Of a stretch of 64,000 bases of DNA, positions 1 to 64,000 are shown in pieces. The translations under genes were made by a program, and so were the position numbers. Position 1 is the first letter of the stretch, and each line of letters starts with the position of its first letter. The notes below the pieces were generated by a model that was not told the DNA's origin, ran no database searches, and worked only from the letters and a program-made list of their open reading frames with translations. This DNA comes from an uncultured Chloroflexia bacterium (GTDB taxonomy: Bacteria; Chloroflexota; Limnocylindria; QHBO01), in contig CAVYGE010000002.1 in NCBI GenBank assembly GCA_963767985.1, forward strand, positions 457,217-521,216, written 5' to 3'.

Positions 1-8170: not shown

Positions 8171-10557
8171 ATGGGCTTCGGAACGACGAACGGTCACGCC
8201 AACGGCAACGGCAGCTCGGGCAGCGGCAAGGCCGATTACACCCCGATCTGGCCGATGGTGCCCGGCACGCGCGAGATCGGCGTCACGATCAACGGCAAGC
8301 AGCTCCAGGTCGAGGAGGGGCAGACGATCCTCCAGGCCTGCCGCGTCCTGGGAATCGACGTCCCGACGCTGTGCTACGAGCCGAAGCTCGCACCGTACGG
8401 CGCCTGCCGCATCTGCGCGGTCGAGGTCGAAGGACGCGACGACACGCCGATCAGCTGCGGGACGGCCAGATCGAGGAGGGGATGGTCATCACCACCCACT
8501 CCGAGCGGGTCATCGAGAACCGGCGCATGGTCCTCGAGCTCATCTTCAGCGACCATGACGCCTACTGCCTCCCTCCGTGCCAGTTCAAGTGCCCGACCCG
8601 CGTCGACATCCCGGGCTACCTGAAGCAGAACACCCTGGGCAACTGGGAGGAGGCGACGCGCATCCTCAAGCGCTCGCTTCCGTTCCCGGCCATCCTCGGC
8701 CGCGTCTGCCCCGCCCCGTGCGAGACCCACTGCCGGCGCGAGGAGGTCGACACCGCCATCGCGATCCGCGACTCGCATCGCTACTGCGCCGACCGCGTCC
8801 TCGAGGTGGACGCCCCCGCCCCGATCCCGTGGCCGAAGGATCCCGCCACCGGCCGGAAGGTCGCGATCATCGGCGCCGGCCCCGCCGGCATGTCGGTCGC
8901 GTACTACCTCCAGCTGCGCGGGCACCAGTGCGACGTGTACGAGGCCGATCCGGAGCAGGGCGGCATGCTGCGCTACGGCATCCCCCAGTACCGACTGCCC
9001 AAGGGATGGATGGATCGCGAGCTGAACCACGTCTGGGAGCTGGGGGCGACCTTCAAGCCGAACATGCGGCTGGGGCGCGACTTCCACCTCGGCGACATCA
9101 TCGACGACTACGACGCCATCTACGTCGGCATCGGCTGCTACAAGCCGAACGAGCTCGGGATCCCGGGCGAAGAGGCCGATGGAACCGTCAACGCCCTGGA
9201 GAACCTCTACAACTCGACCCGCGGCATTCCGGTGCCGCGGCTCAAGGACGCGCGCGTGGTGGTCATCGGCGGTGGCTTCACTGCCATCGACTGCACCCGG
9301 ACCAGCGTCCGGCAGGGCGCGGCCGAGGTCACGCTCGTCTATCGCCGCGACCTCAAGGACATGCCCGCTGCCGACGAGGTGCACGAGGCGATCGAGGAGG
9401 GCGCGCGAGTCATCTTCCAGGCCGCACCGACGCGCATCGTGACCGACGCAGATGACAAGGTGAACGGCGTCGAGTTCCAGCGCATGAAGCTCGGCGAGCC
9501 CGATGCGCAGGGCCGCCGCCGGCCCGAGCCGATGCCGGGCACCGAGTTCATCGTCGAGTGCGACACCGTGCTCGGCGCCATCGGCCAGGGGCCGGAGCTG
9601 TCGTGGATCGAGTCCGAGCCGGAGGAGATCCGCGCCGGCCTCGAGGTCTCACGCCGCGGAACGCTGGAGGCGGAGGAGCACATCTTCCGCACCAACGTCC
9701 CGAAGATCTTCGCGTCGGGCGACGTGCGAACCGGCGCTGCCACGGTGGTCGAGGCGATCGGCGAGGGCCGCCGAGCCAGCTACGCAATGGACTACTGGCT
9801 GCGCGGGCACGACCTGGACGACCCGCAGGTCCGCCGCATCGTGACCGAGCCGCAGCCGAACTTCCTGACCATCGTGCCCTTCACCGACGACGTGAAGGAG
9901 CCGCGGGCGATCATGGGCAAGCAGGAGGCCGACGAGCGCCGCACGAACTTCAACGAGTACGAGTTCGGCTACACCGGCGACCAGGCCATGGCCGAGGCCG
10001 GGCGCTGCCTGCAGTGCACCTGCGAGGCGATCGGCCACTGCGACCTGCGCGAGGCCGCAATCGAGTACGAGACGACGCTCAACATGGCGATCGACGAGCG
10101 CTCGATCCAGGACAACCCGTACGTCGGGGTCAACCACGGCTACGGCCGGGACGAGACGCACTCCTTCATCCTGCGCGACTACTCCCGCTGCATCGACTGC
10201 GGCCGCTGCGCCCAGGTCTGCAAGGAGATCGTGGGCGCCGGCTGCTACGACTTCATCGGCAAGGGCTTCGACTCCCTGGTCACCACCGCCGACTTCGTGT
10301 CACTCAACGAGACGCCGTGTGTCTCCTGCGGACGGTGCGCCGAGACCTGCCCGGTCGGCGCGCTCATGCCGCGGCCGCGCATCCTCGAGACCTACCAGCT
10401 CGACGTCTCCCGCTGCATCTTCTGCGGCATCTGCGCCGACGCCTGCCCGTACGACGCGCTGCGCTGCGGACCCGAGTTCGAGTTCAGCGAGTACCAGCGC
10501 GACCTGCCGATGCTGGACATCCTCGAGATGAGTGACCGGGAGCGCCCCACCCGCTAG
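8171..10557 (+). CDS. fusion protein: NuoG-type [2Fe-2S] domain + GltD/NfnB-like FAD-NAD(P)H module + NuoG-type [4Fe-4S] domains + NuoI C-terminal half (apparent 1-nt deletion ~8455-8466)
   Basis: 8270-8460: ..VTINGKQLQVEEGQTILQACRVLGIDVPTLCYEPKLAPYGACRICAVEVEG.. 8566-9810: ..CPTRVDIPGYL..GRVCPAPCETHC..KVAIIGAGPAGMSVAYYL..VVVIGGGFTAIDC..LVYRR..IFASGDV.. ~10000-10368: ..CLQCTCEAIGHCDLRE..RCIDCGRCAQVC..CVSCGRCAETCPVGAL.. 10369-10554: ..ETYQLDVSRCIFCGICADACPYDALRCGPEFEFSEYQRDLPMLDI.. Confidence 0.8.
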
Positions 10558-10605
10558 GCCGAACTCGCGTCGGCCGACCGGGTGCCTCCCAGGGCGGATT
10601 GGGCG

Positions 10606-10630
10606 GGTGCGTCAGCTGCTGACGCGCACC
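10606..10630. terminator. hairpin between convergent genes (GCGTCA/TGACGC core, extended with a bulge)
   Basis: ggtgcgtcagctgctgacgcgcacc overlaps the stop of the antisense lipoprotein gene, 50 nt after the fusion-ORF stop. No U tract. Confidence 0.3.
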
Positions 10631-10974
10631 AGGGAGAGACTCCAGTCCGTGCAGGCCTCGTTCGTCTGCTCGATGAAGAAGCTGCCGCCGGGCACGTCGT
10701 TCACGAAGACGAAGCGAATCGGGGAGTTGTTGAGGCTGTAGACGAACTCGCCGCCGTCCTGGGTGATCGAGACGGTGTAGTCGTCGCAGTCCTCGGTGAT
10801 CGTGAGCCGATACCGCCCGGGCGCGAGGGGATACGCAACGCGCTCGTCGCCCGCGGCGACCTCGGCCGTCGTCGGATTGTCCCGTCCCTCGCCGCCTCCG
10901 CCGCTACTGCCACCACCGCATGCGGCCAGGGTCATCGCGAGGGCCGCGAGCACCGGGGCGATCCGTCTCGTCAT
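10612..10974 (-). CDS. small lipoprotein, antisense to the nuo genes
   Basis: MTRRIAPVLAALAMTLAACGGGSSGGGG..: signal peptide plus lipobox (LAAC) followed by a Gly/Ser linker. Coding-like GC3. Confidence 0.7.
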   Translation of the reverse strand: MTRRIAPVLAALAMTLAACGGGSSGGGGEGRDNPTTAEVAAGDERVAYPLAPGRYRLTITEDCDDYTVSITQDGGEFVYSLNNSPIRFVFVNDVPGGSFFIEQTNEACTDWSLSLVRVSS

Positions 10975-11068
10975 CGCGCGTCGTCCTCCACTCCATCCAC
11001 TCCAGCCGCCGGGATCGACGGTGCTGCGCAGGGTACGGGGTCAGCGCGCGACCACGCAATGCCTGCGC

Positions 11069-11074
11069 TAGAAT
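11069..11074 (+). promoter_or_regulatory. -10-like TAGAAT upstream of nuoJ
   Basis: Exact TAGAAT 64 nt before the proposed nuoJ start. No good -35. The same hexamer is used at the rpmH, ssrA and ABC-leader promoters. Confidence 0.4.
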
Positions 11075-11098
11075 CGGTCGCGGTCCCCGAGCGGGGCC

Positions 11099-11114
11099 GT
11101 TTGAGCGCTCAAAC
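11099..11114. promoter_or_regulatory. perfect 16-nt palindrome GTTTGAGCGCTCAAAC between the TAGAAT and nuoJ
   Basis: Read directly. It could be an operator or a 5'-UTR hairpin. Confidence 0.5.
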
Positions 11115-11137
11115 CCTCGCAGCCGGAGCATTCGACC

Positions 11138-11647
11138 CTGGACATCTCCAGCGTCCTCTTCTTCCTGCTTGCCATCGGCGTGGTGGGAGCGGGAATCGCC
11201 GTGGTGACGCTGCGCAACATCATCCATTCGGCCGTGGCGATGATGATCTGCTTCGGCTCACTTGCCGGGATGTATGCGCTGCTCGGGGCTCCCATCGTGG
11301 CGGCCGCCCAGGTCCTCATCTACCTGGGGGCGATCAGCGTGCTCATCCTGTTCGCGATCATGCTCACCCAGGCCGGCGATGCGAACCTGCCCGCCCCATT
11401 CCATCGGCAGGTGCCGATCGCCGCGGTGGTGGCGCTGGCCATCATCGGCCTGACCGGCTGGGCCGCCGTCCAGGCGGACTGGGCTGGGCTGCCGCAGGCC
11501 GCCGAGGCAGCGGTGGAAGCCATCGCGACCGCCGTCTTCACCACCTACGCCTTCCCGTTCGAGATCATCAGCTTCCTGATCCTCGTCGCCATCATCGGCG
11601 CCATCTACCTCGCGCGACGGCCCGAGGAAGACGAGCGGGCCAACTGA
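11138..11647 (+). CDS. nuoJ: NADH-quinone oxidoreductase subunit J (start uncertain: CTG 11138 or GTG 11180)
   Basis: ..LRNIIHSAVAMMICFGSLAGMYALLGAPIVAAAQVLIYLGAISVLILFAIML.. is NuoJ-like. The first TM helix (LDISSVLFFLLAIGVVGAG..) extends in frame upstream of the first GTG. CTG 11138 lies 9 nt after GGAG (11125-11128). Confidence 0.85.
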   Translation: MDISSVLFFLLAIGVVGAGIAVVTLRNIIHSAVAMMICFGSLAGMYALLGAPIVAAAQVLIYLGAISVLILFAIMLTQAGDANLPAPFHRQVPIAAVVALAIIGLTGWAAVQADWAGLPQAAEAAVEAIATAVFTTYAFPFEIISFLILVAIIGAIYLARRPEEDERAN

Positions 11648-11649
11648 CC

Positions 11650-11955
11650 ATGGGGCTCACCGGCTATCTCATCGTGTCCGTGATGCTCTTCGGCATCGGC
11701 GCCTTCGGCTTCATGGCGCGGCGCAACGCGATCCTCATGCTCATCAGCATCGAGCTCATGTTCAACGCGGTGAACCTCAGCCTCGTGGCATTCAATGCCT
11801 TCCTCCCTCCCGACGCCAATGCGGGTGCCGTCTTCGCGCTGATGATCATGGCCGTCGCCGCGGCCGAGGTGACGGTGGGGCTCGCCCTGGTCATCGCCAT
11901 CATCCGCACGCGTCAGACCGCCGAGGTCGACCAGTACTCCGATCTGAAGGAGTAG
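11650..11955 (+). CDS. nuoK: NADH-quinone oxidoreductase subunit K
   Basis: 101-aa, 3-TM protein ..RRNAILMLISIELMFNAVNLSLVAF..AAAEVTVGLALV... Confidence 0.9.
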   Translation: MGLTGYLIVSVMLFGIGAFGFMARRNAILMLISIELMFNAVNLSLVAFNAFLPPDANAGAVFALMIMAVAAAEVTVGLALVIAIIRTRQTAEVDQYSDLKE

Positions 11956-11959
11956 GCCG

Positions 11960-14188
11960 ATGCCCATCGAGCTGCTGATCGCCCTCATTCCCGCGTTGCC
12001 CGTGGCGGGCTTCCTGTTCGCGGTGCTCGTCGGGCCGCGCTTCGACCACATCCCGTCTCACGGCCACCACGCGGATCACGACGACGACGACGACCACGCC
12101 GACGCGGCACACGGCAAGCAGGCGCACGCGACCGACGATTCGGCGTATCGAACGGTCCCCAGCGAGGAGGAGCAACGGGCGACGAGCCCCCATGCCGGGC
12201 ATGCCGACGACCTCGCCAATGCCGAGGGCGCCGATGGCGTGATTCCCACCGACATGCGCGACGGCCTCGGCCAGGCCGGCCATGTGGCTCCGGGCGCCGA
12301 GCGTCCGCGCTATCGCTCGTGGATCGTGCCGACCGGCCTGGTGGGCCTGATGTGGGTCTTCTCGATGATCGTGTTCGCGAACGTGATCTTCGGCCACAAC
12401 GAGTACGAGGTCACGATCTACGAGTGGATCGCGTCGGGCGACTTCGTCATCGAGATCAGCTTCCTGGTCGACTCACTGACGGCGATGCTCCTGCTGGTGG
12501 TGAGCACCGTCGGCTTCCTCGTCCACATCTACAGCATCGGCTACATGGATGGCGACCGCGGATTCTGGCGCTTCTTCGCCTACCTCAACCTCTTCATGTT
12601 CAGCATGCTGCTGCTCATCCTGGGCGACAACTTCCTCATGCTGTATGTCGGCTGGGAGGCGGTCGGCCTGTGCAGCTACGCGCTCATCGGCTTCTGGTAC
12701 AAGAAGCCGTCGGCCGCGGGAGCCGCCAAGAAGGCGTTCATCGTCAACCGGGTCGGCGACTTCGGCTTCGGCCTCGGCATCATGATGCTGTGGGTGAACC
12801 TCGGGACCCTGAGCTTCCGCGAGGTGTTCGCGACCATCGGGAGCCTGGACGAGACGACGATCACGGTCATCGCCCTGCTGCTGTTCGCCGGCGCCGTCGG
12901 CAAGAGCGCCCAGTTCCCGCTCCACGTGTGGCTGCCGGACGCCATGGAGGGTCCGACCCCGGTCAGCGCCCTCATCCATGCCGCGACCATGGTCAACGCC
13001 GGCGTCTACCTCGTCGCGCGCGCCAACCCGATCTTCGCCGAGGCCCCGGCCGCGATGTGGACCGTGGCGATCATCGGCGTCTTCACCGCCATCTTCGCGG
13101 CGGCCATCGCGCTGACGCAGAACGACATCAAGAAGGTCCTCGCCTACTCGACCGTCAGCCAGCTGGCGTACATGTTCTTCGCGCTCGGCATCGGCGCGTG
13201 GGTTGCCGCGATCTTCCACCTCGTCAGCCACGGCTTCTTCAAGGGGCTGCTGTTCATGGGCTCCGGCTCGGTCATCCATGGCGCAGGCGGCGAGCAGGAC
13301 ATGCGGTACATGGGCAACCTGCGGGCGAAGATGCGCTGGACCTACGTGACCATGGTCATCGGCTCGCTGGCGCTGGCCGGCATCCCGATCTTCTCCGGCT
13401 TCTTCAGCAAGGACGAGATCCTGGCCGAGGCCTTCAACCGCGGCTACCTCGTGTTCTACCTCGTCGGCACCGTCGTCGCCTTCATGACCGCCTTCTACAC
13501 GTTCCGAATGATCTTCATGACGTTCTGGGGCGAGTGGCGTGGGCCGAAGGCAGCCTGGGACCACATCCACGAGAGCGCGCCGACCATGGTGGCGCCGCTG
13601 GCCATCCTCGCCGTGCCCACCATCCTGGCGGGTCTCGTCCTCGGCATCCCGCCGGAGGGCGGCATCATCCACGGCTGGCTCGAGGAGGTCTTCCACACGG
13701 CCGAGGAGTCGCACGCGGGCGTCCTGCCCGGCTCGCTGCTCGACGGCTACATCACGAAGGGCGAGGAGCACCACTTCGAGATCTTCGGCCTCGGCGGCCT
13801 GCTCCTGCTCATCGGGGCGCTGGTCGCGGTCGCTGGCGTCGTGCTGGCGTATCGCTGGTACGTGCAGCGCCCGGAGTCGGCGGCGCGCTTCGTGGATCGC
13901 ATCCCGCTCGGCCTCGGTCCGGGGATGTATCGCGCCAGCGTGAACAAGTACTACGTCGATGACATCTACCAGCTCGTCTGGTCTCGTGGCGGTGTGCTGA
14001 TCAGCAACGCCCTGTGGTGGTTCGACGCCAAGGTGATCGACGGCGCGGTGAACGGCGCCGGCTGGCTGGCCCGAACCATCGGCGGCGGCCTGCGGAAGAT
14101 CCAGACCGGCCGGGTCGAGAACTACGGGCTCGGGATCGCGGCCGGCCTGGTGCTGGTCCTGGTGGCCCTGGCCACGGTGGTGCGCTGA
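11960..14188 (+). CDS. nuoL: NADH-quinone oxidoreductase subunit L, with a ~90-aa His/Asp-rich insertion after TM1
   Basis: Antiporter-like core (..WEAVGLCSYALIGFWY..GKSAQFPLHVWLPDAMEGPTPVSALIHAATMV..) and long C-terminal arm region. Insertion at 12044-12319. Confidence 0.92.
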   Translation: MPIELLIALIPALPVAGFLFAVLVGPRFDHIPSHGHHADHDDDDDHADAAHGKQAHATDDSAYRTVPSEEEQRATSPHAGHADDLANAEGADGVIPTDMRDGLGQAGHVAPGAERPRYRSWIVPTGLVGLMWVFSMIVFANVIFGHNEYEVTIYEWIASGDFVIEISFLVDSLTAMLLLVVSTVGFLVHIYSIGYMDGDRGFWRFFAYLNLFMFSMLLLILGDNFLMLYVGWEAVGLCSYALIGFWYKKPSAAGAAKKAFIVNRVGDFGFGLGIMMLWVNLGTLSFREVFATIGSLDETTITVIALLLFAGAVGKSAQFPLHVWLPDAMEGPTPVSALIHAATMVNAGVYLVARANPIFAEAPAAMWTVAIIGVFTAIFAAAIALTQNDIKKVLAYSTVSQLAYMFFALGIGAWVAAIFHLVSHGFFKGLLFMGSGSVIHGAGGEQDMRYMGNLRAKMRWTYVTMVIGSLALAGIPIFSGFFSKDEILAEAFNRGYLVFYLVGTVVAFMTAFYTFRMIFMTFWGEWRGPKAAWDHIHESAPTMVAPLAILAVPTILAGLVLGIPPEGGIIHGWLEEVFHTAEESHAGVLPGSLLDGYITKGEEHHFEIFGLGGLLLLIGALVAVAGVVLAYRWYVQRPESAARFVDRIPLGLGPGMYRASVNKYYVDDIYQLVWSRGGVLISNALWWFDAKVIDGAVNGAGWLARTIGGGLRKIQTGRVENYGLGIAAGLVLVLVALATVVR

Positions 14189-15708
14189 TGGAAGGCGCGC
14201 CTGTGCTGTCCCTCATCGTCTTCACGCCGCTGGTCGGCGTGCTGCTGCTGCTCCTCGTCCCCGGATCGAACCACCGCGCCGTGCGATGGATCGCGCTGCT
14301 GGCGGCGCTGGCCAGCCTGGCGTTCAGCCTGGTCCTGCTCGGCTACGACACCGGCGGCAGCGAGTTCCAGTACCGCGAGGATCTCGCCTGGATCGATGCC
14401 TTCGGCATGCGCTACACCCTCGGCGTCGACGGCCTGTCGGTCGTGCTCGTTCTCCTGACCACCGTCCTCAGCGTGGTCGCGATGTTCTACTCCTGGGAGC
14501 CGATCCAGGCGCGGGTGAAGGAGTACTACATCTCGCTCCTGCTGCTCATGGTCGGCATGCTCGGCGTGTTCGTGGCGCTCGACCTCTTCCTGTTCTACGT
14601 CTTCTGGGAGATCAGCCTCTTCCCGATGTACGTGATCATCGGCGTGTGGGGAGGTCCGCGGCGCATCTACGCCACGGTGAAGTTCGTCCTCTACACCCTT
14701 GTCGGCTCGCTGCTCATGCTCGTCGCCATCCTGGCCGTGGCCATCGCCCACGCGGCCAGCGGCCAGCCATTCACGTTCAGCTACGAGGCGCTGCGCGGCT
14801 TCGCCTACGCCGATACGCTCCAGGCGCTCGCGTTCGTCGCCTTCTTCCTGGCCTTCGCCATCAAGGTGCCGATGTGGCCGTTCCACACCTGGCTGCCCGA
14901 TGCTCACGTCGAGGCGCCGACCGCGGGGTCGATCATCCTGGCGGGCGTCATGCTGAAGCTCGGCGGCTACGGCTTCCTGCGCTTCAGCCTGCCGCTGCTC
15001 CCGGACGCGGCCGTCAGCTTCGCGCCGATCATCATCGGCCTCGCGATCGTGGCGATCATCTACGGCGGCCTGGTGGCCATGGTCCAGCCCGACATGAAGA
15101 AGCTCGTGGCGTACTCGAGCGTGAGCCACATGGGATTCGTCATGCTCGGGGCGTTCGTCTTCAACGAGCAGGGGCTGCAGGGCGCGATCTACCAGATGAT
15201 CAGCCACGGCATCACGACCGGAGCGCTGTTCCTCCTGGTCGGGATCCTCTACGAGCAGACCCACGATCGGCTCATCGCCCACATGGGCGGGCTCAACGCC
15301 CGCGTCCCGCGCTATGCCGCGATGTTCGGCCTTTTCACGTTCGCCAGCATCGGCCTGCCCGGGCTCTCCGGGTTCGTCGGCGAGTTCCTCGTGATCCTGG
15401 GAGCGTTCCGCGCCAACGGCCTGATCGCCGCGGCGGCCATGGTCGTCGTGATCATCAGCGCGGTCTACATGCTGTGGATGTTCCAGCGCGTCTTCTTCAC
15501 CGTGCCGTCCGACTGGATGCGCCAGTTCTGGCCGACGCTGCGCGACATCAATCGCAACGAGTGGATCGCGCTGGCGCCGCTCATCGTGCTCGTGGTGGCG
15601 CTGGGCGTGTACCCCGGGCCGGTGCTCGAGATCATCGCCGGACCGGTGGATCGCATCATCGATGCCGTCAACGGCGCCGGCCTGACCGGCTTCGGGCCAC
15701 TGTGGTGA
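14188..15708 (+). CDS. nuoM: NADH-quinone oxidoreductase subunit M
   Basis: TGATG overlap with nuoL. ..FVFWEISLFPMY..KVPMWPFHTWLPDAHVEAPTAGSIILAGVMLKLGGYG..KKLVAYSSVSHMGF... Confidence 0.92.
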   Translation: MEGAPVLSLIVFTPLVGVLLLLLVPGSNHRAVRWIALLAALASLAFSLVLLGYDTGGSEFQYREDLAWIDAFGMRYTLGVDGLSVVLVLLTTVLSVVAMFYSWEPIQARVKEYYISLLLLMVGMLGVFVALDLFLFYVFWEISLFPMYVIIGVWGGPRRIYATVKFVLYTLVGSLLMLVAILAVAIAHAASGQPFTFSYEALRGFAYADTLQALAFVAFFLAFAIKVPMWPFHTWLPDAHVEAPTAGSIILAGVMLKLGGYGFLRFSLPLLPDAAVSFAPIIIGLAIVAIIYGGLVAMVQPDMKKLVAYSSVSHMGFVMLGAFVFNEQGLQGAIYQMISHGITTGALFLLVGILYEQTHDRLIAHMGGLNARVPRYAAMFGLFTFASIGLPGLSGFVGEFLVILGAFRANGLIAAAAMVVVIISAVYMLWMFQRVFFTVPSDWMRQFWPTLRDINRNEWIALAPLIVLVVALGVYPGPVLEIIAGPVDRIIDAVNGAGLTGFGPLW

Positions 15709-15709
15709 G

Positions 15710-17184
15710 GTGGACAGCGTGACCTACGTCGACGATCTCGTCACCCTGCTGCCGGAGCTGCTCCTTGCCGGGCTGATCCTCGCGATCATCACCATCGACC
15801 TGTTCCTGTCGCGCCCGAACAAGTGGCTGCTCACGCCGCTGACCGTCGGCGGGCTGGTACTGGTCGGGGCGGCCTGCGTGGTCGTCTGGGACATCAACGA
15901 GACGGTGTACGCGGGCTTCTACCGCGTCGACGACCTGTCCGTCTTCTTCAAGGCATCCACCGTCGTGATCGGGATCCTGTCGGTGCTCTTCGCACCGGCG
16001 TACCTTGTCGTCCGCCGCATCCCGCTCGGCGAGTTCCACATGATCCTGCTCAGCGCGCTGCTGGGCATGTTCATCCTCGCCTCGAGCAGCGACCTGATCA
16101 CCCTCTTCCTGGGACTCGAGCTGATGACGATGCCGTCGTACCTGCTCACCGGACTGCACAAGACCGACCGCTACAGCAACGAGGGCGGGTTGAAGTACTT
16201 CCTTCTCGGGAGCTTCGCGAGCGCCATCGTGCTGTTCGGCATCAGCTGGCTGTACGGCATCACCGGCACCACGAACATCGCCGAGATCGCGGCCTCCGGG
16301 CTCGAGGGTCGGATGGGCGGACCGCTCCTGGTCGCGCTCGGCTTCCTGGTCGTGGGCAGCACCTTCAAGATCGCGGCCGTCCCCTTCCACTACTGGACAC
16401 CGGACGCATACCAGGGCGCGCCGACGCCGATCACCGGCTTCCTGTCGGTCGGCCCGAAGCTCGGAGCATTCGCGCTGCTGGTCCGGGTCTTCGCCGAGGC
16501 GTTGGCGCCGATCCGAGCCGACTGGCTCGGGATCTTCCTCGTGCTGACCGTGCTCACGATGACGGTGGGCAACGTCGTGGCGCTGACCCAGGTCAACGTC
16601 AAGCGCATGCTCGCCTACTCGAGCATCGCGCACACCGGCTACATCATGGTCGGCCTGGCCGCCTTCGCGAACGCGCCCGATGCCGATGCCGCGGCCCAGG
16701 GCATCGAGTCGGTCCTGTTCTACGTGCTGGGCTATGCGGTCATGAACATCGCGGCGTTCGCGGTGGTCGGCATGCTCCAGCGCGACACGCGTCGGTTCGG
16801 CGGCCTGAACTCGTTCGCCGGGCTCGGGTCACGCTCCCCTGCCCGCGCGGCGGCGATGGGCGTGCTCATGCTCAGCCTGACCGGGATCCCGCCGACCGTC
16901 GGATTCTTCGCGAAGCTCTACGTCCTGCTCGCGGCCGTCGATGCCGGGCTCGCATGGCTGGCCGTGATCCTGGTCCTCAACGCCGCCATGGCCGCCTTCT
17001 ACTACCTGCGCGTGGTCGTCTACATGTACATGCGGGATCCCGAGGACCGGATCCGGCCCCGCTCGACACCTCTCCCTTCGGCACGGTGGCACTGGCGCTG
17101 TCGGTGGCCGGCGTCGTCATCCTGGGTCTCTTCCCGGGCGCCGTCCTGAGCCTGATCGAGGTGAGCGCGGCGAGCCTCTTCTGA
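15710..17184 (+). CDS. nuoN: NADH-quinone oxidoreductase subunit N (apparent 1-nt deletion near the CCCC run 17056-17059)
   Basis: ..FKIAAVPFHYWTPDAYQGAPTPITGFLSVGPK..KRMLAYSSIAHTGY.. The last ~40 codons (..PLDTSPFGTVALALSVAGVVILGLFPGAVLSLIEVSAASLF) continue in another frame. Confidence 0.88.
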
Positions 17185-17188
17185 GCCG

Positions 17189-18694
17189 ATGAGCCCCACC
17201 AAGGCCGACGATGCGCTCGGGGCCGCGGCGGCCGCGCTGCTCGGTGACCGCCGCCTGATCATCGCCACCAACCGCGGCCCGATCACGTTCGCCACGACCG
17301 CCGACGGCTCGCTCCGGCCACGTCGCGGGTCCGGTGGGCTGGTCACCGCGCTCGGTCAGGTGGGCCGTCACGTCCCCGTGACGTGGGTGGCCGCCGCGAT
17401 GAGCGAAGGTGATCGACGCGCCGCCGCCGACCCGAAGCTGCTGCGCCAGGCCGCCGGTGATGACGACGCGCTGCGGCTGCGGTTCGCGACCGTCGAGCGC
17501 TCGGTGTACGAGCAGGCGTACAACGTCATCGCGAATCCCCTGCTGTGGTTCCTGCAGCATCAGATGTGGGACCTTCCCGAGCGCCCGGTCATCGACGCGG
17601 CGACGATGCGCGCCTGGGAACGTGGGTATCTCGCCATGAACGAGGCCGTCGCGGCCGCAGTCCTGGCCCAGGCCCGCGGCAACCCGGAGCCACGCATCAT
17701 GCTGCACGACTACCACCTGTACACGGCGGCCGAGCCGATCCGGCGCTCGCGACCCAAGGCGGTGCTCAGCCACTTCACCCACATCCCGTGGCCGCCGTCG
17801 AGCATCTGGCTGGCGATCGCCCCGGCCATCCGTGAGGGGATCGCCACCGGGTTGCTCGCCAATGATGTCGTCGGCTTCCAGACTGAGCGCTACGCCCACA
17901 ACTTCATGCGGATGGTCGAGACGTTCGTCCCCGACGCAAAGGTCGATTACGACGCGTGGACGGTGCGCCGTCGACGCCGCACGACCCACGTGCGGCACTA
18001 TCCGATCAGCATCGACGTTGAGGCGACGACACGGATCGCGACCTCGCGCGCCGCGCGGCGGCGAGCGGACCAGCTGCTGGGCGCCACCCGCGAACGGGTG
18101 ATCGTGCGGGTCGACCGGCTCGAGCCGTCGAAGAACATCGTGCGCGGCTTTCTCGCGTACGAGGCGCTGCTGCAGCGCAATCCACGTTTGCGGGGCCGGG
18201 TCAGCTTCCTCGCGTTCCTCGTCCCGTCTCGCACCGGGCTGCGGGAGTACGGCGACTACGGGCGCAGCGTGCAGAACGAGGTCGACCGGATCAACGCGCG
18301 GTTCGGCCGGGCCGGCTGGCGTCCGATCCAGATCTTCTACGAGAACGACTACGCCCAGGCGCTCGCCGGGCTGTCGATCGCCGACGTGGTGCTCGTCAAC
18401 CCCCTGGTCGACGGCATGAACCTCGTTGCCAAGGAGGCCGTCGTCGTCTCCGAGCGCGACGCGGTTCTCGTCCTGTCGGAGTCGGCCGGGGCCTTCGACC
18501 AGATGGCCGACGGCGTCCTGGCGGTGGCCTCGGCCGACGTGCTCGGCACCTCGCAGGCCCTGCTGGAGGCGCTCGAGATGCCGATCGAGGAGCGCCGGCG
18601 GCGACTCGCGAAGCTGCGGCGCGGCGTGGAGCGCGAGGACATCACGTGGTGGCTGCGACGCCAGCTCGAGGATCTCAGCGCGCTCAAGCGCTGA
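17189..18694 (+). CDS. otsA: trehalose-6-phosphate synthase-like glycosyltransferase (GT20)
   Basis: Starts 4 nt after the nuoN stop. ..ATNRGPITF..SGGLVTAL..WFLQH..DYHLY..VDRLEPSKNI..NPLVDGMNLVAKE.. is OtsA-like. Confidence 0.8.
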   Translation: MSPTKADDALGAAAAALLGDRRLIIATNRGPITFATTADGSLRPRRGSGGLVTALGQVGRHVPVTWVAAAMSEGDRRAAADPKLLRQAAGDDDALRLRFATVERSVYEQAYNVIANPLLWFLQHQMWDLPERPVIDAATMRAWERGYLAMNEAVAAAVLAQARGNPEPRIMLHDYHLYTAAEPIRRSRPKAVLSHFTHIPWPPSSIWLAIAPAIREGIATGLLANDVVGFQTERYAHNFMRMVETFVPDAKVDYDAWTVRRRRRTTHVRHYPISIDVEATTRIATSRAARRRADQLLGATRERVIVRVDRLEPSKNIVRGFLAYEALLQRNPRLRGRVSFLAFLVPSRTGLREYGDYGRSVQNEVDRINARFGRAGWRPIQIFYENDYAQALAGLSIADVVLVNPLVDGMNLVAKEAVVVSERDAVLVLSESAGAFDQMADGVLAVASADVLGTSQALLEALEMPIEERRRRLAKLRRGVEREDITWWLRRQLEDLSALKR

Positions 18695-18706
18695 TCCGCA
18701 CAGCGA

Positions 18707-18736
18707 GACGGACCCTGGAAGTGTCCAGGGTCCGTC
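18707..18736. terminator. perfect 12-bp hairpin between convergent genes
   Basis: GACGGACCCTGG-aagtgt-CCAGGGTCCGTC, 13 nt after the otsA stop and 29 nt after the DUF4331 stop. No U tract. Confidence 0.6.
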
Positions 18737-18764
18737 CCGATGAGTCGGTGAGAGAAGCCGGGCC

Positions 18765-19988
18765 CTAGCGGCGGCGGCGCTCCACGGCCATGACCGTCAC
18801 GCCACCCATGAGCAGGACCGCCGAGATGGCGAGGATCCAGGTCACGGACGGGTTCAACGGGGAGGCCGGGGTGGTTGCGGTGTTCGGCACCATGCTCGCG
18901 GCGGCCGATGCCGTCGGGGCAGCCGATGCACTCGGAGCGGCAGCGGCATTCGCCACGCCCCAGTACGGGAAGCTCGACTGGAAGGTGCTGTCGTTGGCGA
19001 CGCAGTCACTGGTGACGTTGCCGTCGAGAACGACCGTGTAGGCCACGTCGATGACGTCATCGGCGAGCGCGCGGCCATTCAGCATGGAGAAGTCGGCGCT
19101 CGACGTGGTGTCGTAGCCGAGGGTGTCGGGCAGGAGGGCGGCGGCAACGCCGTCACCGACCATGTCCGCGTCCATCGCGGTGTAGGCGAAGGCCTTCTGC
19201 AGGATCGCCGACGTGGTGCCGGAGACATCGTCGGTGTAGTCCGCGACGTCATTGGCCGGCTCGGCGGCGTTGTAGCCATCCTTCGACGCATCGTCGTGCA
19301 GGAAGATCGTGTTGATCCCCGGCTTGCCCATGCGGTCGATCTGGGTTCCACCCACGCCCTGGCGGGTCTCCGCCCAGACGCCGATGTTGCCGGCGAGCTC
19401 GCTGTCGGGAACCTCGAGCACGATCGCGCTGGCGTTGAAGCCGGCGAAGAAATTGACGTCGGCGGTGTTGTCGCAGATGAGGCTGGCGTCAACCGCCGCG
19501 TCGGGATCCAGGATCGAGGCCTTGAAGGTGTTGAAGCCGTCAAGGTCGAAGAAGAAGGGATCGTCGACGAGGCCCGCGAAGACCTGGCCGCCGGTCGCGA
19601 TGTCGGTGTTCGATCCGGTGACGCCGGCGGCGTATGCGGCGCCGTCCTTGGTCACGGTATATGCCTGCGTCCCGCCGGTCTCGGCAGCGAACGTGATGGA
19701 GTACACGATGTCCTCGACCGCGTCACCGTCGGTGTCGACATTGATGACGTACTCGATGCCCGGGTCGAAGTTGGTGCCCGAGATGACACCGGCGGCCGGG
19801 TTGACATCGAAGCTGAGGACCGTGTTCGCGGCGTCTGCGCCTTCGAAGACGTAGAGGTCGTTGATATCGGCCGCCCCGTTGGCCGAGACGGCGGCGCCGT
19901 CGAGGTGGTCAGCCGCGAGCGTGACGCCCGGGAGCGCGAGGCTCAGGGCGGTCGCGGCGACGAGAAGGGGCCTGATCAGTTTTCGCAT
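18765..19988 (-). CDS. secreted DUF4331-family protein with C-terminal TM anchor
   Basis: Real start MRKLIRPLL.. at 19988, with AAGGAG upstream. Signal peptide, then ..ADHLDG..DINDLYVF..DDPFFFDL..NASAIVLEVP..RMGKPGINTIF.. C-terminus is a hydrophobic helix plus RRRR. Confidence 0.7.
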   Translation of the reverse strand: MRKLIRPLLVAATALSLALPGVTLAADHLDGAAVSANGAADINDLYVFEGADAANTVLSFDVNPAAGVISGTNFDPGIEYVINVDTDGDAVEDIVYSITFAAETGGTQAYTVTKDGAAYAAGVTGSNTDIATGGQVFAGLVDDPFFFDLDGFNTFKASILDPDAAVDASLICDNTADVNFFAGFNASAIVLEVPDSELAGNIGVWAETRQGVGGTQIDRMGKPGINTIFLHDDASKDGYNAAEPANDVADYTDDVSGTTSAILQKAFAYTAMDADMVGDGVAAALLPDTLGYDTTSSADFSMLNGRALADDVIDVAYTVVLDGNVTSDCVANDSTFQSSFPYWGVANAAAAPSASAAPTASAAASMVPNTATTPASPLNPSVTWILAISAVLLMGGVTVMAVERRRR

Positions 19989-20139
19989 GAGATGGGCTGC
20001 TCCTTGAGATGCTGCACGTTTCCGACGGTGGAACGGAATCGCACCGAACTCCCTCCGGGTGAACCGATTACCGGCATTCCACTTGTGTCGAGTACGCGCG
20101 AGGCCAGACTTCCGTACGTATCGGGCGAGCAGCCCGCGG

Positions 20140-21621
20140 TCAGGAAAGCTGGCTGGCCGCCACCGAGGCGAAGGCGATGCCGGTGACGAGGACGACCACG
20201 CCGGCGAACACGGGCACCCAGCGACCGAGGCTGCGCACGCGCGGCGAGGCGAGAATCCCGCTGCGAGAGCGCGCCGCTGCCTGCCCAACGCGCGCGATGA
20301 CCAGCCCGAGCCCGCCGAGCACGATGGCCATCCCGACTCCGAACATCGCGATCAGGACGCTGCCGAACACCAGGCGATCCGTGCTGATCGCGACGAGCAG
20401 CACGATGACCGCCGACGCGCTGGGCACGGCTCCGCCGGCAAATCCCAGCGCAACCGCCGACCGCCAGGTCAGGCCACCGACCGGGGGCTCGTGGCTGTGC
20501 CCGTGGTCGTGGTCGTGGTCGTGGTCGTGACTGTGGTCGTGATCGTCGAACGCCGACCGCCGGGCTCCGCGGATGCGTGACAGCTGTCGGTAGATCAGCA
20601 CCACGCCCAGGATCGCGACGACCACGCCGGACACCAGCGACAGCCATCCGATCACCCGCTCGGGCAGGAAGAGCTCGCCGGCCACCAGGATGAGCACGCC
20701 GAGCGCGAACACCCCGGCCGTGTGCGAGATCGCCACGGACAGGCCGATCTGCACCGCCGATCGCGCGTCGCCGCCGGCGCCGAGGACATAGGCGGCCACC
20801 AGCGTCTTGCCGTGCCCCGGCGAGAGCGCGTGGATGGCTCCGAGCCCCAGCGCGACCGCCAGGGCCAGCAGCACGACCGGCACCGACAGCTCACCGCCGA
20901 CGAGTGCGGCGAGAGGATCATCGGCCGGCACGCGCTCGACCGGAGCGCGGTCGTCCGGGGCCGCCGTCGGCGGGGCCGAAGGGTCAAGGGTGAACGTGAG
21001 CTCGGCGGATCGGATGTCCGGCGGCGTGCTCAGGGCGTCCTCGGGGTACGCGGTGAGCTCGGCGGAGCGGCTCTCGGCGGGGACGTCGCTGGCGACGATC
21101 GTCGCGGCGCCGACGGCCCGCGCGGTGACCTCGTGCCACCCGATGCGCTCCGACTCGGCCTCGTCCCGGAGCACCAGGACGTGGCTCGCTTCAGGTTCGG
21201 GAGCCTCCGCCGCGAACGCGCACTCCAGCCGCAGCGTCTCGAGACCTCCCACGCCGGCGGGGAAGGAGATCCTCGGCTCGGCCGAGGATGCGAGCCTGCC
21301 GTCGGCAGCATCGATGGTGACCACCAGGTCGGCCATCGCGCCCGCGCACGCCGTCGCGGCGTAATCGGCGGCCTCGCGCTCCGACGTCGTCCCGTCGCCG
21401 TTCGTGTCGAGGTCCTGGATGGCCTCGAAGGCCGGAATCTCGGCCATGTCGATCACGTAGCGAACGTCGATCCCGTGCCCGATCTCGATCACGATCGCCC
21501 GATTCACGGTGAAGTTGCCCAGCGGATGCGCGCTCGCCGGCCCGGGGGGCGCCAGGGCCATGATGCCGACGACCAACGCCGCCAGACCAATGCTCCGGCG
21601 CACCCTAGCCACCGAGCTCAC
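20140..21621 (-). CDS. RcnA/NicO-like nickel/cobalt transporter with large N-terminal periplasmic domain
   Basis: Signal peptide plus ~230-aa domain, then TM core with ..HALSPGHGKT.. and a His/Asp loop DDHDHSHDHDHDHDHGHSHE. Confidence 0.7.
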   Translation of the reverse strand: MSSVARVRRSIGLAALVVGIMALAPPGPASAHPLGNFTVNRAIVIEIGHGIDVRYVIDMAEIPAFEAIQDLDTNGDGTTSEREAADYAATACAGAMADLVVTIDAADGRLASSAEPRISFPAGVGGLETLRLECAFAAEAPEPEASHVLVLRDEAESERIGWHEVTARAVGAATIVASDVPAESRSAELTAYPEDALSTPPDIRSAELTFTLDPSAPPTAAPDDRAPVERVPADDPLAALVGGELSVPVVLLALAVALGLGAIHALSPGHGKTLVAAYVLGAGGDARSAVQIGLSVAISHTAGVFALGVLILVAGELFLPERVIGWLSLVSGVVVAILGVVLIYRQLSRIRGARRSAFDDHDHSHDHDHDHDHGHSHEPPVGGLTWRSAVALGFAGGAVPSASAVIVLLVAISTDRLVFGSVLIAMFGVGMAIVLGGLGLVIARVGQAAARSRSGILASPRVRSLGRWVPVFAGVVVLVTGIAFASVAASQLS

Positions 21622-22984
21622 CGAGCACCCGTTCCAGCTCCACCGCCTGCAGCGACGGGAGCGACGCGCTGTGCTGATCGGCGCGGCTCAGCAGCTCCCT
21701 GGCCTCGTCGATCTCGCCGCGGGCGGCGGCGATGAGCCCTGCGTGATAGAGAATTCGGCCGTCCGGGGTACCGAGCCGCATCGCCTCATCGGCAGCGGCG
21801 GCAGCAGCATCGAGGTCCCCGGCCCGATACAGGGCCCAGGCATGCGCGTCGTGCCCGAAGACATCGCGCCGCGTGGCCAGCTCTCCCTCGGCCATGCTGA
21901 CCGCGTCGGATGCTCGCAGGTCGTGATCGGCCAGGAAGAGCACGAGCTGGCGATCGTAGACACCGCCCGTTGCCTGGGCGACGGCCGCGATGCGCTCGAC
22001 CAGCGCGTACGACTCGGCGGCCCGCGTCTCGTCGCCGGCGAGCGCATGGAGGTCGCCGAGCTCGGCCACGAGCTGTGGCGTGGGCAGGATCGCGGTCGCG
22101 CGCTCGAGCAGGCGGATGGCCTCGTCCCGGCGGCCACCGGCCTCGTGAACGCGCGCCAGCCCTCCGAGCGCGGCGCCACTGTCGGGGAGTGCCACGAGGA
22201 TCGCCTCGTATTCGGCGGCGGCCTCCTCGAGCCGGTTCTCGCCCCGGAGGAACTCGGCGAGCTGGAGCCGATACCCGGCGACCTGGTCGGGGAAGCCCTC
22301 GGTCTCGGCCGCCTCGATCGCCGAGCGCATCGTGGACTCGGCCGCCTCCACGTCCCCGGTCAGCAGGGCGTACCGCGCCAGGCGGGACAGCACCGGGGCC
22401 GTTCCGAGCGGGGCGAGCTCCTGGTACGCAGTGATCGCCGCCTCCTCGTCCCCGAGCTCGAGCGAGGTGTCTCCCAGCAGCGCGACGCCCGCCTCGTTGC
22501 CGGGATCCAGCGCCAGCATCGCTCGGGCCGCCTCACGTGCGCCGATGAAGTCGTGGCCGGTGAACGCGACGAGCCCCTCCCGCAGCAGGAGCCCGACGTC
22601 GTTGACGGGCGCCAGGTCCCGAGCGCGTTCGAGGGCAGCCTCCGCGCGGGTGATGTCGGCCAGGTCGCCGGTGGCGCGAACGCGGGTCAGGTAGGCGTCG
22701 ATCAGCGCCAGCGTGCTCGAGTAGTCGGTGGCGCTGGCGGCCACCCGCGCCTCCCAGAACGCGACGCGCTCGTCGATGCTGGCCAGCCCGCCCGATCCGG
22801 TCGTCGCGCTGGCAAGGGGAGTCTGCGGCGGCGACGGATCGGCGCTGGACGAACTCGAAGGCGACGCGCCCCCTGATGCCGGCGGGTCGGCACCGAGGAG
22901 GGCAACCGCGGCGGCCACGCCGATCAGCGCGACGAACACAAGGGCGACGCCGATCCGCATCGGCGTCACCACGGAAGAGGACAT
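21605..22984 (-). CDS. TPR-repeat protein with N-terminal TM helix
   Basis: Start MSSSVVTPMRIGVALVFVALIG.. at 22984. Repeated 34-aa Ala/Leu/Tyr-rich helical repeats throughout. Confidence 0.65.
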   Translation of the reverse strand: MSSSVVTPMRIGVALVFVALIGVAAAVALLGADPPASGGASPSSSSSADPSPPQTPLASATTGSGGLASIDERVAFWEARVAASATDYSSTLALIDAYLTRVRATGDLADITRAEAALERARDLAPVNDVGLLLREGLVAFTGHDFIGAREAARAMLALDPGNEAGVALLGDTSLELGDEEAAITAYQELAPLGTAPVLSRLARYALLTGDVEAAESTMRSAIEAAETEGFPDQVAGYRLQLAEFLRGENRLEEAAAEYEAILVALPDSGAALGGLARVHEAGGRRDEAIRLLERATAILPTPQLVAELGDLHALAGDETRAAESYALVERIAAVAQATGGVYDRQLVLFLADHDLRASDAVSMAEGELATRRDVFGHDAHAWALYRAGDLDAAAAAADEAMRLGTPDGRILYHAGLIAAARGEIDEARELLSRADQHSASLPSLQAVELERVLGELGG

Positions 22985-23042
22985 GTCACTGGAGAATACG
23001 ACGCTCCGCGCGCCGTGCCTCACTCGACCATGGGCCCACGGG

Positions 23043-23861
23043 CTACGGCGCGGCCAACGACTCCAGCAGCTGAGCGGCCATCTCGGGGTCGTCGAGAACG
23101 ACATCCGCTGCCTCGCGCACGGCGGGCGGCGTCTCGCCGGCGGCACCGGCCACGCCGATGATCACTGCATCGAGGGACCCGCGCGATCGGTGCTCGGCGA
23201 CGACGGCGAACATGTCGAGGTCGGTCACGTCGTCGCCCATGACGACGACGCCGCGCAGGCCGTACCGCGCGATCACCCGGCGCGCGGCGACGCCCTTGTC
23301 TCCGGCGTCCCGCGGCCGAAGCTCGACGCTCATCCGCCCATGTCGCAGGTCGACGCCATGCTCTTCGGCTCGTCCCAGTGCCGCGAGTACGGAGGCACGC
23401 GCCGCATCGGGCTCTGGCGCGTTCCGATAGTGGACGGTCGCCGATAGCCCCTTGTGCTCGACGTTCACGCCCGGCAGCTCGGGCACCTGCGCAAGGATCC
23501 GATCGAGCCGTTCCCGGATGGCATCCGATCCGGGCGCGGGCTCCGGGGCCCCGGCCCCCGGCTCGAGCCATTCGGTGCCGTGGTTCCCGACCACCAGCAG
23601 TCCCGGAACACCCACCATCGACCGCGCGTCGAGGGGCGCACGCCCCGTGATGAACGCCACCACCGCCAGCTGCCGCGCCAGCCGTTCGAGCGCGGGGCCC
23701 GCCCCCGGGACCAGGCCGGCGGCCGCCGGATCGGAAACGATCGGCGACAGGGTCCCATCGAAGTCAGTGAGAAGACCGGCGGGCTCGCGGGCCAGCGCGG
23801 GCCGCGCCAGCGCCAGGGCACGCGACAGCGCGCCGTCGGCCCGGCGGCTAGACTCGGCCAT
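23043..23861 (-). CDS. otsB: trehalose-6-phosphate phosphatase (HAD-IIB)
   Basis: ..GLLTDFDGTLSPIV.., ..AFITGR.., ..GNHG.., ..GDDVTD.. HAD motifs in OtsB order. Confidence 0.75.
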   Translation of the reverse strand: MAESSRRADGALSRALALARPALAREPAGLLTDFDGTLSPIVSDPAAAGLVPGAGPALERLARQLAVVAFITGRAPLDARSMVGVPGLLVVGNHGTEWLEPGAGAPEPAPGSDAIRERLDRILAQVPELPGVNVEHKGLSATVHYRNAPEPDAARASVLAALGRAEEHGVDLRHGRMSVELRPRDAGDKGVAARRVIARYGLRGVVVMGDDVTDLDMFAVVAEHRSRGSLDAVIIGVAGAAGETPPAVREAADVVLDDPEMAAQLLESLAAP

Positions 23862-24566
23862 GTGAAGCGTCTCTCGTCATGGGCGCTCCCGATCATCCTG
23901 GGTGTGGCGGGGGTGGCGCTCATTATCGCCGGCACCCTGGACCTCGACGAGCCTCCCGCCGCCAGCCTGCCGCCCATCACGACGCCGACCGCATCCCCGG
24001 TCGCGCAGGCCACGCCGACCCCCCAGCCGCCGGCCTCGGCCTCGACCTCGATCGAGCCGAGTGTGCCGGCGACGCCGGAACCATTGCCCTCGAACGTCAC
24101 GGCGGTCCAGCTCGAGATCCCGGCGGTCGGCATCAACGTCGTGGTCCGGCAGTCGACCGGTCCGGAGACCGATGGCTTCCCGCCGGACGACGCCGCGTAC
24201 ATCCTGAGCGCCGGCAACCAGCCCGGACGCAACACGAACTCCTACGTCTTCGCGCACGCCCTGAACTCGCTGTTCAAGCCTCTCTGGAACGTCCAGGTCG
24301 GCGCCGAGGTGCTCGTCCGCATGTCGGACGAGTCCGTGCTGCGCTACGTCGTCACCGAGGTGCGACCCAACGTCGCCTGCCCGGATCCGAACGCGACGCA
24401 GAACAACCCACCCGACCCCCCGCTGGCCCTGCAGATCCACGACAACTGCGATGAGGGCGCGTCGTGGACCGTGCCAACCGGCTACGAGCGCCTCACCCTC
24501 CAGACATCGCAGGGGTTCAACCGCAACTGGGGCGAGCTGGTGGTGATCGCGGAGCCGATCGGCTAG
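23862..24566 (+). CDS. sortase-fold-like membrane-anchored protein with Ser where the catalytic Cys is expected
   Basis: GTG 23862 abuts the otsB start. N-terminal TM and Pro/Thr linker, then ..LEIPAVGINVVV..NSYVFAHALNSLFKPLWNVQVGAEVLV..RYVVTEV..ERLTLQTSQG..LVVIAEP. Confidence 0.45.
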   Translation: MKRLSSWALPIILGVAGVALIIAGTLDLDEPPAASLPPITTPTASPVAQATPTPQPPASASTSIEPSVPATPEPLPSNVTAVQLEIPAVGINVVVRQSTGPETDGFPPDDAAYILSAGNQPGRNTNSYVFAHALNSLFKPLWNVQVGAEVLVRMSDESVLRYVVTEVRPNVACPDPNATQNNPPDPPLALQIHDNCDEGASWTVPTGYERLTLQTSQGFNRNWGELVVIAEPIG

Positions 24567-26113
24567 CTCGGTCTCCGGCCACGAATGAACCAGGCGGGAA
24601 CCAGCGCAACGAGACCGACGCCCAGGGCGATGGCGAAGACCTGGGTCAGCACCTCCGCCGACTGGCCCTGCGACCAGCGCTCGAGGACCTCGACCAGGGC
24701 AAGCGACGCTCGTGGGTCGACGCCGACGAACTCGGAACGGCCGAGCTCACGCACCAGCTCGTCTCGCAGGGCCGGATCGGCGATGAGCGCGGAGAGCTCA
24801 TCGATGCGGTTCTGGCCGATCGACGTCAGCAGCGCCAGGCCGACGCTCATGCCGATCGTGCGGGTGATCTGGAGCATCGCGCTCGCCACGCCGTACGCTC
24901 CGGCGCCGGCCGCCTCGACCGCCGCGGTGGCACGCGGCGACACCGTGAGCCCGAAGCCGGCTCCGTAGATCGCAAGGTCACGGACCAGCCGATCGACCTC
25001 GGTGTCCACGCTCCAGCCCAGCGCCAGCCACAGGCCGACGGCACTGGCCACGACACCGAGGACGCTGACGATGCGCTCGCCGACGAAGGCCGATGCCACG
25101 CCCCCCGCCAGCGCTCCGCCGGCGATCGCCACGGTGAGTGCGGTCAGGACGACCGATGCCTGCGCGTCACCGCCGAACAGCACGCGGTTCACGAAGACCG
25201 GTCCGCCGATGATTGCCGTCGCCAGCGTGTACCCGGTCAGCAGGCTCACGGCATTGGCGGAGCTGAACGCTCGGTCGAGGAAGAGCCGCAGGTCGACGAG
25301 GGGCGAGCGCGATCGGAGCTGGAGCCAGCCGAAGGCCACGCCGCTCAGTGCCGCGACGGCCAGCCCGCCGAGCACCAGCGGGTCCAGCCAGCCGTTCGCT
25401 CCCGAGATGGTGATGGCGCCGATGCCGGAGCCCAGCGCGATCGTCAGGAGCAGCGCGCCGCCGAGGTCGAGTGAGGCGCGAACGCGCGGCGTCTCGATCC
25501 CGCCGACCACCACGTAGATGAGGAGCAGGGTGAGGATGCCGATCGGCACATTGAGCAGAAAGATCCATTGCCAGCTCGCCATGTCGAGGCCCGGGATCGG
25601 CAGATTGAAGTTCAGGAGGACCCATGCGCCATAGGCCGGCCCGATCGCCATCCCGATGTACGTCGCCGCCCCTTCCACGCCGAGCGCCGTCGCGCGCGCA
25701 CGACCGGTGAACAGGTGGCTGGCCAGCGCCATCGACAGCGGCACGAGCGCGCCACCCCCGAATCCCTGGACCACGCGTGCCACGATCAGCCAGGTGAGGC
25801 CATCCTCCGGCCCCGCGAAGCGCGACAGCCCGGCGCCGGCGCTGCCGATCACGAACAGGAGAAGCGCCACCACGTACAGGCGGCGCGCACCCCACAGGTC
25901 GGCGCCACGTCCGGCCAGCGGCATGGCGATCACGTAGGCGAGCAGGTAGGCGTTGACGATCCAGCTGACCCGGGCCAGGTCCGCCCAGCCGCCGAAGTCG
26001 GCCACGATGGAAGGCAGCGCAATGGCGACCACCATCAGCTCGGCTCCTCCGAGCAGGACGCCCAGGCTGGCGAATGCCAGCGCGGCCCAGGCAGCGGCGG
26101 GGTGGATCCGCAT
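24563..26113 (-). CDS. MFS transporter, DHA2 (EmrB/QacA-like) 14-TM type
   Basis: Start MRIHPAAAWAALAF.. at 26113. ..LPSIVADFGG..WIVNAYLLAYVIAMPLAGRGADLWGARR.. The ORF-track N-terminus (to 26767) is non-coding-like. Confidence 0.8.
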   Translation of the reverse strand: MRIHPAAAWAALAFASLGVLLGGAELMVVAIALPSIVADFGGWADLARVSWIVNAYLLAYVIAMPLAGRGADLWGARRLYVVALLLFVIGSAGAGLSRFAGPEDGLTWLIVARVVQGFGGGALVPLSMALASHLFTGRARATALGVEGAATYIGMAIGPAYGAWVLLNFNLPIPGLDMASWQWIFLLNVPIGILTLLLIYVVVGGIETPRVRASLDLGGALLLTIALGSGIGAITISGANGWLDPLVLGGLAVAALSGVAFGWLQLRSRSPLVDLRLFLDRAFSSANAVSLLTGYTLATAIIGGPVFVNRVLFGGDAQASVVLTALTVAIAGGALAGGVASAFVGERIVSVLGVVASAVGLWLALGWSVDTEVDRLVRDLAIYGAGFGLTVSPRATAAVEAAGAGAYGVASAMLQITRTIGMSVGLALLTSIGQNRIDELSALIADPALRDELVRELGRSEFVGVDPRASLALVEVLERWSQGQSAEVLTQVFAIALGVGLVALVPAWFIRGRRPS

Positions 26114-26124
26114 CGGCTCGTCGT

Positions 26125-26811
26125 TCACAGGTCGGACCGGCCCAGCAGATGCGTCGCGGCGAGCAGCAGGACCACCGCCAGGCTCAGCGAAGCACCGGCT
26201 CCCTGGAGCGCGACGGAGATCGGCCGTTCGAGCTGCAGCAGGTTGGCGACGGCCTCGACCGGCAGCTCGAGTGTCGGCAGCGCCAGCCAGCCGCCGGCGA
26301 CCACGGTCGCGCTCAGCCCTGCCGCCACCACGCTCGCCAGCCACGGCCGGAACACCGCACCGACCGCCATGCCGAGGCTCTGGAGCGCGATCGCCCCGCT
26401 GCCGGCCGCGACCATCGCCAGCCCGTAGGCCGCGGGGCTGGATTGTCCCGAAGGGCCTCCCAACGCCACCCAACCGAGCAGCCCGATGCCGGCCACGCCG
26501 CTCACCGTCACGAGGGCCAGGCCGGCGAACCAGCCGATGAGGATCGTGCGGCGTTGGACCGATCGGGCCGCCAGCCAGCCGAGCCGGCCCAGCCGGCGCT
26601 CGTGGCTGAGCGACCATGCCGCGATCGACGACCCCGCGACGGCCGCGACGGCAAGGGCCACGGCCAGTCGCCCCAGGACGGTCGACGGTGATGCGGGGAT
26701 GGCCGCAACCGCGGCTCCGGCTCCGAGATAGGCCGCCAGGAGCACGAGCAGCCGGAAGCTCATCCACAGCTCCCGCACGGCGAGTCGCGCGACCACTGTC
26801 GTGGTGGTCAC
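26125..26811 (-). CDS. polytopic membrane protein (ABC-2-like permease partner)
   Basis: GTG 26811 overlaps the upstream stop (GTGA). ~6 hydrophobic helices. No specific motif recognised. Confidence 0.55.
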   Translation of the reverse strand: MTTTTVVARLAVRELWMSFRLLVLLAAYLGAGAAVAAIPASPSTVLGRLAVALAVAAVAGSSIAAWSLSHERRLGRLGWLAARSVQRRTILIGWFAGLALVTVSGVAGIGLLGWVALGGPSGQSSPAAYGLAMVAAGSGAIALQSLGMAVGAVFRPWLASVVAAGLSATVVAGGWLALPTLELPVEAVANLLQLERPISVALQGAGASLSLAVVLLLAATHLLGRSDL

Positions 26812-27710
26812 CCGGCGGCCCGGTGCGCGGGATCGCTGGCAGCCACGAGGTCGCTCAGGTCGGCGATGCCCTGGCGCGAGAGCGGCAGGCCCGCATCCTC
26901 CAGCGCCGATAGCGGGCCCTGGGCCTGCACACGGCCGTCGCGCAGGTACAGCAGGCTGTCGACCAGCCCGGCCTCGCTGCCGGGATCGCGACTGGCCAGG
27001 ACGACCGTCCGCCGATCGCCCGGGACGCGGAGCAGCCGGGTGCGCTCGACCGGGCCGATGGCGCGCAGCGGCTCGTCGAGAACGAGGACCTCCGGATCGC
27101 CGAGGAGCGCGCAGGCCAGGCCGGTCCGCTGGCGGAGCGCATCGCCGCCGCGGCCGATCGGGCGTCCCGCGGTGACCGGGTCGATGCCAGTCCAGCGCAG
27201 CCATCGGTCAGAGCGGCGCTCAACCTCGTCCGCCGGGATGGCCAGGAGCTCGCCGGCCAGGCGCAGCGCCTCCGCCGGTGACATCCAATCGTGGAGACCG
27301 GCACCTGGTCCGAGGTAGGCGACCCGCCGCCCCCATCCCTCCGCCGTCGGGTCGCTGAGGCCCGCCACCCGGATGCGACCGCGATCAACCGGCGCCAGCC
27401 CGCCGATGATGCGCGCCAGCGTCGATGCACTGGCCTCGGGATCGGAGACGACGAGCAGTCGAGCTCCTGCCGGCACGGAGAAGGAGCAATGCTCGAGGTC
27501 ACGCCGACGACGCACATCGGTGCAGGTCACCGCCGCCGGCGACAACGCACGGAGGCTCGGCGCGCTCCACAGCGCATCCGGGGTCGAGCTCGTCAGCGCG
27601 GAACCTCCTGTGTCGCCGCCGGATCGGTTGGGCGCGCCGATGCTAGCAGAGGGGTTGACGGATCCGCCGCCGGACGAATACCATAAGCAACTGCTTATAT
27701 AAAGCCTCAT
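26808..27710 (-). CDS. ABC-ATPase-like protein with degenerate catalytic motifs (start uncertain: 27710 or GTG 27530)
   Basis: Aligns by eye to ABC NBDs. Walker A is SDPEASAS instead of GxxGxGK(S/T); signature region is RGGDALRQR; Walker B LVLDEP is kept; the H-loop His is absent (..VVLASRD..). Confidence 0.6.
   Translation of the reverse strand: MRLYISSCLWYSSGGGSVNPSASIGAPNRSGGDTGGSALTSSTPDALWSAPSLRALSPAAVTCTDVRRRRDLEHCSFSVPAGARLLVVSDPEASASTLARIIGGLAPVDRGRIRVAGLSDPTAEGWGRRVAYLGPGAGLHDWMSPAEALRLAGELLAIPADEVERRSDRWLRWTGIDPVTAGRPIGRGGDALRQRTGLACALLGDPEVLVLDEPLRAIGPVERTRLLRVPGDRRTVVLASRDPGSEAGLVDSLLYLRDGRVQAQGPLSALEDAGLPLSRQGIADLSDLVAASDPAHRAAG
27683..27698. promoter_or_regulatory. inverted repeat ATAAGCA-ac-TGCTTAT in the AT-rich ArsR divergent promoter region
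   Basis: 7-bp arms with a 2-nt spacer, 30 nt upstream of the ArsR ATG. Flanked by TATATAAA and TTGATAAA, the most AT-rich stretch of this part of the window. Confidence 0.5.
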
Positions 27711-27727
27711 TTGATAAAGATCGGCTC

Positions 27728-28090
27728 ATGATCACCTCCCCTCCCGAGACACCCGCCGAACAGGATCTGCGTCGCCTTCGCGTGCTCTACCGCGCGCTGG
27801 GCGACGAGACGCGCCTGCGCGTCATCGGCCTGATGGCGGAGATCGGCCCCCTGCCGGTTCGCGAGCTGTCGGCTCGCGTCGGCCTCTCACAGCCGCTCAT
27901 CAGCTGGCACCTGCGCATCCTCCGCCTGGCGGGGCTTGTCGACACCCAGCGCACCGGTCGCGAGGTGATCTGCCGGCTCCGCACCGCGGCCTTCGAAGAG
28001 CTTCACGACGCAGAGGCGCGACTGATCGGCGGTACCGCCGGTGTGGCGGGAGCACCGGACGCACGCGGAACGGTCCCCGATGTCAACTAG
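27728..28090 (+). CDS. ArsR/SmtB-family transcriptional regulator
   Basis: ..LRVLYRALGDETRLRVIGLMAE.GPLPVRELSARVGLSQPLISWHLRILRLAGLV.. is a winged-HTH ArsR signature. Confidence 0.85.
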   Translation: MITSPPETPAEQDLRRLRVLYRALGDETRLRVIGLMAEIGPLPVRELSARVGLSQPLISWHLRILRLAGLVDTQRTGREVICRLRTAAFEELHDAEARLIGGTAGVAGAPDARGTVPDVN

Positions 28091-28751
28091 CCGCGACCAC
28101 GCCGACGACCTGCGGCGCGGCGCCTCCGTCATGCCGGCGTGGTTCAAGGATGCCGTTCGCGGCACCCTGGCGCCGGTCGTGCGGCTGGCCATGGCCCTCC
28201 ACCTGACCCCGAACACCATCACCGTCATCGGCCTCGCCATCACCGTCGTGGCATCCGCCCTGGTTGCCTCCGGCTGGCTGCTCGTGGGGGCGGCGCTGCT
28301 GACGGCCGGCTCGCTGCTGGATGCCGTCGATGGCGCGCTCGCCCGGGCGCAGGGTGGCGGGACGCCGTTCGGCAGCTTCCTGGACTCCACGCTCGATCGC
28401 GCCGGTGAGGCGATCGTGTACGCCGGAATCGCCGGCTGGTTCCTGACCACGCTGGCCGACCCGGTCCTTCCCGTCGCGGCGGTGTTCGTGGCGCTCGGCG
28501 GCTCGTTCCTCGTCAGCTACGCGCGGGCCCGCGCGGAGGCGATCGGCATCTCGGCGACCATCGGCCTGGCCCCGCGCACGGAGCGCCTCGTGCTCGTGAT
28601 CGTCGGCATCGCCCTTGCGGGCCTCGGATTCACGCCCATCCTCATCGCGATCCTCGTCCTCGTCGCCGCGCTCACGGTGGTGACGGTCATCCAACGCATC
28701 TGGCACGTCTGGCGCGTCAGCCAGGCCACATCACGCAGCAGGGAGCACTGA
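28080..28751 (+). CDS. CDP-alcohol phosphatidyltransferase (phosphatidylinositol-phosphate synthase-like)
   Basis: Motif [30 protein letters not shown] matches D-x2-DG-x2-AR-x8-G-x3-D-x3-D. Adjacent to ino1. Confidence 0.8.
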
Positions 28752-28759
28752 TTCGCATC

Positions 28760-29986
28760 GTGGCATCCAAGAACGGCAAGGCCGCCGGTAATGGCCATCG
28801 ACCCACCGACGGCAAGGTCCGCGTCGCCATCGTCGGCGCCGGGAACTGCGCCAGCAGCCTCGTCCAGGGGCGATATCACTACGCGGACGCGAAGGACGGC
28901 GACTTCATCCCCGGCCTGATGCACGTCAACCTCGGTGGCTATCACGTCCGTGACATCGAGTTCGTGGCAGCGTTCGACGTCGACCGCAACAAGGTCGGCA
29001 AGGACCTCTCCGAGGCGATCTTCGTCGAGCCGAACAACACCTTCAAGTTCAGCGACGTTCCACACCTCGGCGTCCCGGTCGAGCGCGGGATGACGCACGA
29101 CGGGCTGGGCAAGTACCTCTCCGAGATCATCGAGAAGGCACCCGGACCGACCGCCGACATCGTGCAGATCCTCAAGGATCGCGAGGTCGACGTCATGGTC
29201 AGCTACCTGCCGGTGGGGTCCGAGCAGGCGACGAAGTGGTACGCCGAGCAGGCGATCCAGGCCGGCGTCGCCTTCGTGAACGCGATCCCGGTCTTCATCG
29301 GGCGCGAGCCGTACTGGCAGCGACGATTCGCCGAGGCTGGCCTCCCGATCATCGGCGACGACATCAAGAGCCAGGTCGGCGCCACGATCACGCACCGGGT
29401 GCTGACGCGGCTGTTCATGGACCGCGGCGTGAAGATCGACCGCACCTACCAGCTCAACTTCGGCGGCAACACCGACTTCCTGAACATGCTGGAGCGCGAG
29501 CGGCTGGAGTCGAAGAAGATCAGCAAGACGAACGCGGTCACGAGCATGATGGACTACGAGATCGGCGAGGACGATGTGCATGTCGGACCGTCCGACTACG
29601 TCCCGTGGCTCAAGGACCGCAAGTGGTGCCACATCCGCATGGAGGGCACGACCTACGGCGACGTTCCCCTCAACCTCGAGCTCAAGCTGGAGGTGTGGGA
29701 CAGCCCGAACAGCGCCGGTGTGATCACCGACGCCATCCGCTGCGCGAAGCTGGGTCTCGACCGTGGGCTGTCCGGCACCCTCGTCGCGCCGTCGAGCTAC
29801 TTCATGAAGTCACCGCCGATGCAGATCCACGACGACATCGCGCACAACCGGGTGGAGGACTTCATCCGCGGCGAGGACAACGAGACCCTCGTCGGCACGG
29901 AGAAGCTCCCGACCAGGCGGACGAAGAAGCTGGCGGGGGCGAACAGCAAGGTCAAGGCCCGGGCCGCCGCCGCCGAGGTCCTCTAG
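28760..29986 (+). CDS. ino1: myo-inositol-1-phosphate synthase
   Basis: ..[62 protein letters not shown].. matches the bacterial/archaeal Ino1 pattern. Confidence 0.88.
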
Positions 29987-30042
29987 GGACGCGTCGGCAT
30001 CGGGAAGCGCGCGGACGCCCGTGACCCGATACTCGTCCTGGC

Positions 30043-31009
30043 ATGGCCATCGCAGGCACGGGTGAGCGCAAGCGCGAGCTCCTCACCTTCTGGCTCTACC
30101 GTCTCGCGGAGCGGGTGATCAACGCGATCCCCCGCCGCATCGTGATGCCTGCCGCAGCGGCCGTCGGCAACATCGCATACGACCTGTCGGGTTCCAAGCG
30201 CCGGGTCATCCACGAGAACCTCGCGCGCCCGATGCAGCTGGACCCCGACGACCGACTCGTGCATGCCGCCGCGCGGCGGGCATTCCGCAACTACGCCAAG
30301 TACCTGGCGGACATGATGCGGCTCGGGGAGCTCAGCCCAGCGGGCCGCTGCCGATCTCGTGCGCATCGAGAACGTCGAGGTGCTGAGCGAGGCGCGAGCG
30401 GAGGGCCGGGGGGTGGTGTCATGCACGATCCACATCGGCGGCATGGACCTCATCGGCCCGGGGCTGAAGCTGCGGGGCGAGGACATGCACGTCGTCGCCG
30501 ACGACACGACCTACGGCCGCCTCTACGATCACCTGGCAGCCGCTCGCGCGCGGCAGGGCATCTTTGTCATCGGGTGGCGGAACCTGCGCGGGCTGTTCAA
30601 GGTCCTGCGCCAGAACGGCAACCTCGTCCTGTTCTGTGACGGCGGATATCGCCGCGGCGATGTGCCGGTCGAGCTGTGCGGAGAGGCGACAACATTCCCG
30701 ATCGGGCCCGCGACGCTGTCGGCCAAGACCGGGGCACCACTGCTGCCGGTGTGGTGCCGCCGCGACCGCGACGACCGCTTTGACGCACGCGGGCTGCCGC
30801 TGATCCGATGCACGAGCACCGAGCCCGGCGAGATCTACCGCGCGACCCAGGAGCTGGCCGACGCACTCGGCGCGGTGATCGCCGACGACCCGGGCCAGTG
30901 GTACATGTTCCGCCCCGTCTGGCCGGTGACCGACGAGGACCGCGCCGACGCCCAGGCGGCGCTGGCCGCCGCCCGGCAGGGACGGGACTGGACCCGGCGC
31001 GAGTCGTGA
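30043..31009 (+). CDS. lipid A/PIM-type lysophospholipid acyltransferase (LPLAT, HtrB/PatA-like); apparent extra G in the GGG run 30342-30344
   Basis: N-terminal part in one frame (..RRAFRNYAKYLADMMRLGELSPA), the rest in the next (..AADLVRIENVEVL..CTIHIGGMDL..LFCDGGY..FPIGPATLSAKTGAPLLPV..). H-x4-D motif present. Confidence 0.7.
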
Positions 31010-31890
31010 TGCTCCGTATCGCGCTCGAGCTTGCCGATCGGATCGATCTCCGCGCTTCCGTCGCGCGCCGCCTACGCGCTGGCCGACCTGCTCGGTGCCG
31101 CCTGGTATCGGGTTGCGGCGGATCGGCGTCGCCTGGTCGCGGCCAACCTGGCTCGCGTGTGCGACGCCACCGGCCGTCCGACGCACGGCCGGGCGTTCCG
31201 GGACCTCGTGCGCGAGGCGTTCCGCAATCACGCCCGCTACTACGTCGAGCTGCTTCGCGCCCCCCACTACCGCGTCTGCCGAGATCACGGAGCGAGTCGA
31301 GGTGCCGCAATGGCCGGTGTTCGAGCCGGTGCTGCGCGACGGACCCGGCATGCTCGTCAGCTCGCACCTCGGCAACTTCGAGCCCTTCGGCGTGTTCCTG
31401 GCGGCGCACGGCTTCCGTCCGCTCGCGCCCGGTCGAGGAGATCGAGCCGCCGGAGCTGTTCGCGTTCCTCGCCAGGCGGCGCGGCGGCGCAAGCGTCGAG
31501 CTCGTTCCGCTGAGCCGGGCGCGCAAGGCGTTGAGCACCGAGCTGCGCGCGGGAGGCACGGTCGGCATCATCGGCGACCGCGATCTCAACGGCGACGGGT
31601 TGCCGGTCACGATGTTCGGGCACCCGACGACCATGCCGTTGGGCCCTGCGCTGCTGGCGCTCACCCATCGGGCCGGGGTCGTCGTCGGTCGCTGCCTGCG
31701 CACCGGTCCCGATCGATTCCTGGCCGATGGCGAGGTCGTTGAACTGCCATCGACGGGGAATCGGCGCAACGACATCAACGTGCTCACCGCCCGTCTCGCC
31801 GCTCGCTTCGAGCGCGATATCGCGGAAGCGCCGGAGCAGTGGTGGGGCGCGTTCCAGCCGTTCTGGCCGGATCTTCCAGCCGGGCACTGA
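31009..31890 (+). CDS. second LPLAT-family acyltransferase paralog, interrupted by three apparent 1-nt frame changes (~31046, C6 run 31260-31265, ~31430)
   Basis: The four frame segments join to MLRIALELADRI..SRAAYALADLLGAAWYRV..REAFRNHARYYVELLRAP..AEITERVEVPQW..LVSSHLGNFEPFG..VEEIEPPELFAFL..IIGDRD..PLGPALLALTHRAGVVVG.., collinear with the upstream paralog. Confidence 0.6.
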   Translation: MLRIALELADRIDLRASVARRLRAGRPARCRLVSGCGGSASPGRGQPGSRVRRHRPSDARPGVPGPRARGVPQSRPLLRRAASRPPLPRLPRSRSESRCRNGRCSSRCCATDPACSSARTSATSSPSACSWRRTASVRSRPVEEIEPPELFAFLARRRGGASVELVPLSRARKALSTELRAGGTVGIIGDRDLNGDGLPVTMFGHPTTMPLGPALLALTHRAGVVVGRCLRTGPDRFLADGEVVELPSTGNRRNDINVLTARLAARFERDIAEAPEQWWGAFQPFWPDLPAGH

Positions 31891-31893
31891 CGC

Positions 31894-32638
31894 ATGACTC
31901 GATCCGGTGGCCAGCGCGGCAAGGCCGACATGCACCTCCACACCCTGTACTCGGACGGCACGGCCTCGATCCAGTCGGTGCTCGACCATGTCGAGAGCCG
32001 GACCGATCTCGACGTGGTCGCGATCACCGATCACGAGCGGATCGATGGCGCGCTGCGGGCGCGCGAGATCCACGACGCCGGCGACTACGCGTTCGAGCTC
32101 GTCGTCGGCGAGGAGATCACGACCCGTCGCGGCCATGTCCTCGCGCTGTTCGTGACCGAGCGCATCCCGGCCCTGCGTCCGTTGTCCGAGACGCTCGAAC
32201 GCATCCATGACCAGGGCGGGATCGCGATCGCGGCCCACCCGCTGGCGCCGCTCACCCCGTCGCTCGGCACGCGCTCGTTGCGGACCGCGCACGACGGCCG
32301 CCGATCCACGCCATCGCCTCGATGGGATCGAGCTCATGAACCCGTCGGCGGCAGGACGATCGCGCCGGATCGCTCGGCAGCGGCTCAACGACGAGCTGCT
32401 CGACCTCGCCGCGGTCGGCAACTCCGACGCCCACGTGCTGGAAGGGATCGGGACCGCCTGGACCTGGTTCCCCGGGTCGTCGGCCGGCGAGTATCGCGAC
32501 GCGATCGCGGCGCGCACGACGCAGCCGGACGGGAGCTTCTGGTCGAACCGTCACAACGTCGACGTCTACCGTCGGCAGCTGCGGGCCAAGGTCCGGCACC
32601 TGCGCCATACTCTGCGGCCCACGGGAGAATGGCGGTGA
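31894..32638 (+). CDS. PHP-domain metal-dependent phosphoesterase (apparent frameshift ~32285-32305)
   Basis: ..DMHLHTLYSDGT..VVAITDHERIDG..GEEITT..GHVLALF..IAIAAHP.., then in the next frame ..LDGIELMNP..AAVGNSDAHVLEGIG.. Confidence 0.7.
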
Positions 32639-33879
32639 CGTCCGTGCGACCCGCGCGACCCGCGACCGACGGAGGGGCGGCGACGCGGCGCCCCCTCAAG
32701 ATCGGCATCGTCAGCCCGTACGGCTATCCCCATCCCGGCGGCGTGAACGAGCACGTGCGCTACACCTACGAGGCGATGCGGCGGATGGGCCACGACGTGT
32801 GGATCATCACCAGCAAGTACGGCCGAGAGCGCGAGAGCGAGGGTCACGTCATCCGTCTCGGAACAGGTTGGGCGGCGCCGACCAACGGCAGCGTCGGCCG
32901 CGTGACGCTGGGGCTCCGATTCAAGCGGCAGGCCCGCGAGGTGCTCGAGGCGCACCGCTTCGACATCCTCCACTTCCACGAGCCCTTCGTGCCGTTCCTG
33001 TCGCCGACGGTCCTCGACCAGTCGGAGACGGTCAACGTGGCGACGTTCCACGCATTCGGCGGTTTCTCGCCGTCCTACTGGATCGGCAAGCGTTTTGCGG
33101 GCGGGCTCGCGAAACTGCTCCATGGGCGAATCGCGGTCTCCGGGGCAGCGCGTCACTTCAGCAGCACGTACTTTCCCGGCGACTATCGGATCATCCCGAA
33201 CGGGGTCGACCTCGACGGGTTCACCCACGCCGAGCCATTCGAGGAGCTGCGTGACGGGACCCTGAACATCCTGTTCGTTGGCCGGCTCGAGGAGCGCAAG
33301 GGCCTGACCCATCTGCTCAAGGCCTACCATCGGCTTCGGAAGCGCAAGGTGGATGCGCGGCTGCTGGTCGTCGGCGCCGGCCCGAAGCTGCGCGAGTACA
33401 AGCGGTACGTGGGCCTGCGCGGGATCCGCGACGTCGAGTTCCTCGGGCGCGTCGACGACGAGGCCAAGGTTCGCTACTTCGCATCGGCGGACATCTACTG
33501 CGCCCCGAACACCGGGCAGGAATCGTTCGGCATCGTGCTGCTGGAGGCGATGGCCGCCGGCGTGCCGATCGTGGCCTCCGACATCCACGGCTTCAAGCGC
33601 GTCGTCGAGCGCAACGTGCAGGGCCTGCTCGTCGAGCCCCGCAACCCGCGGGCGCTGGCCGCGGCGCTCTATGCCCTGGCACGCGACCCCGAGCTGCGCC
33701 ACGAGATGGGCGAGGCCGGGCGCGCCCGCGCCCCCGAATTCACCTGGGACCGCGTGACCGAGCGGATCGTGGACTTCTACTACGAGACGCGAGAACGAGT
33801 GCTCGCCGCCCGCGACCAGGGCCGGGACGTGCGACGGGGTCGTGCTGAAGTTGTCATCCGCGCGCACGACGAGCGCTAG
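32629..33879 (+). CDS. GT4 glycosyltransferase (PimA-like mannosyltransferase)
   Basis: ATG 32629 overlaps the PHP stop. ..KIGIVSPYGYPHPGGVNEHV..FVGRLEERKG..NTGQESFGIVLLEAMAAGVPIVASD.. (E-x7-E). Confidence 0.8.
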   Translation: MAVTSVRPARPATDGGAATRRPLKIGIVSPYGYPHPGGVNEHVRYTYEAMRRMGHDVWIITSKYGRERESEGHVIRLGTGWAAPTNGSVGRVTLGLRFKRQAREVLEAHRFDILHFHEPFVPFLSPTVLDQSETVNVATFHAFGGFSPSYWIGKRFAGGLAKLLHGRIAVSGAARHFSSTYFPGDYRIIPNGVDLDGFTHAEPFEELRDGTLNILFVGRLEERKGLTHLLKAYHRLRKRKVDARLLVVGAGPKLREYKRYVGLRGIRDVEFLGRVDDEAKVRYFASADIYCAPNTGQESFGIVLLEAMAAGVPIVASDIHGFKRVVERNVQGLLVEPRNPRALAAALYALARDPELRHEMGEAGRARAPEFTWDRVTERIVDFYYETRERVLAARDQGRDVRRGRAEVVIRAHDER

Positions 33880-34892
33880 TCGGGGCGAACCACCGGTTCG
33901 CGCAGCGGCTTGCGGTACGCGATGAAGCTCTTCTCCGGCTCGAACCCCAGCGAACGGTAGAGGCCGGTAGCGCCGGTTGGGCTGTCAGCATCCACCCCGA
34001 GGCTGGCCGAGGTGAATCCCGCGTCCCGTGCCGCCGCGAGCGACGACACGAGCAGCGCTCGAGCGAGGCCACGCCGCCGCCACGGCCGACGCACCGAGAC
34101 TCCCGCCACGTAGACCCGTCGGCGGCCGTGGCGACGGTTCTCCTCCGCCGGTACGGTGGTGATGATCACGCCGGCGACCTCTTCGCCATCCCAGGCAATG
34201 CGCCACAGCGCCGGATCGGCGTTGTCGGGGTCAGACTCGAAGCGTTGCCAATCGGCCTCGGACCATTCCTGCTCGCCCCAGTGGTCCCGGAATGCCTCCG
34301 CCTCGGCCTCCCAGATGCGCCGATATTGGTCCCGGGCCACCGGTCGCACGTCGAGGCCCTCGGGCAGATTCAGGGCTTCCAGCCCGTCGAGCGACGGCAG
34401 GACCATGTCATGGAAGAATCGGGCCGCGACGTAGCCGTCTCGTTCGAGGAGCACCGACGCTCCCCGGTCGAGGTGCTGCTGCTCCGAGCCGAACCATTTC
34501 GGCTCAACGCCTTCGTGATCCGCCGCAACCTCGAGCAGCCGTGCCTCGTTCCGCCGATGGAGCGCCGTCCCGATCCCGCGCCGCCGCCAGTCCGGGTGCA
34601 CGAACCCGAAATTCTCGTACGTGCGCCCGCCTTCGACGAGGTCCTGCCAGAAGACCCTCGAGTACGCCACCAGCTCGTCGTCGACCTCGGCAAGGACGAT
34701 GTCCCGCAGCGGGTCGCAGTTGACCAGGGTCCGATACGACAGCGCGAACTGCTCGTAGGTCGTCACCTCGTCGAGGCCGTTGGCCGCCGATGCCGCGTCG
34801 TGCACGCGATGCATGGCAGGCAGGTCCGTCTCTCCGCCGTACGGGCGGAGGCGGAGTCCCGCGATCGCCAGGCTGTCGGATGCCGATGTCAT
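33876..34892 (-). CDS. double-GNAT acetyltransferase, MshD-like (paralog 1 of 3)
   Basis: Two GNAT cores (..VHPDWRRRGIGTAL.. and ..[25 protein letters not shown]..). 4-nt overlap with paralog 2. Confidence 0.75.
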   Translation of the reverse strand: MTSASDSLAIAGLRLRPYGGETDLPAMHRVHDAASAANGLDEVTTYEQFALSYRTLVNCDPLRDIVLAEVDDELVAYSRVFWQDLVEGGRTYENFGFVHPDWRRRGIGTALHRRNEARLLEVAADHEGVEPKWFGSEQQHLDRGASVLLERDGYVAARFFHDMVLPSLDGLEALNLPEGLDVRPVARDQYRRIWEAEAEAFRDHWGEQEWSEADWQRFESDPDNADPALWRIAWDGEEVAGVIITTVPAEENRRHGRRRVYVAGVSVRRPWRRRGLARALLVSSLAAARDAGFTSASLGVDADSPTGATGLYRSLGFEPEKSFIAYRKPLREPVVRPD

Positions 34893-35908
34893 GACGTTCT
34901 CGCATCCATCGGCTTACGGTAGGCGACGAAGCGATCCTCGACCGCGAATCCGGCGCGCTCGTAGAGGCCGAGGGCGCCGGAGGGGTTCTCGGCGTCGACG
35001 CCGAGGGCTGCGCTCGTCATCCCCCGCTCGCGGAGGAGCAGCAACGACTGCGACATCAGGGCCCGGGCCAGGCCGTGACGGCGCCAGGGGCGGCGCGTGA
35101 AAACGCTGTCCAGCCAACCGCGCTCAACACCGAGAGCGGAGTTCTCGTGTGGATGGATCGTGTTGAGGACGCCGGCGACGATCTCGTCGCCCTCCCAGGC
35201 GATGATCCACAGGGTCGGATCGGCATCGGGCTTCTCGAAGAACCGGCGCATCGCTGCCTCCGATTCGTCCGCGCCTCCCCAGTGGTCGCGGAACGCCTCG
35301 CGGTTCGCGCGCCACAGCAGCGGGTACTGCTCCCGGGTCACGGGTCGAACCTCGAACCCGGGGGGCAGCGGCACCTCCTCGATGGCATCGAGATGTGGCC
35401 GCACCATGTCGAGGAACCAGCGCACCGCCGTGTATCCATGACGCTCGAGCAGCTCGGCCCCCGGACGGCCATGGCCCGCGAAGGGGCTGAAGATGCCGAC
35501 GCGGTCGCCGCCGATGACCGAGGCACGCTCGCGGGCGCGCCGTTCCTGGTCGCCAAGCAGCGCGCTTCCGATGCCACGACGGCGCACGTCGGGATGCACC
35601 GCGCCCCAGAAGCGGAACTCCCGCTCGGGCGCGTTTCGCGTGTCGACCCAGTCGTGGCCGGCCACGCCCGCCACGCGTCCGTTGAGCTCGGCGATCATCA
35701 CGTCGCGGGTCGCGTCGAACTGGTCGGAGGGGTGGGCGAAGAACCCACCCACGCTTTCCACCGTCTCGCGCTCCGCCACCCGGTCGATCTCGTTCTCCGC
35801 GTTCATGACCTCGACCAGCGGTCCCAGATCCTCGCCGGCACGATACGGCCTGAGCACCAGGCCATCCGGCGCTGCGCGCTCCGCCACCGGGCGGCTCCTC
35901 GTTCTCAT
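34889..35908 (-). CDS. double-GNAT acetyltransferase, MshD-like (paralog 2 of 3)
   Basis: Start MRTRSRPVAE.. at 35908. ..VHPDVRRRGIGSAL.. and ..VFTRRPWRRHGLARALM..GLYERAGF... Confidence 0.75.
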   Translation of the reverse strand: MRTRSRPVAERAAPDGLVLRPYRAGEDLGPLVEVMNAENEIDRVAERETVESVGGFFAHPSDQFDATRDVMIAELNGRVAGVAGHDWVDTRNAPEREFRFWGAVHPDVRRRGIGSALLGDQERRARERASVIGGDRVGIFSPFAGHGRPGAELLERHGYTAVRWFLDMVRPHLDAIEEVPLPPGFEVRPVTREQYPLLWRANREAFRDHWGGADESEAAMRRFFEKPDADPTLWIIAWEGDEIVAGVLNTIHPHENSALGVERGWLDSVFTRRPWRRHGLARALMSQSLLLLRERGMTSAALGVDAENPSGALGLYERAGFAVEDRFVAYRKPMDARTS

Positions 35909-36936
35909 CGGGCCACCTCCGCCCCGTCCGCGGGCGGGTGAAGCGGCCGGCGCCACGCGGTCGACTTCTCGGTGACGGCGAACCCGACCGACTCGTACAG
36001 GCCGAGCGCGCCGGACGGATTGGCCGCGTCCACGCCGAGCGCGGCAATCTCCATCCCGCGCTCGCGCAGGAGGTGGAACGACCGCACGATGAGGGCTCGC
36101 GCCAGGCCCCGGCGGCGCCACGCACGACGCGTGAAGACGCTGTCGAGCCAGCCGCGACGAATGCCGAGCTCCCTGTTCTCCTCGGGGTAGATCGCGTTGA
36201 GCACGGCTCCCGCGATCTCGGACCCGTCGTACGCGACCACGAACAGCTCGGTGGCGAACTCCGGCGACTCGACCCAGCGACGATAGCTCGCCTCCGACGC
36301 GTCGAACCCACCCCAGTGGTCCTGGAAGGCGTCGTGATCAGCCTCCCAGATCGCCCGCCCGTCGTCCGGACCGACACCCCGGACCTCGAGTCCGTCCGCA
36401 AGCGGTGGCACGTCGGGCAGATCCCCGTCGATCCGGCATTCCATGTCGAAGAACCAGCGCGCCGGCTGCATGCCATGACGGCGGGCGAGAATCGATCCGG
36501 CGACCGAGCGATCGTTGACGAACGTCCCGACCACCTGTGGTCGCGGTGTCTCATGGGTCGCGGCCAGGTCGCCGATCCTGCGCAGCGCGTCGCCGAGCAG
36601 CGCGTCGCCGACCCCCCGTCGGCGCGCGGCCGGTTCGACGTAGCCCCGGCTGCGGTACTCGCGCAGGCCGTCGGTCGTGTCGACCCAGTCCGTCCAGGCC
36701 ACACCCACGGGCTTGCCGTCGACTTCGGCGATCCGGAGATCGCGCGACGGGTCGAACTGCTCGGAGGGATGGCGCAGCCAGGTCTCGACCTCGGGCAGGC
36801 CGATGACGAACGGGACCCCGTCGGCCAGGAGATCCGCATTCTGGATCCGGACGATCTCGGGATGATCGGCCGCGCCGCCGTAGCCGCGCAGAACCAGGCT
36901 GGCAGCCGCATCGGTCTTCATGGCAGTCTCCATCAT
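35905..36936 (-). CDS. double-GNAT acetyltransferase, MshD-like (paralog 3 of 3)
   Basis: Start MMETAMKTD.. at 36936, overlapping the permease stop. ..VEPAARRRGVGDAL.. and ..VFTRRAWRRRGLARALI..GLYESVGF... Confidence 0.75.
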   Translation of the reverse strand: MMETAMKTDAAASLVLRGYGGAADHPEIVRIQNADLLADGVPFVIGLPEVETWLRHPSEQFDPSRDLRIAEVDGKPVGVAWTDWVDTTDGLREYRSRGYVEPAARRRGVGDALLGDALRRIGDLAATHETPRPQVVGTFVNDRSVAGSILARRHGMQPARWFFDMECRIDGDLPDVPPLADGLEVRGVGPDDGRAIWEADHDAFQDHWGGFDASEASYRRWVESPEFATELFVVAYDGSEIAGAVLNAIYPEENRELGIRRGWLDSVFTRRAWRRRGLARALIVRSFHLLRERGMEIAALGVDAANPSGALGLYESVGFAVTEKSTAWRRPLHPPADGAEVAR

Positions 36937-37733
36937 CCGACCCGCTTCAGCTTGCCGGTGCGCTTCGCATAGCGCTCCGCGATCCCGAAGACGTAGACGC
37001 CCAGGGGAATGAGGACCACGGCCATGATCAGCAGCGGCCACACGTCGTGGAGCAGCTCCGTCACGGGCGTGCCCTCGATGAGCCCTTCGCGGATCCCGTC
37101 GAGCACGTAGGTGCCCGGCGAGAACTGGCTGACGAACTGCATCCAGTCGGGAAGGATGTCGGTCGAGTAGTAGACCCCGCTGAACAGCAGGATCACCGAC
37201 TGGATGAGGAACACCATCTGGTCGCCACGCTCCACGTAGAGCAGCGGCAGGATGGCCGCCATCATGCCGACGCCCACGAAGCTGAGCGAGCCGATGCCGA
37301 GGAACACCGCGGCGGTCACGAAGTTACCGCCGCTGAACTCGAGACCGAAGAACAGCAGCATCACGACCAGGATCACGACCATCTGGATCAGCGCATACGT
37401 CACCGCGAAGACCGTCGAGCCGATGAGCTGCGTGTAGCGCCGCACGGGCGCCATGAAGGTGTACTCCAGTGTCCCCTCCCAGCGCTCCCAGGTCACCGTC
37501 TCGCCGATGAAGCCGAAGACGATCGAGAGGAAGTTCCAGAAGATCGTGCCGATCACGAGCACCTGGAGCAGCTCGGTGTCGCCTTGGGCAACGCCGATGA
37601 AGGCCACCGCCAGGGCGGCCGCCAGGGAGTAGACGAGCCACGCCACCTCCCAGCCCCAGTAGCGCTTCGTCAGGTTGAAGTTGCGCTCGACGAAGGCGAA
37701 GCTCGCCCGCAGCTCACGCGTTGCCATCGACAT
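36933..37733 (-). CDS. ABC-2 type transporter permease
   Basis: 266-aa, 6-TM protein with ..FVERNFNLTKRYWGWEVAW.. ABC-2 style N-terminus. Confidence 0.8.
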   Translation of the reverse strand: MSMATRELRASFAFVERNFNLTKRYWGWEVAWLVYSLAAALAVAFIGVAQGDTELLQVLVIGTIFWNFLSIVFGFIGETVTWERWEGTLEYTFMAPVRRYTQLIGSTVFAVTYALIQMVVILVVMLLFFGLEFSGGNFVTAAVFLGIGSLSFVGVGMMAAILPLLYVERGDQMVFLIQSVILLFSGVYYSTDILPDWMQFVSQFSPGTYVLDGIREGLIEGTPVTELLHDVWPLLIMAVVLIPLGVYVFGIAERYAKRTGKLKRVG

Positions 37734-37789
37734 CGTTGCCGTCTCTTTCTCGTTCGTTCGTTCGAAGGGCCGGCGGACCGGCCCGGCCC

Positions 37790-37996
37790 CTAACGGGCGC
37801 GGGCCGGCCGCATGGTCGGCTCGGCCGCCAGACGATGGCCGTAGCGCACCATCCGGCGTCCGATCCAGCGCCGCACGCGGCGACGCTTATGCGTGGGCTC
37901 GATCACGAGGAGGTTCGTGCGGCGCAATCGCGCCTGACGCTCCTCGACGTAGTCGAGCGCGACACGCAGGTCCAGGTTGCTCTGCACGGGAATCAC
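37790..37996 (-). CDS. small basic hypothetical protein (65-68 aa)
   Basis: AAAGGAGG (38003-37996) lies 8 nt before the in-frame GTG at 37987; the ORF-track start GTG 37996 overlaps the SD. It fills the gap between the ATPase and permease genes. High GC3. Confidence 0.45.
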   Translation of the reverse strand: MIPVQSNLDLRVALDYVEERQARLRRTNLLVIEPTHKRRRVRRWIGRRMVRYGHRLAAEPTMRPARAR

Positions 37997-38010
37997 CTCC
38001 TTTCGTCCTG

Positions 38011-38958
38011 CTACTCGTCGTCGTGGTTGTCGTCGTCTTCGTGGTCGTCGTCGAGACTGCGGCCGGTGAACGTCATGAACACGCTGTCCATGGTCGGTTC
38101 CATGCCGTGATCTCGCGCGACCAGCGTCTTCAGCTCATCCGGCGTCCCCTCGGCGACCATCCGACCGTCGTTGATCAGCGCGATCCGGTCGCAGAGGCGC
38201 TCCGCTTCGGCCAGGTCGTGCGTCGTCAGCACGATCGTCGCGTCGTGCGTGTCGCGCACCTCCTCGATGAAGGCCTGCACGTCGAGCTTCGACCGCGGGT
38301 CGAGCCCCGTCGTCGGCTCGTCGAGGAGCAGCACCGTCGGACTCGTCAGCAGCGCCCGCGCGATCGCGACCTTCTGCTGCATGCCCCGGCTCATCTGCTC
38401 GACCGGCCGGCTGAGCCGCTTCTCCGCGACGCCGAGTCGGGCCAGAATCCGGATGGCGTCCTTGCGGGCCGAGACCGCGTCCAGGCCGTAGAGCCGCGCC
38501 GCGTAGGCGAGGTTCTCGTGCGGACTGAGCTTCTTGAAGAAGGCCGCATCCACGCTCACCCGGTTGATGAGCTGCTTGACCGCCATCTCCTCGCGCGCCA
38601 CGTCGTGCCCGAAGACCTCGATCCGGCCGTCGTCGATCGTCAGCAGCGTGCTGATCAGTCGAATGAGCGTGCTCTTGCCCGATCCGTTGGCGCCGAGGAT
38701 CCCGTAGATCTCGCCGCGCCGAATCGACATCGACACGTCGTTGACCGCGACCACGGCCTTCTTCTTGCGGCCGACCACGAACCGCTTCGTGGCATGCGCG
38801 ATGAGCATCGCCGGCAGCTCGCCGGCCGGCGGCGGACCGACGTGACGGGTCGGCTCGCGCGCCGGCATCGGCATCGGCGCTGTCGTCTTCGGTTCGTCCA
38901 TGACCTTGATCATCGTCGTGTCCCTGTCATCTCGGTTGTCGCGGTGGTTGGGCCGCAC
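38011..38958 (-). CDS. ABC transporter ATP-binding protein (start 38958, 38913 or 38901)
   Basis: Intact Walker A GANGSGKST, Q-loop, signature MSRGMQQK, Walker B LLLDEPTTGLD and H-loop TTHD. Acidic C-terminal tail. Confidence 0.88.
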   Translation of the reverse strand: MRPNHRDNRDDRDTTMIKVMDEPKTTAPMPMPAREPTRHVGPPPAGELPAMLIAHATKRFVVGRKKKAVVAVNDVSMSIRRGEIYGILGANGSGKSTLIRLISTLLTIDDGRIEVFGHDVAREEMAVKQLINRVSVDAAFFKKLSPHENLAYAARLYGLDAVSARKDAIRILARLGVAEKRLSRPVEQMSRGMQQKVAIARALLTSPTVLLLDEPTTGLDPRSKLDVQAFIEEVRDTHDATIVLTTHDLAEAERLCDRIALINDGRMVAEGTPDELKTLVARDHGMEPTMDSVFMTFTGRSLDDDHEDDDNHDDE

Positions 38959-39015
38959 AGGAGAGCCGCGGCCCGATGCGCTCGGTCCGCGGCTCCTGGT
39001 GCCTGTTCGGGCATC

Positions 39016-39045
39016 AAAAAACCGTGGACCTGATCCGGCCCACGG
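39016..39045 (-). terminator. canonical intrinsic terminator inside the ABC-operon leader
   Basis: Minus strand: CCGUGGGCC-ggauca-GGUCCACGG (one G-U pair) followed by UUUUUU (39021-39016). Confidence 0.7.
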
Positions 39046-39261
39046 CTCGTGGTGTCTGGCGTCGGCGATTCGTTACCGCCGGTGCTCAACCTCGAGTGAG
39101 GGCACAGATCTCCCGTCGACATCGCTGCCGGTAGGCGCGAGTCGGGGCGCGTTGATGGCGTGAATGCGAAGGTGCATTGCCGTCAGATCGCTCCTCTGTG
39201 CGGGTGGTTGGTGGCTCGCCGGGCACACGGGCAGCATCGGCTGCGGTCCGGGTGCCGGCGG

Positions 39262-39291
39262 ATTCTACGACCGCGTATCTACCGGTGTCAA
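39262..39291 (-). promoter_or_regulatory. near-consensus promoter TTGACA-18 nt-TAGAAT
   Basis: -35 at 39291-39286, -10 at 39267-39262, read on the minus strand just downstream of the GT-C gene stop. Confidence 0.65.
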
Positions 39292-39298
39292 TCCCCGC

Positions 39299-42200
39299 CT
39301 ACTCGGCAGGCGCGGACTCCCGCACGCGGCGCCGGGACACGAGCCCGACGAGCGTCGGCCCCCACCAGCGGCCGCGCACCGACCACGCCATGGCCAGCCC
39401 CGCCACCACCAGGCCGGCCACGAGCTTGAGGGTCGATGCGCTCACGAGGTCGCCGCGGTCTCCCTGCGGGGGATCGGGGAACTGGAAGCCGAAGTTCCAC
39501 GGTGGCAGGGCCCGGGCCGCGTTGATGTACCAGTCGGGCATCGGCAGGGCGGCGCCCAGGGGGAAGACGAGGATGCCGGCGACGACGACCAGGGCCAGGT
39601 AGCCGGCCGCCAGCTCCCTCCACGCCGGGCGCCGCAGAAGCTCGTCCACGACGTAGGCGATGGCGATCAGCGCGAAGATCAGCGCCGTGAGGTAGTGGTA
39701 GGCGAAGGTCGCGCGCTCGATGCGCGTCCACGGCGCGAGCTGGAACGCGAACGCCGCGACGATGAGCACGAGCGCGGCTGATCGGCGCTTCCAGGCCAGG
39801 ACCGCACATGCGGCAATGGCAGGCACCCCGGCCCAGAACAGGATCGGGTTGCCGCCGTTGTAGATGGCGGCGATCTGGCTCATGTCGAAGCTGCCGCTGT
39901 AGAACCAGGTCGGCTTCAGGGCGAGCGGCCAGCTCCACCACGGCGATGAGCTGGCATGCCCGGCGGTGAGGCCGAAGTGGTACCCGAACATCTGGGCGTG
40001 GAGCTCCTCGACCGACCAGCCGTAGCCGGGCCCGGCGTCGGGTCCCGCGAAGACGTGCCCGAGCTCGAGGTACGGGATGTAGCTCAGTCCATAGACGGTG
40101 AGCGGGATCACGAGCAGGCAGGCACCGATCCACGACCACGCGAATCCGCCCATCTCGCCGGGCTGCTGCCACCGCGCGTCGGAGCGGGGGTCGCGCAGGG
40201 ACAGGATGGCGCGCCACAGGACGAGGAGCCCCGCGATGCCGAGCATCAGCCACGCCGGCCACCCGACCTGGGCGCCGCGTGCCAGGATCGCGAACAGGAC
40301 CTCGACGGCGCCGTCCGCCGATCCGGGCGACTCGACCTGCGTGAACGCCAGCGCGAACGCAAGCCCGACCGCGCCAAGGACGACCCCGGTCGCCGGCAGG
40401 GCACGACGCGCGCTGGCCAGGTCGAGACGGATCGGCCGAGCGTGCACGATCGCGAGCGCGATGCCGAACGCCAGCAGCATGACGGCCAGGAATGGCCACG
40501 GCGCGTCCAGCCCGCCGACGACGGTGGCCATCGCCACCAGCCCGACCAGCAGGAGACGACCGAGGTTCGAGCGCGCCAGCACGAGGATCCAGATCCCCGC
40601 CAGCGCGTAGAAGCCAACCCATTTCGTCGCCGCCGCCAGACCGATGAGGACGCCGACGAGCGGCAGAACCCACCATGCGCTGCGCGCCCAGCGCCCCGAC
40701 CAGATCTGCCAGAAGGCGAGGTAGGCGCCGACGATGAAGACGGCGACGAAGATGTCGTTCATCGCGATCCGGCTCATGACGTAGCTCATGCCGTCGATGG
40801 CCACGAACGCCGCGGCCAGGAACGCGATGCGGCGTCGCCCGAACATCGTGGCCGCCAGCAGGTAGACGAGCCCGACGAGGATCGCGCCGAAGACCACGCC
40901 GGCGAGTCGCCACGCGAAGGCATTGCTGCCCGCGTCGAGTCGGACGAGCGCGCCGTCGCCGGTGCTGAGGATGAGGCGACCGTGGTCATCGGCCTGGCTG
41001 TCGGTGCTGATGTCGAAGGCCATGGCCAGGGCGGGCGCGTCGAGCGCCGTCTCGTCGAAGGCCGCCAGGCCCGAGCTCGTATCGCCCCGATCGTCGAGAT
41101 GCGGCTCGATGGGCCACACCACCGGCTCTCCCGCCGCGGATGTGCCGGCGATGTACACGAGCCTGGCCACGAACTGGTCGCCGATGAGGGACGGCGCGCC
41201 GGGGAGGGGAACGACGTCGGACAGGGACTGCGCATCGGCATCGATCTCGGCCAGGCCGCCGTCGACCGCCGGATGCTCGTCGTTGGCGGCAACCGGGCCG
41301 GTGAGCACCAGGAGCTGCTGGTCATCGCCGCTGCCGCGCGCGATCAGCGGCCCGACCAGCGCGGGTTCGAGCGTGATCACGCCGTGCTCCACGTCCTCGG
41401 CGTCGCCGACGGTCTCGAGCGTGGTGCTGTCGAGGAAGACGACGGCGTTGCGCCCCGGTTCGGTTGCGGCCACGAAGCTCGGCTCTTCGCCATCGGCGCG
41501 CACCCAGGCCACACCACCGTACGCACCGGCGCCGATGGCCCGCACTTCGTCCGTCGCCCGATCGAGGATCGCGACGCCATCCGGCCCGCGCAGCAGGGTG
41601 ACGTCGGCGTCGCGCGGCACGACGATCTCGATCACACCGGTCAGCCCGACCTCGATCGGCGGTCCCTGGGGCGGCGCGCGGCCGTCCGGGGAGGCCAGCA
41701 GTCCGGCGAGCTCATACGTCTCCACCGTGCCCGCGTCCGCGCGACCGACGAGCAGCCGCGGCGCCCCCGGGTCGAAGGCCAATGTGGCGACTGGCCCTCC
41801 GGCATCCCAACGGGCGACCTCACCCCCGTTGGCGGCGTCACTGGCCACGATCGTGGTGCCCCCCTGCGGCACCGTGAACACCAGCGAGCTCTCCCAGCCC
41901 AGCGACGAGCGGGCCGGCGCCACCGCGATCGCCGGCGATGGCCCCTCGATCGTGGTGCTGCCGACCACCTTGTTCGGATCCGCCACCAGGATTCCGCCCG
42001 CGATGAGGTACTTGGCCAGCATCGGGTGCGTCCACTCGTACACGTCCCGGTCCCAGCCGTTCTGCCAGTTGCTGATCCATTCCGTTGCGGAGCGGGCGTG
42101 GTAGACCTCGTCGAAATGGTCGCCGCGCGGGACGTCGAGCCGCCACAGGCGGAAGACGAGCGCGAAGGCGACCAGCAGGAGGAGGAGCGCCGCGTCGCGC

Positions 42201-43856
42201 CGATCCAGCCTGCGGCGAGGCTCGTGCAGGTAGGCGTCCGCGGGATCCGGTCGAAGCCAGCCAAGCCCGTGGCTGGTCGGGGGCGCGGGCCGCCCCGCGA
42301 CGCCCGGACCGGCCGACCATTCGGCGGCGACCGGCGCACGCGGCTCCTCGGGGGCCCGCGCCTCGACCCGTCCGTCCGCCGGCCGTGCGAGCATGGCGAG
42401 CGAGCGCCACGCCACGACCAGCAGCAGAACCACGCTGAGCAGGGCGAGTGACCAGATGCCCGTGTCGGTGAGCAGGGTCCTCGTCAGCAGCTCGCTCTGC
42501 GGCATCGGCAGACCGTTCGCCCCGGGGTTGATGAGGCGCCCCGCGAATGACCAGTCCTCGGTGTAGACCCAGTAGATGTTCGCGAAGAACGAGAGGCTGA
42601 GCCCGCCATAGATCCACGGCCAGAGCCGCCCGGAGAGGAGGAGCGGGGCGGCGAGGGCGAGGGCCGGGAAGAGGTAGCGCTCGTGGACGCGCGTCGGGAG
42701 CACGAAGAAGGCGATCGCGATCAGCAGCGACGCAACGAGCACGCCGCGGAGGTCGTCCCGGCGCGCCACCTGGACCAGCGCGATGACGGCGATGACGGCG
42801 AACAGCACGGTGCCGACCTGCTGCCAGGTCAGTGCGGTCGAGCCGATGACGATCCCGACCGTCGTGTCGTCACCCCAGGTCAGGGTGTCGCCAAGACCGG
42901 TCCACGGATTGCGCCACAGGTTGAAGGCGTTGATCGAGAAGCCGGTGTACGTGCTCGCCGCCTCGAGGAACTTGCCGATCAGGCTGGTGGTCGGGTCCGG
43001 CTCCGGCAGCCCCAGGAACCCGGTCGGGTCGCCGCCCGCCAGGGGTGCGTAGAGGCCCATCCCGAACGGCAGCATGAGTAGCGTGAGCGTGGCGACGCCA
43101 GCCGCCAGCGAGGTCACGACGCGGAGCACGTCGCGCTGCCCGTCGTGCGCCGGGTCCGACGATCGCCCGATGAGGTGGCGCCGCAGGCCGACGATCGCGA
43201 CGATCGGGATCAGGAACGCGAACTGGAACTTCACGAGCATGGCCAGCACGGCGCCCACGGCCGCGACCTCGGTCCAGCCACGCGCCAGCGCGTAGATCGT
43301 GCCGAGGAGGACGAGCGTGCCGACCGAATCGATCTGGCCCCACACCGCCGAGTCGAAGATCGTCCCGGGGTTGAACAGGTAGATCGTGGCCACCGCCAGC
43401 CCGAGCGTCTCGGGGCGAACGCTCCCGAAGGACCGATGGATGAGCTGGCCGCCCCAGCGGCGGGCGATGACGAACAGCAGCCAGGCGACACCGACGTCGG
43501 CGAGGATGGCCGGGATCTTCACGAGGCCCGCCGGTGGCGTCGATCCCGACCAGCGGCGCGAGCAGGCCGCCGATGCCGCCGAGCAGCCACAGGACGTAGA
43601 GGTACCCCGGCGGATAGTCGCTGAAGTAGCTCGCCTCGTAGAATGCGCCTGGCCCACCACTTGCGAGGCGCTGGCCCCAGGCGGTGAAGTCGCCGATATC
43701 GATCGCGAATCCACTCAGCGGCAGGTAGACACCGGCGATGAAGACGCGCAGCGCAAGACCGAGGACAAGGATGGCCGCGAGGATCGTGCCGGGGTCGAGC
43801 CGTCGAATGGATTCGAGAATCCCCGCGCCCCGTTGCCCGACGGGGCCACGGTTCAT
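39299..43856 (-). CDS. giant (~1,500 aa) polytopic glycosyltransferase: N-terminal GT-C module fused to a PMT-type (GT39-like) module with a ~350-aa insertion (apparent frameshift ~43526-43530; start 43856 or 43922)
   Basis: The N-terminus (MNRGPVGQRGAGILES..ILAAILVLGLALRVFIAG..YFSDYPPGYLYVLW..) is in a different frame from the rest (..LVKIPAILADVGVAWLLF..). PMT-like ..GDHFDEVYHARSA..EWTHPMLAKYLIAGG.. and C-terminal ..GHASSSPWWSWPLALKPTWFY..IYNGGNPILFWAG... Confidence 0.7.
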
Positions 43857-43892
43857 CAGGTGCGGCGCTCCCGAGCGGGGCGCCGGATCGTC

Positions 43893-45552
43893 ATGCTCGC
43901 CAAGGTGGCGGTGAGTATACATCGGGCCCCCGACGGCCCCGATCCGGCCGCGGTTGCATCCACATCGGGCAGAGGCACGCGGCGGCTGGTGCCGTACACC
44001 GACAACCTCGTGCTCTTCGCGGCCGCGCTGGTGGTGGTGATGGCCCTGGGGATCTACGTGCGCACGATGCTGCCCTCGACCGGGTTCTGGGACACCGGCG
44101 AGGCACAGACCGTGCCGCCCACTCTTTCGATCTTCCATCCCACCGGGTTCCCGGTCTACACGTTGCTGGGCTGGCTGTGGAGCCAGCTGCCGATCGGCGA
44201 GGTGGCCTGGCGCATGAACCTGCTGTCGGCGGTCTGCGTCGCGCTGGCCGCGGGCTTCGTGACGCTCAGCGCCGGACTGCTGATCTCCGTGCGCGATGGT
44301 GCCCTGCGCGCCGCCGCGGCCGGCGTCGGCGGAGGCGCCTTCGCGTTCGCCTCCGAGCCGTGGGAGAACGCGACGCGGGCCGACGTCCATGCCATCAGCA
44401 TCCTGTCGGTCAGCGCGCTGGTCTGGCTCCTGCTCTCGTGGGGTCGGGCCGAGCGCACCGGCAGCCCGCGGGCCGGGCGCTGGCTGATCGCGGCCGCGGC
44501 CGTCTTCGGCATCGGCCTGGGCATCCACCCCGTCATCGGGCTCTTCGCTATCGGGATCGCGGCGTGGCTGTTCGTGGTCGACCGGCGCTTTCTCCGCCGT
44601 CGGACGCTGATCGTGGCCTGCGCCGCGGTGCTGGCGCTCGGCGTCGCCTCGTTCGGCTACATCTGGCTGCGGGCCATCATCGATCCCGAGCCGCCGCTCT
44701 TCTACGGACGCCCCGACACGTGGGAGCGCTTCCGGTACGTGGTCTTCGCCGAGCAGTTCAGCGGCCTCTTCAGCGACTTCCGGCAGCCCTTCGCGGACCT
44801 CGGCAGCAAGTGGGCCGAGACCGAGTCCATCCTTGCCGTGCAGTTCGTGACACCGGGCTGGCTTCTCGTCGCGGTGGGTGCCGCGGTGGTCGCCGCACGG
44901 TCGCTCGGCACGTTCGCGGTGCTCGGCCTGTTCGTGGCCGGCAACATCTTCTACTCGATGAACTTCCGCGACGGCGACATCGACCGCTACTACATGCCGA
45001 CGGTGGCGGTGCTCGCACCGCTGCTCGGCGTCGCGATCGCGGCGATCGGCTCGGCCGGCGCGCGTGCCGTGAGCGAGGTTGCCCGGCGCCTCGTCGTCGA
45101 GACGCTCCCCGCGACGATGGCTGGCCGGTGCCGCCGGCGCCCTGGTCCTCGGGCTCGGGGCACTGTTGCCGGCCGCATCGGTGGTCACCGGATACGAGGC
45201 GCACGACCAGAGCGGGAACCGGGATGCCGATGCGTGGGTCGCTTCGGTCTACGAGCTCGTGCCGCCGAACGCGGTCATCGTGAGCTGGTGGAGCTACAGC
45301 ACGCCACTCTGGCACCATCGCTGGGTGCTCGGCGAGCGCCCGGACATCACCATCCTCGACGAGCGCACCATCCTCGACGACGGGTATCGCACGATGAACA
45401 ATGCCATCCGCTCCTTCTACGGGGTGCGTCCCGTGTACGTGGTGCTCCCGGACTGGGAGCGGCGCAACGTCACCGAGCGTTGGGAGCTCACCACCGTCCC
45501 AACCCTGCCGGGGTTCACCCGGCTGCTTCTCGTCGAGGGCCCCACCCGATGA
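43893..45552 (+). CDS. DUF2723-type GT-C membrane protein (apparent frameshift ~45085-45125; start uncertain, 43893 or ~43990)
   Basis: ..GFWDTGEAQTVPPTLSIFHPTGFPVYTLLGW.. plus ~10 TM helices. The C-terminal soluble domain (..VIVSWWSYSTPLWHHRWVLGERPDITILDERT..) is in the next frame. Confidence 0.65.
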
Positions 45553-46301
45553 CCGACACCGACCGTCCGCGCCTGACCTTCTTCTTTCCCGCCTACAACG
45601 AGGAGGAGAATGTCGAGGAGACGGTGAGGCGCGCGATCGACGAGATCGGAGAGCTGGTCGACGGATCGATCGAGGTCCTGGTCGTCGACGATGGCTCCAC
45701 GGATCGGACGCCCGAGCTGGCCGATGCCCTGGCCGCCGCCGATCCCCGGGTGCGCGTGCATCACCAGGAGAACCGTGGCTACGGCGGCGCGCTGCGTGCG
45801 GGGTTCTCGGATGCGCGGGGCGAGCTGATCTGCTTCAGCGACGGGGACCTGCAGTTCGACCTGCGCGAGATGTCGCGCCTGCTCGACCGCCTGACCGATC
45901 CGGGTCGGCCCGCGGTCGACGCGGTCATCGGCTACCGGATCAAGCGCCGCGATCCGGCGCATCGGATCTTCATCGCCAAGAGCTACAACGCGATCGTGTC
46001 CGTGCTCTTCGGGCTGCGGGTGCGCGACATCGACTGCGCCATGAAGCTGTTTCGACGCGAGGTGTTCGAGGGGTTGCCCCTGACCGCCGACTCCCCGTTC
46101 CTCTCGGCGGAGCTGCTCATCAAGCTGCGGGCGCGCGGCGAACGGATTGCGCAGGTCGGAGTGAACCACTATCCGCGGGCGGCGGGGACGAACACCGGCG
46201 CCAGCTTCCGAAAGATCCTGCGCACGTTCCGGGACATCGGGCTGCTGCGGATCGCGCTCTTGACCAGGAGAAGCGAGGTGCTGGGACCGCCGCGCGCCTG
46301 A
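45549..46301 (+). CDS. GT2 polyprenyl-phosphate glycosyltransferase (Ppm1/DPM-synthase-like)
   Basis: ATGA overlap with the upstream gene. ..FFFPAYNEEENV..VVDDGSTDRT..ENRGYGGALRAGF..FSDGDLQ... Confidence 0.8.
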   Translation: MTDTDRPRLTFFFPAYNEEENVEETVRRAIDEIGELVDGSIEVLVVDDGSTDRTPELADALAAADPRVRVHHQENRGYGGALRAGFSDARGELICFSDGDLQFDLREMSRLLDRLTDPGRPAVDAVIGYRIKRRDPAHRIFIAKSYNAIVSVLFGLRVRDIDCAMKLFRREVFEGLPLTADSPFLSAELLIKLRARGERIAQVGVNHYPRAAGTNTGASFRKILRTFRDIGLLRIALLTRRSEVLGPPRA

Positions 46302-46308
46302 CCGCCGG

Positions 46309-46857
46309 TCAGCTCTCTTCCGCCGGGGGACCCTTCTCGCCGGACTCGATGTCGACGTCGAGCGAGTTGACGAACTCGCGGAAGACGGCGAGCCGCTCTT
46401 CGTCCGCGCCGCCCTCCTCGGTCTCGTCCGGCTCGACCCCGGCCTCGTCGAGCACTCGCTCGTCCACGTAGATCGGCGATCCGCTGCGCACGGCAACGGC
46501 AATCGCGTCCGAGGTGCGGGAGTCGACATCGCTCTCGTCGCCGCTGGCGTTCTCGAGGTAGAGCCGCGCATGGAAGGTGCCGTCCGTCACGTGCGTCACC
46601 ACCACGCGGCTGATGTTCGCGCCGAGCGCCGCCAGGACGCTGACCATGAGGTCGTGGGTCAGCGGCCGCTCAGCCGAGAGGCCCTGGAGGCGCATGGCGA
46701 TGGCGTTCGCCTCGGACGGGCCGATCCAGATCGGCAGGTATCGGTCTCGCTCCGACTGCTTGAGGATGACCACGTGCTGGCTCGAGAGCATGTGCACGCG
46801 CACGCTCTCGACGACCATCTCGATGAGCCGGACCCTGCCGAACGGCTGCTCAGCCAT
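46309..46857 (-). CDS. bifunctional-nuclease-domain (DUF151/BFN) protein
   Basis: ..VVILKQSERDRYLPIWIGPSEANAIAMRLQG..ERPLTHDLM..GTFHARLYL..DSRTSDAIAVAVRSGSPIYV... Confidence 0.75.
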   Translation of the reverse strand: MAEQPFGRVRLIEMVVESVRVHMLSSQHVVILKQSERDRYLPIWIGPSEANAIAMRLQGLSAERPLTHDLMVSVLAALGANISRVVVTHVTDGTFHARLYLENASGDESDVDSRTSDAIAVAVRSGSPIYVDERVLDEAGVEPDETEEGGADEERLAVFREFVNSLDVDIESGEKGPPAEES

Positions 46858-46863
46858 GCGTCG

Positions 46864-46869
46864 ATTCTA
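46864..46869 (-). promoter_or_regulatory. -10-like TAGAAT 6 nt upstream of the BFN start codon (possible leaderless mRNA)
   Basis: Minus strand reads TAGAAT-cgacgc-ATG. No recognisable -35. Confidence 0.3.
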
Positions 46870-46876
46870 GCGCCGG

Positions 46877-49102
46877 TCATTCGAGCACGAGCCTGACGAC
46901 GCCCTCCGCGGTGAGCAGGAAGGCGACCGGCGGGCCATCGCTGACCGAGGCGACGGCCAGGCCGCGGACGTCCGACAGGTCGGGAGCCGCCGGGTCGCCG
47001 CTTGCCGCAAGCCACTGGCGCACGAACGCGCCGTCGGCTCGCTGGAACGCGATGATGCGGGCATTGGCGGCGTCGAGGACGTAGAGCAGGTCGCGGTCGC
47101 CGACGGTCGCTCCGTCGAGGAGCCGATAGTCGAGGTCCGGCCGCACCGCTCCGTCCGGCGGCGCATCCAGCGAGTAGTCCTCCTGGTCGCGAGGCGACCC
47201 GAAGTCGACGCGCGTCACCGTGTCGGCGTGCAGGAGCCAGGCGTTGACGTCGACCCGCAGATCGCGAGCGTCGCGCGGATCGAGATCGGGCGCGCCGGTC
47301 AGGAACGGCAGCGCGGGGTCGGGGTAGGTGACCGGAATCACGGCCGGTGGCGTCCAGCGTTCGATCTCTCCGGTCGCACCGTCGACGAGGTAGAGGTTGA
47401 AGATCTCCAGCGGTGGCCGATGCTGGAGCGCGCCGATGAGGGTCGTCGACGAGCTGATCTCGTCCGCCCCGGCCAACGGCATTCGGCGCGGGACGCGCTC
47501 GGCGAGGTCGATCCGCCAGGCGGCGCGCTGACGGTCGATGACGACGACGTCGGTGGCCGCCGTTGCCATCAGCCACGGGTCGCCGGGGACCTCGCCGGAT
47601 GGAAGCGCCTGACCGGCGCGCAGCATGACCGACGCGCTGCCATCGTCCGGATCGGTGCGGATCACCCGGCCGCGACCGGAATCGAGGACCCACAGCGAGC
47701 CGTCGCTGGCAGCCACCATATCGGTCGGCTCGACGTCCTCGAGAGCCGCCGCGAGGTCGACGACCACCGCGGCCGCGCCGATCCGGGTCACCCCGTACAG
47801 CGCGTCGAGGCGGCGTTCGATGCGGCCGGCCAGTGGCGTCAGCTCCTCGCCCGACACGCCCGCGTCGGCGGCCCGCGCGACCGCCGCGTGGGCATCGGCG
47901 AGCAGGTCCAGAGCCCGTTCCGGGTCGCGGTCCACGAGGTCGGCGCCGTCCACGCGCTCCTCGACGGCGGCCAGGATCTCGACCGCCTCGGCGATGGACG
48001 TACGGGCCACCGTGGCGCGGGGGATTGCGTCCGTCGGACGCACGGTCGGGATGGCGGCGACCGTCGAGCCGACCGCCAGGATCCCGGCCAGCGCGACCAT
48101 GCCGAGCATTCCGAGCCGGCGGCGTCGCCCGTGCTCCCGCTCGGACGTGCGCGGGATGGTCCGCGGATAGGAGGCGCGCCGTCGCGGGACGAACGCCAGG
48201 ATCCACGTGATCAGCGTCAGGACGCCGCGGCCGAAGGCGGACCTCGTCGCCTCTGCGGCGTCCCCCGCTCGGTGCAGCCCGCGCCCGATCGCGTCGGCCA
48301 GCGGCACGGGACTCTGGTCGGGCAGTCCCGCGAACGGCTCGGCCGGCTTCACCGGCTCGAGGTGGTGGGTCGTGGCGGTCGATGCCAGCTCGGTCACCTC
48401 GATCACCATCAGCCCGTCGGACCCGGCGCCGCCGCGGATGCTGAAGACCTGCTGAAGGTGAGCCACGGCCTGGCTGGGTCGCATCGCGCCGATGGCGGCC
48501 TTGAGCTCGTCGACGCCGACGACATGGGCGAAGTGCCGGCTGACGAGGCCGATCCCATCACCGACGGCCAGCGATCCCTGCCACGTGTAGGGCTGCACCT
48601 CGAGCGCCTCACCCAGGCTGGCCGCGACGCGGCGGTGGCGAACGCGCGGATCCTCCTCGGTGGCGGGCGGTGGAGGCGGCACCTCGTACATGCGCCCGTC
48701 GCGGACGATCACCGCGCTGGCCGGTCCGAGCTTCGCCGCGTGCGCTTCGTGGCCGCGCACCACGACCGCCACGACGCTGACCCCCGCCCTGCGCGGAATC
48801 CCCAGGCGTCGCCGGCCGTGGTACAGCCGGCGATTGGCGCCCGACAGGGCTCGCGCCAGCGAGATCGTGACGCCGGCCGAAAGGTCGTAGTAGTAGTCGT
48901 GCTCGACGGCGTCGAGTGCCTCGCGGGCCGCACGGGCCAGCCCTGGGCTGCCGCCGCTGAGCTGGGCCAACAGGAACAGGCTGCCCTTCGTGCGTGCCAG
49001 GGCGCCGACCGCCGGCTCGTGAAAGGCGACGATGTCGAATGCATCCGCCGGTCGCTCGTCGGCGGACGGCAGTCCGATCCTGGTTGCGAAGCGGTTGCTC
49101 AT
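46877..49102 (-). CDS. membrane protein: PP2C/SpoIIE-like N-terminal domain, one TM, C-terminal beta-propeller-like domain
   Basis: 741-aa intact ORF. ..VVAVVVRGHEAHAAKLGPASAVIVRDG..GDGIGLVSRH..GSDGLMVIEV.. is PP2C-like. TM at ..LGMLGMVALAGILAVG.. The C-terminus is repetitive and beta-rich. Confidence 0.5.
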   Translation of the reverse strand: MSNRFATRIGLPSADERPADAFDIVAFHEPAVGALARTKGSLFLLAQLSGGSPGLARAAREALDAVEHDYYYDLSAGVTISLARALSGANRRLYHGRRRLGIPRRAGVSVVAVVVRGHEAHAAKLGPASAVIVRDGRMYEVPPPPPATEEDPRVRHRRVAASLGEALEVQPYTWQGSLAVGDGIGLVSRHFAHVVGVDELKAAIGAMRPSQAVAHLQQVFSIRGGAGSDGLMVIEVTELASTATTHHLEPVKPAEPFAGLPDQSPVPLADAIGRGLHRAGDAAEATRSAFGRGVLTLITWILAFVPRRRASYPRTIPRTSEREHGRRRRLGMLGMVALAGILAVGSTVAAIPTVRPTDAIPRATVARTSIAEAVEILAAVEERVDGADLVDRDPERALDLLADAHAAVARAADAGVSGEELTPLAGRIERRLDALYGVTRIGAAAVVVDLAAALEDVEPTDMVAASDGSLWVLDSGRGRVIRTDPDDGSASVMLRAGQALPSGEVPGDPWLMATAATDVVVIDRQRAAWRIDLAERVPRRMPLAGADEISSSTTLIGALQHRPPLEIFNLYLVDGATGEIERWTPPAVIPVTYPDPALPFLTGAPDLDPRDARDLRVDVNAWLLHADTVTRVDFGSPRDQEDYSLDAPPDGAVRPDLDYRLLDGATVGDRDLLYVLDAANARIIAFQRADGAFVRQWLAASGDPAAPDLSDVRGLAVASVSDGPPVAFLLTAEGVVRLVLE

Positions 49103-49154
49103 GATCGCCGCGGGGTGCTCGGTGGGGTTGCCTCGCGGCCGATTATAGGGAGCG

Positions 49155-49493
49155 TCAGGCCTCGACTCGACCCACCGATACGGCCAGTCCGATCAGCACG
49201 ATGGTCGCCCCCGGCCTGCCGCGCATCCGCTGGTTGACCGACCAGACGAGGGCCTCGGCGCGAAGGCTCAGCTCCTGCGCCAGCATCGGATCCGAGGCCT
49301 CGACGTGCGCGGTTCCGCCGGTGACGCGTCGCACCCGGCTGGTGAGGGGCCCGCGCTCGAGGCGGGACTCCGTCATCGTCTCCGCCCAGGCGAGGCGCAC
49401 CTGGGCCACGGCCAGCTGCTCGGCTGCTGCAGGGCCCATGCATGCTGTGAGAGCGCGCTGAACGGCCGCTCCGGCCTCCTCGCGCCCGCTCAT
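49155..49493 (-). CDS. DUF721-family protein (the usual recF neighbour)
   Basis: ATGA overlap with the recF stop. 112 aa, ..VRLAWAETM..VRRVTGGTAHVEASDPMLAQELSLRAEAL... Confidence 0.6.
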   Translation of the reverse strand: MSGREEAGAAVQRALTACMGPAAAEQLAVAQVRLAWAETMTESRLERGPLTSRVRRVTGGTAHVEASDPMLAQELSLRAEALVWSVNQRMRGRPGATIVLIGLAVSVGRVEA

Positions 49494-50653
49494 GCCTCCG
49501 GCTCCAGCCTGCCATCCGCGATCCGCCAGATCGTGGCGCTGCGGCTCCTGGCCGCATCGAGCGTACCGGGATCCGCGGTCGTGACGATGACCTGCCCCCT
49601 GCCGGCGATGAGATCGGACAGGCGCGCCGCGCGGTCGGGGTCGAGCTCGCTGAAGACGTCGTCGAGCAGCACGACAGGTCGGGGCCCATCGGCGCCGAGC
49701 AGGTCGGTCTCCGCCAGCTTCATGGCCAGGATGATCGTGCGCTGCTGTCCACGGCTGGCGTGGCTCGCCACGTCGCGGCCGCCGAGCTCGGCGCGCAGGT
49801 CGTCGCGCTGGGGCCCGACGAGGCTGACGCCGTTCCAGGCCTCCTTCTGCTGGACGTCCGCGATCCGGCGCCGATACGCCGCCGCGAGCTCCTCCCGCGA
49901 CGGGATGGGGGTCGTCCCTCGCTCCGGCCACGCCTCCTTGAGCCCATCCACGTACCCCAGCACGACCTCCGATCCGCGCTGCACCTGGCTGGCCACGGCG
50001 TCATGCAGGGCTCCGATGCGCCCATTCAGCTCCTGGAGCACCTCGAGCCTCGCGCGCATCACCTGCGACCCGAGCGTGGCCAGCTGCTCGTTCCAGAACG
50101 CGAGGCTGTCGATCGAGGCCTCCTCGGCGCGGATGGCGCGCAGCAGAGCGTTGCGCTGCGTCACGACCCGCGAGACCTCGACGAGATCACGCGCCGCGCG
50201 CCGATCGCGCTGCGCGACGATGGCATCCAGGAAGCGTCGTCTCTCCGAGGGCGACCCGACCAGCAGAAGCATCTCCTCCGGTCGAAAGAGGACGACGCGG
50301 GCAAGATCGGACAGGGCCGACGACCGGCGCGGGACGCCGTTGACCGTCAGGCGCTTGCGAATCCCCGCGGGCGCCTCCGCGCCGGGCAGGATGAGCTCGA
50401 TCGTCGATCCGCCCGCGCCGGTCCCGCCCGACAACTCCAGGCGAACCCGTGCGAACGGGGCTCCGTGCCGCACCAGGTCCGCCTCCACGCCGGCGCGGTG
50501 GGAGCGACCGACGACGGTCGTGTGGATGGCCTCGAGCAGGTTCGTCTTGCCGATGCCGTTGGGGCCGGCGACCACCGTCAGTCCGGGATCGGGACGAAGC
50601 TCGGCTCGCTCGTAGCTTCGAAAGTCCTCGAGCGCCAGCCGCGTCAGGTCCAT
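49490..50653 (-). CDS. recF: DNA replication/repair protein RecF (alternative start 50692)
   Basis: MDLTRLALEDFRSYE..VVAGPNGIGKTNLLEAI..SRGQQRT..LLDDVFSELD... Confidence 0.9.
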   Translation of the reverse strand: MDLTRLALEDFRSYERAELRPDPGLTVVAGPNGIGKTNLLEAIHTTVVGRSHRAGVEADLVRHGAPFARVRLELSGGTGAGGSTIELILPGAEAPAGIRKRLTVNGVPRRSSALSDLARVVLFRPEEMLLLVGSPSERRRFLDAIVAQRDRRAARDLVEVSRVVTQRNALLRAIRAEEASIDSLAFWNEQLATLGSQVMRARLEVLQELNGRIGALHDAVASQVQRGSEVVLGYVDGLKEAWPERGTTPIPSREELAAAYRRRIADVQQKEAWNGVSLVGPQRDDLRAELGGRDVASHASRGQQRTIILAMKLAETDLLGADGPRPVVLLDDVFSELDPDRAARLSDLIAGRGQVIVTTADPGTLDAARSRSATIWRIADGRLEPEA

Positions 50654-50699
50654 CCCGGATTCGGCGGCGCGCGACGCGGCGCGCAGTGCCATGGGGACC

Positions 50700-51830
50700 C
50701 TACGACGCGGTTCGGACCGGCATGATGACGTGGACGTAGTCGTCCTTGCCGATGCCGCGGATGACCCCCGGCGCCAGCGGGCCGGAGAGCTCGAGCACGG
50801 CCTCCTCGGAACCGAGGTTGCTGAGCACGTCGATGAGGTACCGGGCGTTGAAGGCGATCGCCGTCGGCGAGCCCTCGATCGCCGCCTCGACCGTATCCGC
50901 GTTGTCGCCGACGTCCGCCGCATGGGCCGTGATCGCGACGCCCGATCCGTCGGCGTCGTCGCCACCGATCTCGATCTTCACGATGTTCGCGCTGTCGCGC
51001 GCGAAGATGCTGGCCCGGCGCGTGCCCGACAGGAACGCCTCGCGATCGATGACCGCCCGCGAGCTGTGCGAGGCCGGGATCACCGGCTCGTAATTCGGGA
51101 ACTGGCCCTCGATCAGCCGGCTGACGAGATCGATCCCCTCGACGTGGAACAGAACCTGGCTCTTGTTCGGCGTGACCGTGATCTCGATCGGGGTCTCGGT
51201 ATCGGGCAGGATGCGCATGAGCTCGGCATACGACCGGCCCGGCACCACGATGATCACCTCGGGGTTCACCGGGGTGGCGATCGACAGGGTCCGCACGGCG
51301 ATCCGGTAGTTGTCGGCCGCAGCCAGCGTCATCTTGTCGCCGGTGAGCTTGGTCAGGACCCCGGTCAGGATCGGGCGACTCTCATCGGAAGCCGCCGCGA
51401 AGACGACTTCGCCCAGGGCCTCGCGCAGGGCACGAGCATCCACGCTGGTGGCCGGCGCATCGCCGATGGCGGCGACGACCGGGAACTCATCGGCCTCGAT
51501 GCCCTTGATGCTGGATCGGTTGTTTCCGCAGGTGAGCTTGAGGGTCCGGTCCTTCGGCGACAGGACGAGGTCGATGCGCTGGTTCGGCAGCGAGGCGACC
51601 AGATCGGTCAGCAGCTTGGCCGGGACGGTGATCTCGCCCTCCTCGGCAACCTTGCCGGGGACCCAGCAGTTGATGCCGATCTCGAGGTTGGTGGCGGTCA
51701 GCTTGAGACCGGCGTTCTCGGTCTTCAGCAGTACGTTGGCCAGGACCGGCAGGGTGGCACGGCTGCTGACCGCGCGGCTGACGGTGGCGAGGCCACGCGC
51801 CAGGTTCTCCTGCATTACCGAGATGTTCAT
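50700..51830 (-). CDS. dnaN: DNA polymerase III beta sliding clamp
   Basis: MNISVMQENLARGLATVSRAVSSRATLPVLANVLL.. 376 aa. Position between dnaA and recF. Confidence 0.92.
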   Translation of the reverse strand: MNISVMQENLARGLATVSRAVSSRATLPVLANVLLKTENAGLKLTATNLEIGINCWVPGKVAEEGEITVPAKLLTDLVASLPNQRIDLVLSPKDRTLKLTCGNNRSSIKGIEADEFPVVAAIGDAPATSVDARALREALGEVVFAAASDESRPILTGVLTKLTGDKMTLAAADNYRIAVRTLSIATPVNPEVIIVVPGRSYAELMRILPDTETPIEITVTPNKSQVLFHVEGIDLVSRLIEGQFPNYEPVIPASHSSRAVIDREAFLSGTRRASIFARDSANIVKIEIGGDDADGSGVAITAHAADVGDNADTVEAAIEGSPTAIAFNARYLIDVLSNLGSEEAVLELSGPLAPGVIRGIGKDDYVHVIMPVRTAS

Positions 51831-51865
51831 GCCGACCTCATCTGCTGGGCGATGGACCGATGGTG

Positions 51866-52163
51866 TTGTCCACGACCCTCTGGCTCACGTTCTATGGTTC
51901 TTGAAGAAGAATACCCATCCGTCGCCGTCACCCGTAGGGGTGTTGACGGTGTGGACGGAGGCCGGTGCTCGGTGCTCGTGCGAGCGTGGTCCCGACCTGC
52001 GGATAACCGTGCCGCGGGTGTCGATATCGGTACCGCCGGCTGCGGGCGGATGGAGGATGACGGATCAGATCCGGTGGATGAAGCGTAGCCGGGGCGGCCA
52101 GGGCGGGTGCCGATTGTCCACATCGACCTCGAGATATCCACGAGAACGGCCCACTTATCCACC
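51866..52163. other. candidate oriC: cluster of DnaA-box-like 9-mers plus an AT-rich stretch
   Basis: Compared with TTATCCACA: TTGTCCACG 51866, TGTGGACGG 51950 (reverse), TGCGGATAA 51998 (reverse, 1 mismatch), TTGTCCACA 52114, ATATCCACG 52134, TTATCCACC 52155. AT-rich ttctatggttcttgaagaagaata at 51890-51913. Confidence 0.6.
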
Positions 52164-52221
52164 AAAAGGGTCGCAACGGTGACAGGAAGCGCCGGTTTCA
52201 GTCGCAGACCGGCTCGTTCCC

Positions 52222-53646
52222 TCACTCGGAGTAGATCATCTCCCGCACCGCGCTGATCTCCCGACGCATCTCGTCGTTCTCCTGCAGCTCGCGCGCGATC
52301 TTGTCGTAGGCGTGCAGGACGGTCGAGTGGTCGCGACCGCCCAGCTCGGCGCCGATGCGCAGGAGGCTGATGTCGGTCTCCTCGCGGATGAGGAACATCG
52401 CGATCTGGCGCGGGACCACGATGGCCCGGTCCCGCTTGCTGCTGCGCAGCTGGTCGAGGTTGACACCGTAGTAGTCGGCGACGGCGCGCACGATGCGCTG
52501 GGGAGTGATCGAGCGCTTGCGCGGGTTGTACATCACGTTGCTCAGCACGGCGCTGGCGAGCTCGATGTTCACCGGCATGCCGCTCATGCTGGCGTAGGCG
52601 ACGACTCGGTTGAGCGCGCCCTCGAGCTCTCGCACGTTGCTCACGACCTTGCGGGCGATGAAGTCGATCACCTCGGACGGGATGAGGTGGAGCTGGTCCT
52701 CCGCCTTGCTGCGCAGGATCGCGATGCGCGTCTCGAGGTCGGGGGGCGTGAGATCGGCGATGAGCCCCCACTCGAACCTGCTGCGGAGCCGCTCCTCCAG
52801 GGTCGTGATCGCCTTCGGCGGGCGGTCGGAGCTGAGGACGACCTGCTTCCCGGCCTCGTGGATGGCGTTGAAGGTGTGGAAGAACTCTTCCTGTGTCCGT
52901 TCGCGATCGGCGATGAACTGGATGTCGTCGATCAGGAGCACGTCGATGCGCCGATATCGGCCGCGGAAGTCCTCCATCTTCTGCTCCCGGATGGAGTTGA
53001 TGAAGTCGTTCGTGAACTTCTCGCTGGTCGCATACAGGATCCGCTTGCGCGGGAACTTGCCGGCCACCGCGTTGCCGATGGCATGCATGAGATGCGTCTT
53101 GCCCAGGCCGACTCCGCCGTACAGGAACAGCGGGTTGTAGGCATGGCCCGGCCGCTCGGCGACCGAGAGCGCCGCGGCGTGCGCAAGCCGGTTCGCCGAC
53201 CCGACGATGAAGTTGTTGAACGTGTAGCGGGTGTTCAGGTTGATCGCGTTGCCGCCGGCGCTGAGCGGCGGCATCTGGACCCGGGCCTCCTCGTCGACCT
53301 GCTCGGGCAGGGGACCGGATGCATCGGCGACGACGAACTCGAGCTGGACGGAGCCGCCGACGACGCGAGCCAGCGTCTGGCTGATCAGGGGGCGGTAGCG
53401 GTTGTCGAGCCAATCACGCGCGAATCCGTTCGGGGCAGAGATCCGGTAGCGGTTGTCGTCGATCTCGACGAGCTCGGTGTCCTTCAGCCAGGTCTCGAAG
53501 TTGGCCGGTGAGAGTGAGACCTGCAGCTCGCCGAGGGCGGCGCGCCATACCTGATTGGCATCCATCAAACGATGTGCTCCGAACCGATCTGCGGGGCTTC
53601 CCGCGTGGGCTGATGAGTCCGCCTCCGGGCCGAGATCGGACGTCAT
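52222..53646 (-). CDS. dnaA: chromosomal replication initiator DnaA (alternative start 53565)
   Basis: ..[46 protein letters not shown].. and C-terminal ..[33 protein letters not shown]... Confidence 0.95.
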
Positions 53647-53675
53647 TTCGGGCGGTCCGGGCCGGGGGTCGGGCC

Positions 53676-53705
53676 ACTATAGCAGCGCCCCAAACGGCGG
53701 GGCAA
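53676..53705 (-). promoter_or_regulatory. candidate dnaA promoter TTGCCC-18 nt-TATAGT
   Basis: Read on the minus strand, 30-60 nt upstream of ATG 53646. Confidence 0.3.
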
Positions 53706-53802
53706 TGGATCGGCACATCGTGATGTCCCGACCGGGGTCACCGGTCCTCGAGAGTCGGCTCGACGCGGCCCCCGCAAGTCGTGCCGGGCGGTCCGGTCGA
53801 GT

Positions 53803-53831
53803 TTGACCCAGCACGCACGCGTCGGTAGAAT
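53803..53831 (+). promoter_or_regulatory. rpmH promoter TTGACC-17 nt-TAGAAT
   Basis: -35 at 53803-53808, -10 at 53826-53831. Followed by an 8-bp hairpin GGCTGGCG-gaa-CGCCAGCC (53875-53893) in the leader. Confidence 0.65.
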
Positions 53832-53951
53832 CGCGAACCAGAGCGAGACGGGCCAACCGGATCAATCGTGCGCAGGCTGGCGGAACGCCAGCCGTTCGTG
53901 TGTTAGACGGCCCACACCCGCCATCGTTGGAACGAGGAACGGCACGCATCC

Positions 53952-54086
53952 ATGAAGAGGACGTATCAGCCCAAGAAGCGCTCGCGCAAGCGTGAGCATG
54001 GCTTCATGGCCCGGATGGCTACGAAGGGCGGTCGCCGCGTGCTCGCCCGCCGTCGGGCCAAGGGTCGCAAGCGACTCACCGTCTGA
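53952..54086 (+). CDS. rpmH: 50S ribosomal protein L34
   Basis: Not in the ORF track (44 aa). [44 protein letters not shown]. Confidence 0.95.
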
Positions 54087-54109
54087 TCCCCGGTCACGCC
54101 GTCGAGACC

Positions 54110-54445
54110 GTGCCTGTGCTGCCGATGCTTCGGCGCCGCGCGGAGTTCGAGGCAATCGGACGTGACGGAACCGCGCGCTCGACTCCGCTCCTCGTCCTGC
54201 GCTGGATGAGGACCGATCGAGCGGAGACGCGGATCGGCCTGTCGACACCGCGAACCATCGGGGGCGCGGTTCAACGAAATCGAGTGCGACGTCGCCTGCG
54301 AAGCCTGCTTCGCGAGCGGATCGAGCGGATCGGCCCCGGCTGGGACCTTCTGCTGATCGCGCGGCCTGCCGCGGGCGACGCCAGCCATGCAGAGCTGGCA
54401 GCTGCGATCGACGCGCTGCTGGCCCGATCGGAGATCGGTGGATGA
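54110..54445 (+). CDS. rnpA: ribonuclease P protein component
   Basis: ..[34 protein letters not shown].. Follows rpmH. Confidence 0.88.
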
Positions 54446-54648
54446 AGATCATCGGGCTCGGGCTCATCAGGGCCTACCAGAAGCTGACGTTCTGGATGCC
54501 GCCGAGCTGTCGCTATTCGCCCACCTGCTCGCACTACACCTACCAGGCCATCGAGCGCCATGGCCTGCTGCGCGGCAGCTGGATGGGCGCGAAGCGCATC
54601 GGCCGCTGCAATCCGTTCCATCCGGGCGGCTATGACCCGGTCAGCTAG
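54442..54648 (+). CDS. yidD: membrane protein insertion efficiency factor YidD
   Basis: ..[47 protein letters not shown]. Confidence 0.92.
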
Positions 54649-54663
54649 ACGAGAGAGAGCGAC

Positions 54664-55803
54664 TTGACCCCGATCATCGGCGCCGGATTCCTGGGCATCG
54701 AGCACTTCACGCCGCCCTGGGACGTCTTCTTCCTGCCGCTCTTCAACCTGCTCGTCGCGCTGTTCCAGATCCCATTCTTCGACTTTGCGCTGGCGATCAT
54801 CGTCTTCACGATCGTCATCCGCACCATCCTCGCTCCGCTCTTCGTGCGCCAGATCCGGTCGCAGAAGGAGATGCAGCGGATGCAGCCGCTGATTCGCGAG
54901 GTTCAGCGCAAGCACAAGGGCAACCGCCAGAAGGTCTCCGAAGAGACGATGGCGCTGTACAAGGAGCACGGCGTCAACCCGGCCGCCGGCTGCCTGCCGG
55001 TCGTCCTGCAGCTGCCGATCCTGTTCGCCCTGTACCAGGCGCTGATTCGCGCATCGGGCGTGATCCAGGGCTTCAACGTCGACGACGGAAACCGGGCCTC
55101 GTTCGAGGCGCTGCAGTCAGCGAACGTGGTCGAGAAGGTGGCGGGCACCGCGGACCACTACCGCGTCGCCTTCGACGGCGCCTGCAACCTGCCCGAGTAC
55201 AGCCAGCTGCCGCAGTTCCTGCCGCTGAACTGCCAGCTGATCGACCCGATCAAGCTCAACGATCACGTCAACACATCCGTCGGCTGGCTGCTGGGGCTCG
55301 ACCTGGCCCAGATCGACACGGTCTTCGCGTTCCCGCTGTTCGGCGGGTTTGCGCTCTCTCTCCTGGCCGTCATCGCGGCGATCCTGCAGTTCGTGCAGGT
55401 CAAGATGACGAGCCCGCGGCCGAACGGGGACGACCCGACCTCGAGCATGACGAGCACGATGATCTACACGTTCCCGCTGCTCACCATCATCTGGGGCGGC
55501 ATCTTCCCGTCGGGCCTGATCCTGTACTGGATCGTGTACACCGCGTACCTGGTGGTCCAGCAGTTCCTCATCATGGGTTGGGGCAACCTCTTCCCGCTCT
55601 TCGGCTGGCAGCCATCGTGGGCGCCGTCGCCGGAGGTGATCAGCCCGCCGCGTCCGAAGCGCATCGAGCCCGATGCCGCGGCCGCCGAGGCAGCCCCGCC
55701 CACCCCATCACGCGCGCCCTCTCCGAACGCGAACCGCGGTACGAAGCCGCGTCCCGCGAATCGGGCGAAGGGCAGCGCCAAGCGACGAGGCCGAAAGCGA
55801 TGA
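54664..55803 (+). CDS. yidC: membrane protein insertase YidC/Oxa1 family
   Basis: ..IIVFTIVIRTILAPLFVRQIRSQKEMQRMQPLI..GVNPAAGCLPVVLQLPILFALY.. Basic C-terminal tail. Confidence 0.9.
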   Translation: MTPIIGAGFLGIEHFTPPWDVFFLPLFNLLVALFQIPFFDFALAIIVFTIVIRTILAPLFVRQIRSQKEMQRMQPLIREVQRKHKGNRQKVSEETMALYKEHGVNPAAGCLPVVLQLPILFALYQALIRASGVIQGFNVDDGNRASFEALQSANVVEKVAGTADHYRVAFDGACNLPEYSQLPQFLPLNCQLIDPIKLNDHVNTSVGWLLGLDLAQIDTVFAFPLFGGFALSLLAVIAAILQFVQVKMTSPRPNGDDPTSSMTSTMIYTFPLLTIIWGGIFPSGLILYWIVYTAYLVVQQFLIMGWGNLFPLFGWQPSWAPSPEVISPPRPKRIEPDAAAAEAAPPTPSRAPSPNANRGTKPRPANRAKGSAKRRGRKR

Positions 55804-56844
55804 CATTCCGAGAATTCACTGGCAAGAACGTTGAAGAGGCCATCCGGTCGGCCATGGCGGAGTTCAGCTCCGACCTGGGTGACCTCGATATCGAGATCCT
55901 GGCGCAGGGCAGTCGGGGCGTCCTCGGCGTTGGTGCCGAGGAGGCGCGCATTCTCGCCGCCCCGAAATCCGCGGTCGCGGCCGCCGACTCGGTGCGCGCC
56001 GAAGCCGCCCCGTCCGCCCCGGCGCCGGACCTCCAGGAGCGCAGCGAGCCGACGGGCACCACGGAGGAGCCCATCGAGGCTCGACAGGACGACGGCGACG
56101 GTGCGAGCGCCGACACCGACCGAGGAGCCGTCGGGCCCGGTCGACCTGGATGCCGCCGCCGTGGTCGCCGAGGAGCAGGTCGCGGAGCTCGAACGCGCCG
56201 ACGCGGCGCGACGCACGCGTGGCAGTCGCGGGCGCGGCGGGCGCGGCCGCAATGGCCGGGAGCGCGAGCACGCGGTGCGAGAGCCGCGTCCGGAGCGCGC
56301 CCCGCGTGAGCCGCGCGCCGGGGGCCGCGAGCCGGCGCCGTTCGTGTCGGGCAAGCCGATGGAGGAGCTCAGCGACGAGGAGCGTTCGACCCTCGAGACG
56401 GCGCAGACCGTGCTGACCGAGATGCTCGGCCTCATGGAGCTGTCGGGAACCGTCGAGATCGCCAGCGGTGGCGACACCGCCCGTCTCAACGTCAAGGGCG
56501 ATGATCTCGGAGCGCTCATCGGCCGCCGGGGCGAGAAGCTCGCCAGCCTGCAGCACATCGTCAACCTCATCGTGGGACGGCGCGAGGGTCAGCACCATCG
56601 GATCGCCATCGACGTCGAGAACTACCGGGGTCGCCGCGAGCAGCAGCTGCGCGACGTGGCCGAGCGCGCCGCCAAGCGGGTCGTCCAGAGCGGGAAGATC
56701 ATCCAGCTCGAGGCGATGCCCGCCATCGAGCGGCGCGTGGTGCACATGGCACTTCTCGAGAACCCGAGGATCCGGACGCAGAGCGTCGGCGTGGAGCCGA
56801 ATCGGCGGATCGTGGTTCTCCCCGCGAACCAGGTCAAGGAGTAG
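55800..56844 (+). CDS. jag: Jag/KhpB-like RNA-binding protein (Jag_N + KH + R3H); apparent frameshift in the low-complexity linker ~56040-56130
   Basis: ATGA overlap with yidC. N-terminus MTFREFTGKNVEEAIRSAMAEF..DIEILAQGSRGVLGVG.. in one frame. C-terminus ..LNVKGDDLGALIGRRGEKLASLQHIVNLIV..LEAMPAIERRVVHMAL.. in the next. Confidence 0.8.
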
Positions 56845-56865
56845 GGCGGCTCACCCGGGGAGCGG

Positions 56866-57291
56866 GTGGTGGAAGGCGCGGCCTGCGCCGTCGGGCGCCT
56901 TGAACCGGAAGGTCCCTGGGTGGGGTTCGCCCCCACGCTGGACGATGGCTACGCCCTGGTGGTCGGCGGCGATCGTCACCCCGCGGTTCGGTCGGATGCC
57001 GATACGGACGAGCTGCTCGCGCTCGCGATCCTCTACTTCGAGGAGGCGCTCGAGCCGCCTCCCGACGAGCTGGCCGCGACGCTGGGCGATATCGGCTCCC
57101 TCGTCCGCCATGTCGCGGAGCACGAGACCGACCCGGGACGCCGCCGTCTCCTCGTCGAAGCCGTGGATGCCGTTGATGACGGGCTCGCCGCGGACGTGAC
57201 GATCACGCGCATCGGACGGGCGCTGGGAGAAGGGCATGACGCGACCGCGATGATTCGCGGCCGCGTCGGAGAGCTGCTGGCCGAGGACTGA
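56866..57291 (+). CDS. hypothetical acidic protein (141 aa)
   Basis: GC3 is clearly highest in this frame compared with the overlapping antisense ORF 56851..57237. No family recognised. Confidence 0.4.
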   Translation: MVEGAACAVGRLEPEGPWVGFAPTLDDGYALVVGGDRHPAVRSDADTDELLALAILYFEEALEPPPDELAATLGDIGSLVRHVAEHETDPGRRRLLVEAVDAVDDGLAADVTITRIGRALGEGHDATAMIRGRVGELLAED

Positions 57292-57295
57292 TCCG

Positions 57296-57862
57296 CTACC
57301 CGGCCGGCCGATCGTCTTCCGAGCGTGGGGAAGCGGGCTCGCTCGCCGGCGGCTCGGCCACGGGCGTTGCCGGCTCTGCCGCAGCCGGCTCTGCCGCGGG
57401 AGCCGCGCTCGCAGGAGCTTCGGCTGCGGGAGCCGAGGAAGCGGGCGGCCGATCGGAAGCCGATGAGTTCCCGACCTGGAACTTTCCGCCCTCGGCCTGG
57501 AACTCCTGCCAGCCGGCCCACGCCATCACGACGGCGCCGACCACGGCAATCAGGAAGAACAGATCACGGACGCCAAAGTTGATGAACACCAGCCCGATGC
57601 CCACGAGCAGGGCCAGCAGCATCGTCACCCCGGCGATGCCTCCCGCCGCGACCATCAGGCTGCCGCGTGAGCCCGGCAACGTGGTGTTCGGTGACAGCTG
57701 CGGCAGAAGGACGATGACGAGCATCGCGACGGCGGCAAGCACGGCAAGCACGGTGAGTCCGTAGCTGTATCCGACCAGGCCGCCGATGATGACCGCCGCT
57801 GATCCGTAGACGGCCAGTTTTTCGGTCTGGCTCAGTTTCGAGAAGTCCATCCGATCCAACAC
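57296..57862 (-). CDS. hypothetical membrane protein (4 TM, Ala/Pro-rich tail)
   Basis: Hydrophobic helices ..AVYGSAAVIIGGLVGY..VLAVLAAVAMLVIVLL.. High GC3. Confidence 0.55.
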   Translation of the reverse strand: MLDRMDFSKLSQTEKLAVYGSAAVIIGGLVGYSYGLTVLAVLAAVAMLVIVLLPQLSPNTTLPGSRGSLMVAAGGIAGVTMLLALLVGIGLVFINFGVRDLFFLIAVVGAVVMAWAGWQEFQAEGGKFQVGNSSASDRPPASSAPAAEAPASAAPAAEPAAAEPATPVAEPPASEPASPRSEDDRPAG

Positions 57863-57976
57863 CCTCCATGTCGACCAAAAGGGCCCCCCGACCCGCGACG
57901 GACCGTAGCACAGCGGGTCAACTCACTCGGCTCGGCTCGACGCAGCCCGGGTCCGGGATCGAGCGGGATGGTGAAG

Positions 57977-58339
57977 TGGTGGAGATGGGGGAGAATCGAA
58001 CTCCCCGTCCAGAACACAGTCGCCGAGAACTTCCTACAGGTATTTCCGGCCAACTTGCGCTTCGCAATGCGGGCCCCCGACCGGCGGGGTGCTTCGCCTG
58101 CTATCCGGTGATGCCTCTCGGCTCTTTGACGCCACTCACCGGAGTCGGCGACGCCGCACCTCCCCTAATGACATCTTCGCCGCCCGGGGAGGGGGGACGG
58201 CGTCGATGTTCACTGCCTAAGCAGCGAAGGCGTAACTATCGTTGCCAGTTACAGCAATTGCCCGCTGTTTTACGAGGCCTGCGAGCAACCTCGACCTGCG
58301 ATTCTCGGTCCCTGGGCACTGTCGAAACCTGACATCCCC
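57977..58339 (-). ncRNA. ssrA: tmRNA (SsrA), 363 nt, tag (A)GNDSYAFAA
   Basis: The minus strand starts GGGGAUGUCAGGUUUCGAC and ends GGGGAGUUCGAUUCUCCCCCAUCUCCACCA (T-arm plus acceptor, G3-U pair). Tag ORF GGC AAC GAU AGU UAC GCC UUC GCU GCU UAG at 58246-58217. Next to smpB. Confidence 0.93.
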
Positions 58340-58358
58340 ACGAGCCGATTGGACGCGC

Positions 58359-58387
58359 ATTCTATCAGATCCGTGCGCCGATAGGAA
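58359..58387 (-). promoter_or_regulatory. candidate ssrA promoter TTCCTA-17 nt-TAGAAT
   Basis: The -10 TAGAAT (58364-58359) ends 19 nt upstream of the mature tmRNA 5' end. Confidence 0.45.
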
Positions 58388-58395
58388 CAGGCGTT

Positions 58396-58860
58396 CTAAA
58401 GCTTGATGCGCCCCGCCTGCTTCGACTCTCGGTCCAGCTCGCGGCGCATATCTCGCTCCGCGATCGTGCGCCGCTTGTCGTGGGTCTTCTTGCCCCGGGC
58501 GATGCCGAGCTCGAGCTTGGCCCGTCCTCGGCTGATGTAGAGCCGCAGCGGGACGATCGTGAGGCCCTTGGCCGACTGCAGCCCGGTCAGCTCGGCGATC
58601 TGATCGCGATGCAGCAGCAGCTTGCGGGTGCGCGTCGGTGCGTGGTTGTTGCGATTCCCCTGCGAGTACTCGGCGATGTGGGCGCCGATCAGCCAGGCCT
58701 CGCCCTTGTCGACCCTGGCGTAGGCTTCGGCAATGTTCACCTTGTGCTCGCGGATGCTCTTGATCTCGGTCCCGGTCAGCACGAGGCCAGCCTCGAGCGT
58801 GTCCTCGATGGAATAGTCATGGCGGGCGCGTCGGTTGACGGCGATCGTCTCGTCGGGCAT
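58396..58860 (-). CDS. smpB: SsrA-binding protein SmpB
   Basis: ..[25 protein letters not shown]......I.EAYA......AWL.GAHI..Y..GN..NH.P.R.RKLLLH.. Confidence 0.93.
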
Positions 58861-58906
58861 CGGTCCTGGGCTCGGCGTGCGGGTTCGATCGGGGCGGACA
58901 TGGAGA

Positions 58907-58930
58907 GAGCCGGCCGCATTCGGCCGGCTC
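58907..58930. terminator. perfect 10-bp GC hairpin GAGCCGGCCG-catt-CGGCCGGCTC
   Basis: Lies between the S41 peptidase gene and smpB. No U tract, so its role as terminator or attenuator is uncertain. Confidence 0.4.
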
Positions 58931-59033
58931 CTCCGTCGCTACACCACGCGAAGCTGTGTTAGGCCACCGCCTCGGTGGTGGCGTGCTTGGAACTATCCAT
59001 CAGCAACACCACCTCCTTTCGTTGCCGGCGATG

Positions 59034-60392
59034 CTAGCAGATGGGTCGCGTGCCCACAACGCCCACGACGAGTGGTCCGGGAAGCGCCGCCGAAGGAGAT
59101 CCGGATGGCTTCGGCGTCGCCCCATCGTCGGCAACGGACTGGTCACCGAGGAAGGCGATGGCGGCGTCGAGGGCCGGGTCCTCCTCAGGCGGCGTCTCCG
59201 CGGTGCGGGCGGCGTCGAGGTCGGGCTGGATCCCGTCGGGCGCCACGCTGTTGTGCTGCGGCGTGAACCATCGGCTGATCGTGATCCGAACTCCGCCCTC
59301 GTTCTCGAGGCGGCTCCAGACCTGGACCGTGTTCTTGCCGAACGATGGCTCGCCGATGAGCGTCGCGCGCCCGCTCTCCTGGAGCGCCGCCGCCACGATC
59401 TCGGACGCCGAGGCAGACCCGCCATTGATGAGCACCACGACCGGGAGGTCGCGATCGGTTGCCACGCCGTCGCCGGTCGCCGGCCACTCGCGGACGTCCT
59501 CGCCGGCAGATTCCTGCGTGAAGATCAGCCCGTCGTCGATGAACTGGCTGGCGATCTGCTGGGCGGCATCGATGTAGCCGCCGGGGTTGTCGCGGAGGTC
59601 GAACACGACCTGGTCGGCGCCCTGGTCGATCAGGTCGGCCAAGGCCGCGCGGAACTGGTCCGCGGCCGGCGCCGAGAACTGGTTGAGGCCGATGTAGCCG
59701 ATGTGCCCGTCGATCATCCGCGCCTCGACCTCCTGGATCGTGATCTCGGCACGCGTGATCGTGATGTCGAACGGCTCGCCGTCGGCGCGCAGCACGGTCA
59801 GCGTGACGTCGGTGCCCGCTTCGCCCCGGATCTGGCCGATCTGGTCCTCCATGGTCGTGCCGTCGACCGACGCCCCGTCCACGGCCACGACGAAGTCGCC
59901 CGTCAGGAGCCCGGCCCGCTCTGCCGGAGAGCCCGCCAGCGGCGCGACGACGACCAGGCGGCAGACGTCGCTCAGCTCGGTGCATGCCGCAAGGTCCGCG
60001 GCATCCCGGGTGTTGCGGATCGCCATCTCGGCGCCGATCCCGCTGAATGCGCCGGAGAGGTCACCCAGCGCCTGCCGATACTGCTCCGGAGGCATGTAGC
60101 CGGAGTACGGATCGGCGACGCCGTACTGGAACATGCCGCGGATCGCGCCCTCGACCAGCGCCTCCGGCTCGAGCTCGTCGACGTAGTCGCTGCGCAGCTG
60201 ATCGTAGGCCTCGCAGAAGGCGGCGAACGCATCGTCGGGTGCGGCGCAGCCTGCCGTGCCCGAGCCGCCGCCGGCGAGGAACCCGCCGGCAAAGATCAGG
60301 GCGCCGACGACCGCCGCCAGTGCGATGGAGATGATCCAGGGAATCGATCCGCCCCGCTTCGCAGCGGGAACGGGGGGCACGTTCTCGTTCAT
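59034..60392 (-). CDS. S41-family C-terminal processing peptidase with PDZ domain
   Basis: N-terminal TM, PDZ (..GSPAERAGLLTGDFVVAVDG..), ..VVLINGGSASASEIVAAAL..ATLIGEPSFGKNTVQ.. (Ser/Lys dyad context). Confidence 0.88.
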   Translation of the reverse strand: MNENVPPVPAAKRGGSIPWIISIALAAVVGALIFAGGFLAGGGSGTAGCAAPDDAFAAFCEAYDQLRSDYVDELEPEALVEGAIRGMFQYGVADPYSGYMPPEQYRQALGDLSGAFSGIGAEMAIRNTRDAADLAACTELSDVCRLVVVAPLAGSPAERAGLLTGDFVVAVDGASVDGTTMEDQIGQIRGEAGTDVTLTVLRADGEPFDITITRAEITIQEVEARMIDGHIGYIGLNQFSAPAADQFRAALADLIDQGADQVVFDLRDNPGGYIDAAQQIASQFIDDGLIFTQESAGEDVREWPATGDGVATDRDLPVVVLINGGSASASEIVAAALQESGRATLIGEPSFGKNTVQVWSRLENEGGVRITISRWFTPQHNSVAPDGIQPDLDAARTAETPPEEDPALDAAIAFLGDQSVADDGATPKPSGSPSAALPGPLVVGVVGTRPIC

Positions 60393-60472
60393 GGGGGCGT
60401 GAAGTCTAGCGGGGCATCCCGTTGGGTGAGATGGCGGCCAGATTACGTTTCCTTATGCACCAACTGGCGCCA

Positions 60473-61366
60473 TCATCGGGCGGCGGCAAGGTAGGAGCGC
60501 ACGCTGATCCAAGAGCCGAGCGCCCCGACGCCGAGTCCAGCGCCCAGCAGGATCATCGACAGGGTCGCGAGGAAGCGCGCGCTCACAGCCGTCGGCATCT
60601 GGAAGATCGTCACCATCGCCGGCTGGATCGGGTCCCACACGATCGCCACGAGGACGATCGTGACCAGCGCGCCGAGCAGCCCGCAGAGCACCCCCTCGAG
60701 GATGAACGGCCAGCGGATGAAGGAGTCCGACGCGCCGACCAGGCGCATGATCTCGATCTCGCCCGCGCGGCTGTAGACCGCGATCCGGATCGTGTTGATG
60801 ATCATGAACAGGACCGTGAGCCCAACGAGGCCGATGCCGACGAGGCCCACGGTCCGGATGACGTTGATGATCCCGAGCAGCGTGTCGTACTCGGCCTGCT
60901 TCGTCAGGACGCGCACGATGTCGTCATGCGCCGCGAGGAATTCGCCCACGTCCCCGGCCGCGTTCGGGTCGACGAGGTTGATCTCCAGGCTGGCGAACAG
61001 CCGGATCGTGGCTCCCCCCGTGTCGAGCTCCTGGCCCGCCTCGCGATACGAGGCGCGCAGGCGCTCCATGGCCTCGGCCGGTGAGACGTACGCCACCGAG
61101 GCCACCCGCGGGAGTGCCTCGACCTCGGACACGAGCTGCATGCGGTCGGCGACCGGCAGGTCGTCGACCAGCTGCGCGGTGACCGCCACCTTGCTCTCGA
61201 TGAATTCCAGCCCGGAGTTCAGCCCGGCGATGACGATGAACAGCCCCGACAGGAGGACGAGCATCAGGATGACGGTGGCCGTGGCGGCCAGGCTCATCAT
61301 CGCGTTGCGCCAGAACCCCTGCCAGGCGCGGACGATGCTGAAGCCGATGAAGCGTGCGAAGGGCAT
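60473..61366 (-). CDS. ftsX: cell division permease-like protein FtsX
   Basis: 4-TM FtsX topology with a large first loop, ..GEIEIMRLVGASDSFIRWPFILEG... Confidence 0.88.
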   Translation of the reverse strand: MPFARFIGFSIVRAWQGFWRNAMMSLAATATVILMLVLLSGLFIVIAGLNSGLEFIESKVAVTAQLVDDLPVADRMQLVSEVEALPRVASVAYVSPAEAMERLRASYREAGQELDTGGATIRLFASLEINLVDPNAAGDVGEFLAAHDDIVRVLTKQAEYDTLLGIINVIRTVGLVGIGLVGLTVLFMIINTIRIAVYSRAGEIEIMRLVGASDSFIRWPFILEGVLCGLLGALVTIVLVAIVWDPIQPAMVTIFQMPTAVSARFLATLSMILLGAGLGVGALGSWISVRSYLAAAR

Positions 61367-61369
61367 CGG

Positions 61370-62107
61370 TCAGTACTCCCGCTCGTAGGCCGCGGCTGCC
61401 TCGTCGCGCACGAGATGCCCGCCCTCGAGAGCCAGCACCCGGCGGCGCATGGCGTTCACGATCTCCTGGTTGTGGGTCGCCATGAGCACCGTGGTGCCGA
61501 GCTGGTTGATCTGGATCAGGAGCTGGATGATCTCCCAGCTGGTGACGGGGTCGAGGTTGCCGGTCGGCTCGTCGGCGATGAGGATGGCCGGGTCGTGGAC
61601 CAGTGCTCGCGCGATCGCGGTGCGCTGCTGCTCTCCTCCGGACAGCTGCGTCGGCAGGTGGTGGGCGTGGTCCTGGAGCCCGACCAGGCTGAGCAGCTGC
61701 GGGACGCGCTGCCGGACCAGCGTCCGCGGCGCGCCGGTCACGTCGAGCGCGAAGGCCACGTTCTCCCATACCGTCTTGTTCGGGAGGAGCCGGAAGTCCT
61801 GGAACACGATCCCGATCCGGCGGCGCAGCCCCGGAACGTGGCGTCGTCGCATGCGGACGAGCTCGCGTCCGGCGACCCGCACGCTTCCGGCGGTCGGAAT
61901 CTGCTCGCGGATGAGGAGCCGGATGAAGGTGCTCTTGCCGGCCCCGGACGGCCCGACCAGGAAGACGAAATCGCCCTTCGGGATCTCGACGTTGACGTCC
62001 GACAGGGCGACCTTGCCGTTCGGGTAGGTCATGCCGACGTCGACCATGCGGATGACCGACGCCTCGGCTGCATCGGCGCGCGCCCGACGGCGCAGAAGGG
62101 ATGTCAT
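61370..62107 (-). CDS. ftsE: cell division ATP-binding protein FtsE (alternative start ~62047)
   Basis: ..GPSGAGKSTFIRLL..LSGGEQQRTAIARAL..LIADEPTGNLDP..ATHN... Confidence 0.9.
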   Translation of the reverse strand: MTSLLRRRARADAAEASVIRMVDVGMTYPNGKVALSDVNVEIPKGDFVFLVGPSGAGKSTFIRLLIREQIPTAGSVRVAGRELVRMRRRHVPGLRRRIGIVFQDFRLLPNKTVWENVAFALDVTGAPRTLVRQRVPQLLSLVGLQDHAHHLPTQLSGGEQQRTAIARALVHDPAILIADEPTGNLDPVTSWEIIQLLIQINQLGTTVLMATHNQEIVNAMRRRVLALEGGHLVRDEAAAAYEREY

Positions 62108-62132
62108 CGGATTGGCGCGATGGTAGCGGAGA

Positions 62133-63261
62133 TCACCCGGCCGGCGTCGATCCCTCGGCCTGGCCGACGCGCGAGCGAAGGTAGCCGTCGATGAACGCGT
62201 CGAGCTCGCCGTCGAGCACCGCGGTCGGATTCGACGTCTCGACCCCGGTTCGCAGGTCCTTCACCATGGTGTACGGCTGGAGAACGTACGAGCGAATCTG
62301 GTTGCCCCAGCCGGCCTCGACGTGCTCGCCGCGCAGCCGCGCCATCTCGGCCTCGCGCTCCTCCTCCTGGCGCTCGATGAGCCGGGCGCGCAGCACGGCC
62401 ATGGCGCGCTCGCGGTTCTGGTGCTGGCTGCGCTCGCTCTGGACGGCGACCACGATCCCGGTCGGCTCGTGCGTCAGGCGCACCGCCGAGTCGGTCTTGT
62501 TGACGTGCTGGCCACCCGCCCCGCTGGCGCGGTAGGTGTCGACGCGGAGGTCCTTCTCGTCGATCTCGATTGCCGCGTCCTCGGGGACCTCCGGCATGAT
62601 CTCGACGAGCGCGAAGGTGGTGTGGCGGCGCTTCTGCGAGTCGAACGGGCTGATCCGAACGAGCCGATGCACGCCCCGCTCGCTGCGCAGCTGGCCATAC
62701 ACCCAGCGCCCGTCGATGCCGAAGCTGACGCTCTTGAGCCCGGCACCCTCGCCCTCGGTGGCCTCCAGGATCTCGGTCTTGAAGCGGTGACGCTCCGCCC
62801 AGCGCAGGTACATGCGCAGGAGCATCTCCGCCCAGTCCTGCGACTCGGTTCCACCGGCGCCGGCGTGGATCGAGACGATGGCCCCGCGCTCGTCGAACGG
62901 CTCGCCGAGGAGGAGCTGCTGCTCGAGGCGCGCCCAGTCGGCCTGGAGCGCGGCGAGGTCCCGCTCGAGGTCCGGTCGCAGCGTCTCGGCCTCGTCGGGA
63001 TCGGCCGCCGCCATCTCCGCGATCTCGGCGAGGCCACTGGCACGCTCACCGAGCGATTGCCACAGGTCGATCTCCGAGCGCAGCTCCTCGGCGCGTCGCA
63101 TGATCGTCTGCGCCGCCGCAGGGTCGTCCCACAGGTCGGGATCGGCGGAGCGCTCGGTCAGCTCGGCGAGCTCGGCCTCTTTGCTGGAATGGTCAAAGGC
63201 GCACCGACGTCTCGGTCACGAGGCGCGCCAGGCGCTGCGCCTCGTCCCTAATTGTGTCCAA
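62133..63261 (-). CDS. prfB: peptide chain release factor 2, with programmed +1 frameshift at CTT TGA C (63198-63192)
   Basis: ORF0 runs TTG 63261..CTT TGA (MDTIRDEAQRLARLVTETSVRL*). The +1 frame continues DHSSKEAELAELTERSADPDLWDDPAAAQ.. into the 62133..63101 ORF, which carries ..RISPFDSQKRRHTTFA.. (SPF) and ..SGAGGQHVNKT.. (GGQ). Confidence 0.92.
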
Positions 63262-63547
63262 TCGTCACCGCCATCGGGAGCTCGGCCATCTCGGCCAGCC
63301 GGTTGCCCTTTGCCCGCACCTTGGCCGGGTTCACGCACGGGCAGTAGCTCTGGCGGGGGCAGACCCCACAGTTGCCGTCGCAGTTCAGCGTGGCGGCGTA
63401 CGTGCAGCGCATGCAGTCGCGCTCACACATGATGAGGTCTTCGTAGGGGAGGTCTGGATCTCGGAAGCGGGTGACCGGTGGAAGGTGAGCCGCCGTGCTG
63501 ACGGGGAGCGGAACAGAGGCTCTCGGTGGTGCGGTCAGTTGCTTCAC
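63248..63547 (-). CDS. small Cys-rich protein (start uncertain: GTG 63547/63559 or ATG 63430)
   Basis: C-terminal 60 aa MCERDCMRCTYAATLNCDGNCGVCPRQSYCPCVNPAKV.. has 9 Cys and very high GC3. GGAGGG lies 5 nt before GTG 63547. The stop overlaps the prfB start by 14 nt. Confidence 0.5.
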   Translation of the reverse strand: MKQLTAPPRASVPLPVSTAAHLPPVTRFRDPDLPYEDLIMCERDCMRCTYAATLNCDGNCGVCPRQSYCPCVNPAKVRAKGNRLAEMAELPMAVTIGHN

Positions 63548-63679
63548 GAATCCCTCCACCTATGGGCGTCGCGAGGGGGCCCGGAGATGACCTCGCGACG
63601 ATCGTTGCGCCCATCGTAGCGACTCGCTGAGATATCGCAACCCCGCACGATCTTCCCATCCATCGGCCATGATGGGGCC

Positions 63680-63817
63680 ATGCCCGACCCATTCCTGTTC
63701 ATCGTGGGGATCATCGCCATCGCGACCGTCCTGCTCTTCCCGGTGCGCCGCTGGCAGCGCCGCCGCAAGCGCTACGGGAGCGACGAATCGGGTGGGGAGG
63801 AGCCCGATGGCGGGTGA
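63680..63817 (+). CDS. possible 45-aa single-TM protein
   Basis: MPDPFLFIVGIIAIATVLLFPVRRWQRRRKRYGSDESGGEEPDGG: TM helix plus basic stretch, high GC3. Too short for the ORF track. Confidence 0.35.
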   Translation: MPDPFLFIVGIIAIATVLLFPVRRWQRRRKRYGSDESGGEEPDGG

Positions 63818-63823
63818 CGCCGC

Positions 63824-64000
63824 CTAGGTCGTCAGCCCCTCCCACGGCGCCTCGGTGCGACGCACGACCACCGCGCGATAGCGGGCCAGCAGCATCGGCC
63901 AGCCGGCATCCCCGGCCATGGCGGCACGGTAGGCCCGACCGTCGCCGCGGTGCCGTTCGAATCCGCGATGCACGAGCGTCAGCCGCGACCCGTGATCCAT
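63824..64000 (-). CDS. SRPBCC/AHSA1-like protein, C-terminal end only (5' part outside window)
   Basis: The minus-strand frame reads ..DHGSRLTLVHRGFERHRGDGRAYRAAMAGDAGWPMLLARYRAVV..*, which resembles the C-terminus of Activator-of-Hsp90-ATPase-like SRPBCC proteins. Confidence 0.4.
   Translation of the reverse strand: MDHGSRLTLVHRGFERHRGDGRAYRAAMAGDAGWPMLLARYRAVVVRRTEAPWEGLTT

What the first reader, a model, noticed from the sequence alone, without database searches (positions are those of the whole stretch)
8171..10368. GltD/NfnB-type FAD-NAD(P)H module embedded inside a NuoG-like subunit that lacks the molybdopterin-like domain
A NuoG-type N-terminal [2Fe-2S] domain (..CYEPKLAPYGACRICAVEV..) comes first. 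A NuoG-type cluster region follows later (..CLQCTCEAIGHCDLRE..RCIDCGRCAQVC..CVSCGRCAETCPVGAL).

Between them lies ~415 aa with the glutamate synthase small-subunit layout:
- two N-terminal Cys clusters (CLPPCQFKCP, GRVCPAPCETHC);
- an FAD GxGxxG motif (IIGAGPAG);
- a second dinucleotide fold (VIGGGFTAIDC) followed by LVYRR, the Arg pair usually associated with NADPH 2'-phosphate binding;
- GD(V) near the end.

The large C-terminal domain of NuoG is absent. Together with the degenerate NuoE/F this suggests the GltD-like module is the real pyridine-nucleotide site, possibly for NADPH. That functional reading is inference.
Basis: partly seen in the sequence, partly recalled or inferred. Interest (0 to 1): 0.65.

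Follow-up and report, generated by a model that had tools for sequence, protein, structure and literature searches.

The report
Complex I with NADPH module, split NuoI
In an abundant group of uncultured soil bacteria, the respiratory enzyme complex I has swapped its usual electron-entry module for one derived from an NADPH-using transhydrogenase, stitched on by cutting the NuoI subunit in two; this predicts a proton pump that can burn NADPH directly.

Summary
One gene (window 8171-10557) encodes a 795-aa protein with five parts in this order:
- a NuoG-type [2Fe-2S] domain;
- an inserted GltD/NfnL-type FeS + FAD + NADPH module;
- a His/Cys cluster;
- a 2x[4Fe-4S] domain;
- no molybdopterin-like domain.

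The frame change near 8464-8468 is an assembly error: all close relatives and RNA contigs lack the two extra bases.

This layout is already known. It is that of NfnA/StnC of the electron-bifurcating NfnABC/StnABC (Bfu) transhydrogenases (E 1e-167 to PDB 9BOV_A). The two upstream genes likewise match NfnC/NfnB better than true NuoE/NuoF.

Two things appear to be new:
- nuoI is split. Its first ferredoxin motif is fused in front of the NuoE-like protein. Its second motif plus tail forms the last 60 aa of this ORF, in place of the FdhF-like domain.
- The three-gene module sits between nuoH and nuoJ, with no intact nuoI. This holds in 83/83 loci, all from Candidatus Limnocylindria (Chloroflexota).

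Bifurcation-specific parts are missing or altered. All genes are under purifying selection and the finding gene (8171-10557) is covered by soil metatranscriptome contigs.

Most likely function (inferred): an NAD(P)H:quinone complex I in which NADPH enters at the FAD.

The parts
1997..5940 (+). Upstream complex I genes: nuoA (1997-2353), nuoB (2347-3004, frame break ~2510), nuoC (2947-3571, frame break ~3310), nuoD (3643-4929), nuoH (4930-5940).
   Evidence: tblastn with the called genes of L001. NuoD keeps the HPSTHG and GYLHRG quinone-site motifs. NuoB of the close relative L005 keeps the N2 ligands CCAIE...C...GCPP.
5953..6783 (+). Fusion gene: N-terminal half of NuoI (first CxxCxxCxxxCP motif, 5953-~6192), a conserved ~43-aa linker, and a NuoE/NfnC-like thioredoxin-like domain. 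The window has a surplus base at 6184 and a missing base after 6753.
   Evidence: Pfam 2Fe-2S_thioredx, E 2e-24, plus a Fer4 fragment. NCBIfam TIGR01971 NuoI profile positions 1-73, plus NuoE/HoxE/FdsG. Intact 273-281-aa ORFs in relatives. Indels shown.
6786..8151 (+). NuoF/NfnB-like flavoprotein subunit, 454 aa (Complex1_51K, SLBB, NADH_4Fe-4S). It has no N-terminal or C-terminal Bfu add-on domains. The window has a surplus base at 7514/7515.
   Evidence: Pfam. Best PDB hits are 9bov_B at 414 bits and StnB at 404 bits, against 245-275 bits for true bacterial NuoF; it aligns to NfnB residues 107-524 of 584. CGK(A/T)(V/I)PC in 70/70 relatives.
8171..10557 (+). The finding: an NfnA/StnC-type subunit fused to the C-terminal half of NuoI (795 aa once two surplus bases at 8464-8468 are removed).
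8270..8502 (+). [2Fe-2S] domain (N1b/A1 type), Cx10CxxCx13C.
   Evidence: Pfam Fer2_4, residues 34-111. All four Cys are invariant.
8521..8805 (+). H129-x3-C-x3-C-x3-CP plus GRVCPAPCETHC, followed by AIAIRDSH203RY. This is the GltD-type two-[4Fe-4S] region. His203 stands where StnC has the cluster ligand Lys170.
   Evidence: Pfam Fer4_20. Alignment to StnC. K170 role from PMC10482914 and PMC11829005. dN/dS 0.008.
8857..9768 (+). FAD (IIGAGPAG) and NADPH (VIGGGFTAIDC...LVYRR) Rossmann domains.
   Evidence: Pfam Pyr_redox_2, E 4e-28. AF2 pLDDT is 70-95 only in this region. Motifs shared with NfnA/StnC.
10006..10374 (+). RCLQCTCEAIGHCDL (completes the GltD and His-ligated clusters) and the 2x[4Fe-4S] ferredoxin-like domain (A2/A4 equivalents).
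   Evidence: Pfam Fer4_Nqo3 / Fer4_7. All Cys invariant. dN/dS 0.04.
10375..10557 (+). C-terminal half of NuoI: RPRILETYQLDVSRCIFCGICADACPYDALRCGPEFEF..., ending at the stop codon.
   Evidence: NuoI-N plus this tail aligns without a gap to E. coli NuoI residues 23-128, E 5e-26. TIGR01971 positions 71-112. No intact nuoI in the window or in any of 83 loci.
10612..10974 (-). Small opposite-strand ORF (120 aa) with a lipoprotein-like signal (LAAC), lying between the finding and nuoJ.
   Evidence: ORF list. A 76%-identical ORF sits at the same place in L001. No Pfam hit.
11201..17184 (+). Downstream complex I genes: nuoJ, nuoK (11650-11955), nuoL (11960-14188), nuoM (14188-15708), nuoN (15710-~17184, frame break ~17000).

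Best explanation
Window 8171-10557 encodes the third subunit of an unusual electron-input module of respiratory complex I in Candidatus Limnocylindria.

**Shown**
- The module consists of three translationally coupled genes lying between nuoH and nuoJ.
- It is homologous, subunit for subunit, to the NfnC/NfnB/NfnA (StnA/B/C) transhydrogenase.
- It has been trimmed in four ways:
  - no FdhF-like domain in the A subunit;
  - no N-terminal domain or C-terminal B3/B4 domain in the B subunit;
  - one Cys missing from the B1/N3 site;
  - a re-ligated [2Fe-2S] site in the C subunit.
- nuoI is cut in the loop between its two ferredoxin motifs. The N-half is fused to the front of the NuoE-like subunit, and the C-half to the end of this ORF.

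**Inferred**
- The two NuoI halves reassemble into one 2x[4Fe-4S] fold, N6a/N6b. In such a fold each cluster takes Cys from both motifs, so the reassembled fold staples the module onto NuoB/D/H.
- In NfnABC both of these chain ends converge on the FdhF-like domain. NuoI therefore probably occupies that domain's place.
- The A2-A4 branch is a dead end in Nfn/Stn. Here it would become the exit wire.
- Proposed path from NADPH: NADPH -> FAD -> two GltD-type [4Fe-4S] (the first His-ligated) -> His/Cys cluster -> A2 -> A4 -> N6a/N6b -> N2 -> quinone, driving the normal proton pump.
- The NuoF-like FMN site probably still admits NADH, via the 3-Cys cluster and the [2Fe-2S] cluster. That would make the enzyme an NAD(P)H:quinone oxidoreductase with two entry flavins and no electron bifurcation.
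For: **Homology of the module**
- The finding ORF, residues 33-757, matches Csac NfnA 9bov_A residues 2-699 (E 1.6e-167). It also matches StnC (E 9e-151) and Tsib NfnA (E 7e-140), with every Cys motif, the FAD and NADPH motifs and StnC R239 kept.
- The F-like protein scores 414 bits to NfnB against 245-275 bits to true bacterial NuoF.
- The E-like protein is closest to HydC/NfnC.

**Split NuoI**
- The concatenated halves align without a gap to E. coli NuoI (E 5e-26) and to plant TYKY.
- The halves hit complementary halves of TIGR01971: positions 1-73 and 71-112.
- None of 83 loci has an intact nuoI; each has two half-hits about 4.3 kb apart.

**Conserved synteny**
- The order H - [I_N-E] - F - G - J holds in all loci with enough flank.
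- 581 genome hits were found; the best 80 are essentially all Limnocylindria.

**Evidence the genes are functional**
- dN/dS: nuoH 0.12, I_N-E fusion 0.16, F-like 0.18, finding ORF 0.10.
- FeS regions of the finding ORF: 0.008-0.04.
- NuoI halves: about 0.09-0.10.
- Soil metatranscriptome contigs cover the whole gene.

**Canonical Q-module**
- NuoB N2 ligands and NuoD His/Tyr are present.

**Loss of bifurcation parts**
- No Fer4 or thioredoxin-like add-ons in the F-like protein.
- CGK(A/T)xPC in 70/70 relatives.
- E-like Cys 4 is never Cys.

**Literature**
- A2-A4-A5 (C2/C1 in Stn) is a non-functional remnant branch in Nfn/Stn.
- The NfnC N-terminal domain sits against the Fdh-like domain (PMC11829005; PMC10482914).
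Against: - There is no biochemical or structural data for any member, and all genomes are MAGs.
- The AF2 monomer model is poor in every FeS region (mean pLDDT 56.5; residues 603-798 below 35). Cluster geometry, the docking site of NuoI and the exit route are therefore inferred, not computed.
- In canonical complex I, NuoI receives electrons from the His-ligated cluster N5, not from an A4-type cluster. The alternative docking is not excluded.
- The FMN site is altered: NADE becomes N(L/G)(M/F)x, and one N3 Cys is lost. NADH entry may therefore be weak or absent.
- The direction of physiological flow is unknown (NADPH oxidation versus NADP+ reduction by reverse electron transport).
- A second, canonical complex I elsewhere in these genomes could not be excluded.
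Confidence: 0.6

Rival explanations
1. NADPH-only complex I. The NuoE/F-like pair is now only a structural scaffold, its FMN site is not catalytic, and the GltD-type FAD is the sole nucleotide site.
For: - The second Cys of the N3/B1 motif is missing in 70/70 relatives. The conserved NADE motif next to the flavin is replaced, and in the window's clade the Glu is lost.
- Canonical Cys 3 and 4 of the NuoE-type cluster are largely lost.
- The E-like and F-like parts diverge faster between clades than the finding ORF does: 30% and 44% identity against 61%.
Against: - The GRGGxG(F/Y) loop, GEET, RPPYP and GGPxGG are invariant, and three N3 Cys are invariant.
- The E-like domain keeps three invariant Cys plus Asp/Glu/Cys.
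- dN/dS is 0.15 for the FMN domain and 0.13 for the N3 region. That is stronger constraint than expected for a mere scaffold.
Confidence: 0.22
2. The FAD site works mainly as an outlet. Electrons from NADH (at the FMN), or from quinol by pmf-driven reverse transport, reduce NADP+. The enzyme would then be a built-in transhydrogenase or NADPH generator for biosynthesis, not an NADPH oxidiser.
For: - Nfn/Stn enzymes are reversible and link the NAD and NADP pools (PMC10482914).
- Both flavin sites are wired to one FeS chain by homology.
- Complex I is known to run in reverse in chemolithotrophs (PMC4453560).
Against: - Nothing in the sequence indicates direction.
- Without bifurcation parts, NADH->NADP+ transfer would be uncoupled, and under usual cellular ratios it would run the other way.
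- No ferredoxin-binding B3/B4 domain is present.
Confidence: 0.12
3. A soluble, electron-bifurcating Stn/Nfn-type transhydrogenase whose genes merely sit inside the nuo cluster.
For: All three proteins have NfnABC/StnABC subunits (or, for the E-like, the homologous HydC) as best solved relatives.
Against: - NuoI halves are covalently fused to two of the three proteins, and no other nuoI is in the cluster.
- The FdhF-like domain is absent; in Stn, deleting it gave no purifiable, functionally active complex.
- The B3/B4 ferredoxin domain and the B N-terminal domain are absent.
- The C1 ligand set is altered, although C1 belongs to the minimal flavobicluster [B1-FMN-C1].
Confidence: 0.04
4. A decaying pseudogene region: the frame changes in the window are real lesions.
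For: There are four indels within 5953-8468 of the window.
Against: - Every close relative in four DNA metagenomes lacks them, and RNA contigs crossing 8464 lack the two surplus bases there.
- Frame breaks also occur in nuoB, nuoC and nuoN.
- Among related assemblies, only long-read-style ones show such breaks.
- dN/dS is far below 1.
Confidence: 0.02

Closest known systems
NfnA of Caldicellulosiruptor saccharolyticus NfnABC (PDB 9BOV) and StnC of Sporomusa ovata StnABC (PDB 8OH5): A subunit of Bfu-type NADH-dependent ferredoxin:NADP+ oxidoreductase
   Same: - Same order of domains over about 700 residues: [2Fe-2S], GltD/NfnL-type two-cluster + FAD + NADPH module inserted at the His-cluster motif, then 2x[4Fe-4S].
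- All Cys motifs, YRR and StnC R239 are kept.
- About 40% identity, E 1e-167.
- Partner genes resemble NfnB and NfnC.
   Different: - No FdhF-like C-terminal domain (about 450 aa) and no A5 cluster; half of NuoI stands in its place.
- The first GltD-type cluster has His where StnC has Lys170.
- The partner B subunit lacks the N-terminal domain and the B3/B4 domain.
- The B1 site has 3 Cys, and the C1 site is re-ligated.
- The genes are embedded in a nuo operon, so the acceptor is presumably quinone rather than ferredoxin + NAD+.
NuoG / Nqo3 (75-kDa subunit) of canonical complex I
   Same: - Same position in the enzyme's logic: third N-module subunit, wiring flavin to NuoI.
- Has an N1b-type [2Fe-2S] domain, a His-containing cluster motif, and an N4-type CxxCxxC...CPVGAL motif.
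   Different: - TIGR01973 scores 97 bits against a cutoff of 470.
- The His-cluster motif is interrupted by about 480 aa of GltD-type module.
- The second ferredoxin-domain cluster is present, whereas NuoG has lost it.
- No molybdopterin-like domain.
- The gene lies after nuoH, not after nuoF in an A-N order.
NuoI / Nqo9 / TYKY
   Same: The two halves together reproduce the whole conserved core, including both CxxCxxCxxxCP motifs, without a gap.
   Different: Here the halves lie on two polypeptides, separated by about 4.2 kb that encodes the input module. No split NuoI was found in the literature searched.
Nuo-Bfu (predicted 14-subunit complex I with a BfuABC module; Geobacter, Planctomycetes, Nitrospirae; Schut et al. 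2022, PMC9304861)
   Same: A Bfu-related module takes the place of NuoEFG in a complex I gene cluster.
   Different: - Nuo-Bfu keeps the full bifurcating BfuB (B2-B5 sites), an ordinary NuoG-like A subunit without a GltD module, and a separate NuoI.
- It is proposed to confurcate NADH + ferredoxin.
- It is not reported from Chloroflexota for this type.
GltD (glutamate synthase small subunit) and NfnL/NfnB of NfnSL
   Same: Fer4_20 + Pyr_redox_2 fold, FAD and NADPH motifs; 238-301 bits over residues 134-546.
   Different: - Below the curated cutoffs (TIGR01317: 218 against 448).
- No GltB or NfnS partner.
- The first Cys pair of the module (RCLQC) lies after the flavin domains because the module is inserted into another domain.
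Mbx-like operons of Thermotoga and some proteobacteria, in which a GltD-like flavoprotein stands in for NuoI (Degli Esposti 2015, PMC4758237)
   Same: A GltD-type NAD(P)H flavoprotein is attached to a complex I-family membrane module.
   Different: In those operons it replaces NuoI in a hydrogenase-like Mbx complex, with NADP+ as acceptor. Here NuoI is kept (split), NuoE/F-like subunits are present, and NuoD/NuoB are of the quinone-reducing type.

Membership tests
NfnA/StnC (A subunit of Bfu-type Nfn) | N-terminal [2Fe-2S] domain followed by a GltD/NfnL-type FeS-FAD-NADPH module and a 2x[4Fe-4S] domain, in one chain | tested here: met
   Continuous alignment of residues 33-757 to 9bov_A residues 2-699, E 1.6e-167. 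Pfam domains. Foldseek top hits.
NfnA/StnC (A subunit of Bfu-type Nfn) | FdhF-like (pterin-free) C-terminal domain carrying a further [4Fe-4S] cluster (A5) and mediating tetramer formation | tested here: not met
   The protein ends 60 aa after the ferredoxin-like domain, and those 60 aa are NuoI. The nearest outgroup proteins are 1000-1270 aa.
Bfu family (electron-bifurcating BfuABC) | BfuB with a C-terminal 2x[4Fe-4S] (B3/B4) domain and an N-terminal thioredoxin-like domain | tested here: not met
   The F-like protein is 454 aa and aligns only to NfnB residues 107-524 of 584. It has no Fer4 or thioredoxin-like Pfam hit.
Bfu family (electron-bifurcating BfuABC) | Flavobicluster B1-FMN-C1 with four-Cys B1 and four-Cys [2Fe-2S] C1 | tested here: not met
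   B1 motif is CGK(A/T)(V/I)PC in 70/70 relatives. C1 Cys 3 is D/C/E and Cys 4 is G/S/P/H.
Bfu family (electron-bifurcating BfuABC) | Ferredoxin-dependent coupled reduction of NAD+ by the third substrate | not testable with these tools
   Requires an enzyme assay.
NuoG (complex I 75-kDa subunit) | Contiguous HxxxCxxCx5C N5 motif, N4 motif, and a large molybdopterin-like C-terminal domain; TIGR01973 above cutoff | tested here: not met
   TIGR01973 scores 96.9 against a cutoff of 470.05 and matches only residues 37-131. There is no molybdopterin Pfam family. The His motif is split by the GltD module.
NuoI (complex I TYKY subunit) | Both CxxCxxCxxxCP motifs and the N- and C-terminal extensions in one polypeptide | tested here: not met
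   Motif 1 lies at 5953-6192, fused to the NuoE-like protein. Motif 2 lies at 10375-10557, fused to this ORF. 0 of 83 loci have a single hit spanning both.
Complex I (nuo) gene cluster | Co-oriented with, and embedded among, nuoA-D, H and J-N, with a quinone-type NuoB/NuoD | tested here: met
GltD (glutamate synthase small subunit) | Stand-alone ~470-aa protein paired with GltB; TIGR01317/TIGR01318 above cutoff | tested here: not met
   TIGR01318 scores 336.5 against 482.95, and TIGR01317 scores 217.8 against 447.7. No gltB was seen in the called or ORF-scanned genes around it.
NADPH-specific GltD/NfnL-type nucleotide site | Second GxGxxA/G fold followed by YRR at the end of strand beta-2 (2'-phosphate contact; from general knowledge of the family) | tested here: met
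   VIGGGFTAIDC...LVYRR is invariant in 53 relatives and shared with the NADPH-using NfnA/StnC. Actual specificity was not tested.

The most novel reading that the evidence does not exclude
Limnocylindria run a proton-pumping complex I whose physiological donor is NADPH. NADPH is used either exclusively, or alongside NADH through a second, gated flavin.

The enzyme would be assembled around a 'split ferredoxin': N6a and N6b each ligated by Cys from two different polypeptides.

That would make it the first NADPH-linked respiratory complex I. It would also be a natural example of a bifurcating transhydrogenase module being re-purposed, with its vestigial A2-A4 branch as the productive wire into a quinone-reducing proton pump.
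Probability: 0.35. Interest if true: 0.85.

Novelty: new variant of a known kind. Interest (0 to 1): 0.7.

Why it matters
**Bioenergetics.** Complex I is normally regarded as strictly NADH-linked, or ferredoxin- or F420-linked in its 11-subunit relatives. A version with a covalently tethered NADPH-type FAD site would let cells respire NADPH directly. Running in reverse, it could make NADPH from quinol. Either way it would change how redox balance is modelled.

**Ecology.** The genomes carrying it belong to a class of uncultured Chloroflexota recovered here from at least 581 species-level genomes, mostly soil.

**Evolution.** The architecture is a clean natural experiment in modular evolution:
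- a soluble bifurcating transhydrogenase stripped of its bifurcation parts;
- its 'remnant' FeS branch put to use;
- a core complex I subunit split and used as a two-point staple.

**Annotation.** These genes are currently named 'FAD-dependent oxidoreductase', 'formate dehydrogenase major subunit' and 'NAD(P)H-dependent oxidoreductase subunit E'. Pipelines will therefore score these genomes as lacking both NuoG and NuoI.

Tried and rejected
- **AF2 model.** The model of the 798-aa homologue P0001 with a 53-sequence alignment was too poor for geometry. Mean pLDDT was 56.5 and all FeS regions were below 50. It served only for a Foldseek ranking, which repeated the sequence result. No multimer prediction was possible with the tools.
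- **Pseudogene idea.** Rejected on the basis.
- **Shorter homologues.** I checked whether NfnA-like proteins of about 830 aa in other lineages also end in a NuoI half. They do not. They end in '...NNIDHCARL', consistent with ORFs cut at the selenocysteine codon of a genuine formate dehydrogenase domain.
- **Duplicated loop.** I looked for a duplicated NuoI loop at the split point, which would be an insertion scar. The two halves overlap by only about 3 profile positions, so there is no evidence for one.
- **Literature.** Seven full-text searches, plus reading of the Stn, NfnABC, Bfu-family and complex I phylogenomics papers, found no description of this architecture. The library lacks most subscription journals, so this is not proof of absence.
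- **RNA coverage of the operon.** RNA coverage was therefore obtained for 8171-10557 only.


Full report
**What is in the sequence**

The window carries a complex I operon. Its order is:
- nuoA, nuoB, nuoC;
- nuoD (3643-4929);
- nuoH (4930-5940);
- three unusual genes (5953-10557);
- a small opposite-strand ORF;
- nuoJ, K, L, M, N (to about 17184).

The finding corresponds to the third unusual gene.

Pfam assigns these domains:

| Domain | Residues | E-value |
|---|---|---|
| Fer2_4 | 34-111 | 4e-18 |
| NuoG His-cluster motif, fragment | 118-134 | – |
| Fer4_20 | 134-212 | 3e-19 |
| Pyr_redox_2 | 230-533 | 4e-28 |
| 2x[4Fe-4S] (Fer4_Nqo3/Fer4_7) | 667-765 | – |

There is no molybdopterin family.

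**The frame change is an artefact**

- Relatives are single ORFs of 794-890 aa covering 95-100% of the reconstructed protein.
- Against the 89%-identical locus L001, the window has surplus bases at 6184, 7518 and 8468. L001 has a frameshift of its own elsewhere.
- Contigs from four independent DNA metagenomes (90-99% identical) all lack the base at 6184/6186. They carry an extra A after 6753, lack the base at 7514/7515, and lack two bases at 8464/8468.
- RNA contigs crossing 8464 also lack the two bases.
- Frame breaks are also present in nuoB, nuoC and nuoN of the window.
- Among 83 related loci, breaks occur only in long-read-style 'contig_' MAGs. Short-read assemblies are intact.

The true genes are 5953-6783, 6786-8151 and 8171-10557.

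**What the protein is**

Its whole length up to residue 757 aligns continuously with three solved proteins (identities of the entries):

| Protein | PDB chain | E-value |
|---|---|---|
| NfnA, Caldicellulosiruptor saccharolyticus NfnABC | 9bov_A, residues 2-699 | 1.6e-167 |
| StnC, Sporomusa ovata StnABC | 8oh5_C | 9e-151 |
| NfnA, Thermococcus sibiricus | 9n5u_A | 7e-140 |

NfnL/NfnB of NfnSL, GltD and dihydropyrimidine dehydrogenase follow at much lower scores, and only over residues 134-546.

All Cys motifs, the FAD and NADPH folds, the YRR motif and StnC R239 are kept. The ligand Lys170 of StnC's first cluster is an invariant His here (AIAIRDSHRY).

A GltD module inside a NuoG-like protein is thus the published NfnA/StnC layout (PMC10482914, PMC11829005). 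It is not a new domain combination.

Homology stops exactly where the FdhF-like domain of NfnA begins.

**The neighbours belong to the same ancestry**

- The 454-aa NuoF-like protein scores 414 and 404 bits to NfnB and StnB. It scores only 245-275 bits to true bacterial NuoF.
- It aligns only to NfnB residues 107-524 of 584. It therefore lacks the N-terminal domain and the C-terminal B3/B4 ferredoxin domain.
- The NuoE-like domain is closest to HydC/NfnC.

**The split NuoI**

- The first unusual gene begins with 80 residues of NuoI, including the first CxxCxxCxxxCP motif.
- The finding ORF ends with RPRILETYQLDVSRCIFCGICADACPYDALRCGPEFEF..., the second motif and tail.
- Joined, the two pieces align without a gap to E. 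coli NuoI residues 23-128 (E 5e-26) and to plant TYKY.
- NCBIfam TIGR01971 (NuoI) matches profile positions 1-73 in the first protein and 71-112 in the finding ORF.
- No intact nuoI exists in the 64-kb window or in any of 83 loci. Each has two half-hits about 4.3 kb apart.
- The cut lies in the loop between the two ferredoxin motifs.
- From established knowledge of 2x[4Fe-4S] ferredoxin folds, each cluster takes three Cys from one motif and one from the other. Both N6a and N6b would therefore be ligated across two polypeptides. This is inference.

**Distribution and constraint**

- A scan of one genome per species found 581 relatives. The best 80 are essentially all Candidatus Limnocylindria / Chloroflexota MAGs; a few bins carry other labels but their proteins are 87-95% identical to the query.
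- The gene order H - [I_N-E] - F - G - J is conserved wherever flanks exist, across two clades that are 60% identical.
- In a search of 1.84 billion cluster representatives, nothing outside the family exceeds about 45% identity. The nearest proteins are 1000-1270-aa NfnA/StnC types.
- The ~830-aa hits are ORFs ending in ...NNIDHCARL, not NuoI fusions; this ending is consistent with truncation at the selenocysteine codon of a formate dehydrogenase domain.

dN/dS values, from 9 genomes and 36 pairs:

| Gene or region | dN/dS |
|---|---|
| nuoH | 0.12 |
| I_N-E fusion | 0.16 |
| F-like | 0.18 |
| Finding ORF (whole) | 0.10 |
| GltD FeS region | 0.008 |
| His/Cys + 2x[4Fe-4S] | 0.04 |
| NuoI halves | 0.09-0.10 |
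| I_N-E linker | 0.08 |
| FAD/NADPH domains | 0.11 |
| F-like FMN domain | 0.15 |
| E-like domain | 0.21 |

Soil metatranscriptome contigs at 90% identity or more cover the whole gene. DNA carry-over in RNA libraries cannot be excluded.

**State of the NuoE/F-like sites**

In 70 relatives:
- The flavin loop GRGGxG(F/Y), GEET, RPPYP and GGPxGG are invariant.
- NADEGDPG has become N(L/G)(M/F)xADP.
- The cluster motif is always CGK(A/T)(V/I)PC: the second Cys is lost and the other three are invariant.
- The E-like domain keeps Cys 1 and 2 plus a new invariant Cys (CxCxxC).
- Canonical Cys 3 is Asp (40), Cys (15) or Glu (11).
- Canonical Cys 4 is never Cys.

These look like re-ligated sites rather than abandoned ones. 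However, they no longer match the B1-FMN-C1 flavobicluster that defines bifurcation in the Bfu family (PMC11829005). Together with the missing B3/B4 domain, this argues against bifurcation.

**How it most likely works**

In Nfn/Stn the productive path is FAD-A7-A6-A3-A2-A1-B1/FMN. A2-A4-A5, leading into the FdhF-like domain, is described as a dead-end evolutionary remnant. The N-terminal domain of NfnC sits in a cleft formed by that FdhF-like domain.

Here the FdhF-like domain is gone. The two chain ends that converge on it now each carry half of NuoI: the C-terminus of the A subunit after A2/A4, and the N-terminus of the C subunit.

The simplest reading is that NuoI takes the place of the FdhF-like domain, so the A2-A4 branch becomes the exit to N6a/N6b, N2 and quinone.

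The Q-module is canonical: NuoB has CCAIE...GCPP, and NuoD has HPSTHG and GYLHRG.

I therefore propose an NAD(P)H:quinone complex I. NADPH enters at the FAD. NADH probably enters at the FMN. There is no bifurcation.

| Status | Items |
|---|---|
| Shown | Homologies, the split, synteny, selection, transcription |
| Inferred | Cofactor occupancy, reassembly of NuoI, the exit route, substrate use, direction of flow |

**Rivals**

Four alternatives are weighed in the Rival explanations section of this report:
- an NADP+-reducing or transhydrogenase role;
- a soluble bifurcating Stn that merely sits in the operon;
- a pseudogene.

The last two are contradicted by several independent results.

**Comparison and novelty**

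- The protein fails the curated cutoffs for NuoG, NuoF, NuoI and GltD families.
- It fails defining features of NfnA (FdhF-like domain) and of the Bfu core.
- The predicted 'Nuo-Bfu' enzymes of Geobacter and others keep a full BfuB and a separate NuoI, and have no GltD module.
- Mbx-like operons with a GltD-like protein in place of NuoI are a different complex.
- I found no description of a split NuoI, or of an Nfn-derived NADPH module on complex I, in the searchable literature.

I rate it a new variant of a known kind, with high interest for bioenergetics. The central functional claim, NADPH-driven proton pumping, is directly testable.

Noticed in passing
window ~2510-2523 (nuoB), ~3306-3314 (nuoC), 6184, 6753, 7514, 8464-8468, ~16940-17070 (nuoN): One- or two-base indels break the reading frame of at least six genes in 15 kb. 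Close relatives lack the four checked indels (6184, 6753, 7514, 8464-8468), so the source looks like an incompletely polished long-read assembly. Other ORFs in the window may be broken in the same way.
   Followed up: partly
window 52222-53646 (-) and 54664-55803 (+): dnaA (Bac_DnaA, E 6e-75) and yidC (60KD_IMP, E 9e-50) face away from each other. The ~1-kb gap between them may hold rpmH/rnpA and the replication origin region.
   Followed up: no
window 10612-10974 (-); L001 12496-12882: A 120-aa lipoprotein-like ORF (signal ...LAAC) lies on the opposite strand inside the nuo cluster, between the finding ORF and nuoJ. It is conserved at 76% in L001 and has no Pfam family. In other genomes the distance between the finding ORF's homologue and nuoJ varies from ~0.05 kb to ~7 kb (e.g. 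L045, L057), so this is a recurrent insertion point that splits the operon.
   Followed up: partly
L002 6387-7778 and the other loci of the 60%-identity clade: NuoH is 463 aa in this clade, against 336 aa in the window's clade. The extra sequence is an N-terminal extension plus an insertion of roughly 85 residues, which tblastn leaves unaligned between residues 262 and 276 of the shorter form.
   Followed up: no
proteins P0252, P0274, P0299, P0313, P0326 (not in the window): NfnA-like homologues from other lineages are called as ~812-853-aa ORFs that all end in ...NN(I/V)DHCARL. This is consistent with the point where formate dehydrogenases carry selenocysteine (from general knowledge, not tested). 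They may therefore be full-length, Sec-containing, GltD-linked (NADPH?) formate dehydrogenases mis-called as truncated.
   Followed up: partly
window 8776-8805 (AIAIRDSHRY); residue His203 of the finding ORF: The fourth ligand position of the flavin-proximal [4Fe-4S] is Lys in StnC/NfnA. By recollection, not checked here, it is Glu in NfnSL. In all 53 relatives here it is an invariant His, possibly tuning the cluster potential for a different downstream acceptor.
   Followed up: partly
window 39299-43714 (-): A 1471-aa ORF with PIG-U-like and protein O-mannosyltransferase (PMT, PMT_4TMC) domains. This is an unusually large membrane glycosyltransferase fusion for a ~2-Mb genome lineage.
   Followed up: no
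window 17189-18694 (+), 23043-23861 (-), 28760-29986 (+): Trehalose-6-phosphate synthase lies directly downstream of the nuo operon, with trehalose phosphatase and myo-inositol-1-phosphate synthase further downstream. These are compatible-solute genes consistent with a desiccation-exposed soil organism.
   Followed up: no
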